Of a DNA stretch of 64,000 bases, positions 1 to 64,000 are shown in pieces; positions within the stretch are counted from its first letter, which is position 1, and each line of letters begins with the position of its first letter. Location of the stretch: the sequence record ON529855.1. One strand, written 5' to 3'. The notes beneath the pieces are model-generated. The model was given only the letters and a program-made list of their open reading frames with translations. It was not told where the DNA came from and made no database searches. A program made the translations under genes and the position numbers.

Positions 1-1293
1 CGAGTTCGACGCGATGTTGTAGCTGAAGGTGCCGACGCGCAGGCCGTCGGTGATCCAGTATTGGTCGACGTCTTCGAAGCCGGTCTCGATGGTGAACGAC
101 TGCGGCGTGATCTCGTCGGCGTCCGACGGGTTGCGCAGCATCGAGCCCTTGATCGTGACCTTCAGTTCGGCGGCGTTGTCGAACGTCGCCGGCGACGGCG
201 TGACCGTGATCTTGTCGTCGGTCATGGTGTCGATCTTGAAGACGCCGTGCAGGGTGGCGTCGCCGCCCGCGAAGTCGACGACCGCGATGGCGTTGCCCGA
301 ATCCAGGGTCTCCAGCATCTGACCGCCGGTGCGCAGCAGGTTCTTGATGGTCACGACGCCCAGGGCGACCGTGGCCGAGACTTGCAGTTCGCCGCGCACG
401 CGCTTGGCGTTCAGTTCCGCAGCGAACAGAGCCGCTTGCGTGGCGGCGTCCGTGCCCAGGCCGACGGCTTCAGCCGAGGGCGGGACCGATCCGCCGAACT
501 GGAAGACCAGGGTCTTGTCGCCGTCCGAGACCGTAACGCGCGAACCCACGGCGGGGACCGCCGAGAAGGTGATCGTGCCGGTTTCGATGCCCAGGCCGTC
601 GATGAACAGCTTCTGGCCGACGTGCAGTTGACCCGCAGCGATGGCGCCGGCGAAGGCGTTGGTGCCGTTGGAGTCGAAGGCCGATTCGCCGGCCGTGCCT
701 GCACGAATGTCGGTGTTGTTCAGCACGATGACGTCGTTGGCGTCGATCATGGCGGTGTAGGCGGAGCCGTTCTCGGCCTCACCGGTCGTTTCGGCGACCG
801 TGATCTCGGTGCGGTTGGCGCCGGCGTTCCAGGTGATCGCGTCGATCTGCCAGTAGGCGTTGTTCGCCGACTTCAGGAAGCCCGAGGTCTTGATGCGGCG
901 GCCCGTGAAGAAGTAGTTGGTGACGTCCACGCCCTTGACGTGCAGCATCGACGCCGAGGCCCAGGCCAGGGCGGTGCCCTTGACCGAGTCGAAGGTCATC
1001 GGGCGCGTCCAGGCGCCGTAGACGAAGGCTTCCATCAGGTCGTCGTGCGAGCCGGCCGAATATTCGATGTTGATTTCACCGGCCGAGCGCGCGCCCGTTT
1101 CGATGTAGTCAGCCACCATGCGGTCAGCCCGGATTTCTTCCGAGGTCGCGGTCTCTTTGTTGGCGTTGATGGTCGAGCCGGTGTAGCGCACTTCACGAGT
1201 GCGGCCGGCAGCGGGAGTGGTGCCCCAGGCGTTGTCGTCTTCCTTCAGCATGCGAAGACGGGCGCGGTTGGAGTCAGCGAAGATTTGGACCAT
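1..1293 (-). CDS. Major tail tube protein (partial, runs off left edge)
   Basis: Open frame from ATG at 1293 (MVQIFADSNRARLRMLKE...TSEEIRADRMVADYIETGARSAGEINIEYS), typical of phage tube proteins; follows the connector genes. Not in the ORF track because no stop lies in the window. Confidence 0.75.
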   Translation of the reverse strand, partial: MVQIFADSNRARLRMLKEDDNAWGTTPAAGRTREVRYTGSTINANKETATSEEIRADRMVADYIETGARSAGEINIEYSAGSHDDLMEAFVYGAWTRPMTFDSVKGTALAWASASMLHVKGVDVTNYFFTGRRIKTSGFLKSANNAYWQIDAITWNAGANRTEITVAETTGEAENGSAYTAMIDANDVIVLNNTDIRAGTAGESAFDSNGTNAFAGAIAAGQLHVGQKLFIDGLGIETGTITFSAVPAVGSRVTVSDGDKTLVFQFGGSVPPSAEAVGLGTDAATQAALFAAELNAKRVRGELQVSATVALGVVTIKNLLRTGGQMLETLDSGNAIAVVDFAGGDATLHGVFKIDTMTDDKITVTPSPATFDNAAELKVTIKGSMLRNPSDADEITPQSFTIETGFEDVDQYWITDGLRVGTFSYNIASNS

Positions 1294-1432
1294 AGGTCGA
1301 AAGGTTCCACGAGGTTGGAGACAGGCGGGCAGCGACCGCCCCGGTCTACGCCTCGAATGCGTGGACCCTACTCGAAAAGACCTTCAATGTCAAGATTTCA
1401 GGCATTGACTGCCGCGTTTCGCGGCAGTAGCC

Positions 1433-1912
1433 TTAGGCGCGGAAGTCGCTTGCCTGCGGATCGCGATGGTAGAAGTGGAACGTGCCGTCGCAGATGATCT
1501 GGAAGTAGCCGTTCTTGGCCCCCGTGAACGGGGTCTTCACATTCGACACCAGCAGCTTCAAGTGGCCGTCGGGAGCCACCTCTTTCTCGCGCCGGTTCAT
1601 CTCACGGCGGATGGCGTCGGCGATGGTGATGCCAGGGCCGGACCCGATCGCCTCGGGCACCATGATGTCGAACTGGTAGATGCCGACGGTCATTTCGAAG
1701 CCGCGCCGGCCGCCGAGTTCGGCCTGGCGGGACCCGCCGGTGCGGAACCAGAAGGAGGCGTAGATCGCCGCCTTCTCGCTGCCCTTCTTCACCGGAGGCT
1801 TGGTGAAGGGCTCGTTCATCAACTCCACGCGCGTGCCGTCGAGGCCGCCTTTGAGGGCGGCCTGAAGAGCGGCTTTATCGAGCACGCGGCGCAGGCTGTT
1901 GAAGACGTCCAT
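1433..1912 (-). CDS. Tail terminator-like protein (DUF4128-like)
   Basis: ATG at 1912 (MDVFNSL); VGIYQFDIMVP...G.G..IAD pattern; last connector gene before the tube. Confidence 0.55.
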   Translation of the reverse strand: MDVFNSLRRVLDKAALQAALKGGLDGTRVELMNEPFTKPPVKKGSEKAAIYASFWFRTGGSRQAELGGRRGFEMTVGIYQFDIMVPEAIGSGPGITIADAIRREMNRREKEVAPDGHLKLLVSNVKTPFTGAKNGYFQIICDGTFHFYHRDPQASDFRA

Positions 1913-1940
1913 GAGAGTTCCTTGACTGCAAGTTCCGGGC

Positions 1941-2432
1941 CTAGAAGACCCCGGCCTGCACCTCTGCGATCGCCAGCCGCACAATGCCCTTTTTCGAGCG
2001 GGACAGTTCCGGGGTCGGCAGTTGGCCGTACTCCAGCCCGACGGCGCTGTCGGAGGTGTTGGTGAGATAGATGTCGACCGGCGTCTTGGCCTTCAGCGCC
2101 GCCGCCAACGAGCGCCGGGGGCGCTGTTCGTTGACCTTGCGGCGCGGTTCGTCGCCCAGGGCCATGGAGTTGGTCGGTCCAGGATCGATGCCGCCGCCGC
2201 GCGGCGCTTCGTGGGCGGTGTCCGGACGCAGGGTCGACCAGCGCCAGTTCAGGATCGTGTCGCCCTCCCAGACCGGGGTGTTCGCCAGGATGCGCTCGTT
2301 CAGCGCCACCAGGATGGCGTCCGCCTTGCGATCATAGGTGGTCTCGACGTGGTCGAAGAACTTCTCGAACGTGTGGGCGAAGGGATTGTTGATCTGGACC
2401 CCGACCTTGGTCCCGCTCCGGGAAAAGGACAC
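1941..2432 (-). CDS. Neck/tail-completion protein (HK97 gp10-like)
   Basis: NTPVWEG...NW and IYLTN..Y/S...LEYG motifs; position in connector block; start uncertain. Confidence 0.55.
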   Translation of the reverse strand: MSFSRSGTKVGVQINNPFAHTFEKFFDHVETTYDRKADAILVALNERILANTPVWEGDTILNWRWSTLRPDTAHEAPRGGGIDPGPTNSMALGDEPRRKVNEQRPRRSLAAALKAKTPVDIYLTNTSDSAVGLEYGQLPTPELSRSKKGIVRLAIAEVQAGVF

Positions 2433-2807
2433 CTAGCTGGCCCGGCACTGAAGTTTCGCCAGAAGCGAGGCCGGATCGGTGAGGACCCGGATGATCTGCC
2501 ACTTCAAGCCATTGTCGTCGGTGAGGATGTCGGTGTCCTTGGGGAAGACGCCCAGTTCGTCCATGGGGAACAGGACCTTGGTGTCGGTCACGACGATCAA
2601 GGGGTCGGCCTCCTTCTCTTTCGAGGAGAAGGAGGTGAAGACGACCATGTTCAGGGTCTTGTCGGTATAGCCCTGGGTCACCTCTCCGGCGTCCAGGTCC
2701 CGCACCGGCGAGGCGCCGGCGATATGATAGGTCGCCTTACGCGGGACGTCGTCCAACGCAAGGAAGGCTTGCCGCACGGCGCGGCGAAGGGTCGCCTTCA
2801 ACGCCAT
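2433..2807 (-). CDS. Head closure/head-tail joining protein
   Basis: 124 aa, position, C-terminal WQIIRV...DPA..L..LQCR pattern. Confidence 0.5.
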   Translation of the reverse strand: MALKATLRRAVRQAFLALDDVPRKATYHIAGASPVRDLDAGEVTQGYTDKTLNMVVFTSFSSKEKEADPLIVVTDTKVLFPMDELGVFPKDTDILTDDNGLKWQIIRVLTDPASLLAKLQCRAS

Positions 2808-2812
2808 GGCGG

Positions 2813-3343
2813 TTAGGTCCGGACAATGCGCTTGAAGCCGGGACGACGGCCGGTCTTGGCGCCGCCCAGGTCCTCCAGCATCGCCAGCAGGAACTCCGGC
2901 ATGACGCCTTCACGCTCGCCGCTGTCCTTGAACTTGACCTGGATGACGTCGACCTTGATTTCGCTGAACTCACCCGAGCCGCCGTCGGCGTTGGCGCGGG
3001 TCCAGTCCGAGGTCATCAGATAGGCGGCGAACTCCGCCGTCGCTTCCTTGAGCAGACGAGGGATCACATTGTCCGGGATCATCACCCCGTCCAGGGTGAC
3101 GCCGGCGCGCGGCCAGGCCAGACCGGAGTCCGGCTCGACGCGCGTGCCGTGCCATTTGAAACGGATGTCCAGCACCTTGGAGGCGCGGACGAGGAGGCGC
3201 TGCTTGTCCTCCTCTTCCTGATCGAGCCACTCGGCCGAGATGTGGCCGTTCGCCTCGATGTAGTCGTCGGCGAATTCAACCGTGCAGTAGGAGTTGGCCT
3301 GGGGGTCGCCTTGACCCTCCTCGACCACAAAGTTGAATGCCAT
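2813..3343 (-). CDS. Head-tail adaptor (DnaT-like phage family)
   Basis: ANSYCTVEFADDY...G.R.....GLAWPR.GV..DG..IP..LKEATAEFA pattern. Confidence 0.65.
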   Translation of the reverse strand: MAFNFVVEEGQGDPQANSYCTVEFADDYIEANGHISAEWLDQEEEDKQRLLVRASKVLDIRFKWHGTRVEPDSGLAWPRAGVTLDGVMIPDNVIPRLLKEATAEFAAYLMTSDWTRANADGGSGEFSEIKVDVIQVKFKDSGEREGVMPEFLLAMLEDLGGAKTGRRPGFKRIVRT

Positions 3344-3394
3344 TCTGGGAAAGTGCTCCGATTAGAGTCACGCTTCGTAGGGAAACGTGACTCC

Positions 3395-4222
3395 TTAACG
3401 CGCCGCAGAGTGCACGAAACCGGGCAAACTGTCAAGGTTTCCGTGGCCCGCCGCCTGGGCTTCCTGAGCCGCCTTGCGCACGCGGTTGCGGTGCGAGATG
3501 GCCTTGACCCACTTCTTCGCCATTTCCGAACGGACCACGTCGTCCTCGGTGAACTCGACGATGTCCATGATCTCCCAGTCGTCGGAGATGTTGACGATCT
3601 CTTCCAGGCCGGAGTTGTGGATGTCGACCTGCGAGTGGTCGCCGGCGACGACGACCTGGGTGCCGTTGCCCGTGCGGGTCAGCAGCAGGTAGAGGTCGTC
3701 GAACTCGGCGTTCTGGGCTTCGTCCAGGATGACGCAGGCGTTGTCGAAGGTGCGGCCGCGCATGTATTCGAACGGCACGATCTCGAACTTGCCCTCCGAC
3801 TTCCACATTTCCAGTTGGGTCTTGGAGACCTCGGCGCGGATGCCCTCGATGACCGGCGTCAGCCAGGGCGCCATCTTGGCCTCGATGTTGCCCGGCAGGA
3901 AGCCGATCTGGTGTCCCTTCTTGGAGGCGGTCACCCGGCTGATGATGATCTTTTCGATGTCGCCCTTGAGCATGCGCTGGGCGGCGATCCGGGCGGCGAG
4001 GTAGGTCTTGCCCGTGCCCGCCGGGCCGATGGCGAAGACCGAATCGCCTTCCTTCAGCACTTCCAGGTAGTCCGCCTGGTTCTCGGTCTTGGGGACCAAC
4101 GGCTTGGCCGTGTGCTTGGTCTGCTTGGCGGAGCGTTCTGCGCGGCGAGCGGCGCGTGCCTGAGCCTTGGTGAGGGGCCGTTCGTGCATCGGTTCGAACG
4201 GGGTGTAGGCGGGTTCAGTCAA
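3395..4222 (-). CDS. phoH: PhoH-like ATPase
   Basis: GPAGTGKTYLA Walker A, IGFLPG, YMRGRTF, ILDEAQN, GDHSQVD motifs. Confidence 0.93.
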   Translation of the reverse strand: MTEPAYTPFEPMHERPLTKAQARAARRAERSAKQTKHTAKPLVPKTENQADYLEVLKEGDSVFAIGPAGTGKTYLAARIAAQRMLKGDIEKIIISRVTASKKGHQIGFLPGNIEAKMAPWLTPVIEGIRAEVSKTQLEMWKSEGKFEIVPFEYMRGRTFDNACVILDEAQNAEFDDLYLLLTRTGNGTQVVVAGDHSQVDIHNSGLEEIVNISDDWEIMDIVEFTEDDVVRSEMAKKWVKAISHRNRVRKAAQEAQAAGHGNLDSLPGFVHSAAR

Positions 4223-4249
4223 GCAACTGTCCTGGGCTATGGCTGGGTC

Positions 4250-4501
4250 TCAGCCGGATGTGGCCTCCAGACGGATCGCGCTGGCGGCCTGACAGTGGAG
4301 AAGGTTGGAGCGGAAATGCTCCACCAGTTCTCCGAGGATCGCCATGCTTTCGGGAGTGAGGTCCTCCAGGAGCATGTCGTTCATCGCGGCGGCGCCGCGA
4401 ATCATGTCCATGTGCCGGGCTTCGATGTCCGCGCTGGGCGACTCCACCGCCTGGACGAATGCCGCCACGGGCGGGAACGTAGGAGCGAGTGCGGCGTTCA
4501 T
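4250..4501 (-). CDS. Hypothetical protein
   Basis: 83 aa ORF with GAGG SD, collinear with neighbours. Confidence 0.6.
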   Translation of the reverse strand: MNAALAPTFPPVAAFVQAVESPSADIEARHMDMIRGAAAMNDMLLEDLTPESMAILGELVEHFRSNLLHCQAASAIRLEATSG

Positions 4502-4603
4502 CGGGGTTCCCTCAGAGGAAATGCTTAACTGAGGGGAACCTAACCCGACCTTAGGGTGTTGCGCAAGGACGGTCTGGGAACAATCCCCTACCGCGTGAGT
4601 GGT

Positions 4604-5044
4604 TTAGCCCGCTCCCGTAACCATTGTTACAATGGCTCCGACGACGGCCGCCAGCAGGGCCGAGCCCCCGGCGGTCAACGGACCGATGATGATTTCCATC
4701 CGCGTCAGGCGCTTTTCCAGCGCCAGCTTGTCGGCGGTGAACTCACGCTCCAGGCGGTCCAGTTCGTCCGCCGCCTCTTTTTCGACGCGGGCCGTTTCCT
4801 GGGCGGCGGCCTTGAGATCGCGTTCCAGGTTGGCGATTTTCTGCGGCTGATCCTGAGCCTCAATGCGCGTCAGGCGATCGCGCACGTCCTTCATGTCTTC
4901 GCGGAAGCCGTCGAAACGGGTGTCGACCTTGTCGACAAGCCGATCCATCTTGTCGTTGAGCGTCGTGAAGAGACGGTCCACGGCGTCGCGGAACCGGTCT
5001 TCGGGCGTCATGCCCACGGCCGGAATGGGAATGTTACCGGCCAT
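4604..5044 (-). CDS. Coiled-coil protein with C-terminal membrane anchor (possibly lysis-related)
   Basis: Heptad-rich body, then IIIGPLTAGGSALLAAVVGAIVTMV; ATG at 5044 overlaps the PAS gene end. Confidence 0.55.
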   Translation of the reverse strand: MAGNIPIPAVGMTPEDRFRDAVDRLFTTLNDKMDRLVDKVDTRFDGFREDMKDVRDRLTRIEAQDQPQKIANLERDLKAAAQETARVEKEAADELDRLEREFTADKLALEKRLTRMEIIIGPLTAGGSALLAAVVGAIVTMVTGAG

Positions 5045-5534
5045 CGACACAGACCTCCTCGATCTGAGCAATGCCGCACACCGCGACCACGTCCCCGTTC
5101 ACCATGATGGGCCACTTCCACCCCGCGAATCGCAGCAGAGCGCCGCTGGAGGCATGCGGAACGACGCCGTCGACCTGGATCGTGCGGCGCTCGATGACGC
5201 ATTGGAGGTCTTCGTCCTCAAAGGCGCTGGCGTCGCCGTTGTCCCAGATGGCGTGATCCGGCTGCGCCAGGTAGTCGAGCGCGGTCACGCCCGTCATGGC
5301 GGTATAGGGTCGGTTGACGTGAACCATCACGAACGATCCGTCCGCTTGCAAGGCCTTGATCCAGGCCGGCAGGGGCATGTGTTCGAAGAAGCCCGTCATC
5401 AGGAGGCAAGGGTCCTCCGAACGGCACTCTTCGGCGGCGTCACGCAAAATGTTGAGCAGGGCTTCCACGTCTTGACGCGGTTTCTGCGGGATACCCGTCG
5501 GTTGGGCCGAAGGGCTGCTGTCGTTGTTCGACAC
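5034..5534 (-). CDS. Stand-alone PAS-domain protein
   Basis: FFEHMPLPAWIK...VNRPYTAMTG...WKWPIMVNGDVVAVCGIAQI resembles a PAS_4 fold. Confidence 0.65.
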   Translation of the reverse strand: MSNNDSSPSAQPTGIPQKPRQDVEALLNILRDAAEECRSEDPCLLMTGFFEHMPLPAWIKALQADGSFVMVHVNRPYTAMTGVTALDYLAQPDHAIWDNGDASAFEDEDLQCVIERRTIQVDGVVPHASSGALLRFAGWKWPIMVNGDVVAVCGIAQIEEVCVDGR

Positions 5535-5659
5535 GGCCTTCGTCCCCGACGGTTAGCGCGTTGATATTGACGCGGAGGCTACGCGCAAACCCCTTGAAAG
5601 TCAAGATTTTTGGCAACGATTGCCAGCCAATAAATTCCTTGACGAAGCGCAGCGCCGGA

Positions 5660-5793
5660 ATCACAACGCCCCGCACCGGACGGGGGCCAGTGCGGGGCGC
5701 TGCTTGACGACGGAGGACCGCGTCAGCCGGACAAAGCCCCGTGGCTGACTGCGACGCTGTGCGGGATGTAGAGGACTGCGCGGTGCGTGTCAA
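5660..5793 (-). ncRNA. Promoter plus candidate ~100 nt small RNA
   Basis: TTGACA-N17-TACATC (5793-5765), no ORF, hairpins GTCAGCC/GGCTGAC and CGCCCCGCAC/GTGCGGGGCG. Confidence 0.4.
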
Positions 5794-5810
5794 CCCTCTC
5801 GGTCAGATAA

Positions 5811-5891
5811 TGGCGGGGACGGAGGGAATCGAACCCCCTGGATGACGCCTTCGGAGGGCGTTGCCTACATTCCGGTCGGCACTTCGCCCCC
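5811..5891 (-). tRNA. tRNA-Arg(CCG)
   Basis: Acceptor GGGGGCG/CGTCCCC-G-CCA; ACGCC-CTCCGAA-GGCGT. Confidence 0.8.
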
Positions 5892-5924
5892 GAGGCGGTG
5901 GGCCGGACAGGCCGGCAGAAAGAG

Positions 5925-6006
5925 TGGCGCCCAAGGCAGGATTTGAACCTGCGTTTGCAACTCCGCTACGGATAAGGCCTTCGTAGGACCCCTCGGTTAC
6001 TTGGGC
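5925..6006 (-). tRNA. Atypical tRNA-Arg(ACG) lacking a D-arm
   Basis: Acceptor GCCCAAG/CTTGGGC-G-CCA; GGGTC-CTACGAA-GGCCT; canonical T arm; only 8 nt between acceptor and anticodon stems; long variable region. Confidence 0.55.
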
Positions 6007-6009
6007 ATT

Positions 6010-6093
6010 TGGCTCCTATGAGAGGACTCGAACCTCTAAGTCTTGCGACGGTCGATTAACAGTCGACTGCGTTTACCATTCCGCCACATAGGA
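6010..6093 (-). tRNA. tRNA-Asn(GTT), long variable arm
   Basis: GTCGA-CTGTTAA-TCGAC; TCCTATG/CATAGGA-G-CCA. Confidence 0.85.
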
Positions 6094-6118
6094 ACAAACT
6101 GAATACTGATATTTTACC

Positions 6119-6192
6119 TGGTTCTGGCTCTAGGAATCGAACCTAAATCTCGGAGACCAAAACTCCGCGTGATACCGTTACACTAAGCCAGA
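6119..6192 (-). tRNA. tRNA-Gln(TTG)
   Basis: CGGAG-TTTTGGT-CTCCG; TCTGGCT/AGCCAGA-A-CCA. Confidence 0.85.
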
Positions 6193-6203
6193 TCAGGAAA
6201 ACT

Positions 6204-6281
6204 TGGTAGGAGGTACTGGATTCGAACCAGTGAAATGTCGGTATGTGAAACCGATGCCTTGGGCCGCTTGGCGAACCTCCC
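6204..6281 (-). tRNA. tRNA-Val(CAC)
   Basis: TCGGT-TTCACAT-ACCGA; CCA end. Confidence 0.75.
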
Positions 6282-6325
6282 ATGCAAGAGCAGCGAATCT
6301 CCACTGCTCAGGGACAAAGTAAAGT

Positions 6326-6402
6326 TGGTCCTAGCACCAGGATTTGAACCTGGGACCGAGCGGTTATCGACCGCGCGCTCTACCAAACTGAGCTATGCTA
6401 GG
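6326..6402 (-). tRNA. tRNA-Ile(GAT)
   Basis: GCGG-TCGATAA-CCGC (C33); CCTAGCA/TGCTAGG-A-CCA. Confidence 0.8.
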
Positions 6403-6406
6403 GCTG

Positions 6407-6481
6407 TGGTAGCGGATACAGGAATCGCACCTGTGCATGTCGGCGTGTCATACCGATGCCTTTCTACTTGGCTAATCCGCC
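6407..6481 (-). tRNA. tRNA-Val(GAC)
   Basis: TCGGT-ATGACAC-GCCGA; T loop TGCGATT. Confidence 0.75.
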
Positions 6482-6494
6482 ACACAGAAAAGTG

Positions 6495-6569
6495 TGGCCC
6501 ACCCAGGAGCGCTCGCATCTCCGTCTCGGGGATTTCACTCCCGCGCTAATCTGTCTCAGCTATGAGTGG
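6495..6569 (-). tRNA. tRNA-Phe(GAA), degenerate T arm
   Basis: CGGG(A)-GTGAAAT-(C)CCCG; CCACTCA/TGGGTGG-G-CCA. Confidence 0.6.
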
Positions 6570-6570
6570 A

Positions 6571-6654
6571 TGGTGGGAAGGGAGAGAATTCGCACTCTCA
6601 CAGCTTGCGCGGGGGATTTACAGTCCCCTGGGCTCACTCGTGCCCAGCCTGCCC
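6571..6654 (-). tRNA. tRNA-Tyr(GTA)
   Basis: GGGGA-CTGTAAA-TCCCC, long variable arm, CCA. Confidence 0.85.
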
Positions 6655-6720
6655 AAAATGTTACGGCTCAGTCGCCGCCGGTCATGGTGATCTCCTGGAT
6701 CAGATGAAGGTGTTGAAACG

Positions 6721-6755
6721 GAAAAGGCCCGCCTGGCGGAAACCAGGCGGGCCTT
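6721..6755 (-). terminator. Intrinsic terminator/attenuator upstream of tRNA cluster 1
   Basis: AAGGCCCGCCTGG-TTTCCG-CCAGGCGGGCCTT then TTCCGTTTC. Confidence 0.8.
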
Positions 6756-6786
6756 CGAAACTTGGGAGTTCTAAGTGGGTATCAGA

Positions 6787-6882
6787 TTAAATCTGCGTCC
6801 CACCATCGCCCATGCACGAATGGCCCGCCCGGTTAAACCGGACGACCTGAATCTGCTGCACGTTGTTGCGATAGGTGAACAT
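6787..6882 (-). CDS. Putative leader peptide MFTYRNNVQQIQVVRFNRAGHSCMGDGGTQI (31 aa, probably leaderless)
   Basis: ATG 8 nt after the -10 box; codons 2-18 match the downstream tRNA set; below the ORF-track size cutoff. Confidence 0.65.
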   Translation of the reverse strand: MFTYRNNVQQIQVVRFNRAGHSCMGDGGTQI

Positions 6883-6889
6883 GAGAAGA

Positions 6890-6918
6890 CGTTTACTACA
6901 GGCGACGACCAGTGTCAA
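6890..6918 (-). promoter_or_regulatory. Sigma70-type promoter for leader 1/tRNA cluster 1
   Basis: TTGACA-N17-TAAACG. Confidence 0.65.
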
Positions 6919-6920
6919 CA

Positions 6921-7136
6921 TTATTGTCGTCTATGGACCCAAGTTTTTTCGAGGGCGCTGTCCCAGGTCCCCCAGTTGCAGGGATCAGGGTAGTCCCGAT
7001 AGCGCCAGCCGCCGCAGTAACGGCACATGGCTTCGGTCTGGTCAGCCTCAGCGGGATGCGGCTCGCAGTCCCCCGAGACGTCGCACAAAGGCCACCCGTC
7101 CGGCCCCAGGGTGGGGTCGTCGTCCGGGTCCGTCAC
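6921..7136 (-). CDS. Small Cys-containing hypothetical protein
   Basis: GTG start overlapping upstream stop; CxxCGG motif. Confidence 0.5.
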   Translation of the reverse strand: MTDPDDDPTLGPDGWPLCDVSGDCEPHPAEADQTEAMCRYCGGWRYRDYPDPCNWGTWDSALEKTWVHRRQ

Positions 7137-7429
7137 AGGGTGTAATCGACGGTCGGGTCGGGAAGCCAGACCTCTTCCAGCAGACGTTCCTGCCACTGGG
7201 CCTCGTGGTCCCAGGACAGGATCACGCCGGACCGCGTTTCGCTGCCGTCGATCAGCGTCGCGCAGCCGTAGACGTCAAAGGGCGGCGCGCCATCATAGGA
7301 ATGGTGGCGCAAGGTATAGAGATGGGGACCGTTGCCGCCGCACCAGCGCACCAGGACTTTCGCCCCGTCAGGCAGGGCGCGGATTTCGGCCGGGGTCAGC
7401 CTCGGGGTATCGGGGACGGCGTGGGTCAT
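7133..7429 (-). CDS. Hypothetical protein
   Basis: 98 aa, translationally coupled to neighbours. Confidence 0.6.
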   Translation of the reverse strand: MTHAVPDTPRLTPAEIRALPDGAKVLVRWCGGNGPHLYTLRHHSYDGAPPFDVYGCATLIDGSETRSGVILSWDHEAQWQERLLEEVWLPDPTVDYTL

Positions 7430-7692
7430 CAGGCGGGGTTCGGCGGCGTATACGGCATGGGGCGCAGACGGGGCTCGGCGCGCGGATGACTGATTCCGGT
7501 CGGCATGATGTTCAATTGCAGCCCGGCGCCCCGACGCAGCAGCATCATGAGATCATGGGCGCGCACCGCCTCGGCCGGCGCGGCGAATGTCAGTTCGATC
7601 AGCACGCGATTGCTGTCGGTGCTGCACGCGGTCGCGATCTGGTCAGGCTCCAGGTCCAGAGCCTGCGTGGGACTGATGTTGAGCCGGCTCAT
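7429..7692 (-). CDS. Hypothetical protein (MSRLNISPTQ...)
   Basis: ATG at 7692 overlaps def stop; 3' part of track ORF 7429..8304. Confidence 0.55.
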   Translation of the reverse strand: MSRLNISPTQALDLEPDQIATACSTDSNRVLIELTFAAPAEAVRAHDLMMLLRRGAGLQLNIMPTGISHPRAEPRLRPMPYTPPNPA

Positions 7693-8231
7693 GCGCGTGT
7701 CATCCGACGCACGTTGTCCTGGTGCTTCTTCAGCAGCATCGCCCGCTTCAGCGACGAGACCCGGTCGATGTTGCGCACCCCGTCCAGGTGGTCCATCTCG
7801 TGCTGAAGACAGATGGCCTTGTAACCCTTGCCCGACACGGTCTGCATACGGCCGTGAATGTCCTGGTATTCGACCGTCACTTCCCGATGCCGGCGCACGC
7901 GGAAAAAGACGCCCGGCATGGACAGGCATCCCTCCGGCATCTCGATCATGTCCTCGGACTTGTCGATGAACGTGGGGTTGATCAGGATCAGTTTGGGGCG
8001 ATCGACCATGACGTCTTGCACCGGAAGTCCGGTGTCGGGCAGGTCGATCATGGTGAAGATGCGCAAGGGCACGCCGACCTGAACGGCGGCGAGCCCCGCG
8101 CCCTCGGCCATCAACATGGTGTCGACCATGTCGAAGCAAAGCGCCCGCACCTCGTCGGTGATCTCGAAGACCGTATCGGAGGGCTTCGTCATCAGGGCGT
8201 CGGTGCAGGGGATGATCTGGCGTAGCGCCAT
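7689..8231 (-). CDS. def: Peptide deformylase
   Basis: GAGLAAVQ, EGCLS and QHEMDHLDG motifs. Confidence 0.95.
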   Translation of the reverse strand: MALRQIIPCTDALMTKPSDTVFEITDEVRALCFDMVDTMLMAEGAGLAAVQVGVPLRIFTMIDLPDTGLPVQDVMVDRPKLILINPTFIDKSEDMIEMPEGCLSMPGVFFRVRRHREVTVEYQDIHGRMQTVSGKGYKAICLQHEMDHLDGVRNIDRVSSLKRAMLLKKHQDNVRRMTRA

Positions 8232-8452
8232 TATGCGGGGGTCTCCGAAGGACGCCCGGCGCGCCACAACTCCACAGAATTCTGTCCCGCCTGGAGAACC
8301 TCACTGAGGTCCTCCAGGTGGTCCATCTGCTGTTTCAGCGCCATGCGGGCGTCTTCCAGCCCGATGTCCTGAAGCTTGACGACGCGCCCGCCCACCATGA
8401 CCTGGTAGTCCTGATAGGGCGGCCAATCATCGGGGGGCGTGACGGCCGTCAT
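8231..8452 (-). CDS. Hypothetical protein
   Basis: 73 aa, coupled to neighbours. Confidence 0.55.
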   Translation of the reverse strand: MTAVTPPDDWPPYQDYQVMVGGRVVKLQDIGLEDARMALKQQMDHLEDLSEVLQAGQNSVELWRAGRPSETPA

Positions 8453-8748
8453 CAGATTTCTCCGAGCGCGCTCAGGTACAGGTCCAGGATGGCGTCTTCT
8501 TCCTGGCGCTTGGCCTTGTCCTGCTTGCGCAGGCGCAGCACCTTGCGCAGAATCTTCACGTCGTATCCCTCGCCCTTGGCTTCGGCGAAGACTTCCTTCA
8601 TGTCGACCATGACGGCCTGCTTGTCCTCTTCGAGGCGCTCCAGCCGCTCGATGATCGAGCGCAGGCGGCCCTGGGCGGAGGCGGTCAGGGCGTCGTCGGC
8701 CGACATGGCGTTGGCGGGCTCGACGCCGGTGATGGTGGTCTCGGTCAT
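8452..8748 (-). CDS. gapR: GapR-like nucleoid-associated protein (DUF2312)
   Basis: QGRLRSIIERLERLEEDK...MKEVFAEAKGEGYDVKILRKVLRLRKQDKAKRQEEDAILDLYLSALG. Confidence 0.92.
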   Translation of the reverse strand: MTETTITGVEPANAMSADDALTASAQGRLRSIIERLERLEEDKQAVMVDMKEVFAEAKGEGYDVKILRKVLRLRKQDKAKRQEEDAILDLYLSALGEI

Positions 8749-8776
8749 AGGTCTCTCGGGGGGGGTTGGTCGCCGG

Positions 8777-9022
8777 TTATCCGGTGACGAGGTAGCGAAG
8801 GATCGCGAGAAGTTCGCGGTCCGCATCAGGCTGTTGGGCCTTCTGGTCGATGAGGCGCAGGGCGGCGTTCTTGCGCGCCCGCTGTTTGGCGGCGTGAACG
8901 CCGAGAGTCTGCGCCAAGTCGCGCATCTCTGTCTCGTCCACATAGGCGCCGAGCGCATCCCCATACCGTCGGTTGGCGGGGTAGGTGGCGTAGTCCGGGG
9001 CCAGCGGCGGGAGGCCGTCCAT
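8777..9022 (-). CDS. Hypothetical protein
   Basis: ATG at 9022 (MDGLPPL), coupled. Confidence 0.5.
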   Translation of the reverse strand: MDGLPPLAPDYATYPANRRYGDALGAYVDETEMRDLAQTLGVHAAKQRARKNAALRLIDQKAQQPDADRELLAILRYLVTG

Positions 9023-9198
9023 CACATGTCTCCACAAGGATCGTGCAGGGTGTCGCCCTGGTCGAGGTCCTCGACGAAGCGGCCGTTCAGGAAGCGCCCC
9101 GTGGTGGTCTGGCCGTTGAGCCGACGCACGACCCGCAACTGATGGTCCAGCCAGTAGTAGGGCACGCCCCACGCCTCGCGATAGACCGGCTCGGTCAC
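9022..9198 (-). CDS. Small hypothetical protein (MTEPVYREAW..., 58 aa)
   Basis: GTG start overlapping upstream stop; fills the gap exactly. Confidence 0.5.
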   Translation of the reverse strand: MTEPVYREAWGVPYYWLDHQLRVVRRLNGQTTTGRFLNGRFVEDLDQGDTLHDPCGDM

Positions 9199-9455
9199 GA
9201 GTAGGTCGCGCCCGAAGCCCGGACCACCAGGTCGGCGACGGGTTTGCCATGAGCGACGATCATTTCGTCGTAGGTGTTGATGTGGAAGCGCATCAGGGCG
9301 TTGTCGACCGTCTGCCAGGCATAGGCCTTCCAGGCGTCTCGGGCGTCTTCGCGGCGGGAGAAGGACCCCACGAAGATGATTTTGCGCGGATCGCGGAAGG
9401 CTTCCTCGCGGGGGTGGGGATGCTCGCCCCCATAGACGTAATAGGTGTCAGGCAT
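9195..9455 (-). CDS. DUF4170-like alphaproteobacterial protein
   Basis: VYGGE...FVGSF...AW...TVDNA.MRFHI pattern. Confidence 0.6.
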   Translation of the reverse strand: MPDTYYVYGGEHPHPREEAFRDPRKIIFVGSFSRREDARDAWKAYAWQTVDNALMRFHINTYDEMIVAHGKPVADLVVRASGATYS

Positions 9456-9457
9456 GC

Positions 9458-10345
9458 TTACAAAGTCACGATCAGGCGGGGATTGAAGTTCGGGTTCAGT
9501 TCATGCCCGACATAGCCGCGAGGATTGCAGATCACGCGGGTCTCGCCGATCTGGTAGTCGCTGCTGTCATGCATGTGACCATGGACCCACAAGGCGGGCT
9601 CCCACTCCAACATCAGCGGCTCCAGCCGCGACGCATAGGCGGGGTTCAGCGGCGATCCCCGATAACGAGGATGGCTCGACTGCTCCGACGGCGCATGGTG
9701 GGAGATCACCACGGTCGGGCCGTCATGAGGAACCCGCAGCGTTTCCGTCAGGAAGAAGCGGCTTTCCAGATGAAGGCGCCGCGTGTCGTCCGCCGTCAGG
9801 CGCTGCTGCTGCTTCAATTCGATCTGCCGATAGTCGTTCATGTCCGACTGGGCGTGCCGGATCGACAAGGGCCAGGTCCCATAGAGGTCGAAATCGGTCC
9901 ACAGGGTGGCGCCGAGGAAACGCACGTCGCCCACATGGACCTGCTCGTTATCCATGACGAAGACGCGGGCGGGCGCCAGTTCGTCAGCCTTGGCCTTCAT
10001 CTTCTCGATGTGGCGGTGGTAGCGCCGCTTGCCGTAGAACTCGTGATTGCCCGGAACATAGAGGCAGGGGACGTCAGGGAAATGCCGCGCCAGCCAGATC
10101 ACGCCGACGACGCCCGTCGCCAGGTCGCCGGCGGCGATGACCACGTCGATCTCGTCAGCCGTGGGCGCCGTCCAGGTGCGACGGTCCATTCCGCCGAACT
10201 CCAGATGGAGGTCCGACAGGATCAGGGCGCGCAACGGCCGTCGTCCAGGAGTCCGCCGCGCCAGGCCGGCTTCGATGTCAGCCTGCATGTCGGCCGCAGC
10301 CGCCACAGTGAACTCCATCTCAGCCTTGCTCCACTTGGTCTCCAT
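9458..10345 (-). CDS. Calcineurin-like metallophosphoesterase
   Basis: SDLH, AGDL, PGNHEFY, SHHAP and HGHMH motifs. Confidence 0.9.
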   Translation of the reverse strand: METKWSKAEMEFTVAAAADMQADIEAGLARRTPGRRPLRALILSDLHLEFGGMDRRTWTAPTADEIDVVIAAGDLATGVVGVIWLARHFPDVPCLYVPGNHEFYGKRRYHRHIEKMKAKADELAPARVFVMDNEQVHVGDVRFLGATLWTDFDLYGTWPLSIRHAQSDMNDYRQIELKQQQRLTADDTRRLHLESRFFLTETLRVPHDGPTVVISHHAPSEQSSHPRYRGSPLNPAYASRLEPLMLEWEPALWVHGHMHDSSDYQIGETRVICNPRGYVGHELNPNFNPRLIVTL

Positions 10346-10365
10346 CGTGGAGCATCCTTGAAATC

Positions 10366-10484
10366 TGGAGCGGGTGGACAGACTCGAACTGCCGCCTCCG
10401 GGTTAGCCACCCGGCGCTCCTGGGTCCACGCGAACCCCCGACGATGATTCGCGTGATCATCGTCGGCCCTAGAGCCTCACCCGC
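10366..10484 (-). ncRNA. 119 nt tRNA-like RNA with expanded D-loop domain
   Basis: GCGGGTG/CACCCGC-T-CCA, D stem GCTCT/GGAGC, 5 bp stem with loop TGGCTAA, canonical T arm; two hairpins inserted in the D loop. Confidence 0.65.
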
Positions 10485-10722
10485 ATAAGTTGGCAGGAGT
10501 TTTCAGATATGGCGAACCATACCCAGGGCGACCCTCCTGCCAGGAACCCCCGTCTCGGTTTCTTTCACTGGCCCCGACACGAGCACCTGTCAAAGCCTAT
10601 CTAGCCGCCAGGCTTGCGGAACGTCTCGGGCGATTAGGCGCCTCGGGATGAACAGCGTTGCGGACGGCGTAGCATCGGCTTGCCGTGATTACTGACAGAC
10701 GGCGCCGGTGGTGTCAACAATG

Positions 10723-10753
10723 AAAAACGCCCCGACCTTTCGATCGGGGCGTT
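10723..10753 (-). terminator. Intrinsic terminator ending the cluster 2 transcript
   Basis: AACGCCCCGATC-GAAA-GGTCGGGGCGTT + TTT. Confidence 0.75.
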
Positions 10754-10755
10754 CT

Positions 10756-11067
10756 TCAGAGGTTCGCCATCCACTGCTTACGGCAGCGGGTGTGATCCTT
10801 CCAGGACTTGCCGCCGGGGCGCGACGCCATGAGGTCGTCGTAGGACGAGGGAAGGACCATGCGTCGGCCACGGGCGCGGTAGAGGCGATCGTGGGCTTCG
10901 CCGATGTTGCGCCGCCGCTCCTGCATGGTGCGGGGGCAGCGGTGCATGTAGCGCCAGCGGTGGCGGAAGCGCCGGCAGCGGTAGGGCTCGCCGGGCTCCA
11001 GGTAGAGGACGCGCCAGCCCACGAAGTAGAAGCCGGAGTGGGTGACGCGCTCGAATTGGGGCTTCAT
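10756..11067 (-). CDS. Basic hypothetical protein
   Basis: 103 aa with GGAGG SD. Confidence 0.6.
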   Translation of the reverse strand: MKPQFERVTHSGFYFVGWRVLYLEPGEPYRCRRFRHRWRYMHRCPRTMQERRRNIGEAHDRLYRARGRRMVLPSSYDDLMASRPGGKSWKDHTRCRKQWMANL

Positions 11068-11167
11068 GTCAGCCTCCTGCTAGGTTGAGTACCTAGCGGG
11101 TGCTGTATTCCAGGTAGAACTTGATCATGGGATCATCCTAGCCCAAGCGGGGCTGTTCGTCTAGGAA

Positions 11168-11256
11168 TGGCGGATGGGGCAGGGATCGAACCCGCGTAAC
11201 CCTCTCGGGTGTCGACCGCTTAGCAAGCGGCTGCCTTACCTCTCGGCCACCCATCC
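11168..11256 (-). tRNA. tRNA-Ser(GCT)
   Basis: GCCGC-TTGCTAA-GCGGT, long variable arm, G73, CCA. Confidence 0.9.
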
Positions 11257-11263
11257 GGGGTGT

Positions 11264-11348
11264 TGGCGGTGCGCCAGGGAATCGAACCCTCAACCTTGCG
11301 GTCGGCGACGGTTTTCAAGACCGCTTGTCCCCATGGACGCTGCGCACC
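11264..11348 (-). tRNA. tRNA-Ser(TGA)
   Basis: GCGGT-CTTGAAA-ACCGT, G73, CCA. Confidence 0.85.
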
Positions 11349-11353
11349 GAAGG

Positions 11354-11444
11354 TGGCGGACGGCACGCGATTCGAACGCGTGGGACCCAGGGGGTCCGCC
11401 TGCCTTCCAAGCAGGTGCCTTAAGCCGGGCTCAGCCAGCCGTCC
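11354..11444 (-). tRNA. tRNA-Ser(GGA)
   Basis: CCTGC-TTGGAAG-GCAGG, G73, CCA. Confidence 0.85.
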
Positions 11445-11449
11445 GGTGT

Positions 11450-11667
11450 TGGTGGAGGCGAGGGGATTCGAACCCCCGTAGACGCCGAACCCTCGCATTA
11501 CCAAGGGCCGATCTCAGGTTTAGAACGCGTGTGCCGCCCTGACCATCTTCCGCAGGCCAGGGGGTCTATCGTAACGACCCCGTCGATCGGTTGCCTCTGC
11601 GTCCCGGATTTACCCGGACCGTTGCTCTGTTCCACGGTGCTCATGCCGAAACCCGAGCGACGCCCCC
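11450..11667 (-). ncRNA. 218 nt tmRNA-like / alanine-acceptor RNA
   Basis: GGGGGCG/CGCCTCC-A-CCA with G3:U70, canonical T arm, GGTTTCGGC near the 5' end, several internal hairpins. Confidence 0.6.
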
Positions 11668-11676
11668 GTGAAGAAA

Positions 11677-11764
11677 TGGAGGATGGTGTGGGATTCGAAC
11701 CCACGGAACCTTGCGGTCCACCGGTTTTCGAAACCGGCGCGATCGGCCTCTCCGCCAACCATCC
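11677..11764 (-). tRNA. tRNA-Ser(CGA)
   Basis: CCGGT-TTCGAAA-ACCGG, long variable arm. Confidence 0.88.
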
Positions 11765-11771
11765 AGAACAG

Positions 11772-11960
11772 TCAGGCCGAGGCCGGACTGTAGTTGTCGA
11801 TGTCGTCGACCCGGATCGCCGTGCCCGCCGCAATCTGGCGGTCGGCGCTCAACAGTTCGGCGACCAGGTCGTCGGCCGTGACGGCGGCGCCGGAGGTGGC
11901 GAACTTCACGTTCACCAGGCGGCCGTCAGCGAACATCTCGTCGATCGCGGCGCGATCCAT
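11772..11960 (-). CDS. Small hypothetical protein within tRNA cluster
   Basis: MDRAAIDEMFADG..., 62 aa, AAGG SD. Confidence 0.55.
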   Translation of the reverse strand: MDRAAIDEMFADGRLVNVKFATSGAAVTADDLVAELLSADRQIAAGTAIRVDDIDNYSPASA

Positions 11961-11993
11961 GATAGACCTTTCTGCCGGCCTCGCCGGCGGTGA

Positions 11994-12064
11994 TGGTGGA
12001 GACAGTGGGGCTCGAACCCACCAAGGCTTCCTTGCAAAGGATGCCTGCGCCCTGCGCTGTCCCC
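11994..12064 (-). tRNA. tRNA-Ala(TGC), short D arm
   Basis: Loop TTTGCAA; G3:U70, A73. Confidence 0.75.
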
Positions 12065-12101
12065 GTAGGGGTTGAGTGTCAGCCATGCCGACAATAAGTG
12101 T

Positions 12102-12177
12102 TGGTCCTGGCACTCAGATTCGAACTGAGCCATCGTGCTCCACAAACACGCGCCTCCACCGCAGAGGCTTTACCAGG
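12102..12177 (-). tRNA. tRNA-His(GTG)
   Basis: CGTGT-TTGTGGA-GCACG; no G-1 and A73, as in alphaproteobacterial tRNA-His. Confidence 0.8.
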
Positions 12178-12179
12178 GT

Positions 12180-12267
12180 TGGTCGCGACGACAGGGGTCG
12201 AACCTGCCCGGCCTTTCGGCCACTACCACCTCAAGGTAGCGCGTCTACCAGACTCCGCCACGTCGCG
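12180..12267 (-). tRNA. tRNA-Leu(GAG)
   Basis: CTACC-TTGAGGT-GGTAG. Confidence 0.9.
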
Positions 12268-12276
12268 ATCGAAAGT

Positions 12277-12362
12277 TGGTGCCCGTCCCCGGACTCGAAC
12301 CGGGACGCCACGAGGGCCACGCCTTTTGAGGGCGCTGCGTCTACCTTTCCGTCCAGACGGGC
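12277..12362 (-). tRNA. tRNA-Leu(CAA)
   Basis: GCGCC-CTCAAAA-GGCGT. Confidence 0.9.
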
Positions 12363-12372
12363 AGTTGAAAAA

Positions 12373-12459
12373 TGGTGCGGGCGAGAGGATTCGAACCTCC
12401 CCGGCACAAAGGCCACGAGTACCTGAGACTCGCGCGGCTACCAACTTCGCCACGCCCGC
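12373..12459 (-). tRNA. tRNA-Leu(CAG)
   Basis: CGAGT-CTCAGGT-ACTCG. Confidence 0.9.
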
Positions 12460-12464
12460 ATTTT

Positions 12465-12546
12465 TGGAGAACCCTGGTGGAGTCGAACCACTTGCGCCTG
12501 GATTAAAAGCCCAATCCCGGCCACCCGGATTTAACGCTCAAGGTCC
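12465..12546 (-). tRNA. tRNA-Lys(TTT), atypical D arm
   Basis: TTGGG-CTTTTAA-TCCAG; GGACCTT/AGGGTTC-T-CCA. Confidence 0.65.
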
Positions 12547-12559
12547 CCTAAAGTTATGT

Positions 12560-12650
12560 TGGTGAACGTGGTCGGACTCGCACCGACGATGAAGGTTGTA
12601 ACCTAACGGGATTAAGAGCCCCGGCCTCTCGCTACTGAGGTGACACGTCC
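12560..12650 (-). tRNA. tRNA-Lys(CTT), long variable arm
   Basis: CGGGG-CTCTTAA-TCCCG; variable hairpin AGGT-TACA-ACCT. Confidence 0.75.
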
Positions 12651-12685
12651 AAAACTGTTGTTCTTCTCTCCTGAAGACTTGAAAA

Positions 12686-12756
12686 TGGAGCCGGCGGACG
12701 GTGTCGAACCGTCCCATGTCCACTACGAAAGGTCAGCCCTGCCACCAGGCGCCGGC
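12686..12756 (-). tRNA. Degenerate tRNA, probably Thr(CGT)
   Basis: Good acceptor and T arms; GACCT-TTCGTAG-TGGAC with two mismatches; G1-C72/C2-G71. Confidence 0.45.
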
Positions 12757-12762
12757 GTTGTT

Positions 12763-12833
12763 TGGTGCCAAGGGAGGGAGTCAAACCCTCGCTGAACCCA
12801 TACCAAGGGCTCGACCGATCACCCGGCCTTGGC
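12763..12833 (-). tRNA. tRNA-Thr(GGT)
   Basis: AGCCC-TTGGTAT-GGGTT; GCCAAGG/CCTTGGC-A-CCA. Confidence 0.75.
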
Positions 12834-12841
12834 GTTGATGT

Positions 12842-12916
12842 TGGTCGGAACACCAGGATTCGAACCTGGGACCCCTAGCTTCCCGAGCCAGTGCGCTACC
12901 GCTGCGCTACATTCCG
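12842..12916 (-). tRNA. tRNA-Pro(GGG)
   Basis: CTGGC-TCGGGAA-GCTAG (C33); C1:G72, A73. Confidence 0.8.
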
Positions 12917-12925
12917 AGTTGATGA

Positions 12926-13002
12926 TGGTCGGCGAGGGAGGATTCGAACCTCCGATCCCTCCGACCCGAACGGAGTGACTTACCAGACTTGCCCACACGC
13001 CG
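12926..13002 (-). tRNA. tRNA-Pro(CGG)
   Basis: CTCCG-TTCGGGT-CGGAG. Confidence 0.88.
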
Positions 13003-13011
13003 ATGGAAACG

Positions 13012-13044
13012 AAAAAGGCCCCGGAGGCTTTGCGCCTGGGGCCT
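13012..13044 (-). terminator. Intrinsic terminator/attenuator upstream of tRNA cluster 2
   Basis: AGGCCCCAGGC-GCAAA-GCCTCCGGGGCCT + TTTTCGTTT. Confidence 0.75.
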
Positions 13045-13116
13045 GAAACATCTGCTGTTTTGGGGTTCAGCAGGTGATCGGCCCCTTAGGGCGCCTCACC
13101 TGCTTGGTGCCTGTTG

Positions 13117-13248
13117 TTACAGGAAACCTTCCAGGGAGACGCCACCGGTGGTGGGGGACTTCGTCGACAGTTTCGGCGCATGCGCGAGCGTCGACAGCGC
13201 CGTGGCGGCGGTCGAAAGCGGGCTCAGCTTGTGCGACAAGGTGGTCAC
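13117..13248 (-). CDS. Putative leader peptide MTTLSHKLSPLSTAATALSTLAHAPKLSTKSPTTGGVSLEGFL (43 aa)
   Basis: GTG start, weak GGA SD; 3' part of track ORF 13117..13398; residues 2-34 are only T, L, S, H, K, P and A. Confidence 0.62.
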   Translation of the reverse strand: MTTLSHKLSPLSTAATALSTLAHAPKLSTKSPTTGGVSLEGFL

Positions 13249-13300
13249 GATGAAGGTCCAGTCCGAAGAAGGAGCGCAAATGCGCTGTGATGAAGTCTGA

Positions 13301-13329
13301 TCTCTACAGGAAGCTTGAGCGTATGTCAA
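13301..13329 (-). promoter_or_regulatory. Sigma70-type promoter for leader 2/tRNA cluster 2
   Basis: TTGACA-N17-TAGAGA. Confidence 0.65.
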
Positions 13330-13512
13330 GAACTTCAGAAGAAAAAAGTTGAGGAGCGATGTGTGCGTCCCGCTCGAAACGTCTTGTGCCAGGATCAACG
13401 GCAGACGTCAACAGGAAAATGCACGCGCGCGGCCGAGGGGGAGCGGAAGACCGCGCGCGTGCCGGCAGACCGTCGGGGGACGGGGCCTGGGGTCGTCGGG
13501 GGACGGGGAGGG

Positions 13513-13749
13513 TCAGCCGGCGCGGCGCTTGAGCGTCTCGTGCAGCGGCGGATAGGGGACCGGGGCGTAGATCACCTCGACCAGGCGAGGGCGGCGGCCG
13601 GTGCGGATTTTGGCAGGCAGGGGCACGTTGCGGCGCCGCAGTTCGGCGGCGGCGGCGGCGCTCGCCAGGGAGCCCGACAGGTAGACGCCGATCAGTTCGG
13701 CGACCGTCAGGGTCATCATGCGCTGGGCGCGGGTGGTGTTGTGAGCCAC
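13513..13749 (-). CDS. Hypothetical protein
   Basis: 78 aa with GGAGAG SD. Confidence 0.55.
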   Translation of the reverse strand: MAHNTTRAQRMMTLTVAELIGVYLSGSLASAAAAAELRRRNVPLPAKIRTGRRPRLVEVIYAPVPYPPLHETLKRRAG

Positions 13750-13848
13750 GAGGGTCTCTCCATCTGGATGTGATCCAGGCGAGAGACACGGGCGCGCGCT
13801 AGGCGGCCGCGAAGGGTCTCCGTCCTGGAAGTTACCAGATGCGAGAGA

Positions 13849-14040
13849 TTAGTCGGAGGGCTTGGCCCCGAAGACCGAGGCGATCGCCGTCAAAGCCTTC
13901 TTGACCCGGTTGGGTCGTTGGGTCAGCGCCGAGGCGCAGACCTTCTTGATTTCGTCAAGGGTGAGCGAGGCCGGGTCACGCAGGCCGCGCGCGGCGATCG
14001 AGCCGACGCTGGCGGAGGTGACTTCGGTGGTGGTGCTCAT
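13849..14040 (-). CDS. Hypothetical protein
   Basis: 63 aa with GAGG SD, right after tRNA-Asp. Confidence 0.55.
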   Translation of the reverse strand: MSTTTEVTSASVGSIAARGLRDPASLTLDEIKKVCASALTQRPNRVKKALTAIASVFGAKPSD

Positions 14041-14050
14041 GGGAAACCTC

Positions 14051-14125
14051 TGGCGAGTCCAAGGGGAGTTGAACCCCTCTCTCCACCGTGACAGGGTGGT
14101 GTCCTAACCGATAGACGATGGACCC
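14051..14125 (-). tRNA. tRNA-Asp(GTC)
   Basis: CCACC-CTGTCAC-GGTGG, G73. Confidence 0.9.
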
Positions 14126-14156
14126 GTATCAGAGGGTCGATCCGCAGGAAGATGCT

Positions 14157-14234
14157 TGGAAGGGCGCCGGAGACTCGAACTCCGCTCACTTGGTTGAAAG
14201 CCAAGTATCCTGCAAACCGCTAGACGAGCGCCCC
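14157..14234 (-). tRNA. tRNA-Glu(TTC)
   Basis: CTTGG-CTTTCAA-CCAAG. Confidence 0.88.
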
Positions 14235-14365
14235 ATAAAGCACAGGGCGTCGAACACGAGAGCCGCGATTAGGCGGCGGTCGTATCTCGGCCCTGGAAGG
14301 CCTCTCGTTCGTAGCTGGTCAGACGGTAGGTCATTTGTCGCTTGTATCAGAACTGTCGGTGGGTG

Positions 14366-14545
14366 TCAAGAAGGACGGCGAATCTTTTTGGACCTTGCAT
14401 GGGGTCGGTCTTCCTCGGCCTCAGGCTCGGCCGCGTCCCAGGCCATCCACAGGGCCGCGAGAAAAGCAGGCGGACCCATCAAGTCTTCCAACCGCTTCAA
14501 GGCCCGGTCGTTGGCCGCCAGGAAGGCGTCGCCGTATTCAAGCAT
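14366..14545 (-). CDS. Small hypothetical protein (MLEYGDAFLAAND..., 59 aa)
   Basis: GAGG SD, GC3-rich codons; below track cutoff. Confidence 0.55.
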   Translation of the reverse strand: MLEYGDAFLAANDRALKRLEDLMGPPAFLAALWMAWDAAEPEAEEDRPHARSKKIRRPS

Positions 14546-14995
14546 CGTGACCTCGGGAGATTTCAGGGGGCCGGCTTTGGCGCGCGGCGTTTAACCGCCG
14601 GCGCCTAGACGGAGGCAGCGTGCCAGCCCTGCTCGACTGGCCCAGCCCCCTCAAGGCGATGAGTGCCAGGAAAGGCGGCAATGGTCAAGGGGAAATGCGG
14701 TGGGTACAGCTTCAACCGGCCTTGCGGCCTGCGGGTCTTTCGGGCGTCCTGCCCACCGCGCCTACTACGACGCCTTTTTCGGCCCCGGCGCGCCGGAGAG
14801 AAAAAATCGACGGGTGACCGCTACCGGCCTCGCCTGCTGGCCCGTCCCAGCGCCTGACCTTCTCTTCGCGACGCCCTTGTGGGCGTTATGGCCTTCCCGT
14901 CCGAAGACAGACGCCGTGAAGGGTCAGCGGGACCGCATGATCGTCAGCCGCACGGCCAGCGCGGCGAGCGGATCAGAGGCCTGTCCCGGAAAGAA

Positions 14996-15069
14996 TGGAG
15001 CGACTGGTCGGAATCGAACCGACGTCCCCAGGGTGGAAACCTAGTGCTAAGCCTCTCAGCTACAGCCGC
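14996..15069 (-). tRNA. tRNA-Gly(TCC)
   Basis: CTAGG-TTTCCAC-CCTGG, U73. Confidence 0.9.
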
Positions 15070-15083
15070 AGTATAAAAGAGGG

Positions 15084-15159
15084 TGGAGCGACTCTCGGGA
15101 CTCGAACCCGACCCTGCGCGTTGGCAACGCGTTGTACCCACCCATAATACGTGAGTCGC
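15084..15159 (-). tRNA. tRNA-Gly(GCC)
   Basis: CGCG-TTGCCAA-CGCG, U73. Confidence 0.85.
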
Positions 15160-15172
15160 AGTGGTTAATAAA

Positions 15173-15254
15173 TGGCACGGGTGGAGGGATTCGAACCCCC
15201 GACGTATGCTGGTTTTGGAGACCAGTGCCTTGAGCCAGACTTGGCGACACCCGT
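15173..15254 (-). tRNA. tRNA-Trp(CCA)
   Basis: CTGGT-CTCCAAA-ACCAG. Confidence 0.88.
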
Positions 15255-15267
15255 GTAAACTTGAAAG

Positions 15268-15792
15268 CTACTTATAACGCTCTTGAATGAACTTGACAAC
15301 CCGCTGCGGCGTACTTTCGTCGGCGGTGGTGCGAAAATCGATCCGATCCCCCAGCAGGGCCAGCAGCTTCTGATCCACCTCCAGGGCTTCCGCCTCGTTG
15401 TGGTGGCGGCCGTAGGTCTGATAGGCGGACGCCGGGCGATCGAGCCAGACGTTGACGTTCTCGTAGGAATCGAAAAGGTCGAAGACCTCCTGATGGAACT
15501 CCGGCTGGGCGTAGTCGCCCTGGCCGTAGACGCAGCCCAACAGCAGGGGACTGTCGGTCAAAATCCAATCGACGTGACCGAGGAATCGTTTCAGCCGGGA
15601 CGCCTGTTTCCAGGTGACGCGGCGCTGATCGGCCAAGGTCGCCCAGTCCTGACTGACGGAGCGCTCGGTGGCGTACTCCTCGACCTGGGCGGCGCGGTAT
15701 CCGCCGATCTTCAGGTGAAAGAAGGTCCCGGCCTTGACCGTCGACTTACCGCCGCACGGGCCAGACCAGAAGTTCAGGACACGCGTCGTCAT
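15268..15792 (-). CDS. P-loop kinase/ATPase (AAA_28/NadR-like)
   Basis: SGPCGGKST Walker A, EEYATE, ILTDSPLLL. Confidence 0.7.
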   Translation of the reverse strand: MTTRVLNFWSGPCGGKSTVKAGTFFHLKIGGYRAAQVEEYATERSVSQDWATLADQRRVTWKQASRLKRFLGHVDWILTDSPLLLGCVYGQGDYAQPEFHQEVFDLFDSYENVNVWLDRPASAYQTYGRHHNEAEALEVDQKLLALLGDRIDFRTTADESTPQRVVKFIQERYK

Positions 15793-15860
15793 GCAGCAAA
15801 CGGACTTTCAACCGGCTGTAGGGATTCAGATTGTGGGGGTGGCGCATTGCGCCGGCAGGT

Positions 15861-16160
15861 TTAGCTGCGCCAGCTTCCGTCGGCGTCGTCAACGACGTCC
15901 GGGGCATCCAGATCGGCTTCGACCGTCCGGCGCTGTCGACCTCGACCTCGTCCGCGCGGCGCCTCTTGGGCGTCTTCGGGCTCAGCCTGCACGATCAGGG
16001 CCTCGACGGCATCGACGACGATCTCAACCGGAGGGGCGACTTCGACACGGGTCCAGGGCGTGCGCGACCATCCGTGCTGAAGCACGAGGGAGCCGGCCTT
16101 CGCCGAGGGAACGTCGAAGGGCTCGCAAGTTTCCGGATGATAAACGCGCTCGGTAGCCAT
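15861..16160 (-). CDS. Hypothetical protein
   Basis: 99 aa behind its own TTGACA-N17-TAAGGT promoter. Confidence 0.65.
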   Translation of the reverse strand: MATERVYHPETCEPFDVPSAKAGSLVLQHGWSRTPWTRVEVAPPVEIVVDAVEALIVQAEPEDAQEAPRGRGRGRQRRTVEADLDAPDVVDDADGSWRS

Positions 16161-16209
16161 AAGGAGGGACCTTATACGAACTCTGCGCGATTGTCAATTA
16201 TTACGGCAG

Positions 16210-16995
16210 TCAGTCGAGCGCCCAGTTGAACCACACCGCCTTTTTCTCGCCCGGCGCCTCAGCGTATTCGGGCTCCAGCGGCGTGACGAAGTCGTTGAGG
16301 AAGACGCCGTTCAAGAAGTCGCCGGTTGCGCGGTGGCCGTGAATGAAGCGCGGCTCCCCGCCGGCACCATAGGCGTCAAACCCCTGGCCGAGTCGCCAGC
16401 CGTTGATACGGCGAACCGTCCGCGCCTCCTGGGTCCACAGGTAAGCGCGATAGGCCCCGCGCCGCAGGCGCGTGTTGAGCGCGAGCCGCAGCATGACGCC
16501 GTTAAGCGGGGCCTCCTCGATATGCGAGAAGACGAGATGGTCGGCGGAATCGTAGAGACCGATCCGCACGGCGCCTGCGCCCGCGCTCAGCCATACCCCC
16601 GCCTCGGTCAGCCGAATCGTGTCCGAGGCGACGTGGAAGGTCTCGAACAGGATCGTCTCGGCCGGCAAGTCGGCTTCTTCCGGTGCGCCATCGAACGCCA
16701 GTCCCGGCACCGCAAATCCCCCAGGAGGAGCGTCCACCGCCACGACCCCATCGACGACAGCCAGGGGCGCCAGGTCGGGGTCCCAGGTCAGGACGCCGGC
16801 TTTGCGCGACAGCGGCGCGCTTTGCGGCCCCGTCGCGGGGGCCACGCCGGAGGCGGCTGACGGCAGATGGATGGATTCAGGACGGCCGTCGACGCGCAGG
16901 TGCAGCCTGCGGTCCGCCGTATTGTGCCCGACCTGCCCCGGCAGCAGGTGAGGTCGGGCGTTCGGCGTGGCCGAGTGTTTGTTCTGGATCGCCAT
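16210..16995 (-). CDS. Putative fibre-associated protein
   Basis: LLPGQVGHNTADRRLHL resembles fibre neck motifs; end of the fibre operon. Confidence 0.5.
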   Translation of the reverse strand: MAIQNKHSATPNARPHLLPGQVGHNTADRRLHLRVDGRPESIHLPSAASGVAPATGPQSAPLSRKAGVLTWDPDLAPLAVVDGVVAVDAPPGGFAVPGLAFDGAPEEADLPAETILFETFHVASDTIRLTEAGVWLSAGAGAVRIGLYDSADHLVFSHIEEAPLNGVMLRLALNTRLRRGAYRAYLWTQEARTVRRINGWRLGQGFDAYGAGGEPRFIHGHRATGDFLNGVFLNDFVTPLEPEYAEAPGEKKAVWFNWALD

Positions 16996-17621
16996 CAGAG
17001 GAACCGCAGGGAAACAACGTGGTGTTGAGGAATGGACGACCAGGGCGACATGGTCTGGACATGCTCCACAATCAGGTTCGACGTCGTGGGCGTCGTCTCG
17101 ATCGTATAATGCCCCGGCTCCAGCCAGCGGTCGAAACCTGGCTCCAGGGTCATGGCGCCGTTGATCGCGAAGTCGTGCGTTTCGAGCAGGAGCCCTTTCA
17201 CATCGAACAGACGCGCAGTGAGCGTGCCCGTGCCGCCGTTGCTGCGCAGCCGCATCGCGATCAGTCGAGCCGGCTCGGCCAGAGCGATCGTCGTCGTGCG
17301 GACAATGCCGCCGAAGGGCAGGAAGCCGACCGCCACCGGCGCGCAGCCCGGCAGCACCCAGACCTTGCGGTCCATGGGACGCCCGCCGCCGCCTGCCTGA
17401 AGCGGGCCATGCTCGACGCCTTCGGGCGTCATCAGGCGGACGTCGTCGCCCCCCAGGGCGCGTTCCGGCAGAAGCGGCACGCTCATGTCAAAGGAGTCCT
17501 GACCGACGCCCAGGATGCGCGCTTCTCGGTCAATCGTCAGTTCGCCCGGCGCGCGAGGCTCGACCGGGCTCACCTCGAACGGCGTGAGGTAGATGGTATC
17601 AGGCATCAGGCGGTCGCCCAC
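16995..17621 (-). CDS. Putative fibre-associated protein
   Basis: Coupled; EPRAPGELTIDREARIL motif related to its neighbours. Confidence 0.5.
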   Translation of the reverse strand: MGDRLMPDTIYLTPFEVSPVEPRAPGELTIDREARILGVGQDSFDMSVPLLPERALGGDDVRLMTPEGVEHGPLQAGGGGRPMDRKVWVLPGCAPVAVGFLPFGGIVRTTTIALAEPARLIAMRLRSNGGTGTLTARLFDVKGLLLETHDFAINGAMTLEPGFDRWLEPGHYTIETTPTTSNLIVEHVQTMSPWSSIPQHHVVSLRFL

Positions 17622-20600
17622 ACATAGGCCAGAGCCGACGCCTCGCGGGAGGTCGGCGTCGGCGCGTCCAACAAGGAGCCCGTATCGGGCGCGGCGGGAT
17701 CACCCACCATCGTCATATCAGCGGCGAAGGCCGTCGGGCCGCGTCGGGCCGACAGCGTGGGAGCGGCGCCGGTGACGGCGATCATGGCGGCGTGCCACCC
17801 TGCTTCCAGCACCACGTCCTGGTCCACGGACTTCGGTCCGGTAGGTCCGGAGGCCGACACCTGCACGCTCACGGCGACATCGCCGGGCATTTGAAGCGCC
17901 TGGTCCCAACGACAGACGCCGAACCGGATCGTGCCGGCCGACGCCGCAGTGATCGTGACGCCGAAACGGGTGAACCGGGTCGTGCGCGGCAGGAAGAACG
18001 GACGATAGACCACCTTGCCGACGGGCGGCTGGTTGGCCGAAGCGTCCATGCCGAAGTCGGTCAGATAGCGATCGCCCGCGCGCGCTGGCAACAGCACCGG
18101 CGCATCGTAGACGGGGTCCGGCGCGCGCCAGGTTCCGTCCGCATAGAGGATGTCCCCAGGCTCGCCGCCCTCGGGAGCCACGCCGCCCAACGCGATACGG
18201 CCCAGGGGCCGCGCCTGCATGACGCCGTAACCGTCGGTCGCGAAGAGGAGACCATCCGTCTCGTTCAGCGCAATTTCCAGCGGCTCAAGCGCGATGGGGA
18301 CATTGCCGCGCACCAGGGTGCGTTTGTAGCGGATGACCACGCCGCCCGACCCCGAGACGTGCACCCCGTCGCCATCTTCGACATAGCCTTCGACCGGTTG
18401 GAGATAGACCGTCGGCAAGGGCGCCGACGCCGAGGTTCCGCCCGCGCCTTCCGATTCCGGCGGAGAGACGAGGATGACGGAATCACTCAGGTCGCCGTCG
18501 ACGACCGCCGCCGTCAGTTCGGCGGCGAAACCGCGCGGCGGCGTCACGTAGATGCGGTCGAAGTAGTTGATGCGGACGGTGGCGCTGCGGCTGAACGAGG
18601 CCAGCGGCGTGCCGACCAGGATCAGGCCGAGGTCGCGAGACACGCTCGCGGTCACTTCGACCAGGGGGTCTCCGTTCATGCCGACCGCGATCGTGACGAG
18701 AGGACCGCCCTGAGGCCCCGCACTGACGATGGCGTTGGCCGCGCCCGTCGCTCCGCCCGTGGCGAAGGCGATCGTGATGTCGTTCTCGAACGGCTCGGTG
18801 GTGTAAGGAATGGGCAGTTCGCCCAACCCTGCCAGCGGCACGATCTGAACCGGCGCGCCGAAATCGCCGTCGGCCGTTTCATCGGGACCGCTCAGGTCGC
18901 CCTGGGGCGCCTGGAGCGTGACCACGCCCAGGAACTGACCCGGCTGCGGAGCCCAACCGGCATTGCCCTCGGCGGAGCCTTCAGGCGCCGTCAGCGGGAT
19001 GACGCTGTCGATCTCACCGATCCACATGTCGGCGACGCCCATCTCGCCCTCGATCTCGGAGAGAGCGATCACCAGAGGGTCGAACATCTCGAAGCCGTTG
19101 CCGAGAATGTAGTTCATCGGCTGGAGCGTGACCGTCAGGGTCTGGTCCAGTTTGAGATCGACGCCGGCCTCCAGGCCCACGGACGGCGGGAAGGGATAGG
19201 CGAGGTCCTCGCCGATCCCCGTCACCACCAGGGCGTCGTTCTGAGGCTGACCGCCCAGATCACCCGAGACGTAGATGGTCGGCAAATAGGCGCCGATGCC
19301 GCCTGCGGCCTTGGCCTGCGGGTCCATCATCAGGATGGATTCGCCCAGGTCACCCGAACCTTGAGCGCCCATGGCGATGGCGCCGACCGGCGGAACGACG
19401 GTGACAACCGGCAAGGAACCGACCGCGTCTCCGGCTTTCGATCCCTCGCCCGATCCCGACGCCGAGGTCACCAGAACCGTGCCGATCTGCGTGACGTTGA
19501 ACGTCACCGGGATGGACAGTTCACCCTCGAACACCGACAGAGCGGCCAGGCCAGGCCCGCCCGCCATGCCGGGCACGATGGCGAAGTTGGGCACCCCGCC
19601 CAGGCCGACGCCGGACTGATACACCGGATTGGTGGTCCCAGCAGGCGTGCCCGTCGCGGACGTCTCCGTGACCCCCTCCAGGAGGAGGTCGCCCAGGAAG
19701 CCGGAGCCGCCGCCGGCTGATCCCGACGTCGATCCGCTGTTGAGCGCGCCGCCGCCGCCGCCGTAGTAGCCGCCGCCGCCGCCTGCGCCGGTCGCACCCA
19801 CGCCGCTCGCGCCCACGACGCTTTCGCTGCCGTCGATCTGGAACCCGTCGCCGCCGCGAAGATAGGCTCCGTTGCCGTTGCCGCTGGTGTTCGACGCGCC
19901 TACGCCGCCCGCTGACTGCGTGCCGCCCGTGCCCATGCCTTGCGCCGTTCCGACGCCGTTGCCGCCGGACAGACCGCCACCGAACCCGCCGCGACGGGCC
20001 GCCGTCGCCGCCCCCGCGCCGCCTCCGCCGACGACCGCCACCAAGACGCCATTACGCCAGACGCGGGTCGAGCCGCCGCCCGCACCGCCGCCGTAGGTTC
20101 CCGGTCCGCCGCCGCCGCCGTCGGGCCAACCGCCCATGCTGCCCGTGAAGTTGCCCGGCGAAGAGCCGCCTTGGCCCACTTCAATGCGAATGAGGTCGCC
20201 CGGCTGGAACATGACGACGCCGGTCAAGTGACCGCCCGCGCCGCCGATCGAGTCCTGGGCGATCGTGTTGGTGTAAAGCTGCGAGCCTGCGCCGCCGCCG
20301 CCCCACAGGTTCAGATTGACGCCGCCGCTGAAGGTGGTGATGAAATCTCGGGGACCATAAACGTCGCCCAGCAGCGAGAGCGCGCCTTCCGGCAACGGCG
20401 CGATCGACGCGCCGGGCGTAAAGTCGAGAACCGCCCGGCCGTCGCCGCCGGGAAGGATCGCCGCCTTCGTCGCCTGGACGCCGCCCACGCCCACGCCCGC
20501 CGCATAATCCGCGTCGCCCGTCGCCGGGGGATTGGCCCCGACACCGCCCGCGAGGCGGTAGTTGAGCGCCAAGGGGCCGCCGTAGCTGGAACCGCCGCCG

Positions 20601-23600
20601 GCGCCCCCGGCTGAGGTCGCCGCCAGATTGGTGCCAGCGGCTCCGCCGTAATAGCCGCCGCCGCCGCCCGGACCCGCGTTAAGGCCTGCGGCCGTATCAG
20701 GGGTCGACCCATCCGGATAGCCCTGCCCGCCCGACAGATATGCGCCGGACGAAATCGAGCCCACCGCCCGCCCGCGCAGAAGCCCGCCACGATAATCTCG
20801 GCCGCCGTTGCCGACGGTGGTCGCCGGACCCGCGCCGGGAAGGCCGATACGACCGCCGGCCGCACCGCCGTCGCCCGGCACAGCAGCCGAATACCAGCTA
20901 TTGGCTCCGCCGCCGCCGCCTGCGACGAGTTGCAGCACGCCGTTGATCCAGACCCGCGAGGAGCCGCCGCCCGAGCCCGCCAGGCTGGTGCCGGCGGCTT
21001 CATACTTGCCGCCCCGTCCGCCGTCGGGCCAGCCGCCAAGGCCAGAGACCGTATCCGTGGGCGCCGGGACGCCGCCGCCCGAGGCGACATCCACACGGAC
21101 CACGTCGCCCGGCTTGACCAGGAACTCCGCGAGGCTGAAGGCGCCCGCACCGGCGACCGAGGGCGTGGTCACCGAGGGGCGAACGGCGGCGGAGCCGCCA
21201 GCGCCCCACAGCTTGACCTTGAGGAGACCGGCGGTGGTGACGTTGAACAGGCGTTCAGAACGGTTCGAACCATACGCGGTCTTGCCGGTCGGCAGATCGA
21301 CCGGAACCAGGTAGTTGAGGATCGCGAGACCGTCGCCGCCAGGCGCGGGGTTCTGCGCCAGCGTGGACGTTCCGGCGGAGCCCTGGGCCGTGCCCAGCAC
21401 GAAGCCCGGCACGGCGGTTCCGCCCAGGCCGACGACGCTTTCGCCGTTGGCGGGCGTCAGGTGAGAGCCGCCCCCAGCCGAGCCGGCGGCCGTCGCCGCA
21501 TTCAAGGAGGAGCCGCCGCCGCCGCCGTAGTAGCCGCCGCCGCCGCCCGGACCCATGCCCAGGCCGATGCCGTTAGAGCCGAGGCTGTATCGGGCGTTGC
21601 CGACGCCGAAGCCGTTGCCGCCCCGGAGGCTGGAGCCTGCGTAGGTGGTGTCGGTCGGATAACCCGTGTTGACGCCGCCGGAGACCTGAGTGCCGCCGGT
21701 TCCGGGCTTCAGATTGGCGTTGCTCGCCGGTCCGCCGTCCGCGCCGCCGCCGGCGCCGCCAGCCACTGCGACACTGGAGCCGCCGCCACCGCCGCCACCG
21801 CCGCCGGCCACCATGACCAGGACGTCGTTCTTGTAAAGCCGCGTGGAGCCGCCGCCGCCGCCGTAACCCGTCAGGGCGGAGATGCGCGCGCCGTCGCCGC
21901 CGTCGGGCCAACCGCCTTGACCGCCGCCCGCCGTCGCGAAGGGACGACCGCCTTGTCCGACTTCAACCCGCAGCGTGTCGCCGGGCACGACTTCAATGGC
22001 GGCGCGCGTGTAGCCTCCGTCGCCGCCAGGGCGGAAGGTGCCGACCGTCGCGCCGGAGCCGGCGCCGCCCCACAGGTTGACGTTGACCGTCCCCTTCTGG
22101 GAGATGGTGATGGTCCGGGCCGTCGCCGTGTGGCCGAAGACGTTGTTGCCCAGAACCAGGGTCGTCGGCTGGAGCGGGATCGCCGCCGGGGTCTCATCAA
22201 AGCGGATGAAGACCTGACCATCGCCGCCCTCAGTCACCCAGGGCTGGGTCAGCGTCGCCGATGCGCTGGCCGGACGCGCAACGCCCGAGACGTATTCCGG
22301 CAGGTCCGCGCTGGGAGGGGTGAACCCGCTGCCGGCCGCATTGGTGCCGTTGAGCGGGGTCAGCGACGAGCCGCCGCCCGCACCGCCCGCACCCGTGACG
22401 GCGCCTGCGACCGTGTCGCAGCCGCCGGCTCCGCCGTAATAGCCGCCGCCGCCGCCGGGGCCGGTGCCCTCGCCGACCGAAGCGTTGGAGCCCCCGACCG
22501 GATAGCCGTGACCGCCCTTCAGGTAGTCGCCGGCGTAGGAGGCGTCCGTCGTGTAAAGCTTGTTGACGCCGCCCGCCGTCTGCGTGCCGCCGCCACCGAC
22601 GGCGAAGTTGGCGTTGGAGGCCGGAGCACCATCCTGACCCGTCTCGCCGCCGCCTGCGCCGCCCTGGGCCGTATTGATGCCCGCGCCGCCCGCACCGCCG
22701 CCGGCGGCGACCGCCAGCAGACTGCTGTTGAGATAGACGCGGGTCGAGCCGCCGCCGCCGCCCCAACCGATCGCCGCCGAGCCCATGCCGCCGTTGCCGC
22801 CGTCGGGCCAGCCGCCCAGGCCGCCGGTCGTTGCCGTGGGGCCTCGACCGCCCTGCGCCACCTGGAAGCTGAGCGTGTCGCCGGGCACGACGTCGCGCGT
22901 GAACGAGACCATGCCGGCCGCGCCGCCGTTGGCGAGCGTTCCCGTGCCCGCGACGCCGCCGGCGCCGCCGCCCCAGGCGCGGACCGTCACCTTGCCAGGC
23001 TTGGTGGCGACCCAGGTCTGATTGACGGCACCGGCGTAAAGCAGGGTCCGTTCGGGCGCGACCGTTTGTTGGGCGACCAGAGCCAGGACCGCAAGACCAT
23101 TGCCGCCGTGCGTCGTCGACGAGAGGTTGGACGTGCCGTTGCCGCTGGCCGCGACGCCGGCGACGTAGTCGGGGTCCGAAGCGTTCGGAACGCCGTTGGA
23201 GCCGGTGTTGTTCGCGCCGCCGGCCTCGGTTCCACCGGTCTTGCCGTTGTTCCAGCGTCGCGTGTAGCCGTCGTAGCCCGCATGGATGTAACTGGAGCCG
23301 CCGCCGGAGCCCGCGCCCGATCCACCCGAACCGCCGCCATAGTAACCGCCGCCGCCGCCGCCGCCGTTGCGCGTGTCCGCCGTGGTCCGGTTTTGCCCGA
23401 CGCCGTATCCGTGACCGCCGCGCAGCAGGCCGCCCGTCGCGGCCGCATCACCGTAGCGACCGACCGCATAGCCGCCCGCCGCCTGGGTGCCGCCCGCGCC
23501 GTAGTTGCTGCTGCCGCCGTGTTCGCCGTAGTAGTAGCCGCCGGAGCCGCTGAAGAAGGCGCCGCCGACGCCGCCGCCCGCACCGGCGACCGCGACCAGA

Positions 23601-26600
23601 ACGTCGTTGACGTAGATGCGCGTCGAGCCGCCGCCGCCGCCACCGCAATAGGTCGAGGAGGCGTAGCCGCCGTCGCCGCCGTCGGGCCAGCCGCCGAGGC
23701 CGCCTTCGGTGGTCACAGCCGGCTTGCGCCCGCCTTGCCCGACTTCAACCCGAACCGTGTCGTTGGCCTTGACGGGGATGGCGACATGCGTGAAGCCGCC
23801 CGCGCCCGCATAGCGCGTGCCGGAGTTGGCGTAGCCGCCGGCTCCGCCGCCGCCCCACAACTTGGCCTCCAGAATGCTGTCGGCCGCGACCTTGTATTCA
23901 ACCGGCGCGCCCCGGAAGGCGAGCGAAATCTTGGAGGGGAGTTCCGGCGTAGCGGCCGGAGGGCCGAGGTCGAGAACCGCGCGGCCGTTGCCGCCGGGCA
24001 GAGCCTGGTCAGTGGGTCCGCCCTGGACGGAGCCGGCCGCGACGCCCGTGACGTAGTCCGGGTCCAGCGCCCGAGGGGGGTTCTGGGCCAGGCCCATCTC
24101 GGTGACGCCGTTATCGACAGCCGGGTGCAGGAAGGACGAGCCGCCGCCCGCGCCGCTGGAGGTCGAGGACGCCAGGCCAGACGAACCGCCGCCGCCGTAG
24201 TAGCCGCCGCCGCCGCCCGCGCCGACGGTGCCCGAGGCGTTGGAGACTTCGACCGGCACTGAGGTGCTGCCGCCCGAGCCGCCCCGGAGGTATCCGCCCG
24301 AAGAGACCGCATCAGCCCCCCGCGCCATGCAGACGCCGCCGGCCGTCTGTGATCCGCCCGTTCCACGCACGCCGCCGGCCTCATCGCCGTCGGCCCCCGT
24401 CAGGCCGCCGCCCGCGCCGCCGTAACCGCGCGAGGCGGTCGTATTCTCGTGGACGTTGCCGCCGCCGCCGCCGGCCGCGACCGCCACCAGGGCGCCGTTC
24501 TTGTAGATGCGCGTGGAGCCGCCGCCCGCGCCCGCAGACCGCGAGGTGGCGAAGAACCCGCCAGGGCCGCCATCAGGCCAGCCGCCGACCGACGGCCCGG
24601 AACCGATGGCCCCCGTGTTGGCGCCGCCCGCGCCGACTTCCACCGTCAGGATGTCGCCGGCCTTAAACCGAATCACGCCCGACACGAAGCCGCCAGGGCC
24701 GCCGTAACTCAGCGGTCGGGTAGCGACAATCGACGCCCCGGAGCCCCCGCCGCCCCACAGTTTGAACGCGAGGTCCGAGGTCTCGGTGACCTCGTAGGAT
24801 TTGGCGAAGCCTTCAAAGGGCAGCACGAACTTGCCGCGCCCCACGGGGGTCGGCGGATCGATCGCCATGACGACCACGCGGCCGTCGCCGCCGGGGACGC
24901 CGACGCCGCGATTGCTGCCGAATGCGGCGCGACCGGCCGCCTTGCCGCCGCGATCCGAATCCGAAGCCGCGCCAGGCGCGCCCGTCGTGATGACGCCCGT
25001 TTCCGTCAGGCCGTCGACCACGGAGGGATGAATATAGGAAGAGCCGCCGCCCGCGCCGCCGCCGGGGATGAAGGTGCCGGTGCTGGCGCTGCCCGAGCCG
25101 CCGTAGTAGCCGCCGCCGCCGCCCGCGCCGGAGTTGACGGAGTTCGAGGAAATCGTCTCCCCTACGGTCGAGTCGTAGCCGTCGCCGCCGCGCGCGCCAA
25201 CGCCGTTGAACGCCGGTTTGAACGGACTGACCCCAGGTCCGGTTTGCGAGCCGCCGATGCCGCGATAGGAATCGTTGGTGTAGTCAAGCGTGGCGTTGTT
25301 GGCTGCGTAGCCGTTCTGCCCGATCAGCCCGCCTCCGGGGCCGCCGTAGCCGCCGCTGGCGTAGCCCATGCCGGAGCCGCCGCCGCCGCCCGCGACCAGC
25401 ATGATGACGCCGTTGACCTTGACGATCGTCGCGCCGCCGCCGCCGCCGAGTTGCCCGACGGTGAAATACTTGGCGCCGTTGCCGCCGTTCGGCCAGCCGC
25501 CAAAGCCGCCGCGCTCGGAACCGGTGCGGCCGTCGCCACCCTGCCCGCCCTGGGCGACGGAAATCTCGACCAGGTCGCCCGTGACAAGCGCGATCTTACC
25601 ACGCACGAAGCCGCCGCCGCCCGACGCGCCGCCGAGCGCTGCGCTGCCGTCCGAACGGTGAGCCGGCGCACCGGCGCCGCCCCAGGCCTTGATGTCGAGC
25701 GTGGTGTTGCGGTCCGCCACGAAGGACTTGACCGCGCCCGTGAAGTCCAGGGTGGTCTTGCCCGGCGGAATCGGCGGGATGACCACGGCCGCGATGGTGA
25801 GCACCGCCAGGCCGTTGCCGCCAGGCAGCGCCATGACGCCAGTCGAACCGTTGTCGGCGCCCACGGCGACGCCCGCGACGTAATCCGCATCATCAGTCTT
25901 GGGCGCAGTCTTGCCCGCTCCGGCGACGTTGAGCGGGGTCGCGACCGACGCGTGGAGGAAGGACGAGCCGCCGCCGGCGCCCGAGGACAGGTTGGTGGTC
26001 CACTGACCGGCGCCGGCGCCGCCGCCATAGTAGCCGCCGCCGCCGCCGCCGCCGTTGCGGTTGTCGGCGTTGGCGACGAATCCGGAGCCGCCGCGCAGAG
26101 AGCCTCCCTGCTTGGCGGGCATATTGCTGGGATTGGAGAAGCCGCCGGCCGACTGCGTGCCGCCAAGGCCGGCCCAGCCCGCCTGGCCGAAGCCGTCTTG
26201 ACCCACGAGGCCGCCGCCAGCGCCGGAGTAACCCAGGGCCACCGTCGTGCCGGTTTCGTTGTGGTTGGCCCCGCCGCCGCCGCCCGCAACCGCGACCAGG
26301 ACGTTGTTCACATAGAGGCGCGTGGAGCCGCCGCCGCCGCCTGCGGCGCGAATGGTGAAAGCGTATCCGCCCACGCCGCCGTCGGGCCAACCGCCGGGGG
26401 AGACCGCAGCGCCCGTGAGAGGATCAGTCCGCCCGCCCCCGCCGACTTCGATCTTGATCGTGTCGCCCGCCGCCACCACGACCTCGCCCGACACAAAGCC
26501 GCCGGCGCCGCCGTAGCCGACACGAGGCGCGATGTTGGAGGCGTTGGAGCCGCCGCCGGCGCCGCCCCACAGCTTGAACGACAGGGCTCCGCCCGTGGCG

Positions 26601-26665
26601 ATCGTGTAGGTCTGCGCCACGCCCGAGTAGGGATGCGAAGACTTACCGGAGGGGAGATCAGCCAT
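17606..26665 (-). CDS. Giant (3019 aa) glycine-rich virion fibre/adhesin candidate with 8 tandem ~295 aa polyglycine modules
   Basis: Each module shows K(L/A)WGGGG...GGWPDGG...GGGGSTR.Y.N..L..VAGGGGG...GGGGGYYGGG...GGGSS; acidic linker, then IRYKRT...VP..LEP.EIALNETDG fibre motif. Confidence 0.7.
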   Translation of the reverse strand: MADLPSGKSSHPYSGVAQTYTIATGGALSFKLWGGAGGGSNASNIAPRVGYGGAGGFVSGEVVVAAGDTIKIEVGGGGRTDPLTGAAVSPGGWPDGGVGGYAFTIRAAGGGGGSTRLYVNNVLVAVAGGGGGANHNETGTTVALGYSGAGGGLVGQDGFGQAGWAGLGGTQSAGGFSNPSNMPAKQGGSLRGGSGFVANADNRNGGGGGGGYYGGGAGAGQWTTNLSSGAGGGSSFLHASVATPLNVAGAGKTAPKTDDADYVAGVAVGADNGSTGVMALPGGNGLAVLTIAAVVIPPIPPGKTTLDFTGAVKSFVADRNTTLDIKAWGGAGAPAHRSDGSAALGGASGGGGFVRGKIALVTGDLVEISVAQGGQGGDGRTGSERGGFGGWPNGGNGAKYFTVGQLGGGGGATIVKVNGVIMLVAGGGGGSGMGYASGGYGGPGGGLIGQNGYAANNATLDYTNDSYRGIGGSQTGPGVSPFKPAFNGVGARGGDGYDSTVGETISSNSVNSGAGGGGGYYGGSGSASTGTFIPGGGAGGGSSYIHPSVVDGLTETGVITTGAPGAASDSDRGGKAAGRAAFGSNRGVGVPGGDGRVVVMAIDPPTPVGRGKFVLPFEGFAKSYEVTETSDLAFKLWGGGGSGASIVATRPLSYGGPGGFVSGVIRFKAGDILTVEVGAGGANTGAIGSGPSVGGWPDGGPGGFFATSRSAGAGGGSTRIYKNGALVAVAAGGGGGNVHENTTASRGYGGAGGGLTGADGDEAGGVRGTGGSQTAGGVCMARGADAVSSGGYLRGGSGGSTSVPVEVSNASGTVGAGGGGGYYGGGGSSGLASSTSSGAGGGSSFLHPAVDNGVTEMGLAQNPPRALDPDYVTGVAAGSVQGGPTDQALPGGNGRAVLDLGPPAATPELPSKISLAFRGAPVEYKVAADSILEAKLWGGGGAGGYANSGTRYAGAGGFTHVAIPVKANDTVRVEVGQGGRKPAVTTEGGLGGWPDGGDGGYASSTYCGGGGGGSTRIYVNDVLVAVAGAGGGVGGAFFSGSGGYYYGEHGGSSNYGAGGTQAAGGYAVGRYGDAAATGGLLRGGHGYGVGQNRTTADTRNGGGGGGGYYGGGSGGSGAGSGGGSSYIHAGYDGYTRRWNNGKTGGTEAGGANNTGSNGVPNASDPDYVAGVAASGNGTSNLSSTTHGGNGLAVLALVAQQTVAPERTLLYAGAVNQTWVATKPGKVTVRAWGGGAGGVAGTGTLANGGAAGMVSFTRDVVPGDTLSFQVAQGGRGPTATTGGLGGWPDGGNGGMGSAAIGWGGGGGSTRVYLNSSLLAVAAGGGAGGAGINTAQGGAGGGETGQDGAPASNANFAVGGGGTQTAGGVNKLYTTDASYAGDYLKGGHGYPVGGSNASVGEGTGPGGGGGYYGGAGGCDTVAGAVTGAGGAGGGSSLTPLNGTNAAGSGFTPPSADLPEYVSGVARPASASATLTQPWVTEGGDGQVFIRFDETPAAIPLQPTTLVLGNNVFGHTATARTITISQKGTVNVNLWGGAGSGATVGTFRPGGDGGYTRAAIEVVPGDTLRVEVGQGGRPFATAGGGQGGWPDGGDGARISALTGYGGGGGSTRLYKNDVLVMVAGGGGGGGGGSSVAVAGGAGGGADGGPASNANLKPGTGGTQVSGGVNTGYPTDTTYAGSSLRGGNGFGVGNARYSLGSNGIGLGMGPGGGGGYYGGGGGSSLNAATAAGSAGGGSHLTPANGESVVGLGGTAVPGFVLGTAQGSAGTSTLAQNPAPGGDGLAILNYLVPVDLPTGKTAYGSNRSERLFNVTTAGLLKVKLWGAGGSAAVRPSVTTPSVAGAGAFSLAEFLVKPGDVVRVDVASGGGVPAPTDTVSGLGGWPDGGRGGKYEAAGTSLAGSGGGSSRVWINGVLQLVAGGGGGANSWYSAAVPGDGGAAGGRIGLPGAGPATTVGNGGRDYRGGLLRGRAVGSISSGAYLSGGQGYPDGSTPDTAAGLNAGPGGGGGYYGGAAGTNLAATSAGGAGGGSSYGGPLALNYRLAGGVGANPPATGDADYAAGVGVGGVQATKAAILPGGDGRAVLDFTPGASIAPLPEGALSLLGDVYGPRDFITTFSGGVNLNLWGGGGAGSQLYTNTIAQDSIGGAGGHLTGVVMFQPGDLIRIEVGQGGSSPGNFTGSMGGWPDGGGGGPGTYGGGAGGGSTRVWRNGVLVAVVGGGGAGAATAARRGGFGGGLSGGNGVGTAQGMGTGGTQSAGGVGASNTSGNGNGAYLRGGDGFQIDGSESVVGASGVGATGAGGGGGYYGGGGGALNSGSTSGSAGGGSGFLGDLLLEGVTETSATGTPAGTTNPVYQSGVGLGGVPNFAIVPGMAGGPGLAALSVFEGELSIPVTFNVTQIGTVLVTSASGSGEGSKAGDAVGSLPVVTVVPPVGAIAMGAQGSGDLGESILMMDPQAKAAGGIGAYLPTIYVSGDLGGQPQNDALVVTGIGEDLAYPFPPSVGLEAGVDLKLDQTLTVTLQPMNYILGNGFEMFDPLVIALSEIEGEMGVADMWIGEIDSVIPLTAPEGSAEGNAGWAPQPGQFLGVVTLQAPQGDLSGPDETADGDFGAPVQIVPLAGLGELPIPYTTEPFENDITIAFATGGATGAANAIVSAGPQGGPLVTIAVGMNGDPLVEVTASVSRDLGLILVGTPLASFSRSATVRINYFDRIYVTPPRGFAAELTAAVVDGDLSDSVILVSPPESEGAGGTSASAPLPTVYLQPVEGYVEDGDGVHVSGSGGVVIRYKRTLVRGNVPIALEPLEIALNETDGLLFATDGYGVMQARPLGRIALGGVAPEGGEPGDILYADGTWRAPDPVYDAPVLLPARAGDRYLTDFGMDASANQPPVGKVVYRPFFLPRTTRFTRFGVTITAASAGTIRFGVCRWDQALQMPGDVAVSVQVSASGPTGPKSVDQDVVLEAGWHAAMIAVTGAAPTLSARRGPTAFAADMTMVGDPAAPDTGSLLDAPTPTSREASALAYVWATA

Positions 26666-26830
26666 CAGCAGGACTCAGACGCAGAAAAGCGCCCGGCGCG
26701 AAAACGCCGGACGCAAGAAGGTATGGGATGAGCGGAGAAGTCGCGCCGTCACAGCAAACCAAAGGGAACCGAAGCCCGCCTTGTACCACAAGACGGGCTC
26801 GATTGCCAGGAATTACGGCGTCGACTGCTG

Positions 26831-27244
26831 TTAGTTCTGGAAGCGCAGGGGCGCCGAGAAGGTCACGGCGAACGAGGCGTTCGTCGACGAGATTTCCTGG
26901 TTGAAATCGACGTAGGCGACCAGAGGGTTGGCGGTGGCGACGCCGGCGGCGAAATAGATCACCGCGCCGCGCGCCGTGACGGTGGCGTTGGACCAGGCCA
27001 CGTTCGAGAAAGACAGGTCGACACGGTTGCCGACGTTGTCCTTGGAGACCGTGACGGTGGTGCCCTGGCCGCCGGCGGTGTAGCCGGTGCCGGTCACTTC
27101 GTTGGTGACGTCCGACATGCGCGTGTGCGACTTCACGGCGTTGTAGCCGGCGCCGACAAGCGCGACCTTGAAGCCGGTGACATCGAACTCAAGGTCCCCT
27201 TTGCAGAGGTCCTCGATCATGGAGTTGTAAACGAGAGAGGCCAT
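26831..27244 (-). CDS. Fibre N-terminal/anchor-like protein
   Basis: FKVAL...GTGYTAGG...V.W..AT.TARGAVIY pattern common in phage fibre anchors. Confidence 0.55.
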   Translation of the reverse strand: MASLVYNSMIEDLCKGDLEFDVTGFKVALVGAGYNAVKSHTRMSDVTNEVTGTGYTAGGQGTTVTVSKDNVGNRVDLSFSNVAWSNATVTARGAVIYFAAGVATANPLVAYVDFNQEISSTNASFAVTFSAPLRFQN

Positions 27245-27296
27245 GGGGTTTCTGTCTCCTAGAGGCCGTTAAAGTTGGGTTCCGACCGGCCCCCGG

Positions 27297-27986
27297 TCAG
27301 AAAGTTCCGCCGTCAATCTTGACGTTGGTGAGGGTCACGCCATCCAGGATTCCACCCGTGACGTTGATGTTGTCGGCGTCTTGGAGCGCCATGGTGCCGA
27401 GATCGTCGGGGTTGCCCGACCCTGAGCCCACGCCGGTCTCGCCGATGTAGCGGTAGGCCTCGAAGTAGACGCCGTGACTGGCGACGGAGACCGCGCCGGA
27501 CCCGATCGTGGCGGTCTTGCCCGCCGGGATCGTGCCGGTGAAAATGAGGACGCCGGCGGCGTAGTCGAACACCCACTCTTCGTCGGTGGTGTCCGGGAAG
27601 ATGCGCGCCGCCGGGCCGACGTTGGGATCGCCGACGAAGACCTTGACCGCGTAGCCGGAGCCGAAGGTGGGGGCGATGAAGTTGATCGCCCGCGTCTCGA
27701 CGTCGCCGTGCGTGGTCGTCGCCAGCCAGGCCACGTTCGCCGGCGAAGTCGGATCAACCGTCGCCCGAATGCGCTGCGCGCCGGCGTAGGCCTGGATGAA
27801 GGCGTTCTCCACCGGCGTGACCGGAATGTCGTCGCCCTGCTGCCAGACCGTCGACGGCAGGACCGGAGACGGCGACGCGATCGTTTCGTTCGAGCCGAAC
27901 TTGAGCGCCGCGCTGGCCGTCTTGGAGACGCCGAAGATGATCTTCTTCCAGAGGAAGTCGATCTTTTCACTGTCAATGATCGCCAT
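27297..27986 (-). CDS. Putative virion protein, paralogue of N-terminus of 27997..30168
   Basis: Shared MAI(I/V)DSEK.D.LWKKI.FG ... FPDTT.EEWVFDYAAGVL. Confidence 0.6.
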   Translation of the reverse strand: MAIIDSEKIDFLWKKIIFGVSKTASAALKFGSNETIASPSPVLPSTVWQQGDDIPVTPVENAFIQAYAGAQRIRATVDPTSPANVAWLATTTHGDVETRAINFIAPTFGSGYAVKVFVGDPNVGPAARIFPDTTDEEWVFDYAAGVLIFTGTIPAGKTATIGSGAVSVASHGVYFEAYRYIGETGVGSGSGNPDDLGTMALQDADNINVTGGILDGVTLTNVKIDGGTF

Positions 27987-27996
27987 CGTCCGCGCC

Positions 27997-30168
27997 CTAG
28001 TTCGTGAACGACAGGGCCGTGATCGCCTGCCCGGCGTTCAGCCGGAACCGGACCAGGATTTCGTTGCCGGTGGCGTTGGTCGACGACTGCGTGCCGAAGG
28101 TGATCTGGAAGGCGCCGGTCGCTCCGGTCATCACCGAGCCCAGGGCGCAACCCGCATCCGCATCTCCCGCTTCACCAGGGACGCCTGCGCCGTCATAGGG
28201 CTTGAAGGCGTTCCACCAGCCGTTGGGGGCATTCGGCGCACTATCCGACGCGCCCGGCAGCTTGATGCGGCAGTCGGCGTAGGTGCCGGTGACGTTGATC
28301 TTGAAGGCTGACAGAGCCGAGCGGTTGAAGCTGAAGGTGACGTATTGCTCGCCCGAACGGCCGACTGACATGTTGGGGCCGGCGGGCAGGTAGGCGCTGT
28401 AGTCGGTCTGGTCGTGCTTCAGCACGCCGCCGACCACCAGGGCTTCGTGGGTCGCCGGCGTCGGCGTGGAGTCCCAGGTAGCGGCCGCGCCCGCAGGGGT
28501 CGGCCCCGCCGCGAGCGACTTGCGCACGGCGGCGTTGCCGTTGGGCGCAGCGCCCAGGCCGGTGACCGGAACCGACATCTCATTGATGCGGCTGCCGGAC
28601 GTGCCGCGCTTGACCAGGATATTCTTGGCCTGGATGGTGGTGGCGGCCGTCGCGCCGTTGACATTGCGGGCCGTCGCCTGGAGGACGCCGACATTGTGGA
28701 CATTGGTCCCGTCGATCGCCACGGTGGCGGGCGTGATGGCGACCGCAGCGACGTCGCCGCGCGCCATCGGCGTGGTGATGCCCAGGGCGGCGTAGGCCAG
28801 CGTGTCGGACGAGATGATTCCGTTGGTGCCCGAAATCACCAGCGGGTCCGCCCCGCCGTAATAGGTCTCGCCGGGGACGAGATTGGCGAGCGTCAGGCCG
28901 ACCGTCAGGGTCGCGCCGTCGCCGTAGTGGGGGACGCCCGAGGAATAGGCCAGGGTTCCGGCGGTGGCCTGAACGACCGTCCCTGCCGAAATCGTCGGAT
29001 TGCCGGCACCGGCGTCGCGGACGAAGAAGACCTCGTTCGTCTGACCCGCGCCGGTGTGCGCGATACGGGCCTTATTGACCCCGATCTGAGCGGCGAAACC
29101 CGTCAGGCTGACGTCGATCGATTTCCAGAAGCCCGGCGTGGAGAGGGGGAAGTCTTTCTGATCCGCGATCGTCAGACCGTCGACCGTGCCGTTGTCGGCC
29201 GTGCCGGTCAGGACCTTGGTCGCGACCACGGCGCCGTTGAGCGAGGCCGTGATGGTGCCCACGTCGCCCGGACCCACGTCGCCGAACACGTTGGAGTTAA
29301 CGACGGCGCCTGTGATCCGCGTGACGGCGTCGCCCGCAACCAGGGTCGAGGCGGCGTGATCGGTCACGCCGGTCGCCAGGCGCGGCGAAGAGCCGGCGGC
29401 GTTCGCCACCGACAGGGTCCCGTTCGGGAACATGGGGGGTTGGCTCGGGACCAGCTTGCCCAGGACCTCATTGAGGCGGTCGACGGCTTCCGAGACCGGG
29501 GTCTCGTCGTCGAGCGGCACCGCGCCGGGCGTCCACGACCCGTCGCCGTGCGCGACGATGTCACCCAGGGGGAGTTCAAATCCGTCCGAGGCCCCCGACT
29601 TCGGGATGCCCCGCAGGCCTTGATACTGGCAGGCTTCAATGAAGATGCCCGAGGTGGCGATGTCGACGTTGCCGGTGCCGATGGTGGCGGGCTTGGCCGC
29701 CGGGATCGTCGAGGCGAACAGCAGGACGCCGGCGGCGTAGTCGAACACCCACTCCTCGTTGGTGGTGTCCGGGAACAGGCGCGCGGCCGGGCCGACCTCA
29801 GGGTCGCCGATGAAGACGCGCGCGGCGTAGCTGGACCCGAAGGTCGGCGGGATGAAGTCGGTCAGACGCGTGGTGATGTCGCCCTGGGTCTCGGTCGCCA
29901 GCCAGGTCAGGTTGGGCGTCGAGGTCGGATCAGTGGTGGCGGCGATGCGCGCCGCGCCCGTGCGCACCTTGACTTCAGGCGTGTCTGCGGCCGGCGCGAA
30001 GTCCGGGATCAGGTCCGTCGCGCCCCAGATCGATTCCGGGTAGACCGGCGAGGGAGAGGGGATGGTCTCGTTGGAGCCCGCCTTGTCCGCCGCCTTGGCC
30101 GACTTGGTCGTGCCGAAGCCGATCTTCTTCCACAGGAGGTCCAGCTTCTCAGAGTCTACAATCGCCAT
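27997..30168 (-). CDS. Putative virion fibre/structural protein (723 aa)
   Basis: N-domain shared with 27297..27986; C-terminal ~500 aa shared with 30181..32223. Confidence 0.6.
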   Translation of the reverse strand: MAIVDSEKLDLLWKKIGFGTTKSAKAADKAGSNETIPSPSPVYPESIWGATDLIPDFAPAADTPEVKVRTGAARIAATTDPTSTPNLTWLATETQGDITTRLTDFIPPTFGSSYAARVFIGDPEVGPAARLFPDTTNEEWVFDYAAGVLLFASTIPAAKPATIGTGNVDIATSGIFIEACQYQGLRGIPKSGASDGFELPLGDIVAHGDGSWTPGAVPLDDETPVSEAVDRLNEVLGKLVPSQPPMFPNGTLSVANAAGSSPRLATGVTDHAASTLVAGDAVTRITGAVVNSNVFGDVGPGDVGTITASLNGAVVATKVLTGTADNGTVDGLTIADQKDFPLSTPGFWKSIDVSLTGFAAQIGVNKARIAHTGAGQTNEVFFVRDAGAGNPTISAGTVVQATAGTLAYSSGVPHYGDGATLTVGLTLANLVPGETYYGGADPLVISGTNGIISSDTLAYAALGITTPMARGDVAAVAITPATVAIDGTNVHNVGVLQATARNVNGATAATTIQAKNILVKRGTSGSRINEMSVPVTGLGAAPNGNAAVRKSLAAGPTPAGAAATWDSTPTPATHEALVVGGVLKHDQTDYSAYLPAGPNMSVGRSGEQYVTFSFNRSALSAFKINVTGTYADCRIKLPGASDSAPNAPNGWWNAFKPYDGAGVPGEAGDADAGCALGSVMTGATGAFQITFGTQSSTNATGNEILVRFRLNAGQAITALSFTN

Positions 30169-30180
30169 GCCAGGGCCGCC

Positions 30181-32223
30181 TTAGTTCGTGAAGGAGAGCG
30201 CGGAGATCGCCTGGCCCTGGACCAGCTTGAACCGCACGAGGATGAGGTTGTCGGTCGCGTTCGTTGACGACTGCGTGCCGAAGGTGATGGTGAAGGCGCC
30301 GGTCGAGCCCGACATGACCGTGCCGGAGGCGCAGCCCGCCAGCGGGTCGCCGGCTTCGCCGGGCACGCCCGCGCCGTCGTAAGGCTTGAAGCCGTCCCAC
30401 CAGCCGCCAGGGGCGTTCGGCTGCTGATCGGACACGCCCGGCAGCTTGACCCAGCAACCGGCGTAGGCGCCGGTGACGTTGATCTTGAAGGCCGAGCGCG
30501 CGGCGCGACGGAAGGCGAAGGTGACGTACTGGGCGCCGTCTCGGCCGACCGACAGGTCCGGACCCGCCGGCAGGTGCCCCTGGGCGTAGTTGGTGCGGTT
30601 GTGTGCCAGGACGCCGGCGACGACCGCTGCTTCGTGGGCCGGCAGGGCCGCCGTGGCGTCCCAGACCCCATGCGCCGCAGCCGGCGTGTCGCCAGCGGCC
30701 GTCGATACCCGCACGGCGTTGAGCGTGTTGGGCAGGGCGCCGAGGCCGGTGACCGACACGCTCATTTCGTCCAGGCGCGCGCCAGCCGCGCCGCGCTTGA
30801 TCAGAATGGTCGGGCCGCCGAGATCAGTGGTGACGGAGCCGTTGACGTTGCGGGCGACGCCGGAGACCTTGCCAGACACATGGCCCGAGCCGTCGACGGC
30901 GATCGTCTGCGGCGTCACGGCCTGCGCCGTCAAGGTGTTGCGCGCCAGCGGCGCGTCGATGCCGGTCGACGGCACATAGCCGAAGGTCTTGGTCGCGATG
31001 ACGGGTCCCGAGAACTGAACGGGATCGCCGCCGCCGTAGTAGGTTTCGCCCGCCAGATTGGCGATCGACATGGCGACCGTCAGGGTCGCGCCATCGCCAT
31101 AATGAGGAACCCCCGAAGAATAGGCCAGCGTCCCCGCCGAGGCCTGGGCCACCGATCCGGCCGAGATGACGGGCGAAGCCGTCATGTCGTCGCGCATGAA
31201 AACGACGGGATTCGTGACTCCGGCCTGACTATGCGCCATCTGGACCGAGTTCAGTCCGAAGGGCGCCGGCAGGAGGTTCAGGCTGACGTCGATCGACTTC
31301 CAGAAGCCCGGCGTCTCGACTGGGAAGTCCTTCTGGTCCGCAATCACGAGCCCGGCGTAGGACCCGTTGTCGCCCTCACCCGTCAGGGTGCGGCTGGTGA
31401 CCACGGCGCCGTTCAGGCTGACGGCGATCAGGCCCGCGTCGCCAGGGCCGACGTCACCGAACACAAACGACGAGAAACCGGCGGCCGTGATGCGGCTGAC
31501 GGCGGTGCCCGGCGTGAGGGATGCGCTGAAGTTATTGGTGTAGCCCTGGGTCAGGCGCGGCGATGCGCCGGCGCCGTTGGCGATCGCCAGGGTCCCGTTC
31601 GGGAACATCGGCGGCTGCGAAGGGATCAGCTTGCCCAGCACTTCATTGAGGCGGTCCACCGCTTCGGACACCGGCGTGGCGTTCTCCAGCGGCACAGCGC
31701 CCGGCGTCCAGGACCCGTCGCCGTGCTCGACGATGTCGCCCAGAATGACGTGGAAGCCGTCCAGGTTGTCGATCTTGTCGGCCGCGTCCTGGAGGCGGAC
31801 GTTGACCTTCGAGATCGCCGTGGCGACGTCGGTGGTCTCGTCCAATGCGACCGCGCCAGTCTCCCACAGGCCTTCGCCCGAGATCGGATCGATGCGGTCG
31901 CCCAAGGGGATGTTGATCCCGATGGGGGAGAAGTTCGCGAGGGCCAGGTTCAGGCGCTGAAGCGCCTCGGCCATGTTGTCGGTGGGCTCCAGCACCACCA
32001 GGCCGCCGGTCCAGTCGGTGTTGTCGCCCAGCAGGATTTCGTCGGCGTCGCGCGCCTCGGCGACGACGACGCTGACCGAACCGTCAGCCCCGTATTCGCC
32101 CGCGAACAACAGCCCGCAGGTGTACCCCTCGTCTTCCGGCGGGGTCTTGGCGAAAAGGGGGAACGCCCGGTGGGTTTCGACGTCGACTGCGACATCGCCC
32201 GTGACGTCGACGAGCAGAGCCAT
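30181..32223 (-). CDS. Putative virion fibre/structural protein (680 aa)
   Basis: GDGSWTPGAVPL...VSEAVDRLNEVLGKL.PSQPPMFPNGTL through FGTQSSTNAT.N.ILVRF shared with the previous gene. Confidence 0.6.
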   Translation of the reverse strand: MALLVDVTGDVAVDVETHRAFPLFAKTPPEDEGYTCGLLFAGEYGADGSVSVVVAEARDADEILLGDNTDWTGGLVVLEPTDNMAEALQRLNLALANFSPIGINIPLGDRIDPISGEGLWETGAVALDETTDVATAISKVNVRLQDAADKIDNLDGFHVILGDIVEHGDGSWTPGAVPLENATPVSEAVDRLNEVLGKLIPSQPPMFPNGTLAIANGAGASPRLTQGYTNNFSASLTPGTAVSRITAAGFSSFVFGDVGPGDAGLIAVSLNGAVVTSRTLTGEGDNGSYAGLVIADQKDFPVETPGFWKSIDVSLNLLPAPFGLNSVQMAHSQAGVTNPVVFMRDDMTASPVISAGSVAQASAGTLAYSSGVPHYGDGATLTVAMSIANLAGETYYGGGDPVQFSGPVIATKTFGYVPSTGIDAPLARNTLTAQAVTPQTIAVDGSGHVSGKVSGVARNVNGSVTTDLGGPTILIKRGAAGARLDEMSVSVTGLGALPNTLNAVRVSTAAGDTPAAAHGVWDATAALPAHEAAVVAGVLAHNRTNYAQGHLPAGPDLSVGRDGAQYVTFAFRRAARSAFKINVTGAYAGCWVKLPGVSDQQPNAPGGWWDGFKPYDGAGVPGEAGDPLAGCASGTVMSGSTGAFTITFGTQSSTNATDNLILVRFKLVQGQAISALSFTN

Positions 32224-32224
32224 A

Positions 32225-32596
32225 CTAGCGGAGACGGATTTGGATGTGGTCCTGCGGGATGATGATCCCCTGACCGGCTTCGGTGGCGCGCGACGTGCGC
32301 AGACGGCCGTAGAGAACCATGTCCCCAGCGGCGTCGAAGATCGCGAAGTAGTTGACCTGGACCCAGTCGTTGAGCGCGGGGCCGAAGGCCAGCGGGCCGA
32401 CCGAGGTCAGGTTGGTGATGCCGGCGGCGACGGTCTTGGCGAGCGTGATCGGACGGCGCTCGTAACCGAGGTCGGCCGCCGGCTCGACGATCAGCGTGCC
32501 GTCAGGCTCGGGTGCGGACGCGAGCAGGCCCAGGGTGAGATCATCACCCCAGGCCGCGAGGATCGCGTCGTGAGTCTTGTACGACAGGTTGGGCAC
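32225..32596 (-). CDS. Fibre anchor-like small protein
   Basis: GYERRPITL...F.PA..DW..V.YFAIFDAAG.M..YG.L pattern. Confidence 0.55.
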   Translation of the reverse strand: MPNLSYKTHDAILAAWGDDLTLGLLASAPEPDGTLIVEPAADLGYERRPITLAKTVAAGITNLTSVGPLAFGPALNDWVQVNYFAIFDAAGDMVLYGRLRTSRATEAGQGIIIPQDHIQIRLR

Positions 32597-32607
32597 GGAG
32601 GCGGGCC

Positions 32608-33156
32608 TTACTTGGCCTTGCGACCGCGACGGGGAGTCTTGGAGACGGTGGTCGTGTCGGCGGCTTCGGCGACAGCCGAAACGTCGATGGCGTCTTCGTT
32701 GTCCAGGTCCGACGAGTCGTCGGCCGGGGCGGCGGAGAAGTCCTTCACCTCGGGCTCCGGCAGGTGGGCGGCGGCGGCCGCAGCAGCGGCGGCCTTGGCC
32801 TGCACTTCAGCCTGGGCAGCCGCAGCAGCTTGTGCGGCGGCGGCTTCCAGAGCCTGCTGCTGAGCGATCGCGGCGGCCATGGCGGCTTGCTGCTGTTGCA
32901 GGGCCTGGGCGGCCTGCGACGCGGCCGGGGACTGCCCGTTCTCGTCCTTGCCGGTGGCGCGGTCGAGCACGCGCTGCGACGGCGCGGGGCCTTCCGGCGG
33001 GGTCACAGTGGCGAAGGGCGCGTAGGCGGCCGGGTTCGCCGGAACGAAGCGAGTCCACGAATAGCCGGCGCCGACGACGAGGTCACGCGCGTTGGGGCGG
33101 GTGTGACGTTCGGGGTTGCCGTTGGAGTCGTAGATGATGACGGTGTTGTCGGCCAT
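32608..33156 (-). CDS. Ala/Gln-rich hypothetical protein, first gene of the fibre operon
   Basis: ATG at 33156 (MADNTV), downstream of the conserved promoter at 33249-33264. Confidence 0.6.
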   Translation of the reverse strand: MADNTVIIYDSNGNPERHTRPNARDLVVGAGYSWTRFVPANPAAYAPFATVTPPEGPAPSQRVLDRATGKDENGQSPAASQAAQALQQQQAAMAAAIAQQQALEAAAAQAAAAAQAEVQAKAAAAAAAAAHLPEPEVKDFSAAPADDSSDLDNEDAIDVSAVAEAADTTTVSKTPRRGRKAK

Positions 33157-33356
33157 GTGCGGCGTAAATCCTGCGTATCGGGTAGATGCGAAAAAGGGCG
33201 CAGTCGAGCCGCGCGAGACTAGGCTTTCTGGCATGAATCCTGCTCAAAGTCAAGATTTCCAGCACTGAGCGCCAGGAATCGCGGCAATCAGAGTCCCCTT
33301 GACGAGCGATCTAATCTCGATCTAAATCCGATCGTCTTTAGATCGAGAGGAAACCC

Positions 33357-33527
33357 ATGGACAAACTGTATAGCTGGTCGAGCAAGCGCGCCGGCGGCCG
33401 CATCACCATCAAACATGCAACCGGAAAGATCGTGAACGTGGACGTGATCGAACCCATCAACGGCAAGGTCGTCGCGATCGACAAGGACGGCCGCTCCTAT
33501 GAACTGGTCGTCGCGCCGCCCGTTTAA
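33357..33527 (+). CDS. Small hypothetical protein MDKLYSWSSKRAGGRITIKH... (56 aa)
   Basis: GAGAGG SD, promoter TTGACG-N17-CTAAAT at about 33299-33327; below track cutoff. Confidence 0.65.
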   Translation: MDKLYSWSSKRAGGRITIKHATGKIVNVDVIEPINGKVVAIDKDGRSYELVVAPPV

Positions 33528-33606
33528 TCCACATATCCACAACAGCCGCGCTTCTGTGGATAAGTCAGGATTCCTGATTGACGGTCCAGGGCAGCCCGGC
33601 TACATC
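33525..33606 (+). promoter_or_regulatory. Caulobacter-consensus promoter with upstream DnaA-like boxes and a GANTC site
   Basis: TTGACG (33578) ... GCTACATC (33599-33606); TGTGGATAA 33555-33563; TAATCCACA and ATATCCACA at 33525-33541; GATTC 33569. Confidence 0.65.
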
Positions 33607-33611
33607 CCTAA

Positions 33612-34129
33612 TCGTCGCTTCGGAAACGGAGCGGCCGGCAACCGGGCCTCGGCCCTACTAGCCGGGCTTCCAAGGGTATGCGGCCTCCGGGCTGATCCCA
33701 CGGGAGTTGAGACCGGACGCCGGGGTGACCCGGCCCATCCGCCGAGACATGGTATCTCAAGGCTGCCGCAGCCCAAGAGACCACCCCTCGGACCGCCCGA
33801 GGCCGTAAGGCTGGAGGTCAGGAGTCTCAGGAGATCGGTCAGCAATGATCCGGTCGACCCTAAGGCGTCGCGGACTTCGCACCCTCGGGTGCGGGAGCCA
33901 AGATGTAGAGATGCGGGTCTAGGCGTCACAGCTTCGACCTTCAGGTATGAGCCCCTCCACGGCGACGTGAAGGAAGCGTCAGCCTCACCTTCTTCGGGGA
34001 AACCTGATGCCCTGGTGAACTCTCTTGCCCAGACTGTAACGGTCGAAAGCAGGCGCGAAGTCGGACCAGAACCAGATTGTCGGGAAGGCCCGCCTCGTAT
34101 CTTCGGATGCAGGCGGGCCTTTTGCGTTT
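33612..34129 (+). ncRNA. ~500 nt structured non-coding RNA
   Basis: Promoter-to-terminator unit with no plus-strand ORF in the track; GNRA/UUCG-capped hairpins and nested long-range helices. Confidence 0.7.
34085..34129 (+). terminator. Intrinsic terminator
   Basis: AAGGCCCGCCT...ATC-TTCG-GAT...AGGCGGGCCTT + TTGCGTTT. Confidence 0.8.
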
Positions 34130-34148
34130 CAGGGCAGACATGAATAAA

Positions 34149-34465
34149 GCCGCCCCTTTCGAGGCGGCCTGGTGATCGGCCGATACCCGATCCGACGTCG
34201 TTCGACCTTATGACCTGGCCGACGTCCGCGCTGCGCGGTCCCACAGACCTCGCGATCTGCTCCATATTTACCCAGCGCGGGGCGTAAACGCGCTGCTGAA
34301 CTAAGCCATCCGCTTCATGACGTCCCGATACTCCCCCATTACGGGCGCGGCCTCGGTAAACGGCGCTCTCGCGGACCCACAAGGATTACGGCCCCTGCCT
34401 CATATTTACCCAGCGCGGGGCGTAAACGCGCTGCATGAAAAAGGCCGCCCCTTTCGAGGCGGCCT
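34149..34465. repeat. Nested direct repeats: 22 bp hairpin x2 flanking 34 bp unit x2
   Basis: GCCGCCCCTTTCGAGGCGGCCT at 34149 and 34444; CATATTTACCCAGCGCGGGGCGTAAACGCGCTGC at 34263 and 34401. Confidence 0.85.
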
Positions 34466-34494
34466 CAATCGTTACCCGAAGGTGAAGGCCTGGA

Positions 34495-34923
34495 TTAGGC
34501 CTTCGAGTTCGGGGCGGCGAACGCGTAGTACGACACCGTGCCCGTGGTCGGCTCGACGTCGGCGAAGACGCGGATGCCGGCGGCGTCGGCGTCAGCCGCA
34601 GCCAGGGTGGCGGGATCGAACTTCAGCACGAAGGTCTTGCCGGCGACGGCAGTGACCGAACCACCGGGGGCGTCGACCGGGTTGGCGCCAGCGGCGTCAA
34701 CGGTCTGGACCTTGAGGGTGGCGTCCGTGGCGGCGTCGACGACGATGACGACGTCGAACGGCGTTTGGCCGTACAGGTTCTTCAGGTCGCCGCGACCAGC
34801 GGTCAGGCGGTGAAGGTCGACGACCAGGCCGCCGGGGCCATCAGCCGTGACGGCGGTGGCGCGATCATCGATCGAACGGAGCGCCAGAAGGGCGTCATAA
34901 CCGTGCTTGATCTTGGAGTTCAT
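34495..34923 (-). CDS. Minor capsid/decoration protein
   Basis: Directly after MCP as in phiCbK-like phages; ATG at 34923 (MNSKIKHGYDALL). Confidence 0.65.
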   Translation of the reverse strand: MNSKIKHGYDALLALRSIDDRATAVTADGPGGLVVDLHRLTAGRGDLKNLYGQTPFDVVIVVDAATDATLKVQTVDAAGANPVDAPGGSVTAVAGKTFVLKFDPATLAAADADAAGIRVFADVEPTTGTVSYYAFAAPNSKA

Positions 34924-34999
34924 CTTGAGATGTCCGTTTCGAAGGTTTTGTAGAGAGAAAGCCGGGGTGGCCGAAGCCACCCCTTAGCCATCATCGCCC

Positions 35000-35935
35000 T
35001 TAGGCGACGACGGCAGCCTTCTTGATGCCCCAGACGCGAGCGGCGGCGCGGCCCGACAGCACCGCGAGGCTGATCAGCCACTCGATGCGGGTACGGTAGA
35101 CCGGCTTGTCGTTGACTTGGCCGAGGTCGTCGACTTCCATCACGCCGTTTTGCAGGCCCATGACGCCCGAGTCGCCGATGTTCACGACGTAGATCGAGGT
35201 GCCGACAGCGGCGCCGCCACCGGGGTTCGCTTCGTTGAAGTCGATGACCTGGGTGTTGGTGTCGTCGTAGTCGGTGGTCAGGATGGGCAGGTCGTTGTAG
35301 AACGCGATGCGCTCACCGAACTCGTTCTTGTCCCAGGTGATGAAGCCGGCAACCGACGTCTGGCGCGAAGCGGCCGACAGCAGGTTACGCATGCGCTTCG
35401 ACATGATCAGGTGCGTGGCACCGTCAACGGCGTCGATGGCTTCGTCCAGGACTTGCAGCGACAGAGCGTCGCCGCCGGCCGAGGCGCCAGCCGGGATCAG
35501 TTGGTCGCCGACGATGCGCTTGCGCAGGCCGTCGAATTCACGCGGATCAGCTTCCGAGTCGCCGGTGATGATCTTGCCAGCCAGGAACAGCGAGAGGGCC
35601 TTGACCTTCATCTTTTCCTGCATGGTGCGGATGTTCGCGCCATGGGTCTTGATCAGCGCCTTGTCGACGTCCAGGTCGCCGCCGACGATCTTCAGAACTT
35701 CGACCTGCGAGTTGATGACGCCGACGCCGTTGCCGTAAGCTTCGTTGAAGCCACGGAACGCAACGCCCGGCAGTTGGCCTTCCTGGGTGTAGGTGTACGA
35801 GCCACCCGGAACATCCATGAACGGCAGGACCTTCAGGAGGTCCGGATAGGCGAAGAGTTCGATGATCGCCGAACGCTTGACCTCGTCGTTGCCCATCGCC
35901 AGATCGGCGGCTTCGAGCAGAGTGAGAGCAGCCAT
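35000..35935 (-). CDS. Major capsid protein (HK97 fold)
   Basis: 311 aa; LPGVAFRGFNEAY, GGDLDVD, EFDGLRKR, YRTRIEW; position after scaffold. Confidence 0.88.
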   Translation of the reverse strand: MAALTLLEAADLAMGNDEVKRSAIIELFAYPDLLKVLPFMDVPGGSYTYTQEGQLPGVAFRGFNEAYGNGVGVINSQVEVLKIVGGDLDVDKALIKTHGANIRTMQEKMKVKALSLFLAGKIITGDSEADPREFDGLRKRIVGDQLIPAGASAGGDALSLQVLDEAIDAVDGATHLIMSKRMRNLLSAASRQTSVAGFITWDKNEFGERIAFYNDLPILTTDYDDTNTQVIDFNEANPGGGAAVGTSIYVVNIGDSGVMGLQNGVMEVDDLGQVNDKPVYRTRIEWLISLAVLSGRAAARVWGIKKAAVVA

Positions 35936-36253
35936 GCTACTGTATCCTCAGAGTTTTTAATGGTGGTCGCGATTGAGGAGGCGGCCCCCGCCTCGGGCTC
36001 CCCCTCGGACCGACCACCGGCACCCGAGGGAATGAGTGAGGAGTCATGTTTCCCAAGGAAACGTGACTCCGTTCTTGTTTCGCGGATCGCCATGCGGGCG
36101 CTCGACGCGGAAAGTGGGTTGCCCATTCGGGCGAAATCTGTGCCGGCAGTTTACGAGGGCCGGCGGCTCGGCGGGCTGTTTAAGGAGAGCCCGCAGTCTC
36201 CGATCGACGGTGCCGCCGATCACCTCTTGGCGGAGAGGAACCCGTGGGCGGCC

Positions 36254-37048
36254 TTAGTTCAGGCGCGCACCCTTGTCGCCGTTCGCCAGGGCCAGCTTGT
36301 CGTTGGCCGACATGCCGCGCATCTCGGCGGTCGTCTTGCCGAGCGGGCCGCGCTGGTCGCTACCGCCACCACCGCCGGCGCCGCCGCCGTGCGTGCCCTT
36401 GAACATGTGCGGGGCTTCGTCCTTCAGCTTCATGATCCACTCCTTGGGCGTCAGCGGCGAGCCGCCGTCAGCACCGTACAGTTGCAGATCGCCTTGGAAC
36501 GCCAGCACACGGCCGTCGTCTTGGGCGCGCCACACATCGGCTGCGCGGGACAGGATGTCGCGAACCGCCGAGGGCTGGACACCGAGTTCCGGGTCGATGA
36601 TGGCGTCCTTGATCGCGGTCGACACCAGCGTGCGCTTGTGAACACCTTCGATCTCGCCGGCCTTGGTCTTCCAGAGCGCGCCTTCCTTCTGGGCGGCGCG
36701 AATCTGGTCCTCCAGGACCTTCTTCATGTCTTCAGTACGACGGATGACTTCTTCTTCGATCCGGCGGCTGTCGGTCAGTTGACCGTCTTTGACGCGCTGC
36801 GAGGTAGCCCGCAGTTCAGTCAATTCGTTGGTGAAAGCGGTGGGGTCGTCGCCGACGATCGGCGCCAGGACCTCAACGGCCTTCTTGAGTTCGTCGCGCT
36901 CTTTGACGAGCCCGATGTTGGTTTCGCGGAACTCGTCCATCTTGTCCTGGGGGACCAGATTGATTTGGACCTTATCGCCGTCGGCCTTGGCGTAGCTGCG
37001 CAGGGCGTCCGGGATAGCGTCGAGCGAGTCGAACGTGAAAATCGGCAT
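36254..37048 (-). CDS. Putative capsid scaffolding protein
   Basis: Coiled-coil body, Gly-rich C-terminal tail, upstream of MCP. Confidence 0.6.
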   Translation of the reverse strand: MPIFTFDSLDAIPDALRSYAKADGDKVQINLVPQDKMDEFRETNIGLVKERDELKKAVEVLAPIVGDDPTAFTNELTELRATSQRVKDGQLTDSRRIEEEVIRRTEDMKKVLEDQIRAAQKEGALWKTKAGEIEGVHKRTLVSTAIKDAIIDPELGVQPSAVRDILSRAADVWRAQDDGRVLAFQGDLQLYGADGGSPLTPKEWIMKLKDEAPHMFKGTHGGGAGGGGGSDQRGPLGKTTAEMRGMSANDKLALANGDKGARLN

Positions 37049-37267
37049 AAGTGGATGTGTCTCTTGGACCCTGGACCCCAGGGCATGGCGCTACGACCCG
37101 TGCGTCGCGAGATGATGTGTGCGGACGACGCCTCGGGAGCGCAGTCCTATTCGGGATGAGCGGGACCCTAACAAAAAAGATCGCCATTGTCAAGATTCTC
37201 AGCAAATAACGCTTGCAATCCTGACAATGGCGATCTACAGATGGGGGTTTGCCGGAAGTTCGGCGGT

Positions 37268-37837
37268 TTATTCGGCGAGACGCTGCTTCAATGTCTTGAC
37301 AGGTTTGCGGTTCTTCCGGTCAATAACGAAGCCATAGCGGGCCATGTCGTTTTTAGACTTCGCCTTGTGGCACGGGTCCTTACATAGTATCTGGACGTTC
37401 TCCGGCTCCCAGAACGACCAATCCCCAAAAGCCATGAAGAGGGGGATTACGTGATCCGCCTCCCATGCGTCGGACATATACTTCCAGACAGTACCGCACT
37501 CGGCGCATTCACCTTGGTCGCGGAAGAAGACATGCTGGCGCATGACCGCAGGATCAGATCGGAGCAAGTAGTTGCCGACGCAACGCTTCGAACACCACGA
37601 CCGCCGCAGGTTGAGCGTGCCATCCTTCTTCAGAATCCGGACGCCGCACCAGCGGCAATGGCCGGGCGGCTGGCGGTTGATCTTACTGGGATGGGTTCGG
37701 TGGTTATAGGACACAGGCAGTTTCGAGCCGCGCGGCTTCTTGGCGCGGCGAGGCCGGCGCGAGGTTGAGCGGCGGCGGCTAACAGTACGGGACGTCGTCT
37801 TCGGAGGAGAGGCGCGCCGCGCGGGGCGGCGGGCCAT
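37268..37837 (-). CDS. HNH endonuclease with Arg/Ser-rich N-terminus
   Basis: CRWCG, WCSKRC, CAECG...WEADHVIPL...ENVQILCKDPCHKAKS. Confidence 0.8.
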   Translation of the reverse strand: MARRPARRASPPKTTSRTVSRRRSTSRRPRRAKKPRGSKLPVSYNHRTHPSKINRQPPGHCRWCGVRILKKDGTLNLRRSWCSKRCVGNYLLRSDPAVMRQHVFFRDQGECAECGTVWKYMSDAWEADHVIPLFMAFGDWSFWEPENVQILCKDPCHKAKSKNDMARYGFVIDRKNRKPVKTLKQRLAE

Positions 37838-37960
37838 CAGACGGTCTTCGGCTTTCGCCGGCTCCAGAAGAGGGCCGCCGCCGCGCGATGCGGCGAGCGG
37901 TCAAGCACCTTCTGCATCTCAGTCGCCAGGCGCGCGGCGCCCGGAAGGGTAGGATCGTAG

Positions 37961-38413
37961 TCAGTCATCAGTGAAGAGGTGACGCAGCGCCATCGCGTCC
38001 CAGTAGGCGTTGTGCTGGACGGCGCCCTCCAGCGTGGTCGGATAGGCCTGGGCGCGGATCATCTCGAAGGTGAGGTGGCGCTTGGAGATCATCTCGCCCG
38101 GTCCGGTCATCAGGGCGCGGCAGAAGTAGGCGATGTCGTCGGGCCAGTCCGAGATGATGTGGGGGCGCTCATCGCCCAGCAGGAAGGCGGCGATGGTGCG
38201 GGCGGCGTTGGCCGGCGTCAGGTGATCCCAGATGGTCTGGGTCGCGGGGATAGAGCCCATCAGCGGCTTGACGTTCTCTTCCACCCAGGGCGTGCAGGGT
38301 TGATAGGCCCGCTCCAGGATGATGTAGAGGGCGCGCCCGTCCTGGCGCACCAGGGCCAGGCTCAAGAGGTCTCCGCCGAAGCCGTCAAACTCGCAGTCGA
38401 GGAAGTAGTTCAC
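37961..38413 (-). CDS. DEDDh 3'-5' exonuclease (Rv2179c-like)
   Basis: YFLDCEFDG, ISDWPDD, HNAYWDA motifs. Confidence 0.75.
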   Translation of the reverse strand: MNYFLDCEFDGFGGDLLSLALVRQDGRALYIILERAYQPCTPWVEENVKPLMGSIPATQTIWDHLTPANAARTIAAFLLGDERPHIISDWPDDIAYFCRALMTGPGEMISKRHLTFEMIRAQAYPTTLEGAVQHNAYWDAMALRHLFTDD

Positions 38414-38658
38414 AGGAAGTAAATCCGTTGCTCTCGACCAGGAGAGAGCAGGGTGGGAAGCATCTCCACCAGCCAGCGCGAATAGCCGTCGCGGGCGTCC
38501 TGGGTCTTCAGGCGGTGCTCCGGCGGCGAGACCACCAGGATGGTGTCAAATCGGGCGGCGGTGCAGGCCCCGACGACAAACACCTTGATGTCGTCGCCCA
38601 GGGCCGGCGCCAGCCGATCGGCCTGTTTCGCGTCCCAGTGAAAAAGCGCGGTCTTCAC
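38410..38658 (-). CDS. Hypothetical protein
   Basis: Coupled 82 aa ORF. Confidence 0.55.
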   Translation of the reverse strand: MKTALFHWDAKQADRLAPALGDDIKVFVVGACTAARFDTILVVSPPEHRLKTQDARDGYSRWLVEMLPTLLSPGREQRIYFL

Positions 38659-38923
38659 GTCAACTTCCCCTTCAAGGCCGCCAGGTGGGCCAGGTTGTCG
38701 TGGTGGATGCGCATGGCGTCGAGCAGCGCTTCGTAGGCCGTGACGGCGTGCAGCCGCAGGTTCTCCAGGTCCGTGCCGCTGCGCCGGCCCTTGGCGGGCG
38801 CTTCGGTCATGGCGCTGTTGTAAGCGTTGTGGGCCAGGGCCTGCTCACGATGGACGATCGTGATCTGGGCCAGCGAGACCTTGGCCTGCTGGATCGCCTC
38901 GCGCAGCTTGTCCTTGCGGGTGC

Positions 38924-39361
38924 TCACAGGCGGGTGTCCTCGTCGCCGTCGTCGGCGCCGACCCACTCGACGAACCGTACCTCATGTGGGTGCGCATCGG
39001 CAGGGGCGCGCGGCCCGAACATCGTCTCCAGGTCCCCCAGCGACCAGGGTCCGGTCGGGTTGGCGCGCAGGATGGCGTCGATCTCTTCGGTCACGGCGTA
39101 ATCCAGGCGTTCGATCACCGTGCGCAAGGTCAGCGCTTCGGCGTCGGCCTCGAACACTTCGGCCAGCAGCGCGTCGCTGAAGCGGGCGGACACGGCGGCA
39201 GGGGTGCTGTGGAGCACGGGCGACGCCGCCATCTCGGCCGTCAGGTGAACCGTTTCCGGCTCAGTGCGCACCAGGGCGTCGTAGAGGTCCGGGTCCGACA
39301 GATAGAGGGCGCGTTCGTCCCGCTCGGCGGCGATCTCGCCCAAGGTCTTGTCAGCCGACAT
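38924..39361 (-). CDS. Hypothetical protein
   Basis: ATG at 39361 (MSADKTL). Confidence 0.55.
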   Translation of the reverse strand: MSADKTLGEIAAERDERALYLSDPDLYDALVRTEPETVHLTAEMAASPVLHSTPAAVSARFSDALLAEVFEADAEALTLRTVIERLDYAVTEEIDAILRANPTGPWSLGDLETMFGPRAPADAHPHEVRFVEWVGADDGDEDTRL

Positions 39362-39773
39362 GGCGGTGCTCTTCTTCTTCAACAGCTTGCTCGGCCTTGG
39401 GGCCGAGAGTGGCGCGGACCTGTTCGATCCAGGCGCGGTTGTCTTCCGCCGTCGCGGCGCGCGGCGGCAGGTGAGGACGAAAGCCGACGACTTCATGGGA
39501 GCCGGGGGCGTAGACGATCTCGACCGCCTCCGCGTGAGCGATGTCGCTCTCCAGTTCCTCGGCCGGGCCGGCGATCTCCAGAATCGCCAGCGCCAGCCGA
39601 CGCGCCAGGCGACGGTCGAACAGCATCGTGTTCTGCCCGGTCACGATCTCCACACAGCGACCGTCGGGGTTGCCGATCGTGCGGAAGACGTAGTGGAACC
39701 GGGGGTCCATCGCCTCGGTGCAGCGCCAGACCATGAGACCGGCCTGGATGGTCACGCTGAAGTCGTCGACCAA
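39351..39773 (-). CDS. Hypothetical protein
   Basis: Coupled 140 aa ORF. Confidence 0.55.
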   Translation of the reverse strand: MVDDFSVTIQAGLMVWRCTEAMDPRFHYVFRTIGNPDGRCVEIVTGQNTMLFDRRLARRLALAILEIAGPAEELESDIAHAEAVEIVYAPGSHEVVGFRPHLPPRAATAEDNRAWIEQVRATLGPKAEQAVEEEEHRHVG

Positions 39774-39930
39774 CGTCGTCAGCGCCGCGAGATCGGCTGC
39801 AAGGCGGAGGTGTTCATCAAGGCGCTACGCAGCGTCTTGTAGACCGGGACTTCGTAGACCTTCGGCGGCGCGCCGGTGCTGAAGTCATCGACGTAGGTGT
39901 ATTGGATGGGGTCGGCCATGGAGGGTCTCG

Positions 39931-40152
39931 TTAACGGGGTTGGATGTTGTGGCGGCGTTGGGCGCGCCGGCGACTTTCCTGGTCGCCCAGGTCGAGCCAA
40001 CGCAGGAAGGCGAGAAGGGAAAGGCACAGACTGAGCGACGCGCCCAGTTCGACGCCCATCGACGAAGGCGGGGTCATGGACCCGAAGATCACGAACAGGC
40101 TGGACGCCAGCGCGATCAACGAGGTCACCAACCACAGGGCACGGTTGCTCAT
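39931..40152 (-). CDS. Small two-TM membrane protein
   Basis: Two hydrophobic stretches. Confidence 0.5.
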   Translation of the reverse strand: MSNRALWLVTSLIALASSLFVIFGSMTPPSSMGVELGASLSLCLSLLAFLRWLDLGDQESRRRAQRRHNIQPR

Positions 40153-40397
40153 CGGAACCACCGCGAGAACACGAACTCCGCCAACAGGTAGAGCCCGGCC
40201 GCGACAGGCGGGATCGCCGCGAAGATCGCGACGGGCAGGATCATCACGGCGAAGTCGTGCTTCCACAGGGCGAACGGCAGCGAGAAGATCGCGCCGACCA
40301 AGGCGCCCAGGAAGGCCAGGGCCACGGCGGCGCCGAGGAAGGCCAGGCCGACGAGGAAGGTGAGCGCGCCTTTATCGATGACGGGAGCAGCGGCCAT
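40149..40397 (-). CDS. Small membrane protein
   Basis: Long hydrophobic runs; ATG at 40397. Confidence 0.55.
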   Translation of the reverse strand: MAAAPVIDKGALTFLVGLAFLGAAVALAFLGALVGAIFSLPFALWKHDFAVMILPVAIFAAIPPVAAGLYLLAEFVFSRWFR

Positions 40398-40398
40398 G

Positions 40399-41142
40399 TC
40401 ATTCGCCTCCGTCGAGCAGGTGCTGGACGCGGTCCCAGCCCGCCGTGTCGATCTTGGAGATCGCCGCCAGCAGCAGGCCGACCAGGGTGTCCTTGTGGAC
40501 CTGGGGTCCCGCCATGCCATGCACTGGCGGCTGACCGCGCGGGGCGATGATGCCGGCCCAGGTCTCTTCCTGGTTGAACTTCTTCATCACCGTCAGGGTG
40601 ACGCCGTGGCCCCGGCTCTCATGGTAGCGGCGCTTCGGGAAGCTGTAGGTCTCGCCGGCGCGGATGACTTCGATGCCGTCGATCGTCACGTCGACGCCGG
40701 GGCGGCGGATGGTCGGCTCGGCCGATCCGAGGTGGGCCGGCATGACTTCCCACTCGTCGAAGAAGCCGTAGCCGGGGACCTTCTCGTCGCCGGAACCGGC
40801 GATATGGCGCGCGCCCTCCGACGCGCTCAGGAAGATGTTGGTCACCGCGCCCAGCAGCACCGTCGAGGTGAAGTCGAAGCGGTGGTCATGGCGGCAGCCG
40901 AAGGACTCCGGCTCGGTCGGCAGTTCCGGATGCCACAGGTGCAGTCGGACGTCCTCGTTCAGATAGACCTGGGCGAAGCCGACCCCGGCGTGATAGCGCG
41001 GCTTCAGCGCGCCGCTGATCAGCCCGGCGCGGACAGTTTGGTGCAAGGGGTGCGGATCGGGCACGGAGAGAATTTCCTTGATACGGGCGTTGGCGGACGC
41101 GCTGGCGCGCTTGAGGGTTTCGGGGGAGACGCGCCGCGTCAC
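40399..41142 (-). CDS. Cupin-like hypothetical protein
   Basis: HLWHP, HDHRFDF and YHES His motifs; GTG start overlapping DHH stop. Confidence 0.5.
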   Translation of the reverse strand: MTRRVSPETLKRASASANARIKEILSVPDPHPLHQTVRAGLISGALKPRYHAGVGFAQVYLNEDVRLHLWHPELPTEPESFGCRHDHRFDFTSTVLLGAVTNIFLSASEGARHIAGSGDEKVPGYGFFDEWEVMPAHLGSAEPTIRRPGVDVTIDGIEVIRAGETYSFPKRRYHESRGHGVTLTVMKKFNQEETWAGIIAPRGQPPVHGMAGPQVHKDTLVGLLLAAISKIDTAGWDRVQHLLDGGE

Positions 41143-42050
41143 CCCTCGCCCTCCCATCCGGCGGGGACGCGGAAGCCGGCGGCGTTCTTGTGGCCGCCGC
41201 CGCCGAACTGGCTGGCGACCTGGGAGACGTCCACCGCCTTGGGGTCGTCCTTGTCGGAACGCAGCGAGAACGAGCGCTGGCCGTCCGAGGTGTCGAAGTA
41301 GCTGGCCGAGAAGGCCTCGCCGCGACACATGATGTTGCCGCCTTCGGAAGCGAAGATGTAGGGCAGGTTCGCGACCGGCACATCGTAGCCGCCGATCACC
41401 ATGCGGCGCTTGGCGGCGCGGATGGCGCCCGAGATTTCGGCGTCCTGCTTCTTGACCAGGGCCTCGCCGATCTTCACGGCGTGGCGCATGCCTTCGTCGT
41501 CGTCGAGCGTCTGGGCCATGTCCATCCAGCTATCGAAGTCCAGCGGGGTCAGGCCCATCCAGGCGCAGACCGCCTTGGCGTTGGGCAGCGCCCAGGTCCA
41601 TAGATCGCGATCCTGGACGTAGCGGATGAGCGCCGGCGCGCCTTCGTCGTCCTTCAGGTCCCAGACGGCCGCGACACCCTCTTCGCCGCCGAAGCAGAAC
41701 TCCCACGACAGCATGGCGCCCGACTTGGTCATGTCGAAGACGCCCATGATCGTGCCGTCGGCGATCAGCGGCTCCAGCAGGCGCTGGGCCGAAACGTGGT
41801 GATCCAGGATGGTCACCGAAGCGGCCTCGGACACGATCTGCAACGTCGCGTCGGGCTTGTAGGAGAAGTCGACGATCAGGACGTGCTTGCCGGCGACATC
41901 GGGCAGGCTGTCGGCCTGGTAGACGCCGGGGACCATCTTGCAGTTCGGCCAGCGAAGCTGCACGGCCCAGGCGGCGGAGAAGCCGTCGGCGCAGGGGTGA
42001 TGATAGATGCAGACGTCGGGCTCGTAGCCATACGGGGCGAGGTAGGCCAT
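41139..42050 (-). CDS. DHH/DHHA1 phosphoesterase
   Basis: YHHPCADG, IVDFSY, ILDHH, DRDLW, GGGGHKNAAGF. Confidence 0.9.
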   Translation of the reverse strand: MAYLAPYGYEPDVCIYHHPCADGFSAAWAVQLRWPNCKMVPGVYQADSLPDVAGKHVLIVDFSYKPDATLQIVSEAASVTILDHHVSAQRLLEPLIADGTIMGVFDMTKSGAMLSWEFCFGGEEGVAAVWDLKDDEGAPALIRYVQDRDLWTWALPNAKAVCAWMGLTPLDFDSWMDMAQTLDDDEGMRHAVKIGEALVKKQDAEISGAIRAAKRRMVIGGYDVPVANLPYIFASEGGNIMCRGEAFSASYFDTSDGQRSFSLRSDKDDPKAVDVSQVASQFGGGGHKNAAGFRVPAGWEGEG

Positions 42051-42316
42051 CAGTCTTCGTCCCCGAAACCGTCAGCGTCTTCGTCTTCATCCACGGCGAG
42101 ATTCTCGATCTCTTCCACGGCGCGCTCGATCAGGTCGTGCGTGACGGGCGTGGTGGTCGAGGAGGCGACGTAGATTTCGTCGTCGTCGGTCAGGCCGATG
42201 ACGACGACTTGCTCCAGGTCGGCGTCCAGGGCGCCTTCCAACACCTGGTGAACCGGGACGCGGAACTGCGGGCCTTCACGCACGATGCGCTGGCGGGTGA
42301 ACTTCTTGGTACTCAT
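42050..42316 (-). CDS. Hypothetical protein
   Basis: ATG at 42316 (MSTKKF). Confidence 0.5.
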   Translation of the reverse strand: MSTKKFTRQRIVREGPQFRVPVHQVLEGALDADLEQVVVIGLTDDDEIYVASSTTTPVTHDLIERAVEEIENLAVDEDEDADGFGDED

Positions 42317-42534
42317 GGGAGGGTCTCGGGGAACAGGTCGTATTGGCGGGGGACGAACCCGACGCCCTTGCACGTTGGGCAATGGACGGTGCGGGCGCGC
42401 AGGGTGTAGGAATCGATGTCGTCGGGGTCGGGAGCGATCCACCCGGCCTGACAGCCGGCGAGGCAGACGGCGTGCTTGTCGTGGTAGGCCTCGGTCATGG
42501 CCTTGAGGTCGGCCCTAGTGATCTGGTGTCGCAT
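42313..42534 (-). CDS. Small Zn-finger-like protein
   Basis: CLAGC...CPTCKGVG. Confidence 0.5.
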   Translation of the reverse strand: MRHQITRADLKAMTEAYHDKHAVCLAGCQAGWIAPDPDDIDSYTLRARTVHCPTCKGVGFVPRQYDLFPETLP

Positions 42535-42892
42535 CGAGCGGCAGGCCGGTCTTGAGGTCGAAGGTCAGGCCGGCGGCCTTGGCCTCTTCCATCTTGCGCT
42601 TGACGTGGGTGAACTCGCAGCAAGCGAACTGGAAGCCATGGACCGGATCGGCGTAGACGAAGATCGGCAGTTCGCCCGCCAGCTTGGCGGCCGCGAAACG
42701 TGACTCCCACGCCGCCTTCAGGCGCACGATGTCCAGCGGCGTCTCCTTGACCGTCAGATAGTCGGTCTTGTCGGTCGCGAAGGTCGTGTAGACCTGGGTG
42801 CGCGGGACGGAGGCGGCGTTGCCGCGTGTCGAAACGATCTGCTCGGGCACGACGTAGACGTGCTCGCCGGTGGTGAGGGTGAGGCGGATCAT
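42515..42892 (-). CDS. FlbD/SwrD(PF06289)-like hypothetical protein
   Basis: MIRLTLTTG...VVPEQI...LTVKETPLDIV. Confidence 0.4.
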   Translation of the reverse strand: MIRLTLTTGEHVYVVPEQIVSTRGNAASVPRTQVYTTFATDKTDYLTVKETPLDIVRLKAAWESRFAAAKLAGELPIFVYADPVHGFQFACCEFTHVKRKMEEAKAAGLTFDLKTGLPLDATPDH

Positions 42893-43197
42893 TCGGCGAT
42901 CAGCCGGAACGACATATCGCCGTCCTCGTCACGGTGTGCGTAGAGGGCCGGCCTCGGCGGGGCGTACTCGGCCTGCGCGCGCCAGGCCGCGCTCAGCGTG
43001 GCGACCTCGTCTGGCGTCTCGACCACGTCGATCGGGTCATGACCGCCCGTCATCAGGACGAAGGTGCGCAGGGCGGCGCCGTCTGTCCCCACCGGCACGG
43101 CGAAACCGCGTTCATCGCAGGTGTAGGTCCCGATCTCCTGGATCATGGCGGGGTTCAACAGGCGCTTGAGGCCGTCAAGCAGGGTCACTTGAATCAC
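42889..43197 (-). CDS. FlbD/SwrD-like hypothetical protein (paralogue)
   Basis: IQVTLLDG...LNPAMI...IDVVETPDEV. Confidence 0.4.
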   Translation of the reverse strand: MIQVTLLDGLKRLLNPAMIQEIGTYTCDERGFAVPVGTDGAALRTFVLMTGGHDPIDVVETPDEVATLSAAWRAQAEYAPPRPALYAHRDEDGDMSFRLIAE

Positions 43198-43670
43198 AGG
43201 ATCACCGTCGGCGCCCCAGGCGCCACGTAGCAGTGGATGGAATCGCGGAGCCATTCGTCGAAGGCTTCGCGGGTGATGAGGTCGCCTTCACGGGGCGGGA
43301 TCACGACCAGGGCGCGGAAGTTCTCCTGCCGGCGGCCGACATAGGTCAGGCCCTTCGCGCCGTAGGGGATGACGCGAACGCCGTCGTGGGCCTCGGTCGG
43401 GAAGGACGTCACCAGAGGAATCAGGGCCTCGGCCTGGGCGTGGCTCGCCACCGCAAAGGCCAGGGCGCCGACCCGCTCCGGGTGGGTGGAGATGGGCCGC
43501 GTGAAGCCGCCCAACTTGTAGGCGTCCATCTGGGCCTGGGTCGGCTCATGCAGGAAGCGCAGGTGCGTCGGGTAGACGTGCCCGTTGCCGCATCGATCGT
43601 TCCCACCGGGTCGGCGTTCCCGCGAGTGTCCGCCGTCGCCGCAGACGGGGCAGTAGCCGAGCAGGCTCAT
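43194..43670 (-). CDS. Hypothetical protein with N-terminal Zn-ribbon
   Basis: GYCPVCG...RC.NGH. Confidence 0.55.
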   Translation of the reverse strand: MSLLGYCPVCGDGGHSRERRPGGNDRCGNGHVYPTHLRFLHEPTQAQMDAYKLGGFTRPISTHPERVGALAFAVASHAQAEALIPLVTSFPTEAHDGVRVIPYGAKGLTYVGRRQENFRALVVIPPREGDLITREAFDEWLRDSIHCYVAPGAPTVIL

Positions 43671-43984
43671 TTCTGAGCCCACGAAACGTCGAAGGATGCG
43701 GAGCCGTGATGCCCGCCCTGATTGTAGGTGACCGCGTATCCGGCTTTCACCAGGGCGCGGTGCGTCGCCACGCGACATTCGTTGATGTAGGACGACGTCA
43801 ACTGGCCGTCGTGTCGGGGCATGACGCTGATGACGTCCACCTGGTCACGCCCGACGCGGGCGGCCGCCACGATCAGGGCTTCGATACGCTCCAGGGCCTC
43901 GTCGAGGTCGAAGACGGGCATGAGGCCACGCACGGCGTCCGCCGAAGCGATGCCGTTGATGCGCTTGAGGTTCGGTCGTTCCAT
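43667..43984 (-). CDS. Hypothetical protein (paralogue of next gene)
   Basis: GRD.VD...AGY.V...SWA shared. Confidence 0.55.
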   Translation of the reverse strand: MERPNLKRINGIASADAVRGLMPVFDLDEALERIEALIVAAARVGRDQVDVISVMPRHDGQLTSSYINECRVATHRALVKAGYAVTYNQGGHHGSASFDVSWAQK

Positions 43985-44022
43985 AGTCGGCTCCGGATCA
44001 GGGCGCGGCGTCGAGGCCCACA

Positions 44023-44346
44023 TCAGGCTTCGGCCGTTTCCGCCCACGAGAGGTTGATGAAGCCGCGCTTGGCAGGCGAACCCTCGAACGTCTCGACCTG
44101 ATAGCCGGCGTCGGCGAGGGTTTCGATCAGGCCCAGGACCGTGGCGTTGCCGGCGATCTTGCCGGTCATCCAGGCGCCCGAGTTGGGCTGCGGGACGATC
44201 GTCGAGATGTCGACATGGTCGCGACCGAGCGAGACGGCGTTGCGCACGGCGTGATCGATCTTGGCGTAGACGCCGGTCGGGTCCAGCGCCGGCACATAGG
44301 CGCGGGCTTCGGCGGCGGACAGGAGGGGGAGGGTCTTCTTGGTCAT
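44023..44346 (-). CDS. Hypothetical protein
   Basis: 107 aa; paralogue of 43667..43984. Confidence 0.6.
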   Translation of the reverse strand: MTKKTLPLLSAAEARAYVPALDPTGVYAKIDHAVRNAVSLGRDHVDISTIVPQPNSGAWMTGKIAGNATVLGLIETLADAGYQVETFEGSPAKRGFINLSWAETAEA

Positions 44347-44347
44347 G

Positions 44348-45055
44348 TTACTCGGTGGTGGTTTGAGTCGCCAGGTAGGCCTGGATCGACTCGTGGTCGC
44401 CGCGCTGGGCGGCTTCGATCTGTTCGCGGGGAAGGCCCGTCATCCGCATGAGACTGCGGATGTTCCGCTCCGCCAGTTCAGCCGGCGTCATCTCGGGGAT
44501 GACGAAGGTCTGGGGGTCCTTCATCTGACCGAACATCCAGGTCTTGATCTGGGCGCGGTGCGCGACTTCCCAGACGCGGAACGCATTCTGGAGCAGACGC
44601 TGAAGGTCTTCTTCGGCCGTGACGTCGTCCGGGCTGCGGATGAAAATCCAATCGCCGGCCGCCTTCGTGAGGGCCGAGATCAGGGCGATCGCGGCGGCTT
44701 CAGCGTCGCCGGTCAGGCCGTCCCAGCCGTCCTCGCCCCAGCAGTCCTCATTGGCCTCCATGAAGAGGTCCAGGACTGCTTCACTGTCGAAACGAAGCGC
44801 GCCGGTGGCTTTGTATTCCGCCAGCAGCGCCTGGGTGTCGAAGGCCGGCGGCACGGTGGTGCGCTTGTCGGCTTCACAGACGTAAATCGTGACTCCAGGC
44901 TCGGGGCCGAAGGTCGTTTCGACCGCCTGCTTGAGGGCGTGCGCCTTGGCGGCCGCGAAGCTGCCGAACGGCCCGTGGGCGTATTCGAACTCTTCATGAT
45001 CCGCCCAGTAAAAGCGGAAGACGCCGTCGGAGGGCGAATCATCCCACAGCGCCAT
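44348..45055 (-). CDS. Hypothetical protein
   Basis: ATG at 45055 (MALWDDS). Confidence 0.6.
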   Translation of the reverse strand: MALWDDSPSDGVFRFYWADHEEFEYAHGPFGSFAAAKAHALKQAVETTFGPEPGVTIYVCEADKRTTVPPAFDTQALLAEYKATGALRFDSEAVLDLFMEANEDCWGEDGWDGLTGDAEAAAIALISALTKAAGDWIFIRSPDDVTAEEDLQRLLQNAFRVWEVAHRAQIKTWMFGQMKDPQTFVIPEMTPAELAERNIRSLMRMTGLPREQIEAAQRGDHESIQAYLATQTTTE

Positions 45056-45230
45056 CAGCGAGCGCCCTCCAGAACGGCGATCAGGGCGCCGATCTCGGCC
45101 CGGTGCAGGACGAAGCGCCGCTCGCCCATGTAGGTCTCGCCCGAGGTCTGCTCGACCAGGACGAAGGGCGAGTTGGGATCGCACTCGACGATGTCGCCCT
45201 GCGGATTGCAAGGGGAGGCGGTGAAGGCGG

Positions 45231-45578
45231 TCATGCCGCGACATCCTTGCGCAGGGCGTAGACGACCGGGTTGGCGACGACGTCTTCGGCCTTCGCGATG
45301 GTCTCGGTGATCTGCTGATGCGCCTTGGTGATCGCCTCGACGTCGATGTCCAGGCGCTCGGCCGGGCTGCCTTGCAGCAGGTTGTAGAGACGGTTCTGTT
45401 CGCGGCGCAGCGAGGCGATGCCGACGCCTTTGAAGGCCAGCAGCCCCAGGCTGATGTCGCCGGCCTGATAGCGCGCCAGCACGTCGTTGTAGCGGCCGTC
45501 GGCGTTGTTGGCGGCGATGTAGTCCAGGGCGTCCTGCTCGGACTCCGTCGGGGACTGGAGATGCGGTTGCACGGTCAT
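45231..45578 (-). CDS. Hypothetical protein (paralogue of next gene)
   Basis: QDAL.Y..ANN..G.Y...L..Y.AG.I. Confidence 0.6.
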   Translation of the reverse strand: MTVQPHLQSPTESEQDALDYIAANNADGRYNDVLARYQAGDISLGLLAFKGVGIASLRREQNRLYNLLQGSPAERLDIDVEAITKAHQQITETIAKAEDVVANPVVYALRKDVAA

Positions 45579-45582
45579 GGGC

Positions 45583-45822
45583 TCAGAGGGCTCGCGGCGT
45601 GAAGTAGATCACCGGCTGGGCGATCGAGATTTCAGCCTGTTTGATGATGTCGTCGTACTTGCCCAGGACGTTCGCCTGCTTGAGGATGTGCAGGCTCGGG
45701 CCGAGGTAGCGAATGATGCCGACATTGATCTTGCCGGCGGCGTAGTCTTCCAGGGTCTGGTCGTAGACCCCGGTCTGGTTGTTCGCCCGCATGTACGCGA
45801 GGGCGTCTTCCTGGTTGGTCAT
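45583..45822 (-). CDS. Hypothetical protein
   Basis: 79 aa paralogue. Confidence 0.6.
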   Translation of the reverse strand: MTNQEDALAYMRANNQTGVYDQTLEDYAAGKINVGIIRYLGPSLHILKQANVLGKYDDIIKQAEISIAQPVIYFTPRAL

Positions 45823-45833
45823 GGAACTCGTTA

Positions 45834-46223
45834 CTAGGCAGGATAACTCGGCGCCGTCCGCTGGCTTTGATCCGACGCGTCGTAGCGGCAGACCGAGCCT
45901 TCGAACGGCGGGGTCGTATGGGAATAGGAAACAGGGGCGCTGACCTCGGCCTGGACCAGGATCGCCTCGATCAGGTCCTTGACCGCGACGCCCGCGTCGA
46001 CGGCCGCTGCAATCACCATGCGGGCCAGTTCCGGCGCCTTGGGCTTGATGGGCGGGGCGGCGGTGATTGTGGCGTCGGGCTCATGCCGGAGGTTGTCGAC
46101 GAGAACGGCCTGGTCGCCGCTCCCGATCACGAGGGCTTGGTCAGGCCGCAGACCGGGAACGCCGCCTCGGGCGTAACGATCGCTCGCGATCTCGCGCTCA
46201 ACCTGGGCGAAGATGTCGGTCAT
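45834..46223 (-). CDS. Hypothetical protein
   Basis: Coupled 129 aa ORF. Confidence 0.55.
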   Translation of the reverse strand: MTDIFAQVEREIASDRYARGGVPGLRPDQALVIGSGDQAVLVDNLRHEPDATITAAPPIKPKAPELARMVIAAAVDAGVAVKDLIEAILVQAEVSAPVSYSHTTPPFEGSVCRYDASDQSQRTAPSYPA

Positions 46224-47206
46224 CAGTGACGCCCCACAACGGAGTGGATCGCCGTGCCGTGCCAGGGATAGGACGGAGGCGTGACGGGGTTGGCCCGGCG
46301 GAAACCTTCCACGTATGCGGCAGGTGCGTCATTGTGTGGCGTGGCGTAGGCTTCGCCGGGCTTGGGGAACACGCCCTGGGTCAGGTACGCGTATCGGTGC
46401 AGGAACCGCTGGCGCGCTTCGAGCGGCGACCAGGGTTCAATGGTGAAGGGGAGCGGCGCGACGTCGTGCAACATCGTCCAGACGGCGGCGTCGTCATCGC
46501 GGCGCGGCATCAGATCGCGCTTCTCGGTCGCCAGCATCACCAGGTCGATCGCCTTGACCTCGGGGCTCAAGGTGGTCGGCACGCCGAAGGTGGTGAAGAT
46601 GCAGTTCTCGACGCGGGCCTCGACCGTCTTGTAGCAGGGCAGAAGCTGCTTCAGCGGGCTTGACATGTCGCCGATGACGCTCTCGGCGGCGTCGTGCAGC
46701 AGGGCCGCCAGTTCGTGGCCGGGTTCGCAGTTCTCGCTCGCCAGGACGGAGTGCTGGGCGATCGTGTAGATCGCGTCATACGCAACGTGGTCGCCGAGTT
46801 GCCCGGTGAAGCGACACAGGCGCGACAGGCCGGCGGCGATGTCCTCGATCGACAGCGGGGTGTCGCACGGATTGAGGAAGTCGAAGTAGACGCCCGAAGC
46901 CAACTGGATCGACGGATACATCTTCAGCGGGGCGGTGGTCTTGGCGCGGGCGTTGATCGCCGCGACGTGAAGAGCGTTCTGGTCGTCCCGGTTCGCCTTC
47001 ACCAGGTCAAGATAGGCCTGGGCGACCAGGGCGGCGTCGGTGCCGGGATCGGAAGCGCCCGAGCGATAATCCGCGCCGCCGATCCGCGTCTTCATGGTCA
47101 AGCGGAACGCGGCGCGCTCAAGTTGGACCTCGGTCATCGACAGGCGATTGTTGTCCACTTGGACGTCGCGCTCTCGATTGTTGCGGGCGGTGTCGGAGAG
47201 GGGCAC
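46223..47206 (-). CDS. HD-domain hydrolase (YfbR-like 5'-deoxynucleotidase)
   Basis: LSRLCRF.G, YTIAQHSV, LLHDAAE...GDMSSPLK, D..MLATEKRDL. Confidence 0.85.
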   Translation of the reverse strand: MPLSDTARNNRERDVQVDNNRLSMTEVQLERAAFRLTMKTRIGGADYRSGASDPGTDAALVAQAYLDLVKANRDDQNALHVAAINARAKTTAPLKMYPSIQLASGVYFDFLNPCDTPLSIEDIAAGLSRLCRFTGQLGDHVAYDAIYTIAQHSVLASENCEPGHELAALLHDAAESVIGDMSSPLKQLLPCYKTVEARVENCIFTTFGVPTTLSPEVKAIDLVMLATEKRDLMPRRDDDAAVWTMLHDVAPLPFTIEPWSPLEARQRFLHRYAYLTQGVFPKPGEAYATPHNDAPAAYVEGFRRANPVTPPSYPWHGTAIHSVVGRH

Positions 47207-47298
47207 TGGTGCAGGGTCCAGATATGGTTAACGCCAGCCGTTGTGTCACGACTGGCGCTCCATGTCAACAATACTGGCAATCAATGTTGCCAGAGGAG

Positions 47299-47658
47299 TC
47301 AGTCACAACCCCCGCCGCCGCCACTGTCACCGCCGCTGCTGCCGCCGGACGAGCACGACCCGCCGGAATGGTAGCTGCTGCTGGACGAGCCCCCGTACTC
47401 GACATAGCCGAAGTCCACGATCTCCGAGCGCGCCGGCGGATAGGTCGCGGCGGTCGGTTTGCGGTAGGCGTCGGACTTGACGGCCTGGATCGACAGTGAA
47501 GGCTCGCGCATCTGGCGGGCGCGGGCCGCCGAGGCCGCCGTGTTGGCGCGGACTTGGGCTTCGTGTCGACGATTGGCGGCGGAGATCGCGCCGCGCGCCC
47601 ACAGGATCAAGGCGATGGTGAGGGCGATGACGACCCCGATGGTGATGGCGAGCCCCAT
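47299..47658 (-). CDS. Membrane-anchored protein with Gly/Ser tail
   Basis: N-terminal TM; ...SGGDSGGGGGCD end. Confidence 0.6.
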   Translation of the reverse strand: MGLAITIGVVIALTIALILWARGAISAANRRHEAQVRANTAASAARARQMREPSLSIQAVKSDAYRKPTAATYPPARSEIVDFGYVEYGGSSSSSYHSGGSCSSGGSSGGDSGGGGGCD

Positions 47659-48016
47659 GCTCGTCTCCTTATGTTGCGGTCAAAAAGGGCGCCGGCGGCG
47701 AACGGCCGTTCCACCCGAGGGCGCGGTCTTGTCGGCGCCGGCGCGCGGTTGGTGGCCGCGACCCCGACCGCACCCCAGGGCGACGCTCAGGATCAGCAAG
47801 GCGAGGATGAAGGTCAGCAACCACATCGGCTAACTCCATTCCGACATGGTCAGCGTCAGGTAGGCCAGGCCGACCACCACGAACAGGGCGATGGCGCCCA
47901 GGATCGCATTGAGCGCCCACATCAGCGACGCCCTTCCGAAGGCAGCCACAGCACCGAGACGATTTCCACGATGGTGGCGGCGAGCAGCACGAACAGGATC
48001 AGGTGCGGCAGCGTCA

Positions 48017-48199
48017 TCAGAAGCGTCCCGACATGAAGGCGCGATGCAGCCCCATGACCTGGGCGTCGGTGGCCTTCTTGGTCTGGGCCGGCAAGAGGCG
48101 GCGGCACATGGCGATGATCTGGGCGTCGCGCGCTTCGCCGTCCGGCTCGGGGGCGGTGTCGTTCTGGGTGAACCGGGCGATGTAGGTGCGGCTGGTCAT
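48017..48199 (-). CDS. Small hypothetical protein
   Basis: ATG at 48199 (MTSRTYIARF). Confidence 0.45.
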   Translation of the reverse strand: MTSRTYIARFTQNDTAPEPDGEARDAQIIAMCRRLLPAQTKKATDAQVMGLHRAFMSGRF

Positions 48200-48306
48200 G
48201 GCCCCGGAGGCCTTGGCGCGCTTCTCTTCCGCGTCCGGATTGATGCGGGTCGGCCGCACCGGCGATTGCGCAGCGTCCGGGCGCGGCTTGCGTTCAGTCT
48301 GTCGGC

Positions 48307-48726
48307 TCAAAGGGTCAGGCTCCGGATAGGGCCGCCGGAATGGATGTCCAGCTTGATGGCGGCCTCGACCGCTTCCACCGCCGAGGCGCCGGCGAGCATC
48401 GCGCCCATCGCCAGGTCGCCGCCGGAACCGAACGCCACCACGCCGGTGGTGTTGATCCAGGGACCTTGCGAGCCCCAGACGACCATGGTGCCGTCCGGCG
48501 CGATGACGAATCCGTTGGCGTTGTTGGTCCCCTCGACGGGGCACTTGCCCCGCATGCCGCCGCGCACCCATTCAGAGAAACGGTGGCAGATGGCGGTGCA
48601 GCCGGCCCCGCCGATCAGCAAACGACCATGTCGCCAAATCTTCTGTGAGAACCCGTCCCGTTGTCCGCCGGACGTCACGAGGGAATCGGCGGCGAGCACG
48701 CCGGCCTTGAATGCGATGGTCGTCAA
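48307..48726 (-). CDS. Ntn-hydrolase (HslV/proteasome-beta-like) peptidase
   Basis: MTTIA....LAADS, AFGSGGDLAMGAM, D..SGGPI. Confidence 0.75.
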   Translation of the reverse strand: MTTIAFKAGVLAADSLVTSGGQRDGFSQKIWRHGRLLIGGAGCTAICHRFSEWVRGGMRGKCPVEGTNNANGFVIAPDGTMVVWGSQGPWINTTGVVAFGSGGDLAMGAMLAGASAVEAVEAAIKLDIHSGGPIRSLTL

Positions 48727-48740
48727 GAGGGAAATCGATA

Positions 48741-49028
48741 CTAGGGGCGAGGCTTGATGTTGCGGAAGTCCGCAGGCAGGGGCCAGCAGGTGATCAGGAT
48801 GTCGTCGACGAACACGTAGAGATGTCCGGCGTGGATGCGCATGTTGTTCGCGGTCCGCTCTCGCAGGTAGACCCCGTCCAGGTATCGCCGGAACTTCCCG
48901 GAAAACTGGCTGTGGGTCGCGCCCTTCTCCAGGGCGGCGGCGGCCTGCCGTTCAACGGCGCGGCGTGGTAGACCCAGGCGTTTCCGCACTCTCAGGTCCG
49001 CGTGGTCGGTCACTTGAACATCGGTCAT
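48741..49028 (-). CDS. Basic hypothetical protein
   Basis: 95 aa; TDHA..R.RKRLG pattern. Confidence 0.6.
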   Translation of the reverse strand: MTDVQVTDHADLRVRKRLGLPRRAVERQAAAALEKGATHSQFSGKFRRYLDGVYLRERTANNMRIHAGHLYVFVDDILITCWPLPADFRNIKPRP

Positions 49029-49067
49029 GGCGCATTGTCAGCTATCCCGGCGTTCAGTGTCAAGGAA

Positions 49068-49262
49068 TCACTGGACCTGCGGCGGCGTTTTCGCAAGCGG
49101 CGCTTCGGTGAGAGCCTTGTAGTCTTCTTCGGACATCAGGACGTAGCGGTGGTAGCCGTCCACGATCACCAGGGGCTCGACATAGGCCTTGCGCGAGAAG
49201 TTCGACCAGTGGTCGCGAATCTGGCCGGCGGAGATGCGCAGCAGGCCGTTGAAGCTGATCAT
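49068..49262 (-). CDS. Phd/YefM antitoxin-like protein
   Basis: ISAGQIRDHW....KA..EPLVI....RYVLMSEEDYKAL. Confidence 0.5.
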   Translation of the reverse strand: MISFNGLLRISAGQIRDHWSNFSRKAYVEPLVIVDGYHRYVLMSEEDYKALTEAPLAKTPPQVQ

Positions 49263-49498
49263 TGCGGACGATCCTTGAAACCGAACTGGGCGGGGGCGCC
49301 GTAGTTAGGGGCGTAGGCCGAGTAATCCTGGTCATTCAGGATCACCCCATGGAAGTTGCGCATGTAGCGCCGGTAGAAGATGTGGGCGCTCTTGGCGTCG
49401 TCTTCATCGAAAGCCAACTGCCGGCCGTTGACCTGGGCGCCGAACGCCTCCAGCTTGGCCGTGCCGGACGGGTTGAGCGTGAAGATGAACCGGGTCAC
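49259..49498 (-). CDS. Hypothetical protein
   Basis: Coupled 79 aa ORF. Confidence 0.55.
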   Translation of the reverse strand: MTRFIFTLNPSGTAKLEAFGAQVNGRQLAFDEDDAKSAHIFYRRYMRNFHGVILNDQDYSAYAPNYGAPAQFGFKDRPQ

Positions 49499-49657
49499 AT
49501 CGTCTCCGCGATGAACTGCTCATCCCATTCGCCGATCCCCATCGTCGACGGCCAGTGATCCGGGTCCAGCGCGTTGTGGGCGCGCCACTTCTCGGCGAAG
49601 GCGGTGATCTCGGCCTGAAGGCGCGCGACGTACTGATCCAGCGTGAGTTCGGTCGGC

Positions 49658-49858
49658 TCAGGCATCAGGCGTCTCCAGTTCGGCCTGCTTCTGACGGCGG
49701 GCGTGGTGTCCGGCGATGCGGGCCTGACGGTCCCGCTCTTCGCGCCAGTATTTGAGGCGGATCACCAGCCGCGCCATCTGCTCCTCCATGGAGGCGACCT
49801 GGTTCTCCAGGACGATGCAGCGCTGCGCGGCGGCGGCCGAGAGGATGGTGTCGGTCAC
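49658..49858 (-). CDS. Hypothetical protein
   Basis: Coupled 66 aa ORF. Confidence 0.5.
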   Translation of the reverse strand: MTDTILSAAAAQRCIVLENQVASMEEQMARLVIRLKYWREERDRQARIAGHHARRQKQAELETPDA

Positions 49859-50514
49859 ATCAAGGCTCCCTGAGGCGTGATCACGACGGACTTGCCCGAG
49901 GCAATGGCGGCCTGCATCGTCTCGTCATCCACAACGACGAGGCCGGGATGATTCTGGAAAGAGGAGTCATACTCCGGGTGCCACCGCACCATCGCCATGG
50001 CGCAGTCCACCGCCTCACGCAGGGTGCGGAACGGCGTGTTGGGCGAGCCGTTCTTGGTCCGATAGCCCGCGACCGAGAACAGCGGGACGCCGGCGATGCA
50101 GGCGGAATGGCAGATGACCGAGGCGATCTTGCCGTCGTCGTCGTCTCGCTTGTAGATGTCGAACGTCGGCAGGGATTTCGACTGGGTTGCGTTCTCGACG
50201 CGGTGGTGCTTATCGAGGAGGGCTTTCACCACCTCCAGCAACGGCGTCTCCAGCACGGGGCCGCGTTCGGCTTCCCCGACCCGCTTCAACTCGGCCGAGA
50301 AGGTCGACGCCATCTGCTGCGCTTGCTTGATCTCGGCGCAGATGCCCTCCTCGACCGCCGCCAGGGCGTCGTGCTCCCCTTGAAGACGGGCGATTTCGCG
50401 GCGGAGTTCTTCGGCGCGAGGAGCAAGTTGGGCCTGGGCCTTGCGCCGCTCACGAATGAACGACAAGCGATCGGTGATGAGCCGATCAAGCATGGTGTAG
50501 GTCTCGTGACTCAC
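49855..50514 (-). CDS. Hypothetical coiled-coil protein
   Basis: 219 aa, coupled. Confidence 0.6.
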   Translation of the reverse strand: MSHETYTMLDRLITDRLSFIRERRKAQAQLAPRAEELRREIARLQGEHDALAAVEEGICAEIKQAQQMASTFSAELKRVGEAERGPVLETPLLEVVKALLDKHHRVENATQSKSLPTFDIYKRDDDDGKIASVICHSACIAGVPLFSVAGYRTKNGSPNTPFRTLREAVDCAMAMVRWHPEYDSSFQNHPGLVVVDDETMQAAIASGKSVVITPQGALM

Positions 50515-50801
50515 TTCGGCTCTCCCTCCAGTGCAACCTTGGTCAGGCGCGCGAGGTCTTCAGGGCGGAGCCCCGCCGCGTTGACGGTGATGGTCGACTT
50601 GACCTCGACGGTCTCGCTGTCCTTGGTCGCGACCAGGATGACGCCGGCCAGGCCCGACCCGACGCCGCAGATCAGTTCGACGTGCTCGGGCTGCACGACG
50701 ACGCCGAACGCCGCCAGCAGGGCGATGACGCCGAGCCAGGTCGAGCGTTCGGTGGCGCGGGCGAGGGCCGTGGCCCAGAGGATGTTCCAGTCGATAGTCA
50801 C
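50511..50801 (-). CDS. Two-TM holin-like membrane protein
   Basis: ERSTWLGVIALLAAFGV...LICGVGSGLAGVILV. Confidence 0.5.
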   Translation of the reverse strand: MTIDWNILWATALARATERSTWLGVIALLAAFGVVVQPEHVELICGVGSGLAGVILVATKDSETVEVKSTITVNAAGLRPEDLARLTKVALEGEPK

Positions 50802-51667
50802 GCGGTGGTTCCGTGCATGGTGTGGTTCGCGCCGCCAACAAGCAGGGCCGAGGCGTTGACCGCCTGGGGCTTGGCGTGGGGCACGCCGAAGCGGATGTGG
50901 GAGAGGTCCAGCTTCGGTGCAGCGGGCTCATCCAGAATCGCCAGGACCTTGTCCGGCGTCATCGGCTCGGGGATCGGGGCCTGATCCATTTCCGGGTGAT
51001 ACGCCTGCGTCAGCCGCAGCGCCTGGGTCTCGCGATCCAGCAGACCCTTCGGTTCGTTGATCCCGTAGGGCAGGCCGGCGAGCAGGGGCGCATAGGCGTT
51101 GTCGACGTAGAAGCGGGCCAGTCCGGTCGGCAAGTCGACGTCGATCTGGGTGAAATACTCGCCCGAGCCGCAGGCCGCGACCTTGAGGCCGGCGTCGGCC
51201 GCCAGGCGGGCGTAGGCGATGATCAGATGGTCGTAGTCCTCGCGCAACTTCAGCGCGGCGTCGTTGGCGCCCTTCAGGTCATCCTTCAGGGCGAGGTTTT
51301 CCTGGGTGGCGGCCGCCAGGGCGGCCTCGGCGCGCTTGGCCCGTTGCAGGTTCGCGTCGGCTTCCGCCCGAATTTCCTGAGCCGCCTTGGCTTGCGCCTC
51401 GTAACTCCTATCTCGCTGCGCGATCGCGGCGCGGTATTGCTCCGGGGTCAGTTCCGGCGGCGCGGCGGCCTTTTCGTCCAGCTTGGCGCGGGCCTCTTCC
51501 AGGAACTTCAACTTCTCAGGGTCGAAGCACTCCGGCTGCTTGGCGAGGCGGTCGAACTCGTTCGCCTTCTTGACCAGGTCGTCGAAGATCGGCAGGGCGC
51601 CGGGCAGCGTCCAGGTGTCCTGGGGCAGCTTGGCGCCGTAGTCATGAACCATGGAGACGATGCACAT
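50798..51667 (-). CDS. Hypothetical coiled-coil protein
   Basis: 289 aa, coupled. Confidence 0.65.
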   Translation of the reverse strand: MCIVSMVHDYGAKLPQDTWTLPGALPIFDDLVKKANEFDRLAKQPECFDPEKLKFLEEARAKLDEKAAAPPELTPEQYRAAIAQRDRSYEAQAKAAQEIRAEADANLQRAKRAEAALAAATQENLALKDDLKGANDAALKLREDYDHLIIAYARLAADAGLKVAACGSGEYFTQIDVDLPTGLARFYVDNAYAPLLAGLPYGINEPKGLLDRETQALRLTQAYHPEMDQAPIPEPMTPDKVLAILDEPAAPKLDLSHIRFGVPHAKPQAVNASALLVGGANHTMHGTTA

Positions 51668-52611
51668 TAGCCGCGCCCTTCCATCAGCTTGGCGATCACG
51701 GGATGGGCGAGGGTGTCTTTGTCCAGGCCTCGCTCGATTTCCGAAGCGAGGGTGACTTCATTCTGGTGAACGCTGGTGCGGGGGATGCTGGCGCGGGCGC
51801 CCCGGTTCGCCATCGAGTCGCCGACCGCTTTTGCGTGGTCGTCCAGACCGGCGGCGACGACCTGCTCGGCCGACGTCACCGGGCGCGCGCCGTTCGCCAG
51901 GGCCAGCTTGTCCGCAGCGCTCAGTTGACGGGCGGCGGCGCGGCGTTCCAGGGCGACGTCCGTCGCGGTCTTGGCGCGGGGGCGCTCTCCGGTCATGGCG
52001 CAGGTCAGGAGCGCATGCGCCTCACGCAGGCGGGCCTCGGCCTCGTCGCGCATCTTGGCGGATTCCGTCTTCAGGTCCTCGGTGCGACGCACCACCTCCT
52101 GCCGATCGCGCTCGATGATGGCGCTCTCGCGGGCATAGGTCAGAGCCTCGGTGATCATCGCCTCGGCCTTGGCGGGCGAGGGGATGCGGTCGCGCAGGTC
52201 GGACAGTTCTTTGGAGCGCTCGATGAGGGCTTGACGGAACTCGCCCAGTTTGGCCTCAGTCTGCGCGGCGCGGGCGGACGCTTCGGCCGCTTCCTGGCGC
52301 GCGGCGGTGAGCGCCTCGGCCAAGCCCTCGGTGCGCTCGACGTAACCTTCCAGTTCATCGGCGATGTCCTTGGCGTCCACCACCACGGTCAGGGTTTCGA
52401 CGCCGGGCTTCGCCTCGCGGAAGGTGACGTGATAGGGGCGCGACAGGTCCGAGATCGCCCGCGTGGTGCTCGGCGTGCCTTCAGGCACTTCGACGGAATG
52501 GCCGGCGCCGCTCAGGGCCTGGGCCAGCACCGCCATCAGGGTGGACTTGCCGGAGCCTGCGGCGCCGGACACCGTCACGGTCACTTCGCAGGTTTGGTTC
52601 TTATCGGTCAT
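51667..52611 (-). CDS. P-loop-containing coiled-coil protein
   Basis: SGAAGSGKST near N-terminus, then heptads. Confidence 0.6.
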   Translation of the reverse strand: MTDKNQTCEVTVTVSGAAGSGKSTLMAVLAQALSGAGHSVEVPEGTPSTTRAISDLSRPYHVTFREAKPGVETLTVVVDAKDIADELEGYVERTEGLAEALTAARQEAAEASARAAQTEAKLGEFRQALIERSKELSDLRDRIPSPAKAEAMITEALTYARESAIIERDRQEVVRRTEDLKTESAKMRDEAEARLREAHALLTCAMTGERPRAKTATDVALERRAAARQLSAADKLALANGARPVTSAEQVVAAGLDDHAKAVGDSMANRGARASIPRTSVHQNEVTLASEIERGLDKDTLAHPVIAKLMEGRG

Positions 52612-52620
52612 GGAGTTCTT

Positions 52621-52905
52621 TCAGAGCCACACGGGGCGGCGGGTAGGGCGCAGGCGAGGCGCGACGATGGTGTTGACCCAGTCCACGAGGCGCTTGCGCA
52701 GGTCGGGATCGACGAGGCGCGCTTCGGCGTCCGGACAGGAATAGAGACTGGACCAGCAGATGATCGCGGTTTCGAACCGGAAACCGTAGATCGCGTCGCT
52801 GTCGAACGCTTCGACCGCGTGGACCATGGAGCCCTCCAGGCCGACGTCGATCTTGTCCTCAACGACGTTGAACGCCACCAGAAGGATGGGCTTGGGGAAC
52901 TGCAT
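52621..52905 (-). CDS. Hypothetical protein
   Basis: ATG at 52905 (MQFPKPILL). Confidence 0.5.
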   Translation of the reverse strand: MQFPKPILLVAFNVVEDKIDVGLEGSMVHAVEAFDSDAIYGFRFETAIICWSSLYSCPDAEARLVDPDLRKRLVDWVNTIVAPRLRPTRRPVWL

Positions 52906-53526
52906 CAGAAGCACTTCCCGAGAATGAAGCCGATGGCGACGCCGGTCATGACGGGCGTTCCGCCGACGACCACAAGGGTGGCCCGCCAGTGGGAGACGCA
53001 CCAGGCGAGAAGCCGGTCGCCGCCCTCATCGAGCCATCCGAAGTAGTCGTCGGAGGTGGAGTTCATCAGTTTGAGCCCAGGCCCTCGAAGATCGCTCCGA
53101 GGAGTTCGCCGCAACCTTCCAGAAGGTCGCCGAGGAAAGCGAAGAGGAAGAAACCGTCCCAGAAGCTGTCGTTGTGTCGACGCTGCGGCCGGGCCGGCTC
53201 CTTCTTCTTCAGATCGATGCGGGTCACGCGTAGAGGACGCAGCCGGACATCACGCCGAGGATGAAGATCATCGCGGCGGCGATCTTGGTCTCCTTGACGA
53301 TGGTGACAGCCTGCTTGGCGCCGGCTTCAAGGGCGGCCTTGACGGCCAGGAAGATGGAGTTGAAGTCCATAGGATCAGGTCTCGGTTCGTTTGGGGGCGG
53401 TAAGGAAGGCGTAGTAGAGGCGGGCGGCCTCGACCACGTCATGCTTGTCGGCGTGTTCGTGACGGGTGGCGATGGCGGCGCGCAGGGCCTCCAGCGCCAG
53501 GTCGGGGTTGTATTCGGTAGAAATCA

Positions 53527-53736
53527 TCAGGGATTCTTCCGGGGTCGACCGCGTTTCGGCTTGGCCGGCGCGGGCTTCTTGGCGGGGACGGGACGCGGAC
53601 CGTCGGGCGAGAAGCCGCCCAGGATCGCAAGGTCTTCATCGTCGAACTCGGCGATCCCGAAGGGGTTGTCCGAGTGGGCCTCTTCTTCATCCAGGTCGTG
53701 GATGAGATCGTTGAGGTCGGAGTAGCGGCGAGACAT
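53527..53736 (-). CDS. Small protein, acidic N-half and basic AT-hook-like tail
   Basis: ...KPKRGRPRKNP. Confidence 0.55.
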   Translation of the reverse strand: MSRRYSDLNDLIHDLDEEEAHSDNPFGIAEFDDEDLAILGGFSPDGPRPVPAKKPAPAKPKRGRPRKNP

Positions 53737-53756
53737 GATCTGGGCGGCTGACGCGG

Positions 53757-54167
53757 TTACGGGTTCGGGTTGATCCGGTAGATCGGCAGCGGCGCCGCTT
53801 CCTGACCGTTACGGGCGGCGTGGAAGAGGGCCGAGGCTTCCTCGACCGCGCCCTTGGCGACCAGTTCAGGGATGCGGAACCCGCGCACGCGGTGCGCCGC
53901 CAGGTCACGATCCGCAAACGAACGCCACTGGGTCTCCGTCACCCAGCCGGCGCCCGAGGCTTCCATCACGCGCGCCAGGCCGACGCAGGCCTTGATCTCG
54001 GTGTTGGTCATGCCGACGGTGGTCAGGTGGGCGGGCAAGGCCGTCGCGGTCAGCGTGTCTTCCGCCTCGGGCAGCTTGCCGAAGGAGACCGAGCCGGCCG
54101 GGCGGAGTTGCTGGGGAGCGCCGGCGGCGCCGGGGCCGGTGCGGAACTTATCGGTTTGGGAGGACAT
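53757..54167 (-). CDS. Hypothetical protein
   Basis: 136 aa downstream of portal. Confidence 0.55.
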   Translation of the reverse strand: MSSQTDKFRTGPGAAGAPQQLRPAGSVSFGKLPEAEDTLTATALPAHLTTVGMTNTEIKACVGLARVMEASGAGWVTETQWRSFADRDLAAHRVRGFRIPELVAKGAVEEASALFHAARNGQEAAPLPIYRINPNP

Positions 54168-54289
54168 GTACGGTTACGACTTCTTGCGCTTGTGCGGCAC
54201 GGGGTTCTTCTTGGTGTTCGGTTTGGCCTTGCCGGGCTTTCCGGCGGGCTTGGCGAACGGGTTGGCGGTGAGGATGTCGAGCGGCGGCA

Positions 54290-56272
54290 TCAGGTGGCGC
54301 TGCCGGGTCGACGCGGGGTGGTGGAGGCGGGAGCCGGCTTGTTCGCGGCGGCCTTGGCGGCGGCGTCGGCCTGCTTCTCCTGGATGTCCAGTTGACGCTG
54401 GGCCTTTTGCGACGGCGGGGCCTGCTCGATGTCGCCCAGTTCGCGCGAGGCCGAGACGGACGTCGCGCCATACTGCTGCGCGAAGGCCAGCTTCTCTTCT
54501 TCCAGGGCGCGGGCGCGTTCCTGGAGGTCGATTTCCTGCTGCTGGAAGTCGGCTTCGCGCGCGATGCGGGCCTGCTCCAGTTCCTGGGCGCGGGAGACGT
54601 AGCCGCGACGCATGGCTTCGGCGTCCGGTTGACCGACAAAGGAGTTGACGTCCTTCATCTTGGTGGTGAACTCGTCCAGGGTTTCGCTCGACGGGATCAG
54701 GCCGTACTTGATCCACACCTCATAGACATGCTCGGTGGTCAGGAGCCCGGATTCGACCAGTTGCTGCACCGCGCGGATGGCGCGGGCGTCCAGGGCGGTC
54801 GACAGGAAGGTGGTGTCGATCTCGTAGCGCACCTTGGCGGTGTCGCTGAGCAGGACGTCGCGGAACATCAGCCAGAAGCGCACGACCTGGGTCATGCCTT
54901 CTTCCAGGGCGGTGATGACGTTCAGCAGCAGCGACTGCTCATTGGCCTCGCGCATCGCCGACTGCTGGTTGGACTCCGAGGTCGACTTCGAGGCGCCCGG
55001 CATCATGCGGCCGCCGATCGCGGCGATCTGCTGCTCCTTCTCGTTCAAGGCGCGTTCCAGGGTCTTCAGACCCTCGCCCTTGAACTCCAGGATGCCCGGC
55101 TGTTCGCCCGACGGCACTTCCCAGACGGTGCCGGGGCCGATGTGGTATTCCGCCGCGTCGTTGTCGGCGTTGCCCGGCGCATAGTAGGTCGGCAGGGCGG
55201 TGTAGAAGCGGCCGTATTCCAGTTCGGCGTACGTGCGGTAGTGCTTCAGGTTCAGATCGACGATGTCTAGGATCGGCGGCTTTTCACAGTCGGCCGCATT
55301 GGAGAAGGCGCCGAAGAAGACGAAGGGGATGAACCGCAACGGGTTGCCCCGGATCAACGGCGTCAGCACTTCCTCGGGGATGCCGGTCGGGTCTTCGCGA
55401 TAGACGCGCTGGACGTAGACGCGGCTGCCGTCTTCCTGGAACTCCAGAACCAGTTCGCGGTAGAGGGTGGCGTAGTGATAACCGCCGGCGGTGGACGGCT
55501 CGGGCATGGGCTGGCGTGCCTTGCCCGCCGCCGGGGTCAGGCTGCCGTCAGCGGTGCGGACCATGGCGGTCTGGGGGCGTTGCCGGCGGCCACGGCGGTT
55601 CGGCTCGTTGATCCACCGGTTATCGTGACTCCCCGGTTCCTGCTCGCGCACGAACTCGCGCAGGAGGACGCGGGTGGGGACATAGAAGCCGTCGACCTCG
55701 TCGATCTGCCAGTCGATGATGTTCTCGGCCGAGTAGCCGACGGCGAACGCCTGGGGCTTGGCGCCGGGCGCCGACTTGGCGGCGTCGACCAGAACGCCGA
55801 AACGGCCCAGGGCCAGTTGCTCGGTCGCGATGGTCTTGGCGAAGGTGGAATGGCTGGAGCCGTCTTTGGCGAAGCGATAGAGCGACGGCGCGATGTCCTG
55901 GCCGGCGTTGACCACGATCTCTTCACCGTTGACGCCGCGCGCGATCACAGCGCCGGGACGCGGCAGGCCGCGCACCTGGGGCGGACGGCGGAAGACCTGG
56001 CCCACCATGCCCGCCAGGGTCTGGTTGGTCATGTTGTAGAAGACCGCACGGTGCAGGTATTCTTCGTACTGGTCGCCGTCAGAACCCGTCATCGGGCGCA
56101 GGTATTCCGCACCCTTCTTCTTGATCTCACGCTCGCCGGCGATGGCGTCGCGGATTTTCGACCACTCGGGGCGCCAGTATTCGTATTCGGGGTGGACGAC
56201 GAGGTGGCTGAACGCCTGGATCGCGCGCTTGGTGCGGCTGATGTTCGTCGAGTTGGGCGCGGTGCCGGCCAT
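54290..56272 (-). CDS. Portal protein (DUF4055-type)
   Basis: HPEY...W..IRDAI.GE..IK..G..YL, YL.RA.FYN.T, IPFVFFG, PPILDIVDLNLKHYR. Confidence 0.85.
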   Translation of the reverse strand: MAGTAPNSTNISRTKRAIQAFSHLVVHPEYEYWRPEWSKIRDAIAGEREIKKKGAEYLRPMTGSDGDQYEEYLHRAVFYNMTNQTLAGMVGQVFRRPPQVRGLPRPGAVIARGVNGEEIVVNAGQDIAPSLYRFAKDGSSHSTFAKTIATEQLALGRFGVLVDAAKSAPGAKPQAFAVGYSAENIIDWQIDEVDGFYVPTRVLLREFVREQEPGSHDNRWINEPNRRGRRQRPQTAMVRTADGSLTPAAGKARQPMPEPSTAGGYHYATLYRELVLEFQEDGSRVYVQRVYREDPTGIPEEVLTPLIRGNPLRFIPFVFFGAFSNAADCEKPPILDIVDLNLKHYRTYAELEYGRFYTALPTYYAPGNADNDAAEYHIGPGTVWEVPSGEQPGILEFKGEGLKTLERALNEKEQQIAAIGGRMMPGASKSTSESNQQSAMREANEQSLLLNVITALEEGMTQVVRFWLMFRDVLLSDTAKVRYEIDTTFLSTALDARAIRAVQQLVESGLLTTEHVYEVWIKYGLIPSSETLDEFTTKMKDVNSFVGQPDAEAMRRGYVSRAQELEQARIAREADFQQQEIDLQERARALEEEKLAFAQQYGATSVSASRELGDIEQAPPSQKAQRQLDIQEKQADAAAKAAANKPAPASTTPRRPGSAT

Positions 56273-56476
56273 ATAGGGATGTGTCGGTCAAAAAGACCGG
56301 GAGGGACGCGGGCCGAACGACGGACCTCGACCCTCCCGTAGGGTCAGACGAAAATGTCGAGGCCAGGAGGCTCCGAACGCCGCCATACCTGCCATGAAAC
56401 GGCATCTGTGTCAAGATTTACGGCAATCAGGGCCGCCGTTCGAGTCATCAATCGACGCGTTAACCCTCTTTTGCCG

Positions 56477-56703
56477 TTGACGCTGGCAGAATCATGGCTA
56501 AGGTCGAGGTTTCCCACCGAAGCCTGCGGGCTTCCTGATAACCCGAACGGAGGAGGTCGCCATGAAGTGAGAGACGCACCGCCCTGGGGGAGCCAGGGGT
56601 CGGCCGGCGCGAGACCTTACCCAGAGGCGCGTCCGGTCTTCAGCAGCGCACTCATGACCACATTGTGTGAAGGCCCCGCCGAGTGATCGGCGGGGCCTTT
56701 GTT
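56477..56703 (+). ncRNA. Antisense-oriented small transcript carrying minigene ATG-AAG-TGA
   Basis: TTGACG-N16-TAAGGT promoter, GGAGGAGG SD at 56549, ATG AAG TGA 56562-56570, terminator 56670-56703. Confidence 0.5.
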
Positions 56704-56710
56704 CTGGGGC

Positions 56711-57418
56711 CTACGGCTGGGGCGCCTTCCATTGCAGGGCCGCGCACAGCGGCGTCTCGACGAGGTTGCGGGCGCCGGCCGATCTCGGCCCGCCCGTGTT
56801 GAAGATGGCGACCACCTCGCCCGCCCCGTTGACGATCGGTCCGCCCGACATGCCGGGATGGGCCTCGCCGCCGAGGAGGGCCTGGTGATGGGCGATCTCG
56901 CCCGTCTTGAGGCGCTGGTCCGCATAGCCGCCGGCGAAGGTCAGGCGCTGGGCGGCGAAGTCGACGCCATGGGCGTAGCCGAACCCCAGATATTCGACGC
57001 CGGCGCGCAGGCCGTCGCAGTTCACCGGCGTGACCGGCGTGTCGCCCAGGTCAGCGGTCAGGACCGCCGTGTCCAGACGGCGATCGATGTAGGCGACGGC
57101 GACCAGGCGATCTTTGAAGAGGCAGGCGGCGTTCTTGTCGACGACGTGGGCGGCGGTAAGGATGCGATTGCGGGCGATGATCGTGCCGGTGCCCGTGTAG
57201 ATGCGCGACGCAGCCTTCTGTTCCGGCGACAGGGTGTCCATGTCGGCGAGACCCAGCCCGTCCGGCAGGCGCAGGCAGGTGATGAGGCCGACCGTGTTCA
57301 GGTTGAGGAAGTATCGATCCTGGGAGGACCCTGTGAGGCCCAAGGGAGACGCCGACGGCGTCAGAGACGACGCAAAGAGGACGACGGCCGTGAACAGCAC
57401 GGCGAGCGATCGGCGCAT
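56711..57418 (-). CDS. Trypsin-like (S1) serine protease with signal-peptide-like N-terminus
   Basis: LTAAHV, LDTAVL and GMSGGP catalytic motifs. Confidence 0.85.
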   Translation of the reverse strand: MRRSLAVLFTAVVLFASSLTPSASPLGLTGSSQDRYFLNLNTVGLITCLRLPDGLGLADMDTLSPEQKAASRIYTGTGTIIARNRILTAAHVVDKNAACLFKDRLVAVAYIDRRLDTAVLTADLGDTPVTPVNCDGLRAGVEYLGFGYAHGVDFAAQRLTFAGGYADQRLKTGEIAHHQALLGGEAHPGMSGGPIVNGAGEVVAIFNTGGPRSAGARNLVETPLCAALQWKAPQP

Positions 57419-57919
57419 GGCGATGACCAATGAGGGAGTGTCAGAAATACTGACACACCTGCCTGCGAAATGCAACGCTTGCGCAACGCCGGCGCGAAAA
57501 TAGCGAGAACCTTGCAGGGGCGAAGCGATCCTGCGCCAGATGGTCCCCGGAGGGCCGCGCGGCGGACGAAATGTGTCGCCTCTTGGGCAGGTTTCGCGGG
57601 GATCGCACCTGGAGTCTCCCCGAAGCGGATTCGCTAAATTTTGATTCAATAAAATTTCAGAAATTCGATTCTCGGATTCGATTCCGATTTCCGGAAAACA
57701 CGCCGGCCGTTTTGATCAAGACCCCCTACCCGCCCCCCCTCCCTGGCGGCTGCGCCAGGTTCGGAAGGGAATGCTCAAATCTCAATCCATCCGCCTGGCG
57801 CCCCGGCGAAAATCGGTCGAGGGAGGGGGGCCTTGGGTCCCTGACCGTCCCGTTTTGAAACAGGGGGGGGCCATGGGGGGTCCGGCCCCCATGGGAGGGG
57901 GCCGGGGGCGGCGGGGCGG

Positions 57920-58147
57920 TTAGGCCGCCGCCGCCATTTCCTCCGCGACCGCCGCCGAGATGCGGGCGAAGTCGGCGGCGGTGGTGTTGGCTTCGAGGTC
58001 CGCCATGGAGCGGATTTGACGGCCCGCCATGTTAGCCTTGCGGAAAGCGGCGTTCAGGACGTAGTGGAAACGGGTGGCGAGTTCACCGGCTTGTTGCGAG
58101 GCCAGCATGGTGGCGAGAACTTCGTAGTGCGATTGAACCGTTTTCAT
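57920..58147 (-). CDS. Early hypothetical protein
   Basis: Behind CtrA-box promoter at 58212. Confidence 0.6.
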   Translation of the reverse strand: MKTVQSHYEVLATMLASQQAGELATRFHYVLNAAFRKANMAGRQIRSMADLEANTTAADFARISAAVAEEMAAAA

Positions 58148-58349
58148 TTTCGTCAGTCCCTGTGCGGGGGGCCAATCCCTCCGTCCATGTGAAGACTATG
58201 CCCTGAAAGTCTTAACAAGAAGTTAACGGGCAAAAGAAAATGCGCGCCGCGCGAAGAAAAACGCACGTCGCCGGGAAGGCCGTTTTTAGCGCCATACAGG
58301 GCAGGGGAGGGCTCGCCGCTGTCAGGCGACGGGCGAGCCCCTGAAGCCC

Positions 58350-58595
58350 CTAGCTGGCCGCTCCCTCGGCCTCGCAACGCAGGTCGTCGGAGGCTTGCGC
58401 CGCGTTCAGGCAATCTTGCGCGCTCATGCCGTAGTCGTCCACATAGGCGTGAACCTCGCCGCCCTCGATCACGTATTGAACAAGGGAGTAGGATTCGGCG
58501 GGCGGCTTGGGCAGGGCGAAGCCGTGACCGTCGAAGGCGACAACGGCGAGGGTGGCGACGGCGAACAGGGCGGCGGGCAGGATCAGGCGGGGCAT
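58350..58595 (-). CDS. Small secreted/membrane early protein
   Basis: Signal-peptide-like N-terminus. Confidence 0.55.
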   Translation of the reverse strand: MPRLILPAALFAVATLAVVAFDGHGFALPKPPAESYSLVQYVIEGGEVHAYVDDYGMSAQDCLNAAQASDDLRCEAEGAAS

Positions 58596-58618
58596 GGGCG
58601 GGGTTCCTTTGGGCAGGT

Positions 58619-58777
58619 TCAGGCGTGAAGGTCGAGGGCGGCGGCGTCCGCCTTCGCCAGAGCGTCCGCCTTGGCGTAGGCGACGGCGGCGAGGGTCAGC
58701 GTGTCCAGCCGGGCGGCGATCTGGCGGCGGGCGGCGCGGCGCTGGCGGCGTTGCAGGGGGGTCAGGTCGCGGAGCAT
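58619..58777 (-). CDS. Small early protein
   Basis: ATG at 58777 (MLRDLTPL). Confidence 0.5.
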   Translation of the reverse strand: MLRDLTPLQRRQRRAARRQIAARLDTLTLAAVAYAKADALAKADAAALDLHA

Positions 58778-58827
58778 GGGGAACCTTGGCAGGAGGGCGG
58801 GAGGCGGGCTTGCGCCCGCCCCTTGGG

Positions 58828-58992
58828 TTAGGCCAGAAGGGCGGCGATGCGGGCGGCGGCGCCTTGCGGGCGGGCTTGCTCGCCGGTCCACTCGGCGCGG
58901 ACGTGCGCGGGGGCGGGGGCGGCGGCTTCCATGGCGGGCTTGCGCTGGCCGAAGGTGGCGGTGCGGGTCAGGGGCGAGGCGTTCTTGAACAT
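58828..58992 (-). CDS. Small early protein (MFKNASPL..., 54 aa)
   Basis: GGAG SD, CtrA-box promoter at 59035; below track cutoff. Confidence 0.55.
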   Translation of the reverse strand: MFKNASPLTRTATFGQRKPAMEAAAPAPAHVRAEWTGEQARPQGAAARIAALLA

Positions 58993-59118
58993 GGGTCGTT
59001 CTCCGTTGTTGAACCCACTATAGGGGCGCAGAACTTAACAGCAAGTTAAAATCGTCAGGCCCTTGAATCTTTTTTGAGGGCAGGGCGGGGGAGGCGCTTG
59101 GCCTCCCCTTGGGGCGGG

Positions 59119-59256
59119 TCAGCCGCGCGCGCCGCGCAGCCAGCCATCCGTCCAGTTCACGGCGTCCGCCGTGTCGAGGGGATGCGGGCAGGCGTCGAAG
59201 GGCAGGCCCGAATTGTAAGCGTCACGGCCAGCCTTGTAAGCGGAGGTCAGGGGCAT
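59119..59256 (-). CDS. RMF (ribosome modulation factor)-like small protein, 45 aa
   Basis: AYKAGRDAYNSG....ACPH......NWTDGW; CtrA-box promoter at 59331. Confidence 0.55.
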   Translation of the reverse strand: MPLTSAYKAGRDAYNSGLPFDACPHPLDTADAVNWTDGWLRGARG

Positions 59257-59510
59257 GAGAGGCGTTCCCGTCGGCGCTGTCATGGGGCCAATCCCCTAGC
59301 GGCGACATAGGCAGATTAGCCGTCCAACCGTTAACAAGAAGTTAACGCCGCGAAAGTTTTTCAGGGCAGGATGGTTAACGGATTCGCCCCCGGCGTTAAC
59401 CATAGGGCCAGGCGTGGCGCGCGGGCGCGTTAACCTTAACGCCGCATTAGGGTTAACGGCGGCGTGTGCGCCTAGCCCCGCCCGGCGCGTCGGGCGGGGC
59501 GGGGCGGGCG

Positions 59511-59711
59511 TCAATGCACCTCGCGGCCTAGCAGCTTGCCGCGCGGGCCGATTGTGACCTTCTGGGCCGCACCATACATGGTGACGTTAACAACCGTTCT
59601 GTGGCCCGACTGGCGCACGGTCAGGGCCTCGATGGCGCCGCCGCCGACGATGCGGCGCAGGGCGTCGCGTTGCGCGGGGTTCAGCTTGGCGATCTCTTGG
59701 GCGGTGGTCAT
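59511..59711 (-). CDS. Small early protein
   Basis: ATG at 59711, CtrA-box promoter. Confidence 0.6.
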   Translation of the reverse strand: MTTAQEIAKLNPAQRDALRRIVGGGAIEALTVRQSGHRTVVNVTMYGAAQKVTIGPRGKLLGREVH

Positions 59712-59827
59712 GGCGGCTCTCTCCGTTGATGCTTCTGTATCGCATCGATTCCTTAACAACAAGTTAACGGCGGAAAGTTTTTCGCTGGCGCGGGCCGCCC
59801 GGCGCGCCGGGCGGCGGGTTCAGCGTA

Positions 59828-60070
59828 TCAGAACAAATCCAACCCCTTGTGTGAGGGGTCAGCACCGATCTCGGCGCAATAGCCGCGCCACGCCGGGCTA
59901 TGGCCGCGATCCCCGTTCAAGGCGTCTTTCAGGTCGTCGTAACGGTCGCAAAGGGTTTGACTACGCAGCGAGTTCAGGCCTTGGGCTCCGCGCGCAACAT
60001 GGGCGGAAATGCTTTGGCGGGTGCGGTGAAGGGCCTTGATGATCTTGGTTTCGGTCTGGGCGGCGGTCAT
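59828..60070 (-). CDS. Small early protein
   Basis: CtrA-box promoter at 60123. Confidence 0.6.
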   Translation of the reverse strand: MTAAQTETKIIKALHRTRQSISAHVARGAQGLNSLRSQTLCDRYDDLKDALNGDRGHSPAWRGYCAEIGADPSHKGLDLF

Positions 60071-60232
60071 GGCGTTTCCCTTGGGGTTGCCGTTGCTGTC
60101 CCTCCCTAATAGCCGCGATTCGTTAACAAGAGGTTAACGGCGCGAAGAATCTCCGGGCGGGCTTGGCGTTAACCTTAACAGGCGCGCCGGGGCCTGAAAA
60201 ACCCCGCCCGGCGCGCCGGGCGGGGTCTGGCG

Positions 60233-60511
60233 TCAGGCGACCTGACGAATCAGCCGCCGTTCCCGGAACAGCCGATAGGTGAAGAACGCCCGGCCCATGT
60301 CCGATTCGGTTTCGCCCGCGAAGTGATCGGCGAACGCCAGCGGCATCGACGTATAGTCGGCGCCGTCGTCGCCCGTCCGGGCGATCAGCGAGCCTTCCGC
60401 GTCGCAAAGGTAGAGGTCGAAGTCGCGACCGTCGTTCGGCGCGACCGCCGCGACCAGACGGCAAGCGGCGCAGTCATGAGCGAAGCGGGCGGTTTTGAAG
60501 AAAGAGGCCAT
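60233..60511 (-). CDS. Small early protein
   Basis: CtrA-box promoter at 60564. Confidence 0.6.
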   Translation of the reverse strand: MASFFKTARFAHDCAACRLVAAVAPNDGRDFDLYLCDAEGSLIARTGDDGADYTSMPLAFADHFAGETESDMGRAFFTYRLFRERRLIRQVA

Positions 60512-60628
60512 GGCGTGTCCCTTGGGGTTGCCGTTGATGTCATCCCCTTATCCCACCCAACCCTTAACAAAACGTTAACGGCGGAAAGAAAAATCGCCCG
60601 CCCGGTTCGCCGGGCGGGCGGGGTCGTC

Positions 60629-61540
60629 TTAGGCGGCGAGGGCGACGTCTAGGGCCTCGCCAGCGGGCTCCGCCTCGCCCGCGTCGGCGCTGGCGTTCAG
60701 GATGAATTCGGCGGCGGCTTGGGCCTTCGTACAAGCCTGAATGAAGGCCTTGGGGTTGGAGCGGATGCGCTTGGCCCATGCGCCGATATAGGCGGCGTGG
60801 TCGTCGCGCTCGACGCTGGCGAAGCCTTGCGAGGCGCAGACAAACGCCGCCGTCAGTTCCGCGACCAGTTCCTCAAAGGCGTAAGCGTCGTCGCCGAACT
60901 CGCGGCCAAAGACGCGGTTGAGGCGATGCGCCGCGCCGGTCCAGTGGCCGATTTCGTGGAAGGCCGTCGAATAAAAGCCATCGACCGAAACGAAGTCGGC
61001 GAAGGCCGGAAGCTGGATGCGATCGACGCTCGGCGCGTAAAAGGCTTTCGTGCCGCCGTAGCGGATTTCGGCCCCGGTGGCGAGCATGAGGGCGTCAGCG
61101 GCGGCGATGCGCTCCAGTTCCGGGCGCGCCGCGACGGGCTCGCCTTGGGGCAGTTCGATTCCGTCGCACTGGGCGATGTTGAACACGGTGTAAGCCTTGG
61201 CGAAGAACGACGCCGTTTCCTCGCCCGTGGCCTTGTCTTTGCGGGTCGTGCGCGACCAGAAAAAGACCTGCGTTCCCTTCTCGCCCGCCCGGACGGAACC
61301 GCCCTTGGCCTTGGCTTGCTTGAACGTCAGCCAAACGGGTTCAGCATAGCCGCGCGCTTCCTGTACCATCCACAACCAAAACACGTTGGCCCCGCGATAG
61401 GCGCGGCCTTCGATGTTGTGCGGCATGGCGATAGCGCCGGGACGCGAGGTCCAAGGCTTGGCCCAAGGGCGCACGCCCGATTCCAGCTTGCCCGCGATGG
61501 TCGCGGCGATCTTGTCGAAAACGTCGTTTGCTTGGGCCAT
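60629..61540 (-). CDS. ardC: ArdC-like antirestriction ssDNA-binding protein
   Basis: PW.KPW, YRGAN...LW, WLTFKQA...GG.VR.GEKG, AFHE..HWTG..RL.R, YAFEELVAEL.AAF. Confidence 0.88.
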   Translation of the reverse strand: MAQANDVFDKIAATIAGKLESGVRPWAKPWTSRPGAIAMPHNIEGRAYRGANVFWLWMVQEARGYAEPVWLTFKQAKAKGGSVRAGEKGTQVFFWSRTTRKDKATGEETASFFAKAYTVFNIAQCDGIELPQGEPVAARPELERIAAADALMLATGAEIRYGGTKAFYAPSVDRIQLPAFADFVSVDGFYSTAFHEIGHWTGAAHRLNRVFGREFGDDAYAFEELVAELTAAFVCASQGFASVERDDHAAYIGAWAKRIRSNPKAFIQACTKAQAAAEFILNASADAGEAEPAGEALDVALAA

Positions 61541-61827
61541 GTCAGGCGCTCCCGTTGAGGTGATAGGGCCAAACTACCGTCCAACCCTTAACAAGAAGTT
61601 AACGGCAGAAATCTTTTCCGGCAAGCCCTATTTTAATCTTTTGTTAAGACTTGCGCCCTATGGTGTATCTTGGGGAGGGATCGGCTGGGCCGTTAACCAT
61701 GTTCGTTAGGGCGGCGTTAACCTTAACGGAATCGAAAGCCGCGTTAAGGTTAACGAATCGGGCGGCGGCGTTAACCATGGGCCAGGGCCTCCGAAGGGCG
61801 GGCGGGGCCGAAGCCCCGCCGCGCCGG

Positions 61828-62190
61828 TCAGAACGGCTTGACGATTCGATAGGCGTCGTTCGCCCGCGCTTGGGCTCCGGCGTAGTCGCAAGCGAGGAAG
61901 TTTTCAGCCGCGCGCGCTTGAAGCATGAGCGACTCTTGCAGGGGCGTCGCCGGGGCGTTGTCCGGGCGCCCTTCGATCAGCTTGGCGATCACAACCCGAA
62001 CCATGCCGGTCGCGTCGTTGCGGGTCAGTTGGCGCGTGTCGCGCATCCACTGAATCGCCTTTTCGTGAACGTCGTGAACCATGGTCAGGCACTCACGGTC
62101 AAAGGCCGACGCGCCGCGCGCGGCGGCGGTGATGTCGCCCAGCGTTTGCAGCATGAAGCCTAGAGCCCGATTTTTACGTTCGTTCCGCAT
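61828..62190 (-). CDS. Early hypothetical protein
   Basis: 120 aa; start could be ATG 62154. Confidence 0.55.
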   Translation of the reverse strand: MRNERKNRALGFMLQTLGDITAAARGASAFDRECLTMVHDVHEKAIQWMRDTRQLTRNDATGMVRVVIAKLIEGRPDNAPATPLQESLMLQARAAENFLACDYAGAQARANDAYRIVKPF

Positions 62191-62287
62191 CGCGGTGATT
62201 CCTTGGCAGGGGCGGCAACAGCGCCGCCCGTCTGTTAGAGCACGCGGAACATTCCTTTACAAGAGCGTTCCGCGCTTTTTTTTGAGG

Positions 62288-62473
62288 TCAGCGGCGGGCC
62301 GGGCGCGACCAGCGGGGTTCAGTCCCGCGCGGCGGCATCGGAGCCGAATCGTCGTCGTCGTGGTCGCGCCACTTGCGCGAACGGGAGGCTTCGCGGCTGG
62401 CGAATCGGTCCTGCTTGTCGAGCGTGTTGCGGGTGTCGTCGAGGGCGGCGTTACGGCGGAAGGTGCGGGCCAT
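62288..62473 (-). CDS. Small early protein
   Basis: ATG at 62473 (MARTFRR), CtrA-box promoter at 62541. Confidence 0.55.
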   Translation of the reverse strand: MARTFRRNAALDDTRNTLDKQDRFASREASRSRKWRDHDDDDSAPMPPRGTEPRWSRPARR

Positions 62474-62787
62474 GTCTGGACTCCAAGGGTTCGGGCGGCG
62501 GCCAATCCGTCGCCCTGTTGACACCCTAGAGGCCGAGGTCTTAACAAAACGTTAAGAACGGGGCCAGTCGAAAATCTTTCTGCTGTTAATCTTTTGTTAA
62601 GACTTCCGCCCTATGCTGTATCTTAGGGAGGGATCGGCTGGGCCGTTAACCATGTTCGTTAGGGCGGCGTTAACCTTAACAAAACCTTAAGCCCGTTAAC
62701 CTGAATCGTTAAGGTTAACGGATTCGCCCGCCGCGTTAACCATGTTTCCCACGGCACAAAGAGAGGGGGCTGTCAAGCCCCCTCGCC

Positions 62788-63030
62788 TTAATCGTGGCGG
62801 AAGATCGTGCGGGGCTTGGCGGCCAGCCGCATGGCGTGGCGGCGCTCGATTCGCTTGCCCTGATAGAAATAGGTGCAGCGACCGAAACGGCCCTTCGGGC
62901 CGCGATGGATGCGCGTGACCAGTTCGCCGCCGTTCACTTGCGCGACCAGAACGGTCAGGCGAGCGGTGCGGGCCTCGACCAGCGAGGCGGTCAGGGCGTT
63001 GCGGGCGTTCAGGGTGCGGGCGGTTTGCAT
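62788..63030 (-). CDS. Small early protein
   Basis: ATG at 63030 (MQTARTL), CtrA-box promoter at 63087. Confidence 0.6.
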   Translation of the reverse strand: MQTARTLNARNALTASLVEARTARLTVLVAQVNGGELVTRIHRGPKGRFGRCTYFYQGKRIERRHAMRLAAKPRTIFRHD

Positions 63031-63156
63031 CGGGCGTCTCCGTGAGGGCCAATCCCTCTTGACCTGACCAATATGGGGCCAAGAAGTTAACAAGAGGTTA
63101 ACAGCGCGAGAAAAGTTCGCTGAAAACGACTCGCAAGTTTTCGGCCCTCGGCGCCG

Positions 63157-63490
63157 GGCGCGGAGGGGGTGCGGGCCTCGACCGGGCCGGGGCGGCGCTG
63201 GAGCCCGGCGGCGACCGGGCTGGCGCGGAGGGGGGCGCGGGCCTCGACCGGGCCGGGGCGGCGCTGGAGCCGGGCGGGAGGCTTCGCCCCCGTGGGCGGA
63301 AACGGCCCGACGTCAAGTTCGCCCGCGTGGGTGAAAACGGCCCGACGTCAAGTTCGCCCGTGGGCGGAAATGAAGCCGCGTCAAGTCAAGTCCGCAAGCG
63401 AAAGCGAAGCGGCGTCAGGTCAAGCCCGAAGGCGAAAGCGAAGCGGCGTCAGGTCAAGCCCGAAGGCGAAAGCGACGCCGCGTCAGGTCA
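63157..63490. repeat. Non-coding tandem repeat block (50 bp x2; 26 bp x2; 34 bp x3-4)
   Basis: GGCGCGGAGGGGG..GGGCCTCGACCGGGCCGGGGCGGCGCTGGAGCC; AAACGGCCCGACGTCAAGTTCGCCCG; GCGAAAGCGAAGCGGCGTCAGGTCAAGCCCGAAG. Confidence 0.8.
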
Positions 63491-63967
63491 GGCGGTCAGC
63501 GTCCGCCGATTGACCGAATCGGCGTAGGCCCAGGCGCGGTTGCGCTCTTCGGCGCGGGCGTAAGCCTCGGCGGCTTCGGCGGCGCATTGCGCCTCGAACG
63601 CCTCGCGCGGGAAGTCCCGCTCGATGCGCTCGCGTTGGGTCTCATGCCACGGGCGCGGGTCATGTTTCGGGGCGGGCGCCGGCGGCGCTTTGCCGTCCAA
63701 GGTGACGCGCGCGCCTTTCAGACCGTGCGACCAGCAGCCGCCGGGGGACAGGTTGTCCAGCAGGGTCTCCGCGCTCATGCCCTCGGGCGCGGTCAGGGCG
63801 AGGCCGGTGCGGCGGTGCAGGACGTGGGCCGGGAACAGGCCCGTCGCCGGGTCCGGCAGGATCAGGGCGTAGGCGGGGGCGTAGCCGTCGGAGTCGGTCG
63901 CGCCGTTTTCCAGCAGATAGGCGTTGATGGCGGGGTTGGCCTTGAGGGCTTTGGCGAGGGTCAACAT
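63488..63967 (-). CDS. Early hypothetical protein
   Basis: 159 aa with GGAG SD. Confidence 0.6.
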   Translation of the reverse strand: MLTLAKALKANPAINAYLLENGATDSDGYAPAYALILPDPATGLFPAHVLHRRTGLALTAPEGMSAETLLDNLSPGGCWSHGLKGARVTLDGKAPPAPAPKHDPRPWHETQRERIERDFPREAFEAQCAAEAAEAYARAEERNRAWAYADSVNRRTLTA

Positions 63968-64000
63968 GACGGGCGTCTCCGGTTTCGATCCTGCTACTCT

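Follow-up and report, generated by a model that had tools for sequence, protein, structure and literature searches.

Elaborately structured, conserved RNAs longer than about 400 nt are, to our knowledge, rare in bacteria and phages, and nearly all of the large structured RNAs that we know to have been studied are ribozymes, cores of ribonucleoproteins or, in recent cases, self-assembling cages. The phage-borne ROOL and GOLLD RNAs were resolved by cryo-EM as 8-mer and 14-mer cages and are thought to act as RNA-only particles (10.1101/2024.12.08.627333). The window analyzed here, a 64,000-nt stretch of DNA from the 352-kb genome of the Brevundimonas jumbo phage vB_BpoS-Domovoi, contains a predicted RNA gene of about 518 nt (33612..34129, plus strand), whose 5' end was placed from a -10 element and whose 3' end was placed from the U-tract of a terminator. 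The gene is set inside the capsid and head-gene block, on the strand opposite to the surrounding head genes. Because this unit appears to be separately transcribed and non-coding, has conserved helices and matches no known family, it can credibly be regarded as a new class of large phage RNA, and it is very probable that the locus is a genuine structured RNA gene of a new family. Taken as a whole, with its mechanism worded conditionally below, our reading is that of a stand-alone gene for a stable, compact non-coding RNA carried as an accessory RNA moron, to which we would assign a probability of roughly 0.8.

Full-length homologues were found in six sister phages and in 12 metagenome contigs, the latter identified through a neighboring gene. 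Our alignment comprised 16 sequences, from the seven phages (Domovoi included) and nine of the 12 metagenome contigs with a full-length copy. The carriers are a group of jumbo phiCbK-like Brevundimonas phages in which the RNA is set in the late head-gene block; the syntenic site, with the minor capsid side on one flank and the head-protein genes on the other, and the strand are identical in every carrier. The neighbors encode head proteins and small proteins without assigned function. A slot of variable cargo genes adjoins the RNA, the converging gene 3' of the terminator differs among lineages, and a Pfam search with the variable flanking genes gave no match. Back-to-back terminators insulate the RNA from the head genes, with a separate minus-strand terminator at 34139-34170 facing that of the RNA. 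The product of a 56-aa ORF upstream of the RNA, conserved in four carrier lineages, was considered as a partner protein and rejected: none of the remaining carriers has the gene, and phage Bajun encodes it by itself, within a group of small early genes and without an adjacent RNA. AlphaFold modeled this product as all-beta with low confidence (pLDDT 64). No non-coding RNA is mentioned in the publication on these phages (PMC10070969).

Upstream of the RNA lies a host promoter of the RpoD (sigma-73) type (33578..33606, plus strand), consisting of the -35 element TTGACGG (33578-33584), a 14-nt spacer and the -10 element GCTACATC (33599-33606), a perfect match to the Caulobacter RpoD consensus TTGaCgS/GCtANAWC (PMC8144410). 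It is the sole match to TTGAC-N15-17-GCTANA in the 64 kb, where 0.08 would be expected, and a comparison of 11 lineages showed that the hexamers and their spacing are kept and that the spacer sequence is free. Three DnaA-box-like 9-mers, TAATCCACA, ATATCCACA and TGTGGATAA, precede the promoter within 39 bp (33525..33563). Read on the other strand, the 9-mer TGTGGATAA gives the only perfect match to TTATCCACA in the 64 kb, and the outer two 9-mers make up an inverted repeat, CCACA...TGTGG, that ends 14 bp upstream of the -35 element. The box TGTGGA(T/A)AA is kept in all 11 aligned lineages and is invariant but for one base. DnaA is a transcription factor in Caulobacter (PMC6393856), and the box matching TTATCCACA adjoins the core promoter and is conserved in relatives, as the sequence of a DnaA-regulated promoter would be expected to show; DnaA or another dimeric regulator may bind the boxes upstream of the -35 element. 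At the opposite end, the intrinsic terminator (34084..34129, plus strand) is formed by a two-part GC-rich hairpin (34084-34122) with a UUCG tip, followed by UUUUGCGUUU. It is conserved in 16 of 16 sequences, and columns 533/549 and 537/546 show double changes. A generic E. coli-type scanner flagged neither this terminator nor the promoter. The first-pass annotation of the window, made from the sequence by a model, had proposed that a promoter and a terminator bracket about 500 nt; both could be located, with about 518 nt between them, and both are conserved.

That annotation also expected phiCbK-like phages to yield a covariance model, whereas the Caulobacter phiCbK-like phages examined had no RNA at the syntenic site; it was absent there from CcrColossus, CcrPW, CcrBL9, phiCbK and contig L243. 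The protein gene gp083 of CcrColossus, in the same place on the opposite strand, was considered as a counterpart of the RNA and set aside, as it looks like a real protein gene. In the close relative L228, a contig from a metagenome assembly, a deletion scar marks the loss of about 455 nt of the RNA together with its promoter and the DnaA-like boxes, and the neighboring genes are intact. To judge from this deletion and from the absence in phiCbK and Colossus relatives, the RNA is dispensable in at least one lineage. Exact-motif scans of IMG/VR, JGI metagenomes and GTDB genomes with CCAGAACCAGAT(N)GTCGGG and with CGCTTCGGNAACGGAGCGG returned chance matches only, as did paired-motif scans of the same collections with GGGCCTCGGCCC...CTAGCCGGG and GGGGTGACCC...CTNCCGCAG; nhmmer identified all of the motif-scan matches as chance matches in coding DNA. 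Searches of IMG/VR through the neighboring 208-aa protein and through the major capsid protein found no locus with the RNA.

The folding statistics are consistent with selection on an RNA structure. In Domovoi, the fold is better than chance only on the plus strand (MFE z of -3.17, versus -0.69 on the minus strand), and the homologues of Marchewka and Kikimora gave z values of -3.60 and -4.52, respectively. About 20 helices are backed by compensatory changes, which are often shared by descent because the sequences represent about ten lineages of one phage group. Covariation was found in 43 of 108 pairs of the MAFFT alignment of 16 sequences. With model-based alignment, which is biased towards the model's own structure, both sides change in 26 of 51 pairs of the central domain and P9, compared with 3-8 in slid controls. 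In the same part, 92.9% of cells are paired, and none of 500 shuffles reached the observed value, a statistic that overstates independence for the same reason of shared descent. In the 3' domain, six of 26 pairs covary, compared with 0-1 in controls. A fold predicted from one clade also fitted the other clades, much better than slid controls did, and seven hairpins keep GNRA loops in which the N and R positions vary. A covariance model of 33707-33857 built from clades A and B alone found clade C and the metagenome copies. A model of 33856-34011 from the same two clades, the RNAalifold structure of which contains doubtful helices, did not retrieve clade C, the most distant, and the detail of P10 is therefore uncertain in distant lineages. 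The proposal of a large structured non-coding RNA opposite the structural genes was thus borne out by the promoter and terminator, by covariation in 16 homologues and by the lack of a conserved reading frame.

The individual helices, all on the plus strand, can be followed from the 5' end. The terminal hairpin P2 (33614..33635) has a GNRA loop, GAAA or GUAA, in 16 of 16 sequences, and its closing pair (columns 13/34) switches between G-C and A-U in five of them. P1', the candidate closing helix, pairs CGGCAA (33636..33641) with UUGUCG (34077..34082); all 96 cells hold standard pairs, with A-U changed to G-C in four sequences and G-U to G-C in one. It excludes the local helix P3 (CGGC 33636-33639 with GCCG 33661-33664), which never covaries and has a C.A mismatch in two sequences, and it replaces another closing helix, UAAUC with GAUUG, that is found only in clades A and B and is broken in L233, L236, L229 and L237. 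The hairpin P3a (GGGC-CUCG-GCCC, 33644..33655) is nearly invariant, and with no variation covariation is silent on it, for or against. P4 (33666..33707), a long three-part hairpin, shows double changes in columns 66, 69, 70, 75, 86 and 88, and independent folding of the three clades, whose sequences differ here, gave one common shape. The central four-way domain (33708..33829) is closed by P5 (33708-33713 with 33824-33829), which encloses the GUGA hairpin P6 (33714-33741), P7 (33742-33791) with its conserved tip CUGCCGCAG, and P8 (33792-33823) with a GUAA loop. The hairpin P9 (33830..33858) ends in a GNRA loop that may be GCAA, GCGA, GUGA or GUAA. P10 (33866..33905), a long hairpin that includes CGCACC-CUCG-GGUGCG, has double changes in six pairs and takes the same shape in Kikimora.

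Towards the 3' end, the long-range helix P11 joins AGAG (33906..33909) to CUCU (34020..34023), with standard pairs in 64 of 64 cells and compensatory changes in all four pairs over three lineages (L237, L239, L241/L242). RNAalifold with ribosum scoring suggested that 33908-33914 pair with the terminator tail; we regard this pairing as spurious because it does not covary. The predicted hairpin P12 (AGGC-GUCACA-GCUU, 33920..33933) changes on both sides in three of its four pairs (columns 335-338 with 345-348). The predicted helix P13 (33945..33984; 33945-33952 with 33978-33984) has double changes in 5 + 3 pairs when its cap hairpin, CACG-GCGA-CGUG (33958-33969), is included; the loop of this cap is GCGA or GUGA in 16 of 16 sequences. 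P14 (UCGGG-GAAA-CCUGA, 33993..34006) keeps GAAA in 15 of 16 sequences and has a covarying stem, and the hairpin P15 (34024..34053) combines CUUG paired with CAGG and an apical GACUG-UAA-CGGUC, with a tip of GUAA or GCGA. A single-stranded junction, ACCAGAACCAGA (34065..34076), is nearly invariant, and a search for its pairing partner found none. The five tetraloop hairpins singled out in the first-pass annotation were all confirmed: CGCTTCG-GAAA-CGGAGCG (33616-33633), CCGGG-GTGA-CCCGG (33720-33733), GCC-GTAA-GGC (33802-33811), GGTCA-GCAA-TGATC (33837-33850) and CGCACC-CTCG-GGTGCG (33878-33893). Its three nested long-range helices and a TGGAGG/CCTCCA pseudoknot fared differently: they are complementary in Domovoi but not conserved, being broken or uncompensated in the other clades (pairs retained: 0-7 of 8, 0-5 of 9 and 1-4 of 6) and in competition with local helices that covary.

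Several other readings of the locus have to be weighed against these results. It had been stated at the outset that the plus strand has no ORF here, which is wrong for Domovoi: an uninterrupted ATG frame of 214 aa, annotated as DOMOVOI_05190 (33499..34143, plus strand) and as KABACHOK_04620 in Kabachok in two GenBank records, spans the region. That the region is simply the mRNA of this protein is nevertheless scarcely credible. The frame is open only in the Domovoi clade, 12 of the 13 homologues outside it have at least one stop in all six frames (in the remaining one, L237, a single minus-strand frame is open), and no reading frame is open across all lineages. Substitutions are spread evenly over codon positions (e.g., 37/28/31) with no codon periodicity, and indels of 1-2 nt shift the frame. 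DOMOVOI_05190 has no PHROG family, its only relative among 5.8 billion proteins is the near-identical Kabachok copy, and the opposite-strand frame is equally open in a sequence of 65% GC. We judge both annotated genes to be spurious, which would correct two database annotations. Alternatively, the transcript might be a divergent ROOL, GOLLD, RNase P RNA, group I or II intron, tmRNA, 6S or omega/HEARO RNA, and the 3' motif CAGAACCAGAUUGUCGG loosely recalls what we take to be the 3' strand of RNase P P4. The size, GNRA richness and phage origin of the RNA also resemble those of phage-borne ROOL and GOLLD (10.1101/2024.12.08.627333). Such kinship is quite improbable, however, given the searches: Rfam 15 (4227 models) gave no match to the Domovoi copy, whether at the gathering threshold or with E relaxed to 10, and none to four divergent homologues at E up to 1; only terminator-like matches appeared. 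The covariance models of ROOL (RF03087, conserved P1-P19 core) and GOLLD (RF01998, conserved 3' half) matched neither the Domovoi copy nor the divergent homologues, and RNase P RNA, group I/II introns, tmRNA, 6S and HEARO/omega gave no Rfam match. ARAGORN detected no tmRNA or tRNA at the locus, no flanking exons, IscB/TnpB gene or reverse transcriptase gene were found near it, and the RNA lies about 18 kb from the island of 21 tRNA genes (6010-15254, ARAGORN) rather than adjoining it. The earlier statement that no family could be assigned holds for the Domovoi copy and for its divergent homologues.

Three DnaA-box-like sites directly upstream of a strong host promoter, one of them invariant in 11 lineages, together with a local GC dip to 0.56 at 33200-33600, would also suit an origin of replication or a primer unit under DnaA control, with a transcript that works in cis by forming an R-loop or a primer in the manner of ColE1 RNA II, which a heavily folded RNA of about 520 nt recalls. 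We consider this hardly likely, as the strong, covarying intrinsic terminator is predicted to release a discrete RNA, helices and GNRA loops appear to be under selection over the whole length and not at one end only, the close relative L228 lacks both boxes and promoter and most of the RNA, and no skew inversion was seen beyond the effect of the change in coding strand. A terminator at the end, as in many leaders, and convergence with the capsid-side genes could instead point to a cis-regulatory leader (riboswitch or attenuator) or to antisense control of the head genes that converge on it. This is very improbable: in no lineage does a plus-strand gene follow the terminator, the 3' end of the converging gene coming next; no annotated or called gene is antisense to the RNA in any lineage; and the minus-strand operon has its own terminator ahead of the RNA. 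A virion-assembly or packaging RNA (phi29 pRNA-like, a head scaffold or a ruler), although unlikely, would accord with the fixed position in the head-gene block of every carrier, with a compact, multi-helix RNA and with the very long prolate heads of the carrier phages, 267-381 nm (PMC10070969). The host-type promoter on the opposite strand, which leaves the RNA outside the late operon, argues against such a role, as do its absence from phiCbK/Colossus relatives with the same head architecture, its deletion in L228 and the lack of pRNA similarity in Rfam.

Under the reading that we prefer, that of a stand-alone gene for an accessory RNA, host RNA polymerase would transcribe the RNA, probably early and without phage factors, and its output would be tied, through the invariant pair of DnaA boxes upstream of the -35 element, to host DnaA or a different dimeric regulator. 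With its many GNRA loops and its invariant junctions, the RNA may pack into a globular particle. It is possible, and we suggest it tentatively, that such a particle serves as a trans-acting scaffold or decoy, either by itself or together with proteins; the RNA would not regulate by base pairing, nor would it be a leader or primer. The analysis turned up neither a partner protein nor a target, and it gave no catalytic signature. A bolder and more doubtful proposal is a new class of ornate phage RNA that forms a three-dimensional particle (a ROOL/GOLLD-like multimer, a ribozyme or an RNP core), is wired to DnaA and serves head assembly, packaging or host takeover. If both the particle and the DnaA wiring were real, this would be the first such RNA in phages of Alphaproteobacteria and the first large RNA of any phage whose regulatory input can be read. 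The system offers several practical assets, including cultivable phages (Domovoi and six relatives), the tractable, non-pathogenic host Brevundimonas pondensis, natural carriers and non-carriers as well as a natural deletion for comparison, a simple host promoter beside a candidate site for a regulator, and a 16-sequence alignment that defines most helices. With cultivable carriers, a natural deletion, a simple promoter and this alignment, the function of the RNA can be tested directly, a step that has held back work on ROOL and GOLLD.

Among described systems, ROOL and GOLLD are close to the Domovoi RNA in several features: they are phage-encoded, 500-800 nt long, non-coding and dispensable, and have numerous covarying helices as well as long-range contacts. 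They differ in location, being found beside tRNA islands, whereas the Domovoi RNA lies in a head-gene block; its hosts, unlike theirs, are Alphaproteobacteria (Caulobacterales), and its host promoter is flanked by DnaA-box-like sites. The pRNA of phi29 is likewise a phage-encoded structured RNA with a host-type promoter, and its role is structural, not regulatory; however, it is about 170 nt long and essential, and it shows no kinship in sequence or structure and no Rfam match to the Domovoi RNA. ColE1 RNA II, at about 550 nt, is similarly long, heavily folded and driven by a constitutive sigma-70-type promoter, but no intrinsic terminator marks its functional 3' end and its action is in cis, at the origin, whereas the Domovoi RNA is predicted to be terminated, released and dispensable. 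Morons are defined in temperate phages, and the carriers of the Domovoi RNA are isolates from plaque assays. Like phage morons, the locus is an autonomous promoter-gene-terminator unit placed between conserved head genes and patchy in its presence among relatives; the difference lies in the cargo, which is protein in phage morons and would be a large structured RNA in the Domovoi unit.

The genome of Brevundimonas phage vB_BpoS-Domovoi (352,705 bp, Dolichocephalovirinae, ON529855.1), with which the window agrees exactly (window position 33500 corresponds to position 322205 of the record), holds the predicted RNA gene, at 33612-34129 (+), within its head-gene block. The genes of this block all lie on the minus strand, namely those for the scaffolding protein (36254-37048), the major capsid protein (35000-35935), a 142-aa protein (34495-34923), a 208-aa protein (32608-33234), a 123-aa head protein (32225-32596) and a 680-aa protein (30181-32223); the RNA strand is therefore opposite to the structural genes, as the first-pass annotation had noted. 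The only plus-strand features in the block are a 56-aa ORF (33357-33527) and the RNA region, over which GenBank lays CDS DOMOVOI_05190, a 214-aa hypothetical protein (33499-34143, +). The paper describing the Domovoi-group phages (PMC10070969) makes no mention of the RNA.

The earlier remark that the region lacks a plus-strand ORF was wrong for the Domovoi genome, where this 214-aa frame is open. Six further jumbo phages of B. pondensis have the homologous region, in three clades, and in Marchewka/Bambus and Kikimora/Gurke at least two stops fall in each of all six frames; no frame was open across all lineages, metagenome homologues included. Substitutions relative to Domovoi fell evenly on codon positions 1, 2 and 3 of the annotated frame (e.g., 37/28/31 and 75/81/78), and indels among the RNA homologues were mostly 1-2 nt. 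The translated ORF had no PHROG family, and a search of 5.8 billion proteins found only the near-identical Kabachok annotation. We therefore read the open frame as an accident of 65% GC; DOMOVOI_05190 and KABACHOK_04620 (Kabachok L005:1500-2138) are almost certainly not protein genes, but annotations laid over the RNA gene.

All five of the tetraloop hairpins previously named were found in place, and the MFE relative to shuffled sequence gave z = -3.17 for the plus strand, whereas the minus strand (z = -0.69) was not better than shuffled. The strand could be fixed as plus because of G-U pairs in conserved helices. Folded separately, the three clades yielded the same hairpin series from very different sequences, and a fold derived from a single clade fitted the others much better than controls with slid partners did; in Kikimora, for instance, 115 of 174 pairs were standard and 28 showed double changes, compared with 61-74 and 9-18, respectively, in slid controls. 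For the central domain, a covariance model was built from clades A and B only; it detected the metagenome copies with 113-126 bits and, at the corresponding position, clade C with 35.7 and 29.7 bits, and had no match on Caulobacter phage loci. The same model had a weak full-length match at 19260-19386 (-), with 17.9 bits and E of about 0.06, probably by chance. Across 12 distinct sequences, 92.9% of central-domain cells formed standard pairs (slid controls, 30-45%) and 26 of 51 pairs had changed on both sides (slid controls, 3-8), values that 0 of 500 shuffles reached, these figures being generous since the alignment was fitted to its own model and the sequences are related. The 3' domain was 97.3% paired, with double changes in 6 of 26 pairs versus 0-1 in controls, and RNAalifold on a plain MAFFT alignment (n = 16) returned 108 pairs, with compensatory changes in 43. 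Furthermore, seven hairpins kept GNRA loops while the variable positions changed (GAAA/GUAA; GUGA/GCGA; GUAA/GUGA/GCGA; GCAA/GCGA/GUGA/GUAA; GCGA/GUGA; GAAA; GUAA/GCGA), a behavior typical of RNAs with tertiary contacts.

The long-range architecture differed from that first proposed: the helices GACTTCGC/GCGAAGTC, GCTTCGACC/GGTCGAAAGC and TCAGG/CCTGA, together with the TGGAGG/CCTCCA pseudoknot, were not conserved outside the Domovoi clade. Two other long-range helices of the RNA are supported by the alignment. P11 pairs AGAG (33906-33909) with CUCU (34020-34023), with standard pairs in 64/64 cells and compensatory changes in all four pairs over three lineages (ACAG/CUGU in contig L237, AGAC/GUCU in L239, UCGG/CCGA in L241/L242). 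P1', flanked by the 5' hairpin P2 on one side and the terminator hairpin on the other, pairs CGGCAA (33636-33641) with UUGUCG (34077-34082), just beyond the junction ACCAGAACCAGA (34065-34076, +); it was paired in 96/96 cells, with a switch from A-U to G-C in four sequences, and is the candidate helix closing the RNA body. P3, a local four-pair helix competing with P1', shows no covariation and has a mismatch in two sequences; the two helices may form in turn.

The consensus promoter suggested earlier is present and of the Caulobacter type: TTGACGG (33578-33584), a 14-nt spacer and GCTACATC (33599-33606) fit exactly the Caulobacter RpoD consensus TTGaCgS/GCtANAWC (PMC8144410), which is why an E. 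coli-style scanner missed it. TTGAC-N15-17-GCTANA occurs once in 64 kb, against 0.08 expected, and across 11 lineages the -35, the -10 and their spacing are conserved while the spacer sequence is free. The best-conserved upstream element, TGTGGA(T/A)AA, is the DnaA-box consensus TTATCCACA on the opposite strand and ends 14 bp ahead of the -35. The TGTGGATAA box was present in 11/11 lineages compared, one of which differs at one base, and a second box-like site opposes it in an inverted repeat, reading ATATCCACA, TTATCCACA or GTCCCCA by lineage; the left-arm GTCCCCA of some lineages resembles the weak Caulobacter W-box. In Domovoi, three DnaA-box-like 9-mers lie within 39 bp (33525-33563), including a perfect TTATCCACA on the minus strand that is unique in the window. 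Caulobacter DnaA is a transcription factor besides being the initiator (PMC6393856). These boxes are a candidate site for DnaA or another dimeric protein. The terminator anticipated at the 3' end was also found, as a two-part GC-rich hairpin (34084-34122) followed by UUUUGCGUUU. A predicted minus-strand terminator (34139-34170) stands back-to-back with it, so that the late operon would not read through into the RNA locus.

Scanning IMG/VR, JGI metagenomes and GTDB genomes directly for motifs yielded chance matches only, and capsid-anchored loci from IMG/VR and Caulobacter phages were without the RNA. The productive search followed relatives of the neighboring 208-aa protein from a large protein collection to Logan, ENA and JGI contigs, 12 of which carried a full-length copy. 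Nine were aligned (L229, L230, L232, L233, L236, L237, L239, L241, L242), while L231 matches L229, and L234 and L235 match L233; the resulting alignment, A10, holds 16 sequences from roughly ten lineages. A further contig, L240, ends in a 5' RNA fragment. Every metagenome copy lies just upstream of the 208-aa-protein gene, on the opposite strand. Two relatives among the contigs have no RNA: L243, with a 330-aa opposite-strand ORF in its place, and L228, a close relative (neighboring protein 79% identical) in which the upstream spacer runs straight into the final ~30 nt of the RNA (CAGAACCAGATTGACGGGAAAGCCC; 1588-1836, -). This junction is the scar of a deletion that took out the boxes and promoter as well as about 455 nt of the RNA, which is therefore dispensable in at least one lineage.

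The first-pass annotation could assign no family, and Rfam 15 gave no match over the locus at curated thresholds or at E up to 10, nor for four divergent homologues at E up to 1. Within the reach of covariance models, this rules out ROOL, GOLLD, RNase P, introns, 6S, omega RNAs and every other Rfam family. ARAGORN found no tRNA or tmRNA at the locus; elsewhere, 21 tRNA genes, 15 of which reach the Rfam threshold, stand in four clusters (6010-15254, -). A leader RNA is ruled out, since the plus strand has nothing after the terminator and the gene that converges on it is not the same from one lineage to another. The locus is unlikely to act as a replication origin or primer: the terminator is conserved, selection extends over the entire RNA, and the deletion in L228 is viable. 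With no conserved frame, covarying helices and its own promoter and terminator, the large (~500 nt) structured non-coding RNA originally proposed was borne out, and we consider it a real, previously undescribed RNA family with a probability of about 0.9. Its known range so far is a group of jumbo phiCbK-like phages, comprising seven B. pondensis isolates and uncultivated relatives.

Almost every lineage has a different gene (101-372 aa, without Pfam matches) converging on the RNA terminator, and the slot downstream looks like a cargo hotspot. Examples are Kabachok L005:2174-3109 and Papperlapapp L004:2175-3110, where a 311-aa gene fills it, Kikimora L003:2099-3034, and contigs L229, L232, L237 and L241. 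The capsid search gave a second match somewhere in the Kabachok record and in the Papperlapapp record. Downstream of the RNA, a 365-nt gap holds two repeat families, a terminator-like hairpin GCCGCCCCTTTCGAGGCGGC (34139-34170 and 34434-34465) and a 59-nt unit of CATATTTACCC plus hairpin (34257-34315 and 34395-34453). Because a similar CATATTTAAC-plus-hairpin unit precedes the head genes of CcrColossus (L011, about 6700-6740), this unit is a possible late regulatory element of the phage. In the head block of several relatives, CcrColossus among them, the motif GTCAAGATT(T/C)C(C/T) recurs ahead of units on the opposite strand (L002:1450-1475, L003:1445-1470, L228:1735-1760 (-), L011:6075-6100 and 7150-7175 (-)) and is a possible phage-specific promoter or operator.

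No partner for the RNA was found. The 56-aa ORF directly upstream on the same strand was considered; it has a good Shine-Dalgarno and 64-79% identity across four carrier lineages (L229, L236, L237 and the Domovoi clade), is missing from the other carriers, and in phage Bajun stands alone amid small early genes. Its AlphaFold model is small and all-beta, with low confidence (pLDDT 64). A GATC-rich palindrome of 17+17 nt (TCTCGATCTAAATCCGA / TCGTCTTTAGATCGAGA, 33315-33348) lies just before its ribosome-binding site.

Host RNA polymerase would make the RNA without phage factors, probably early, with the upstream boxes modulating its output. The transcript would fold up compactly into a particle that P1' closes; P2 and the terminator would cap its ends and also shield it from exonucleases. 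The particle could act in trans as a scaffold or decoy. By analogy with ROOL and GOLLD, which are multimeric RNAs (10.1101/2024.12.08.627333), the particle is possibly a multimer. Although a member of neither family, the RNA is closest in kind to these two. Comparison of the related phages shows the locus as a predicted autonomous promoter-RNA-terminator unit, patchily distributed and beside a variable cargo slot, a layout that is the same as that of a moron, the cargo here being an RNA.
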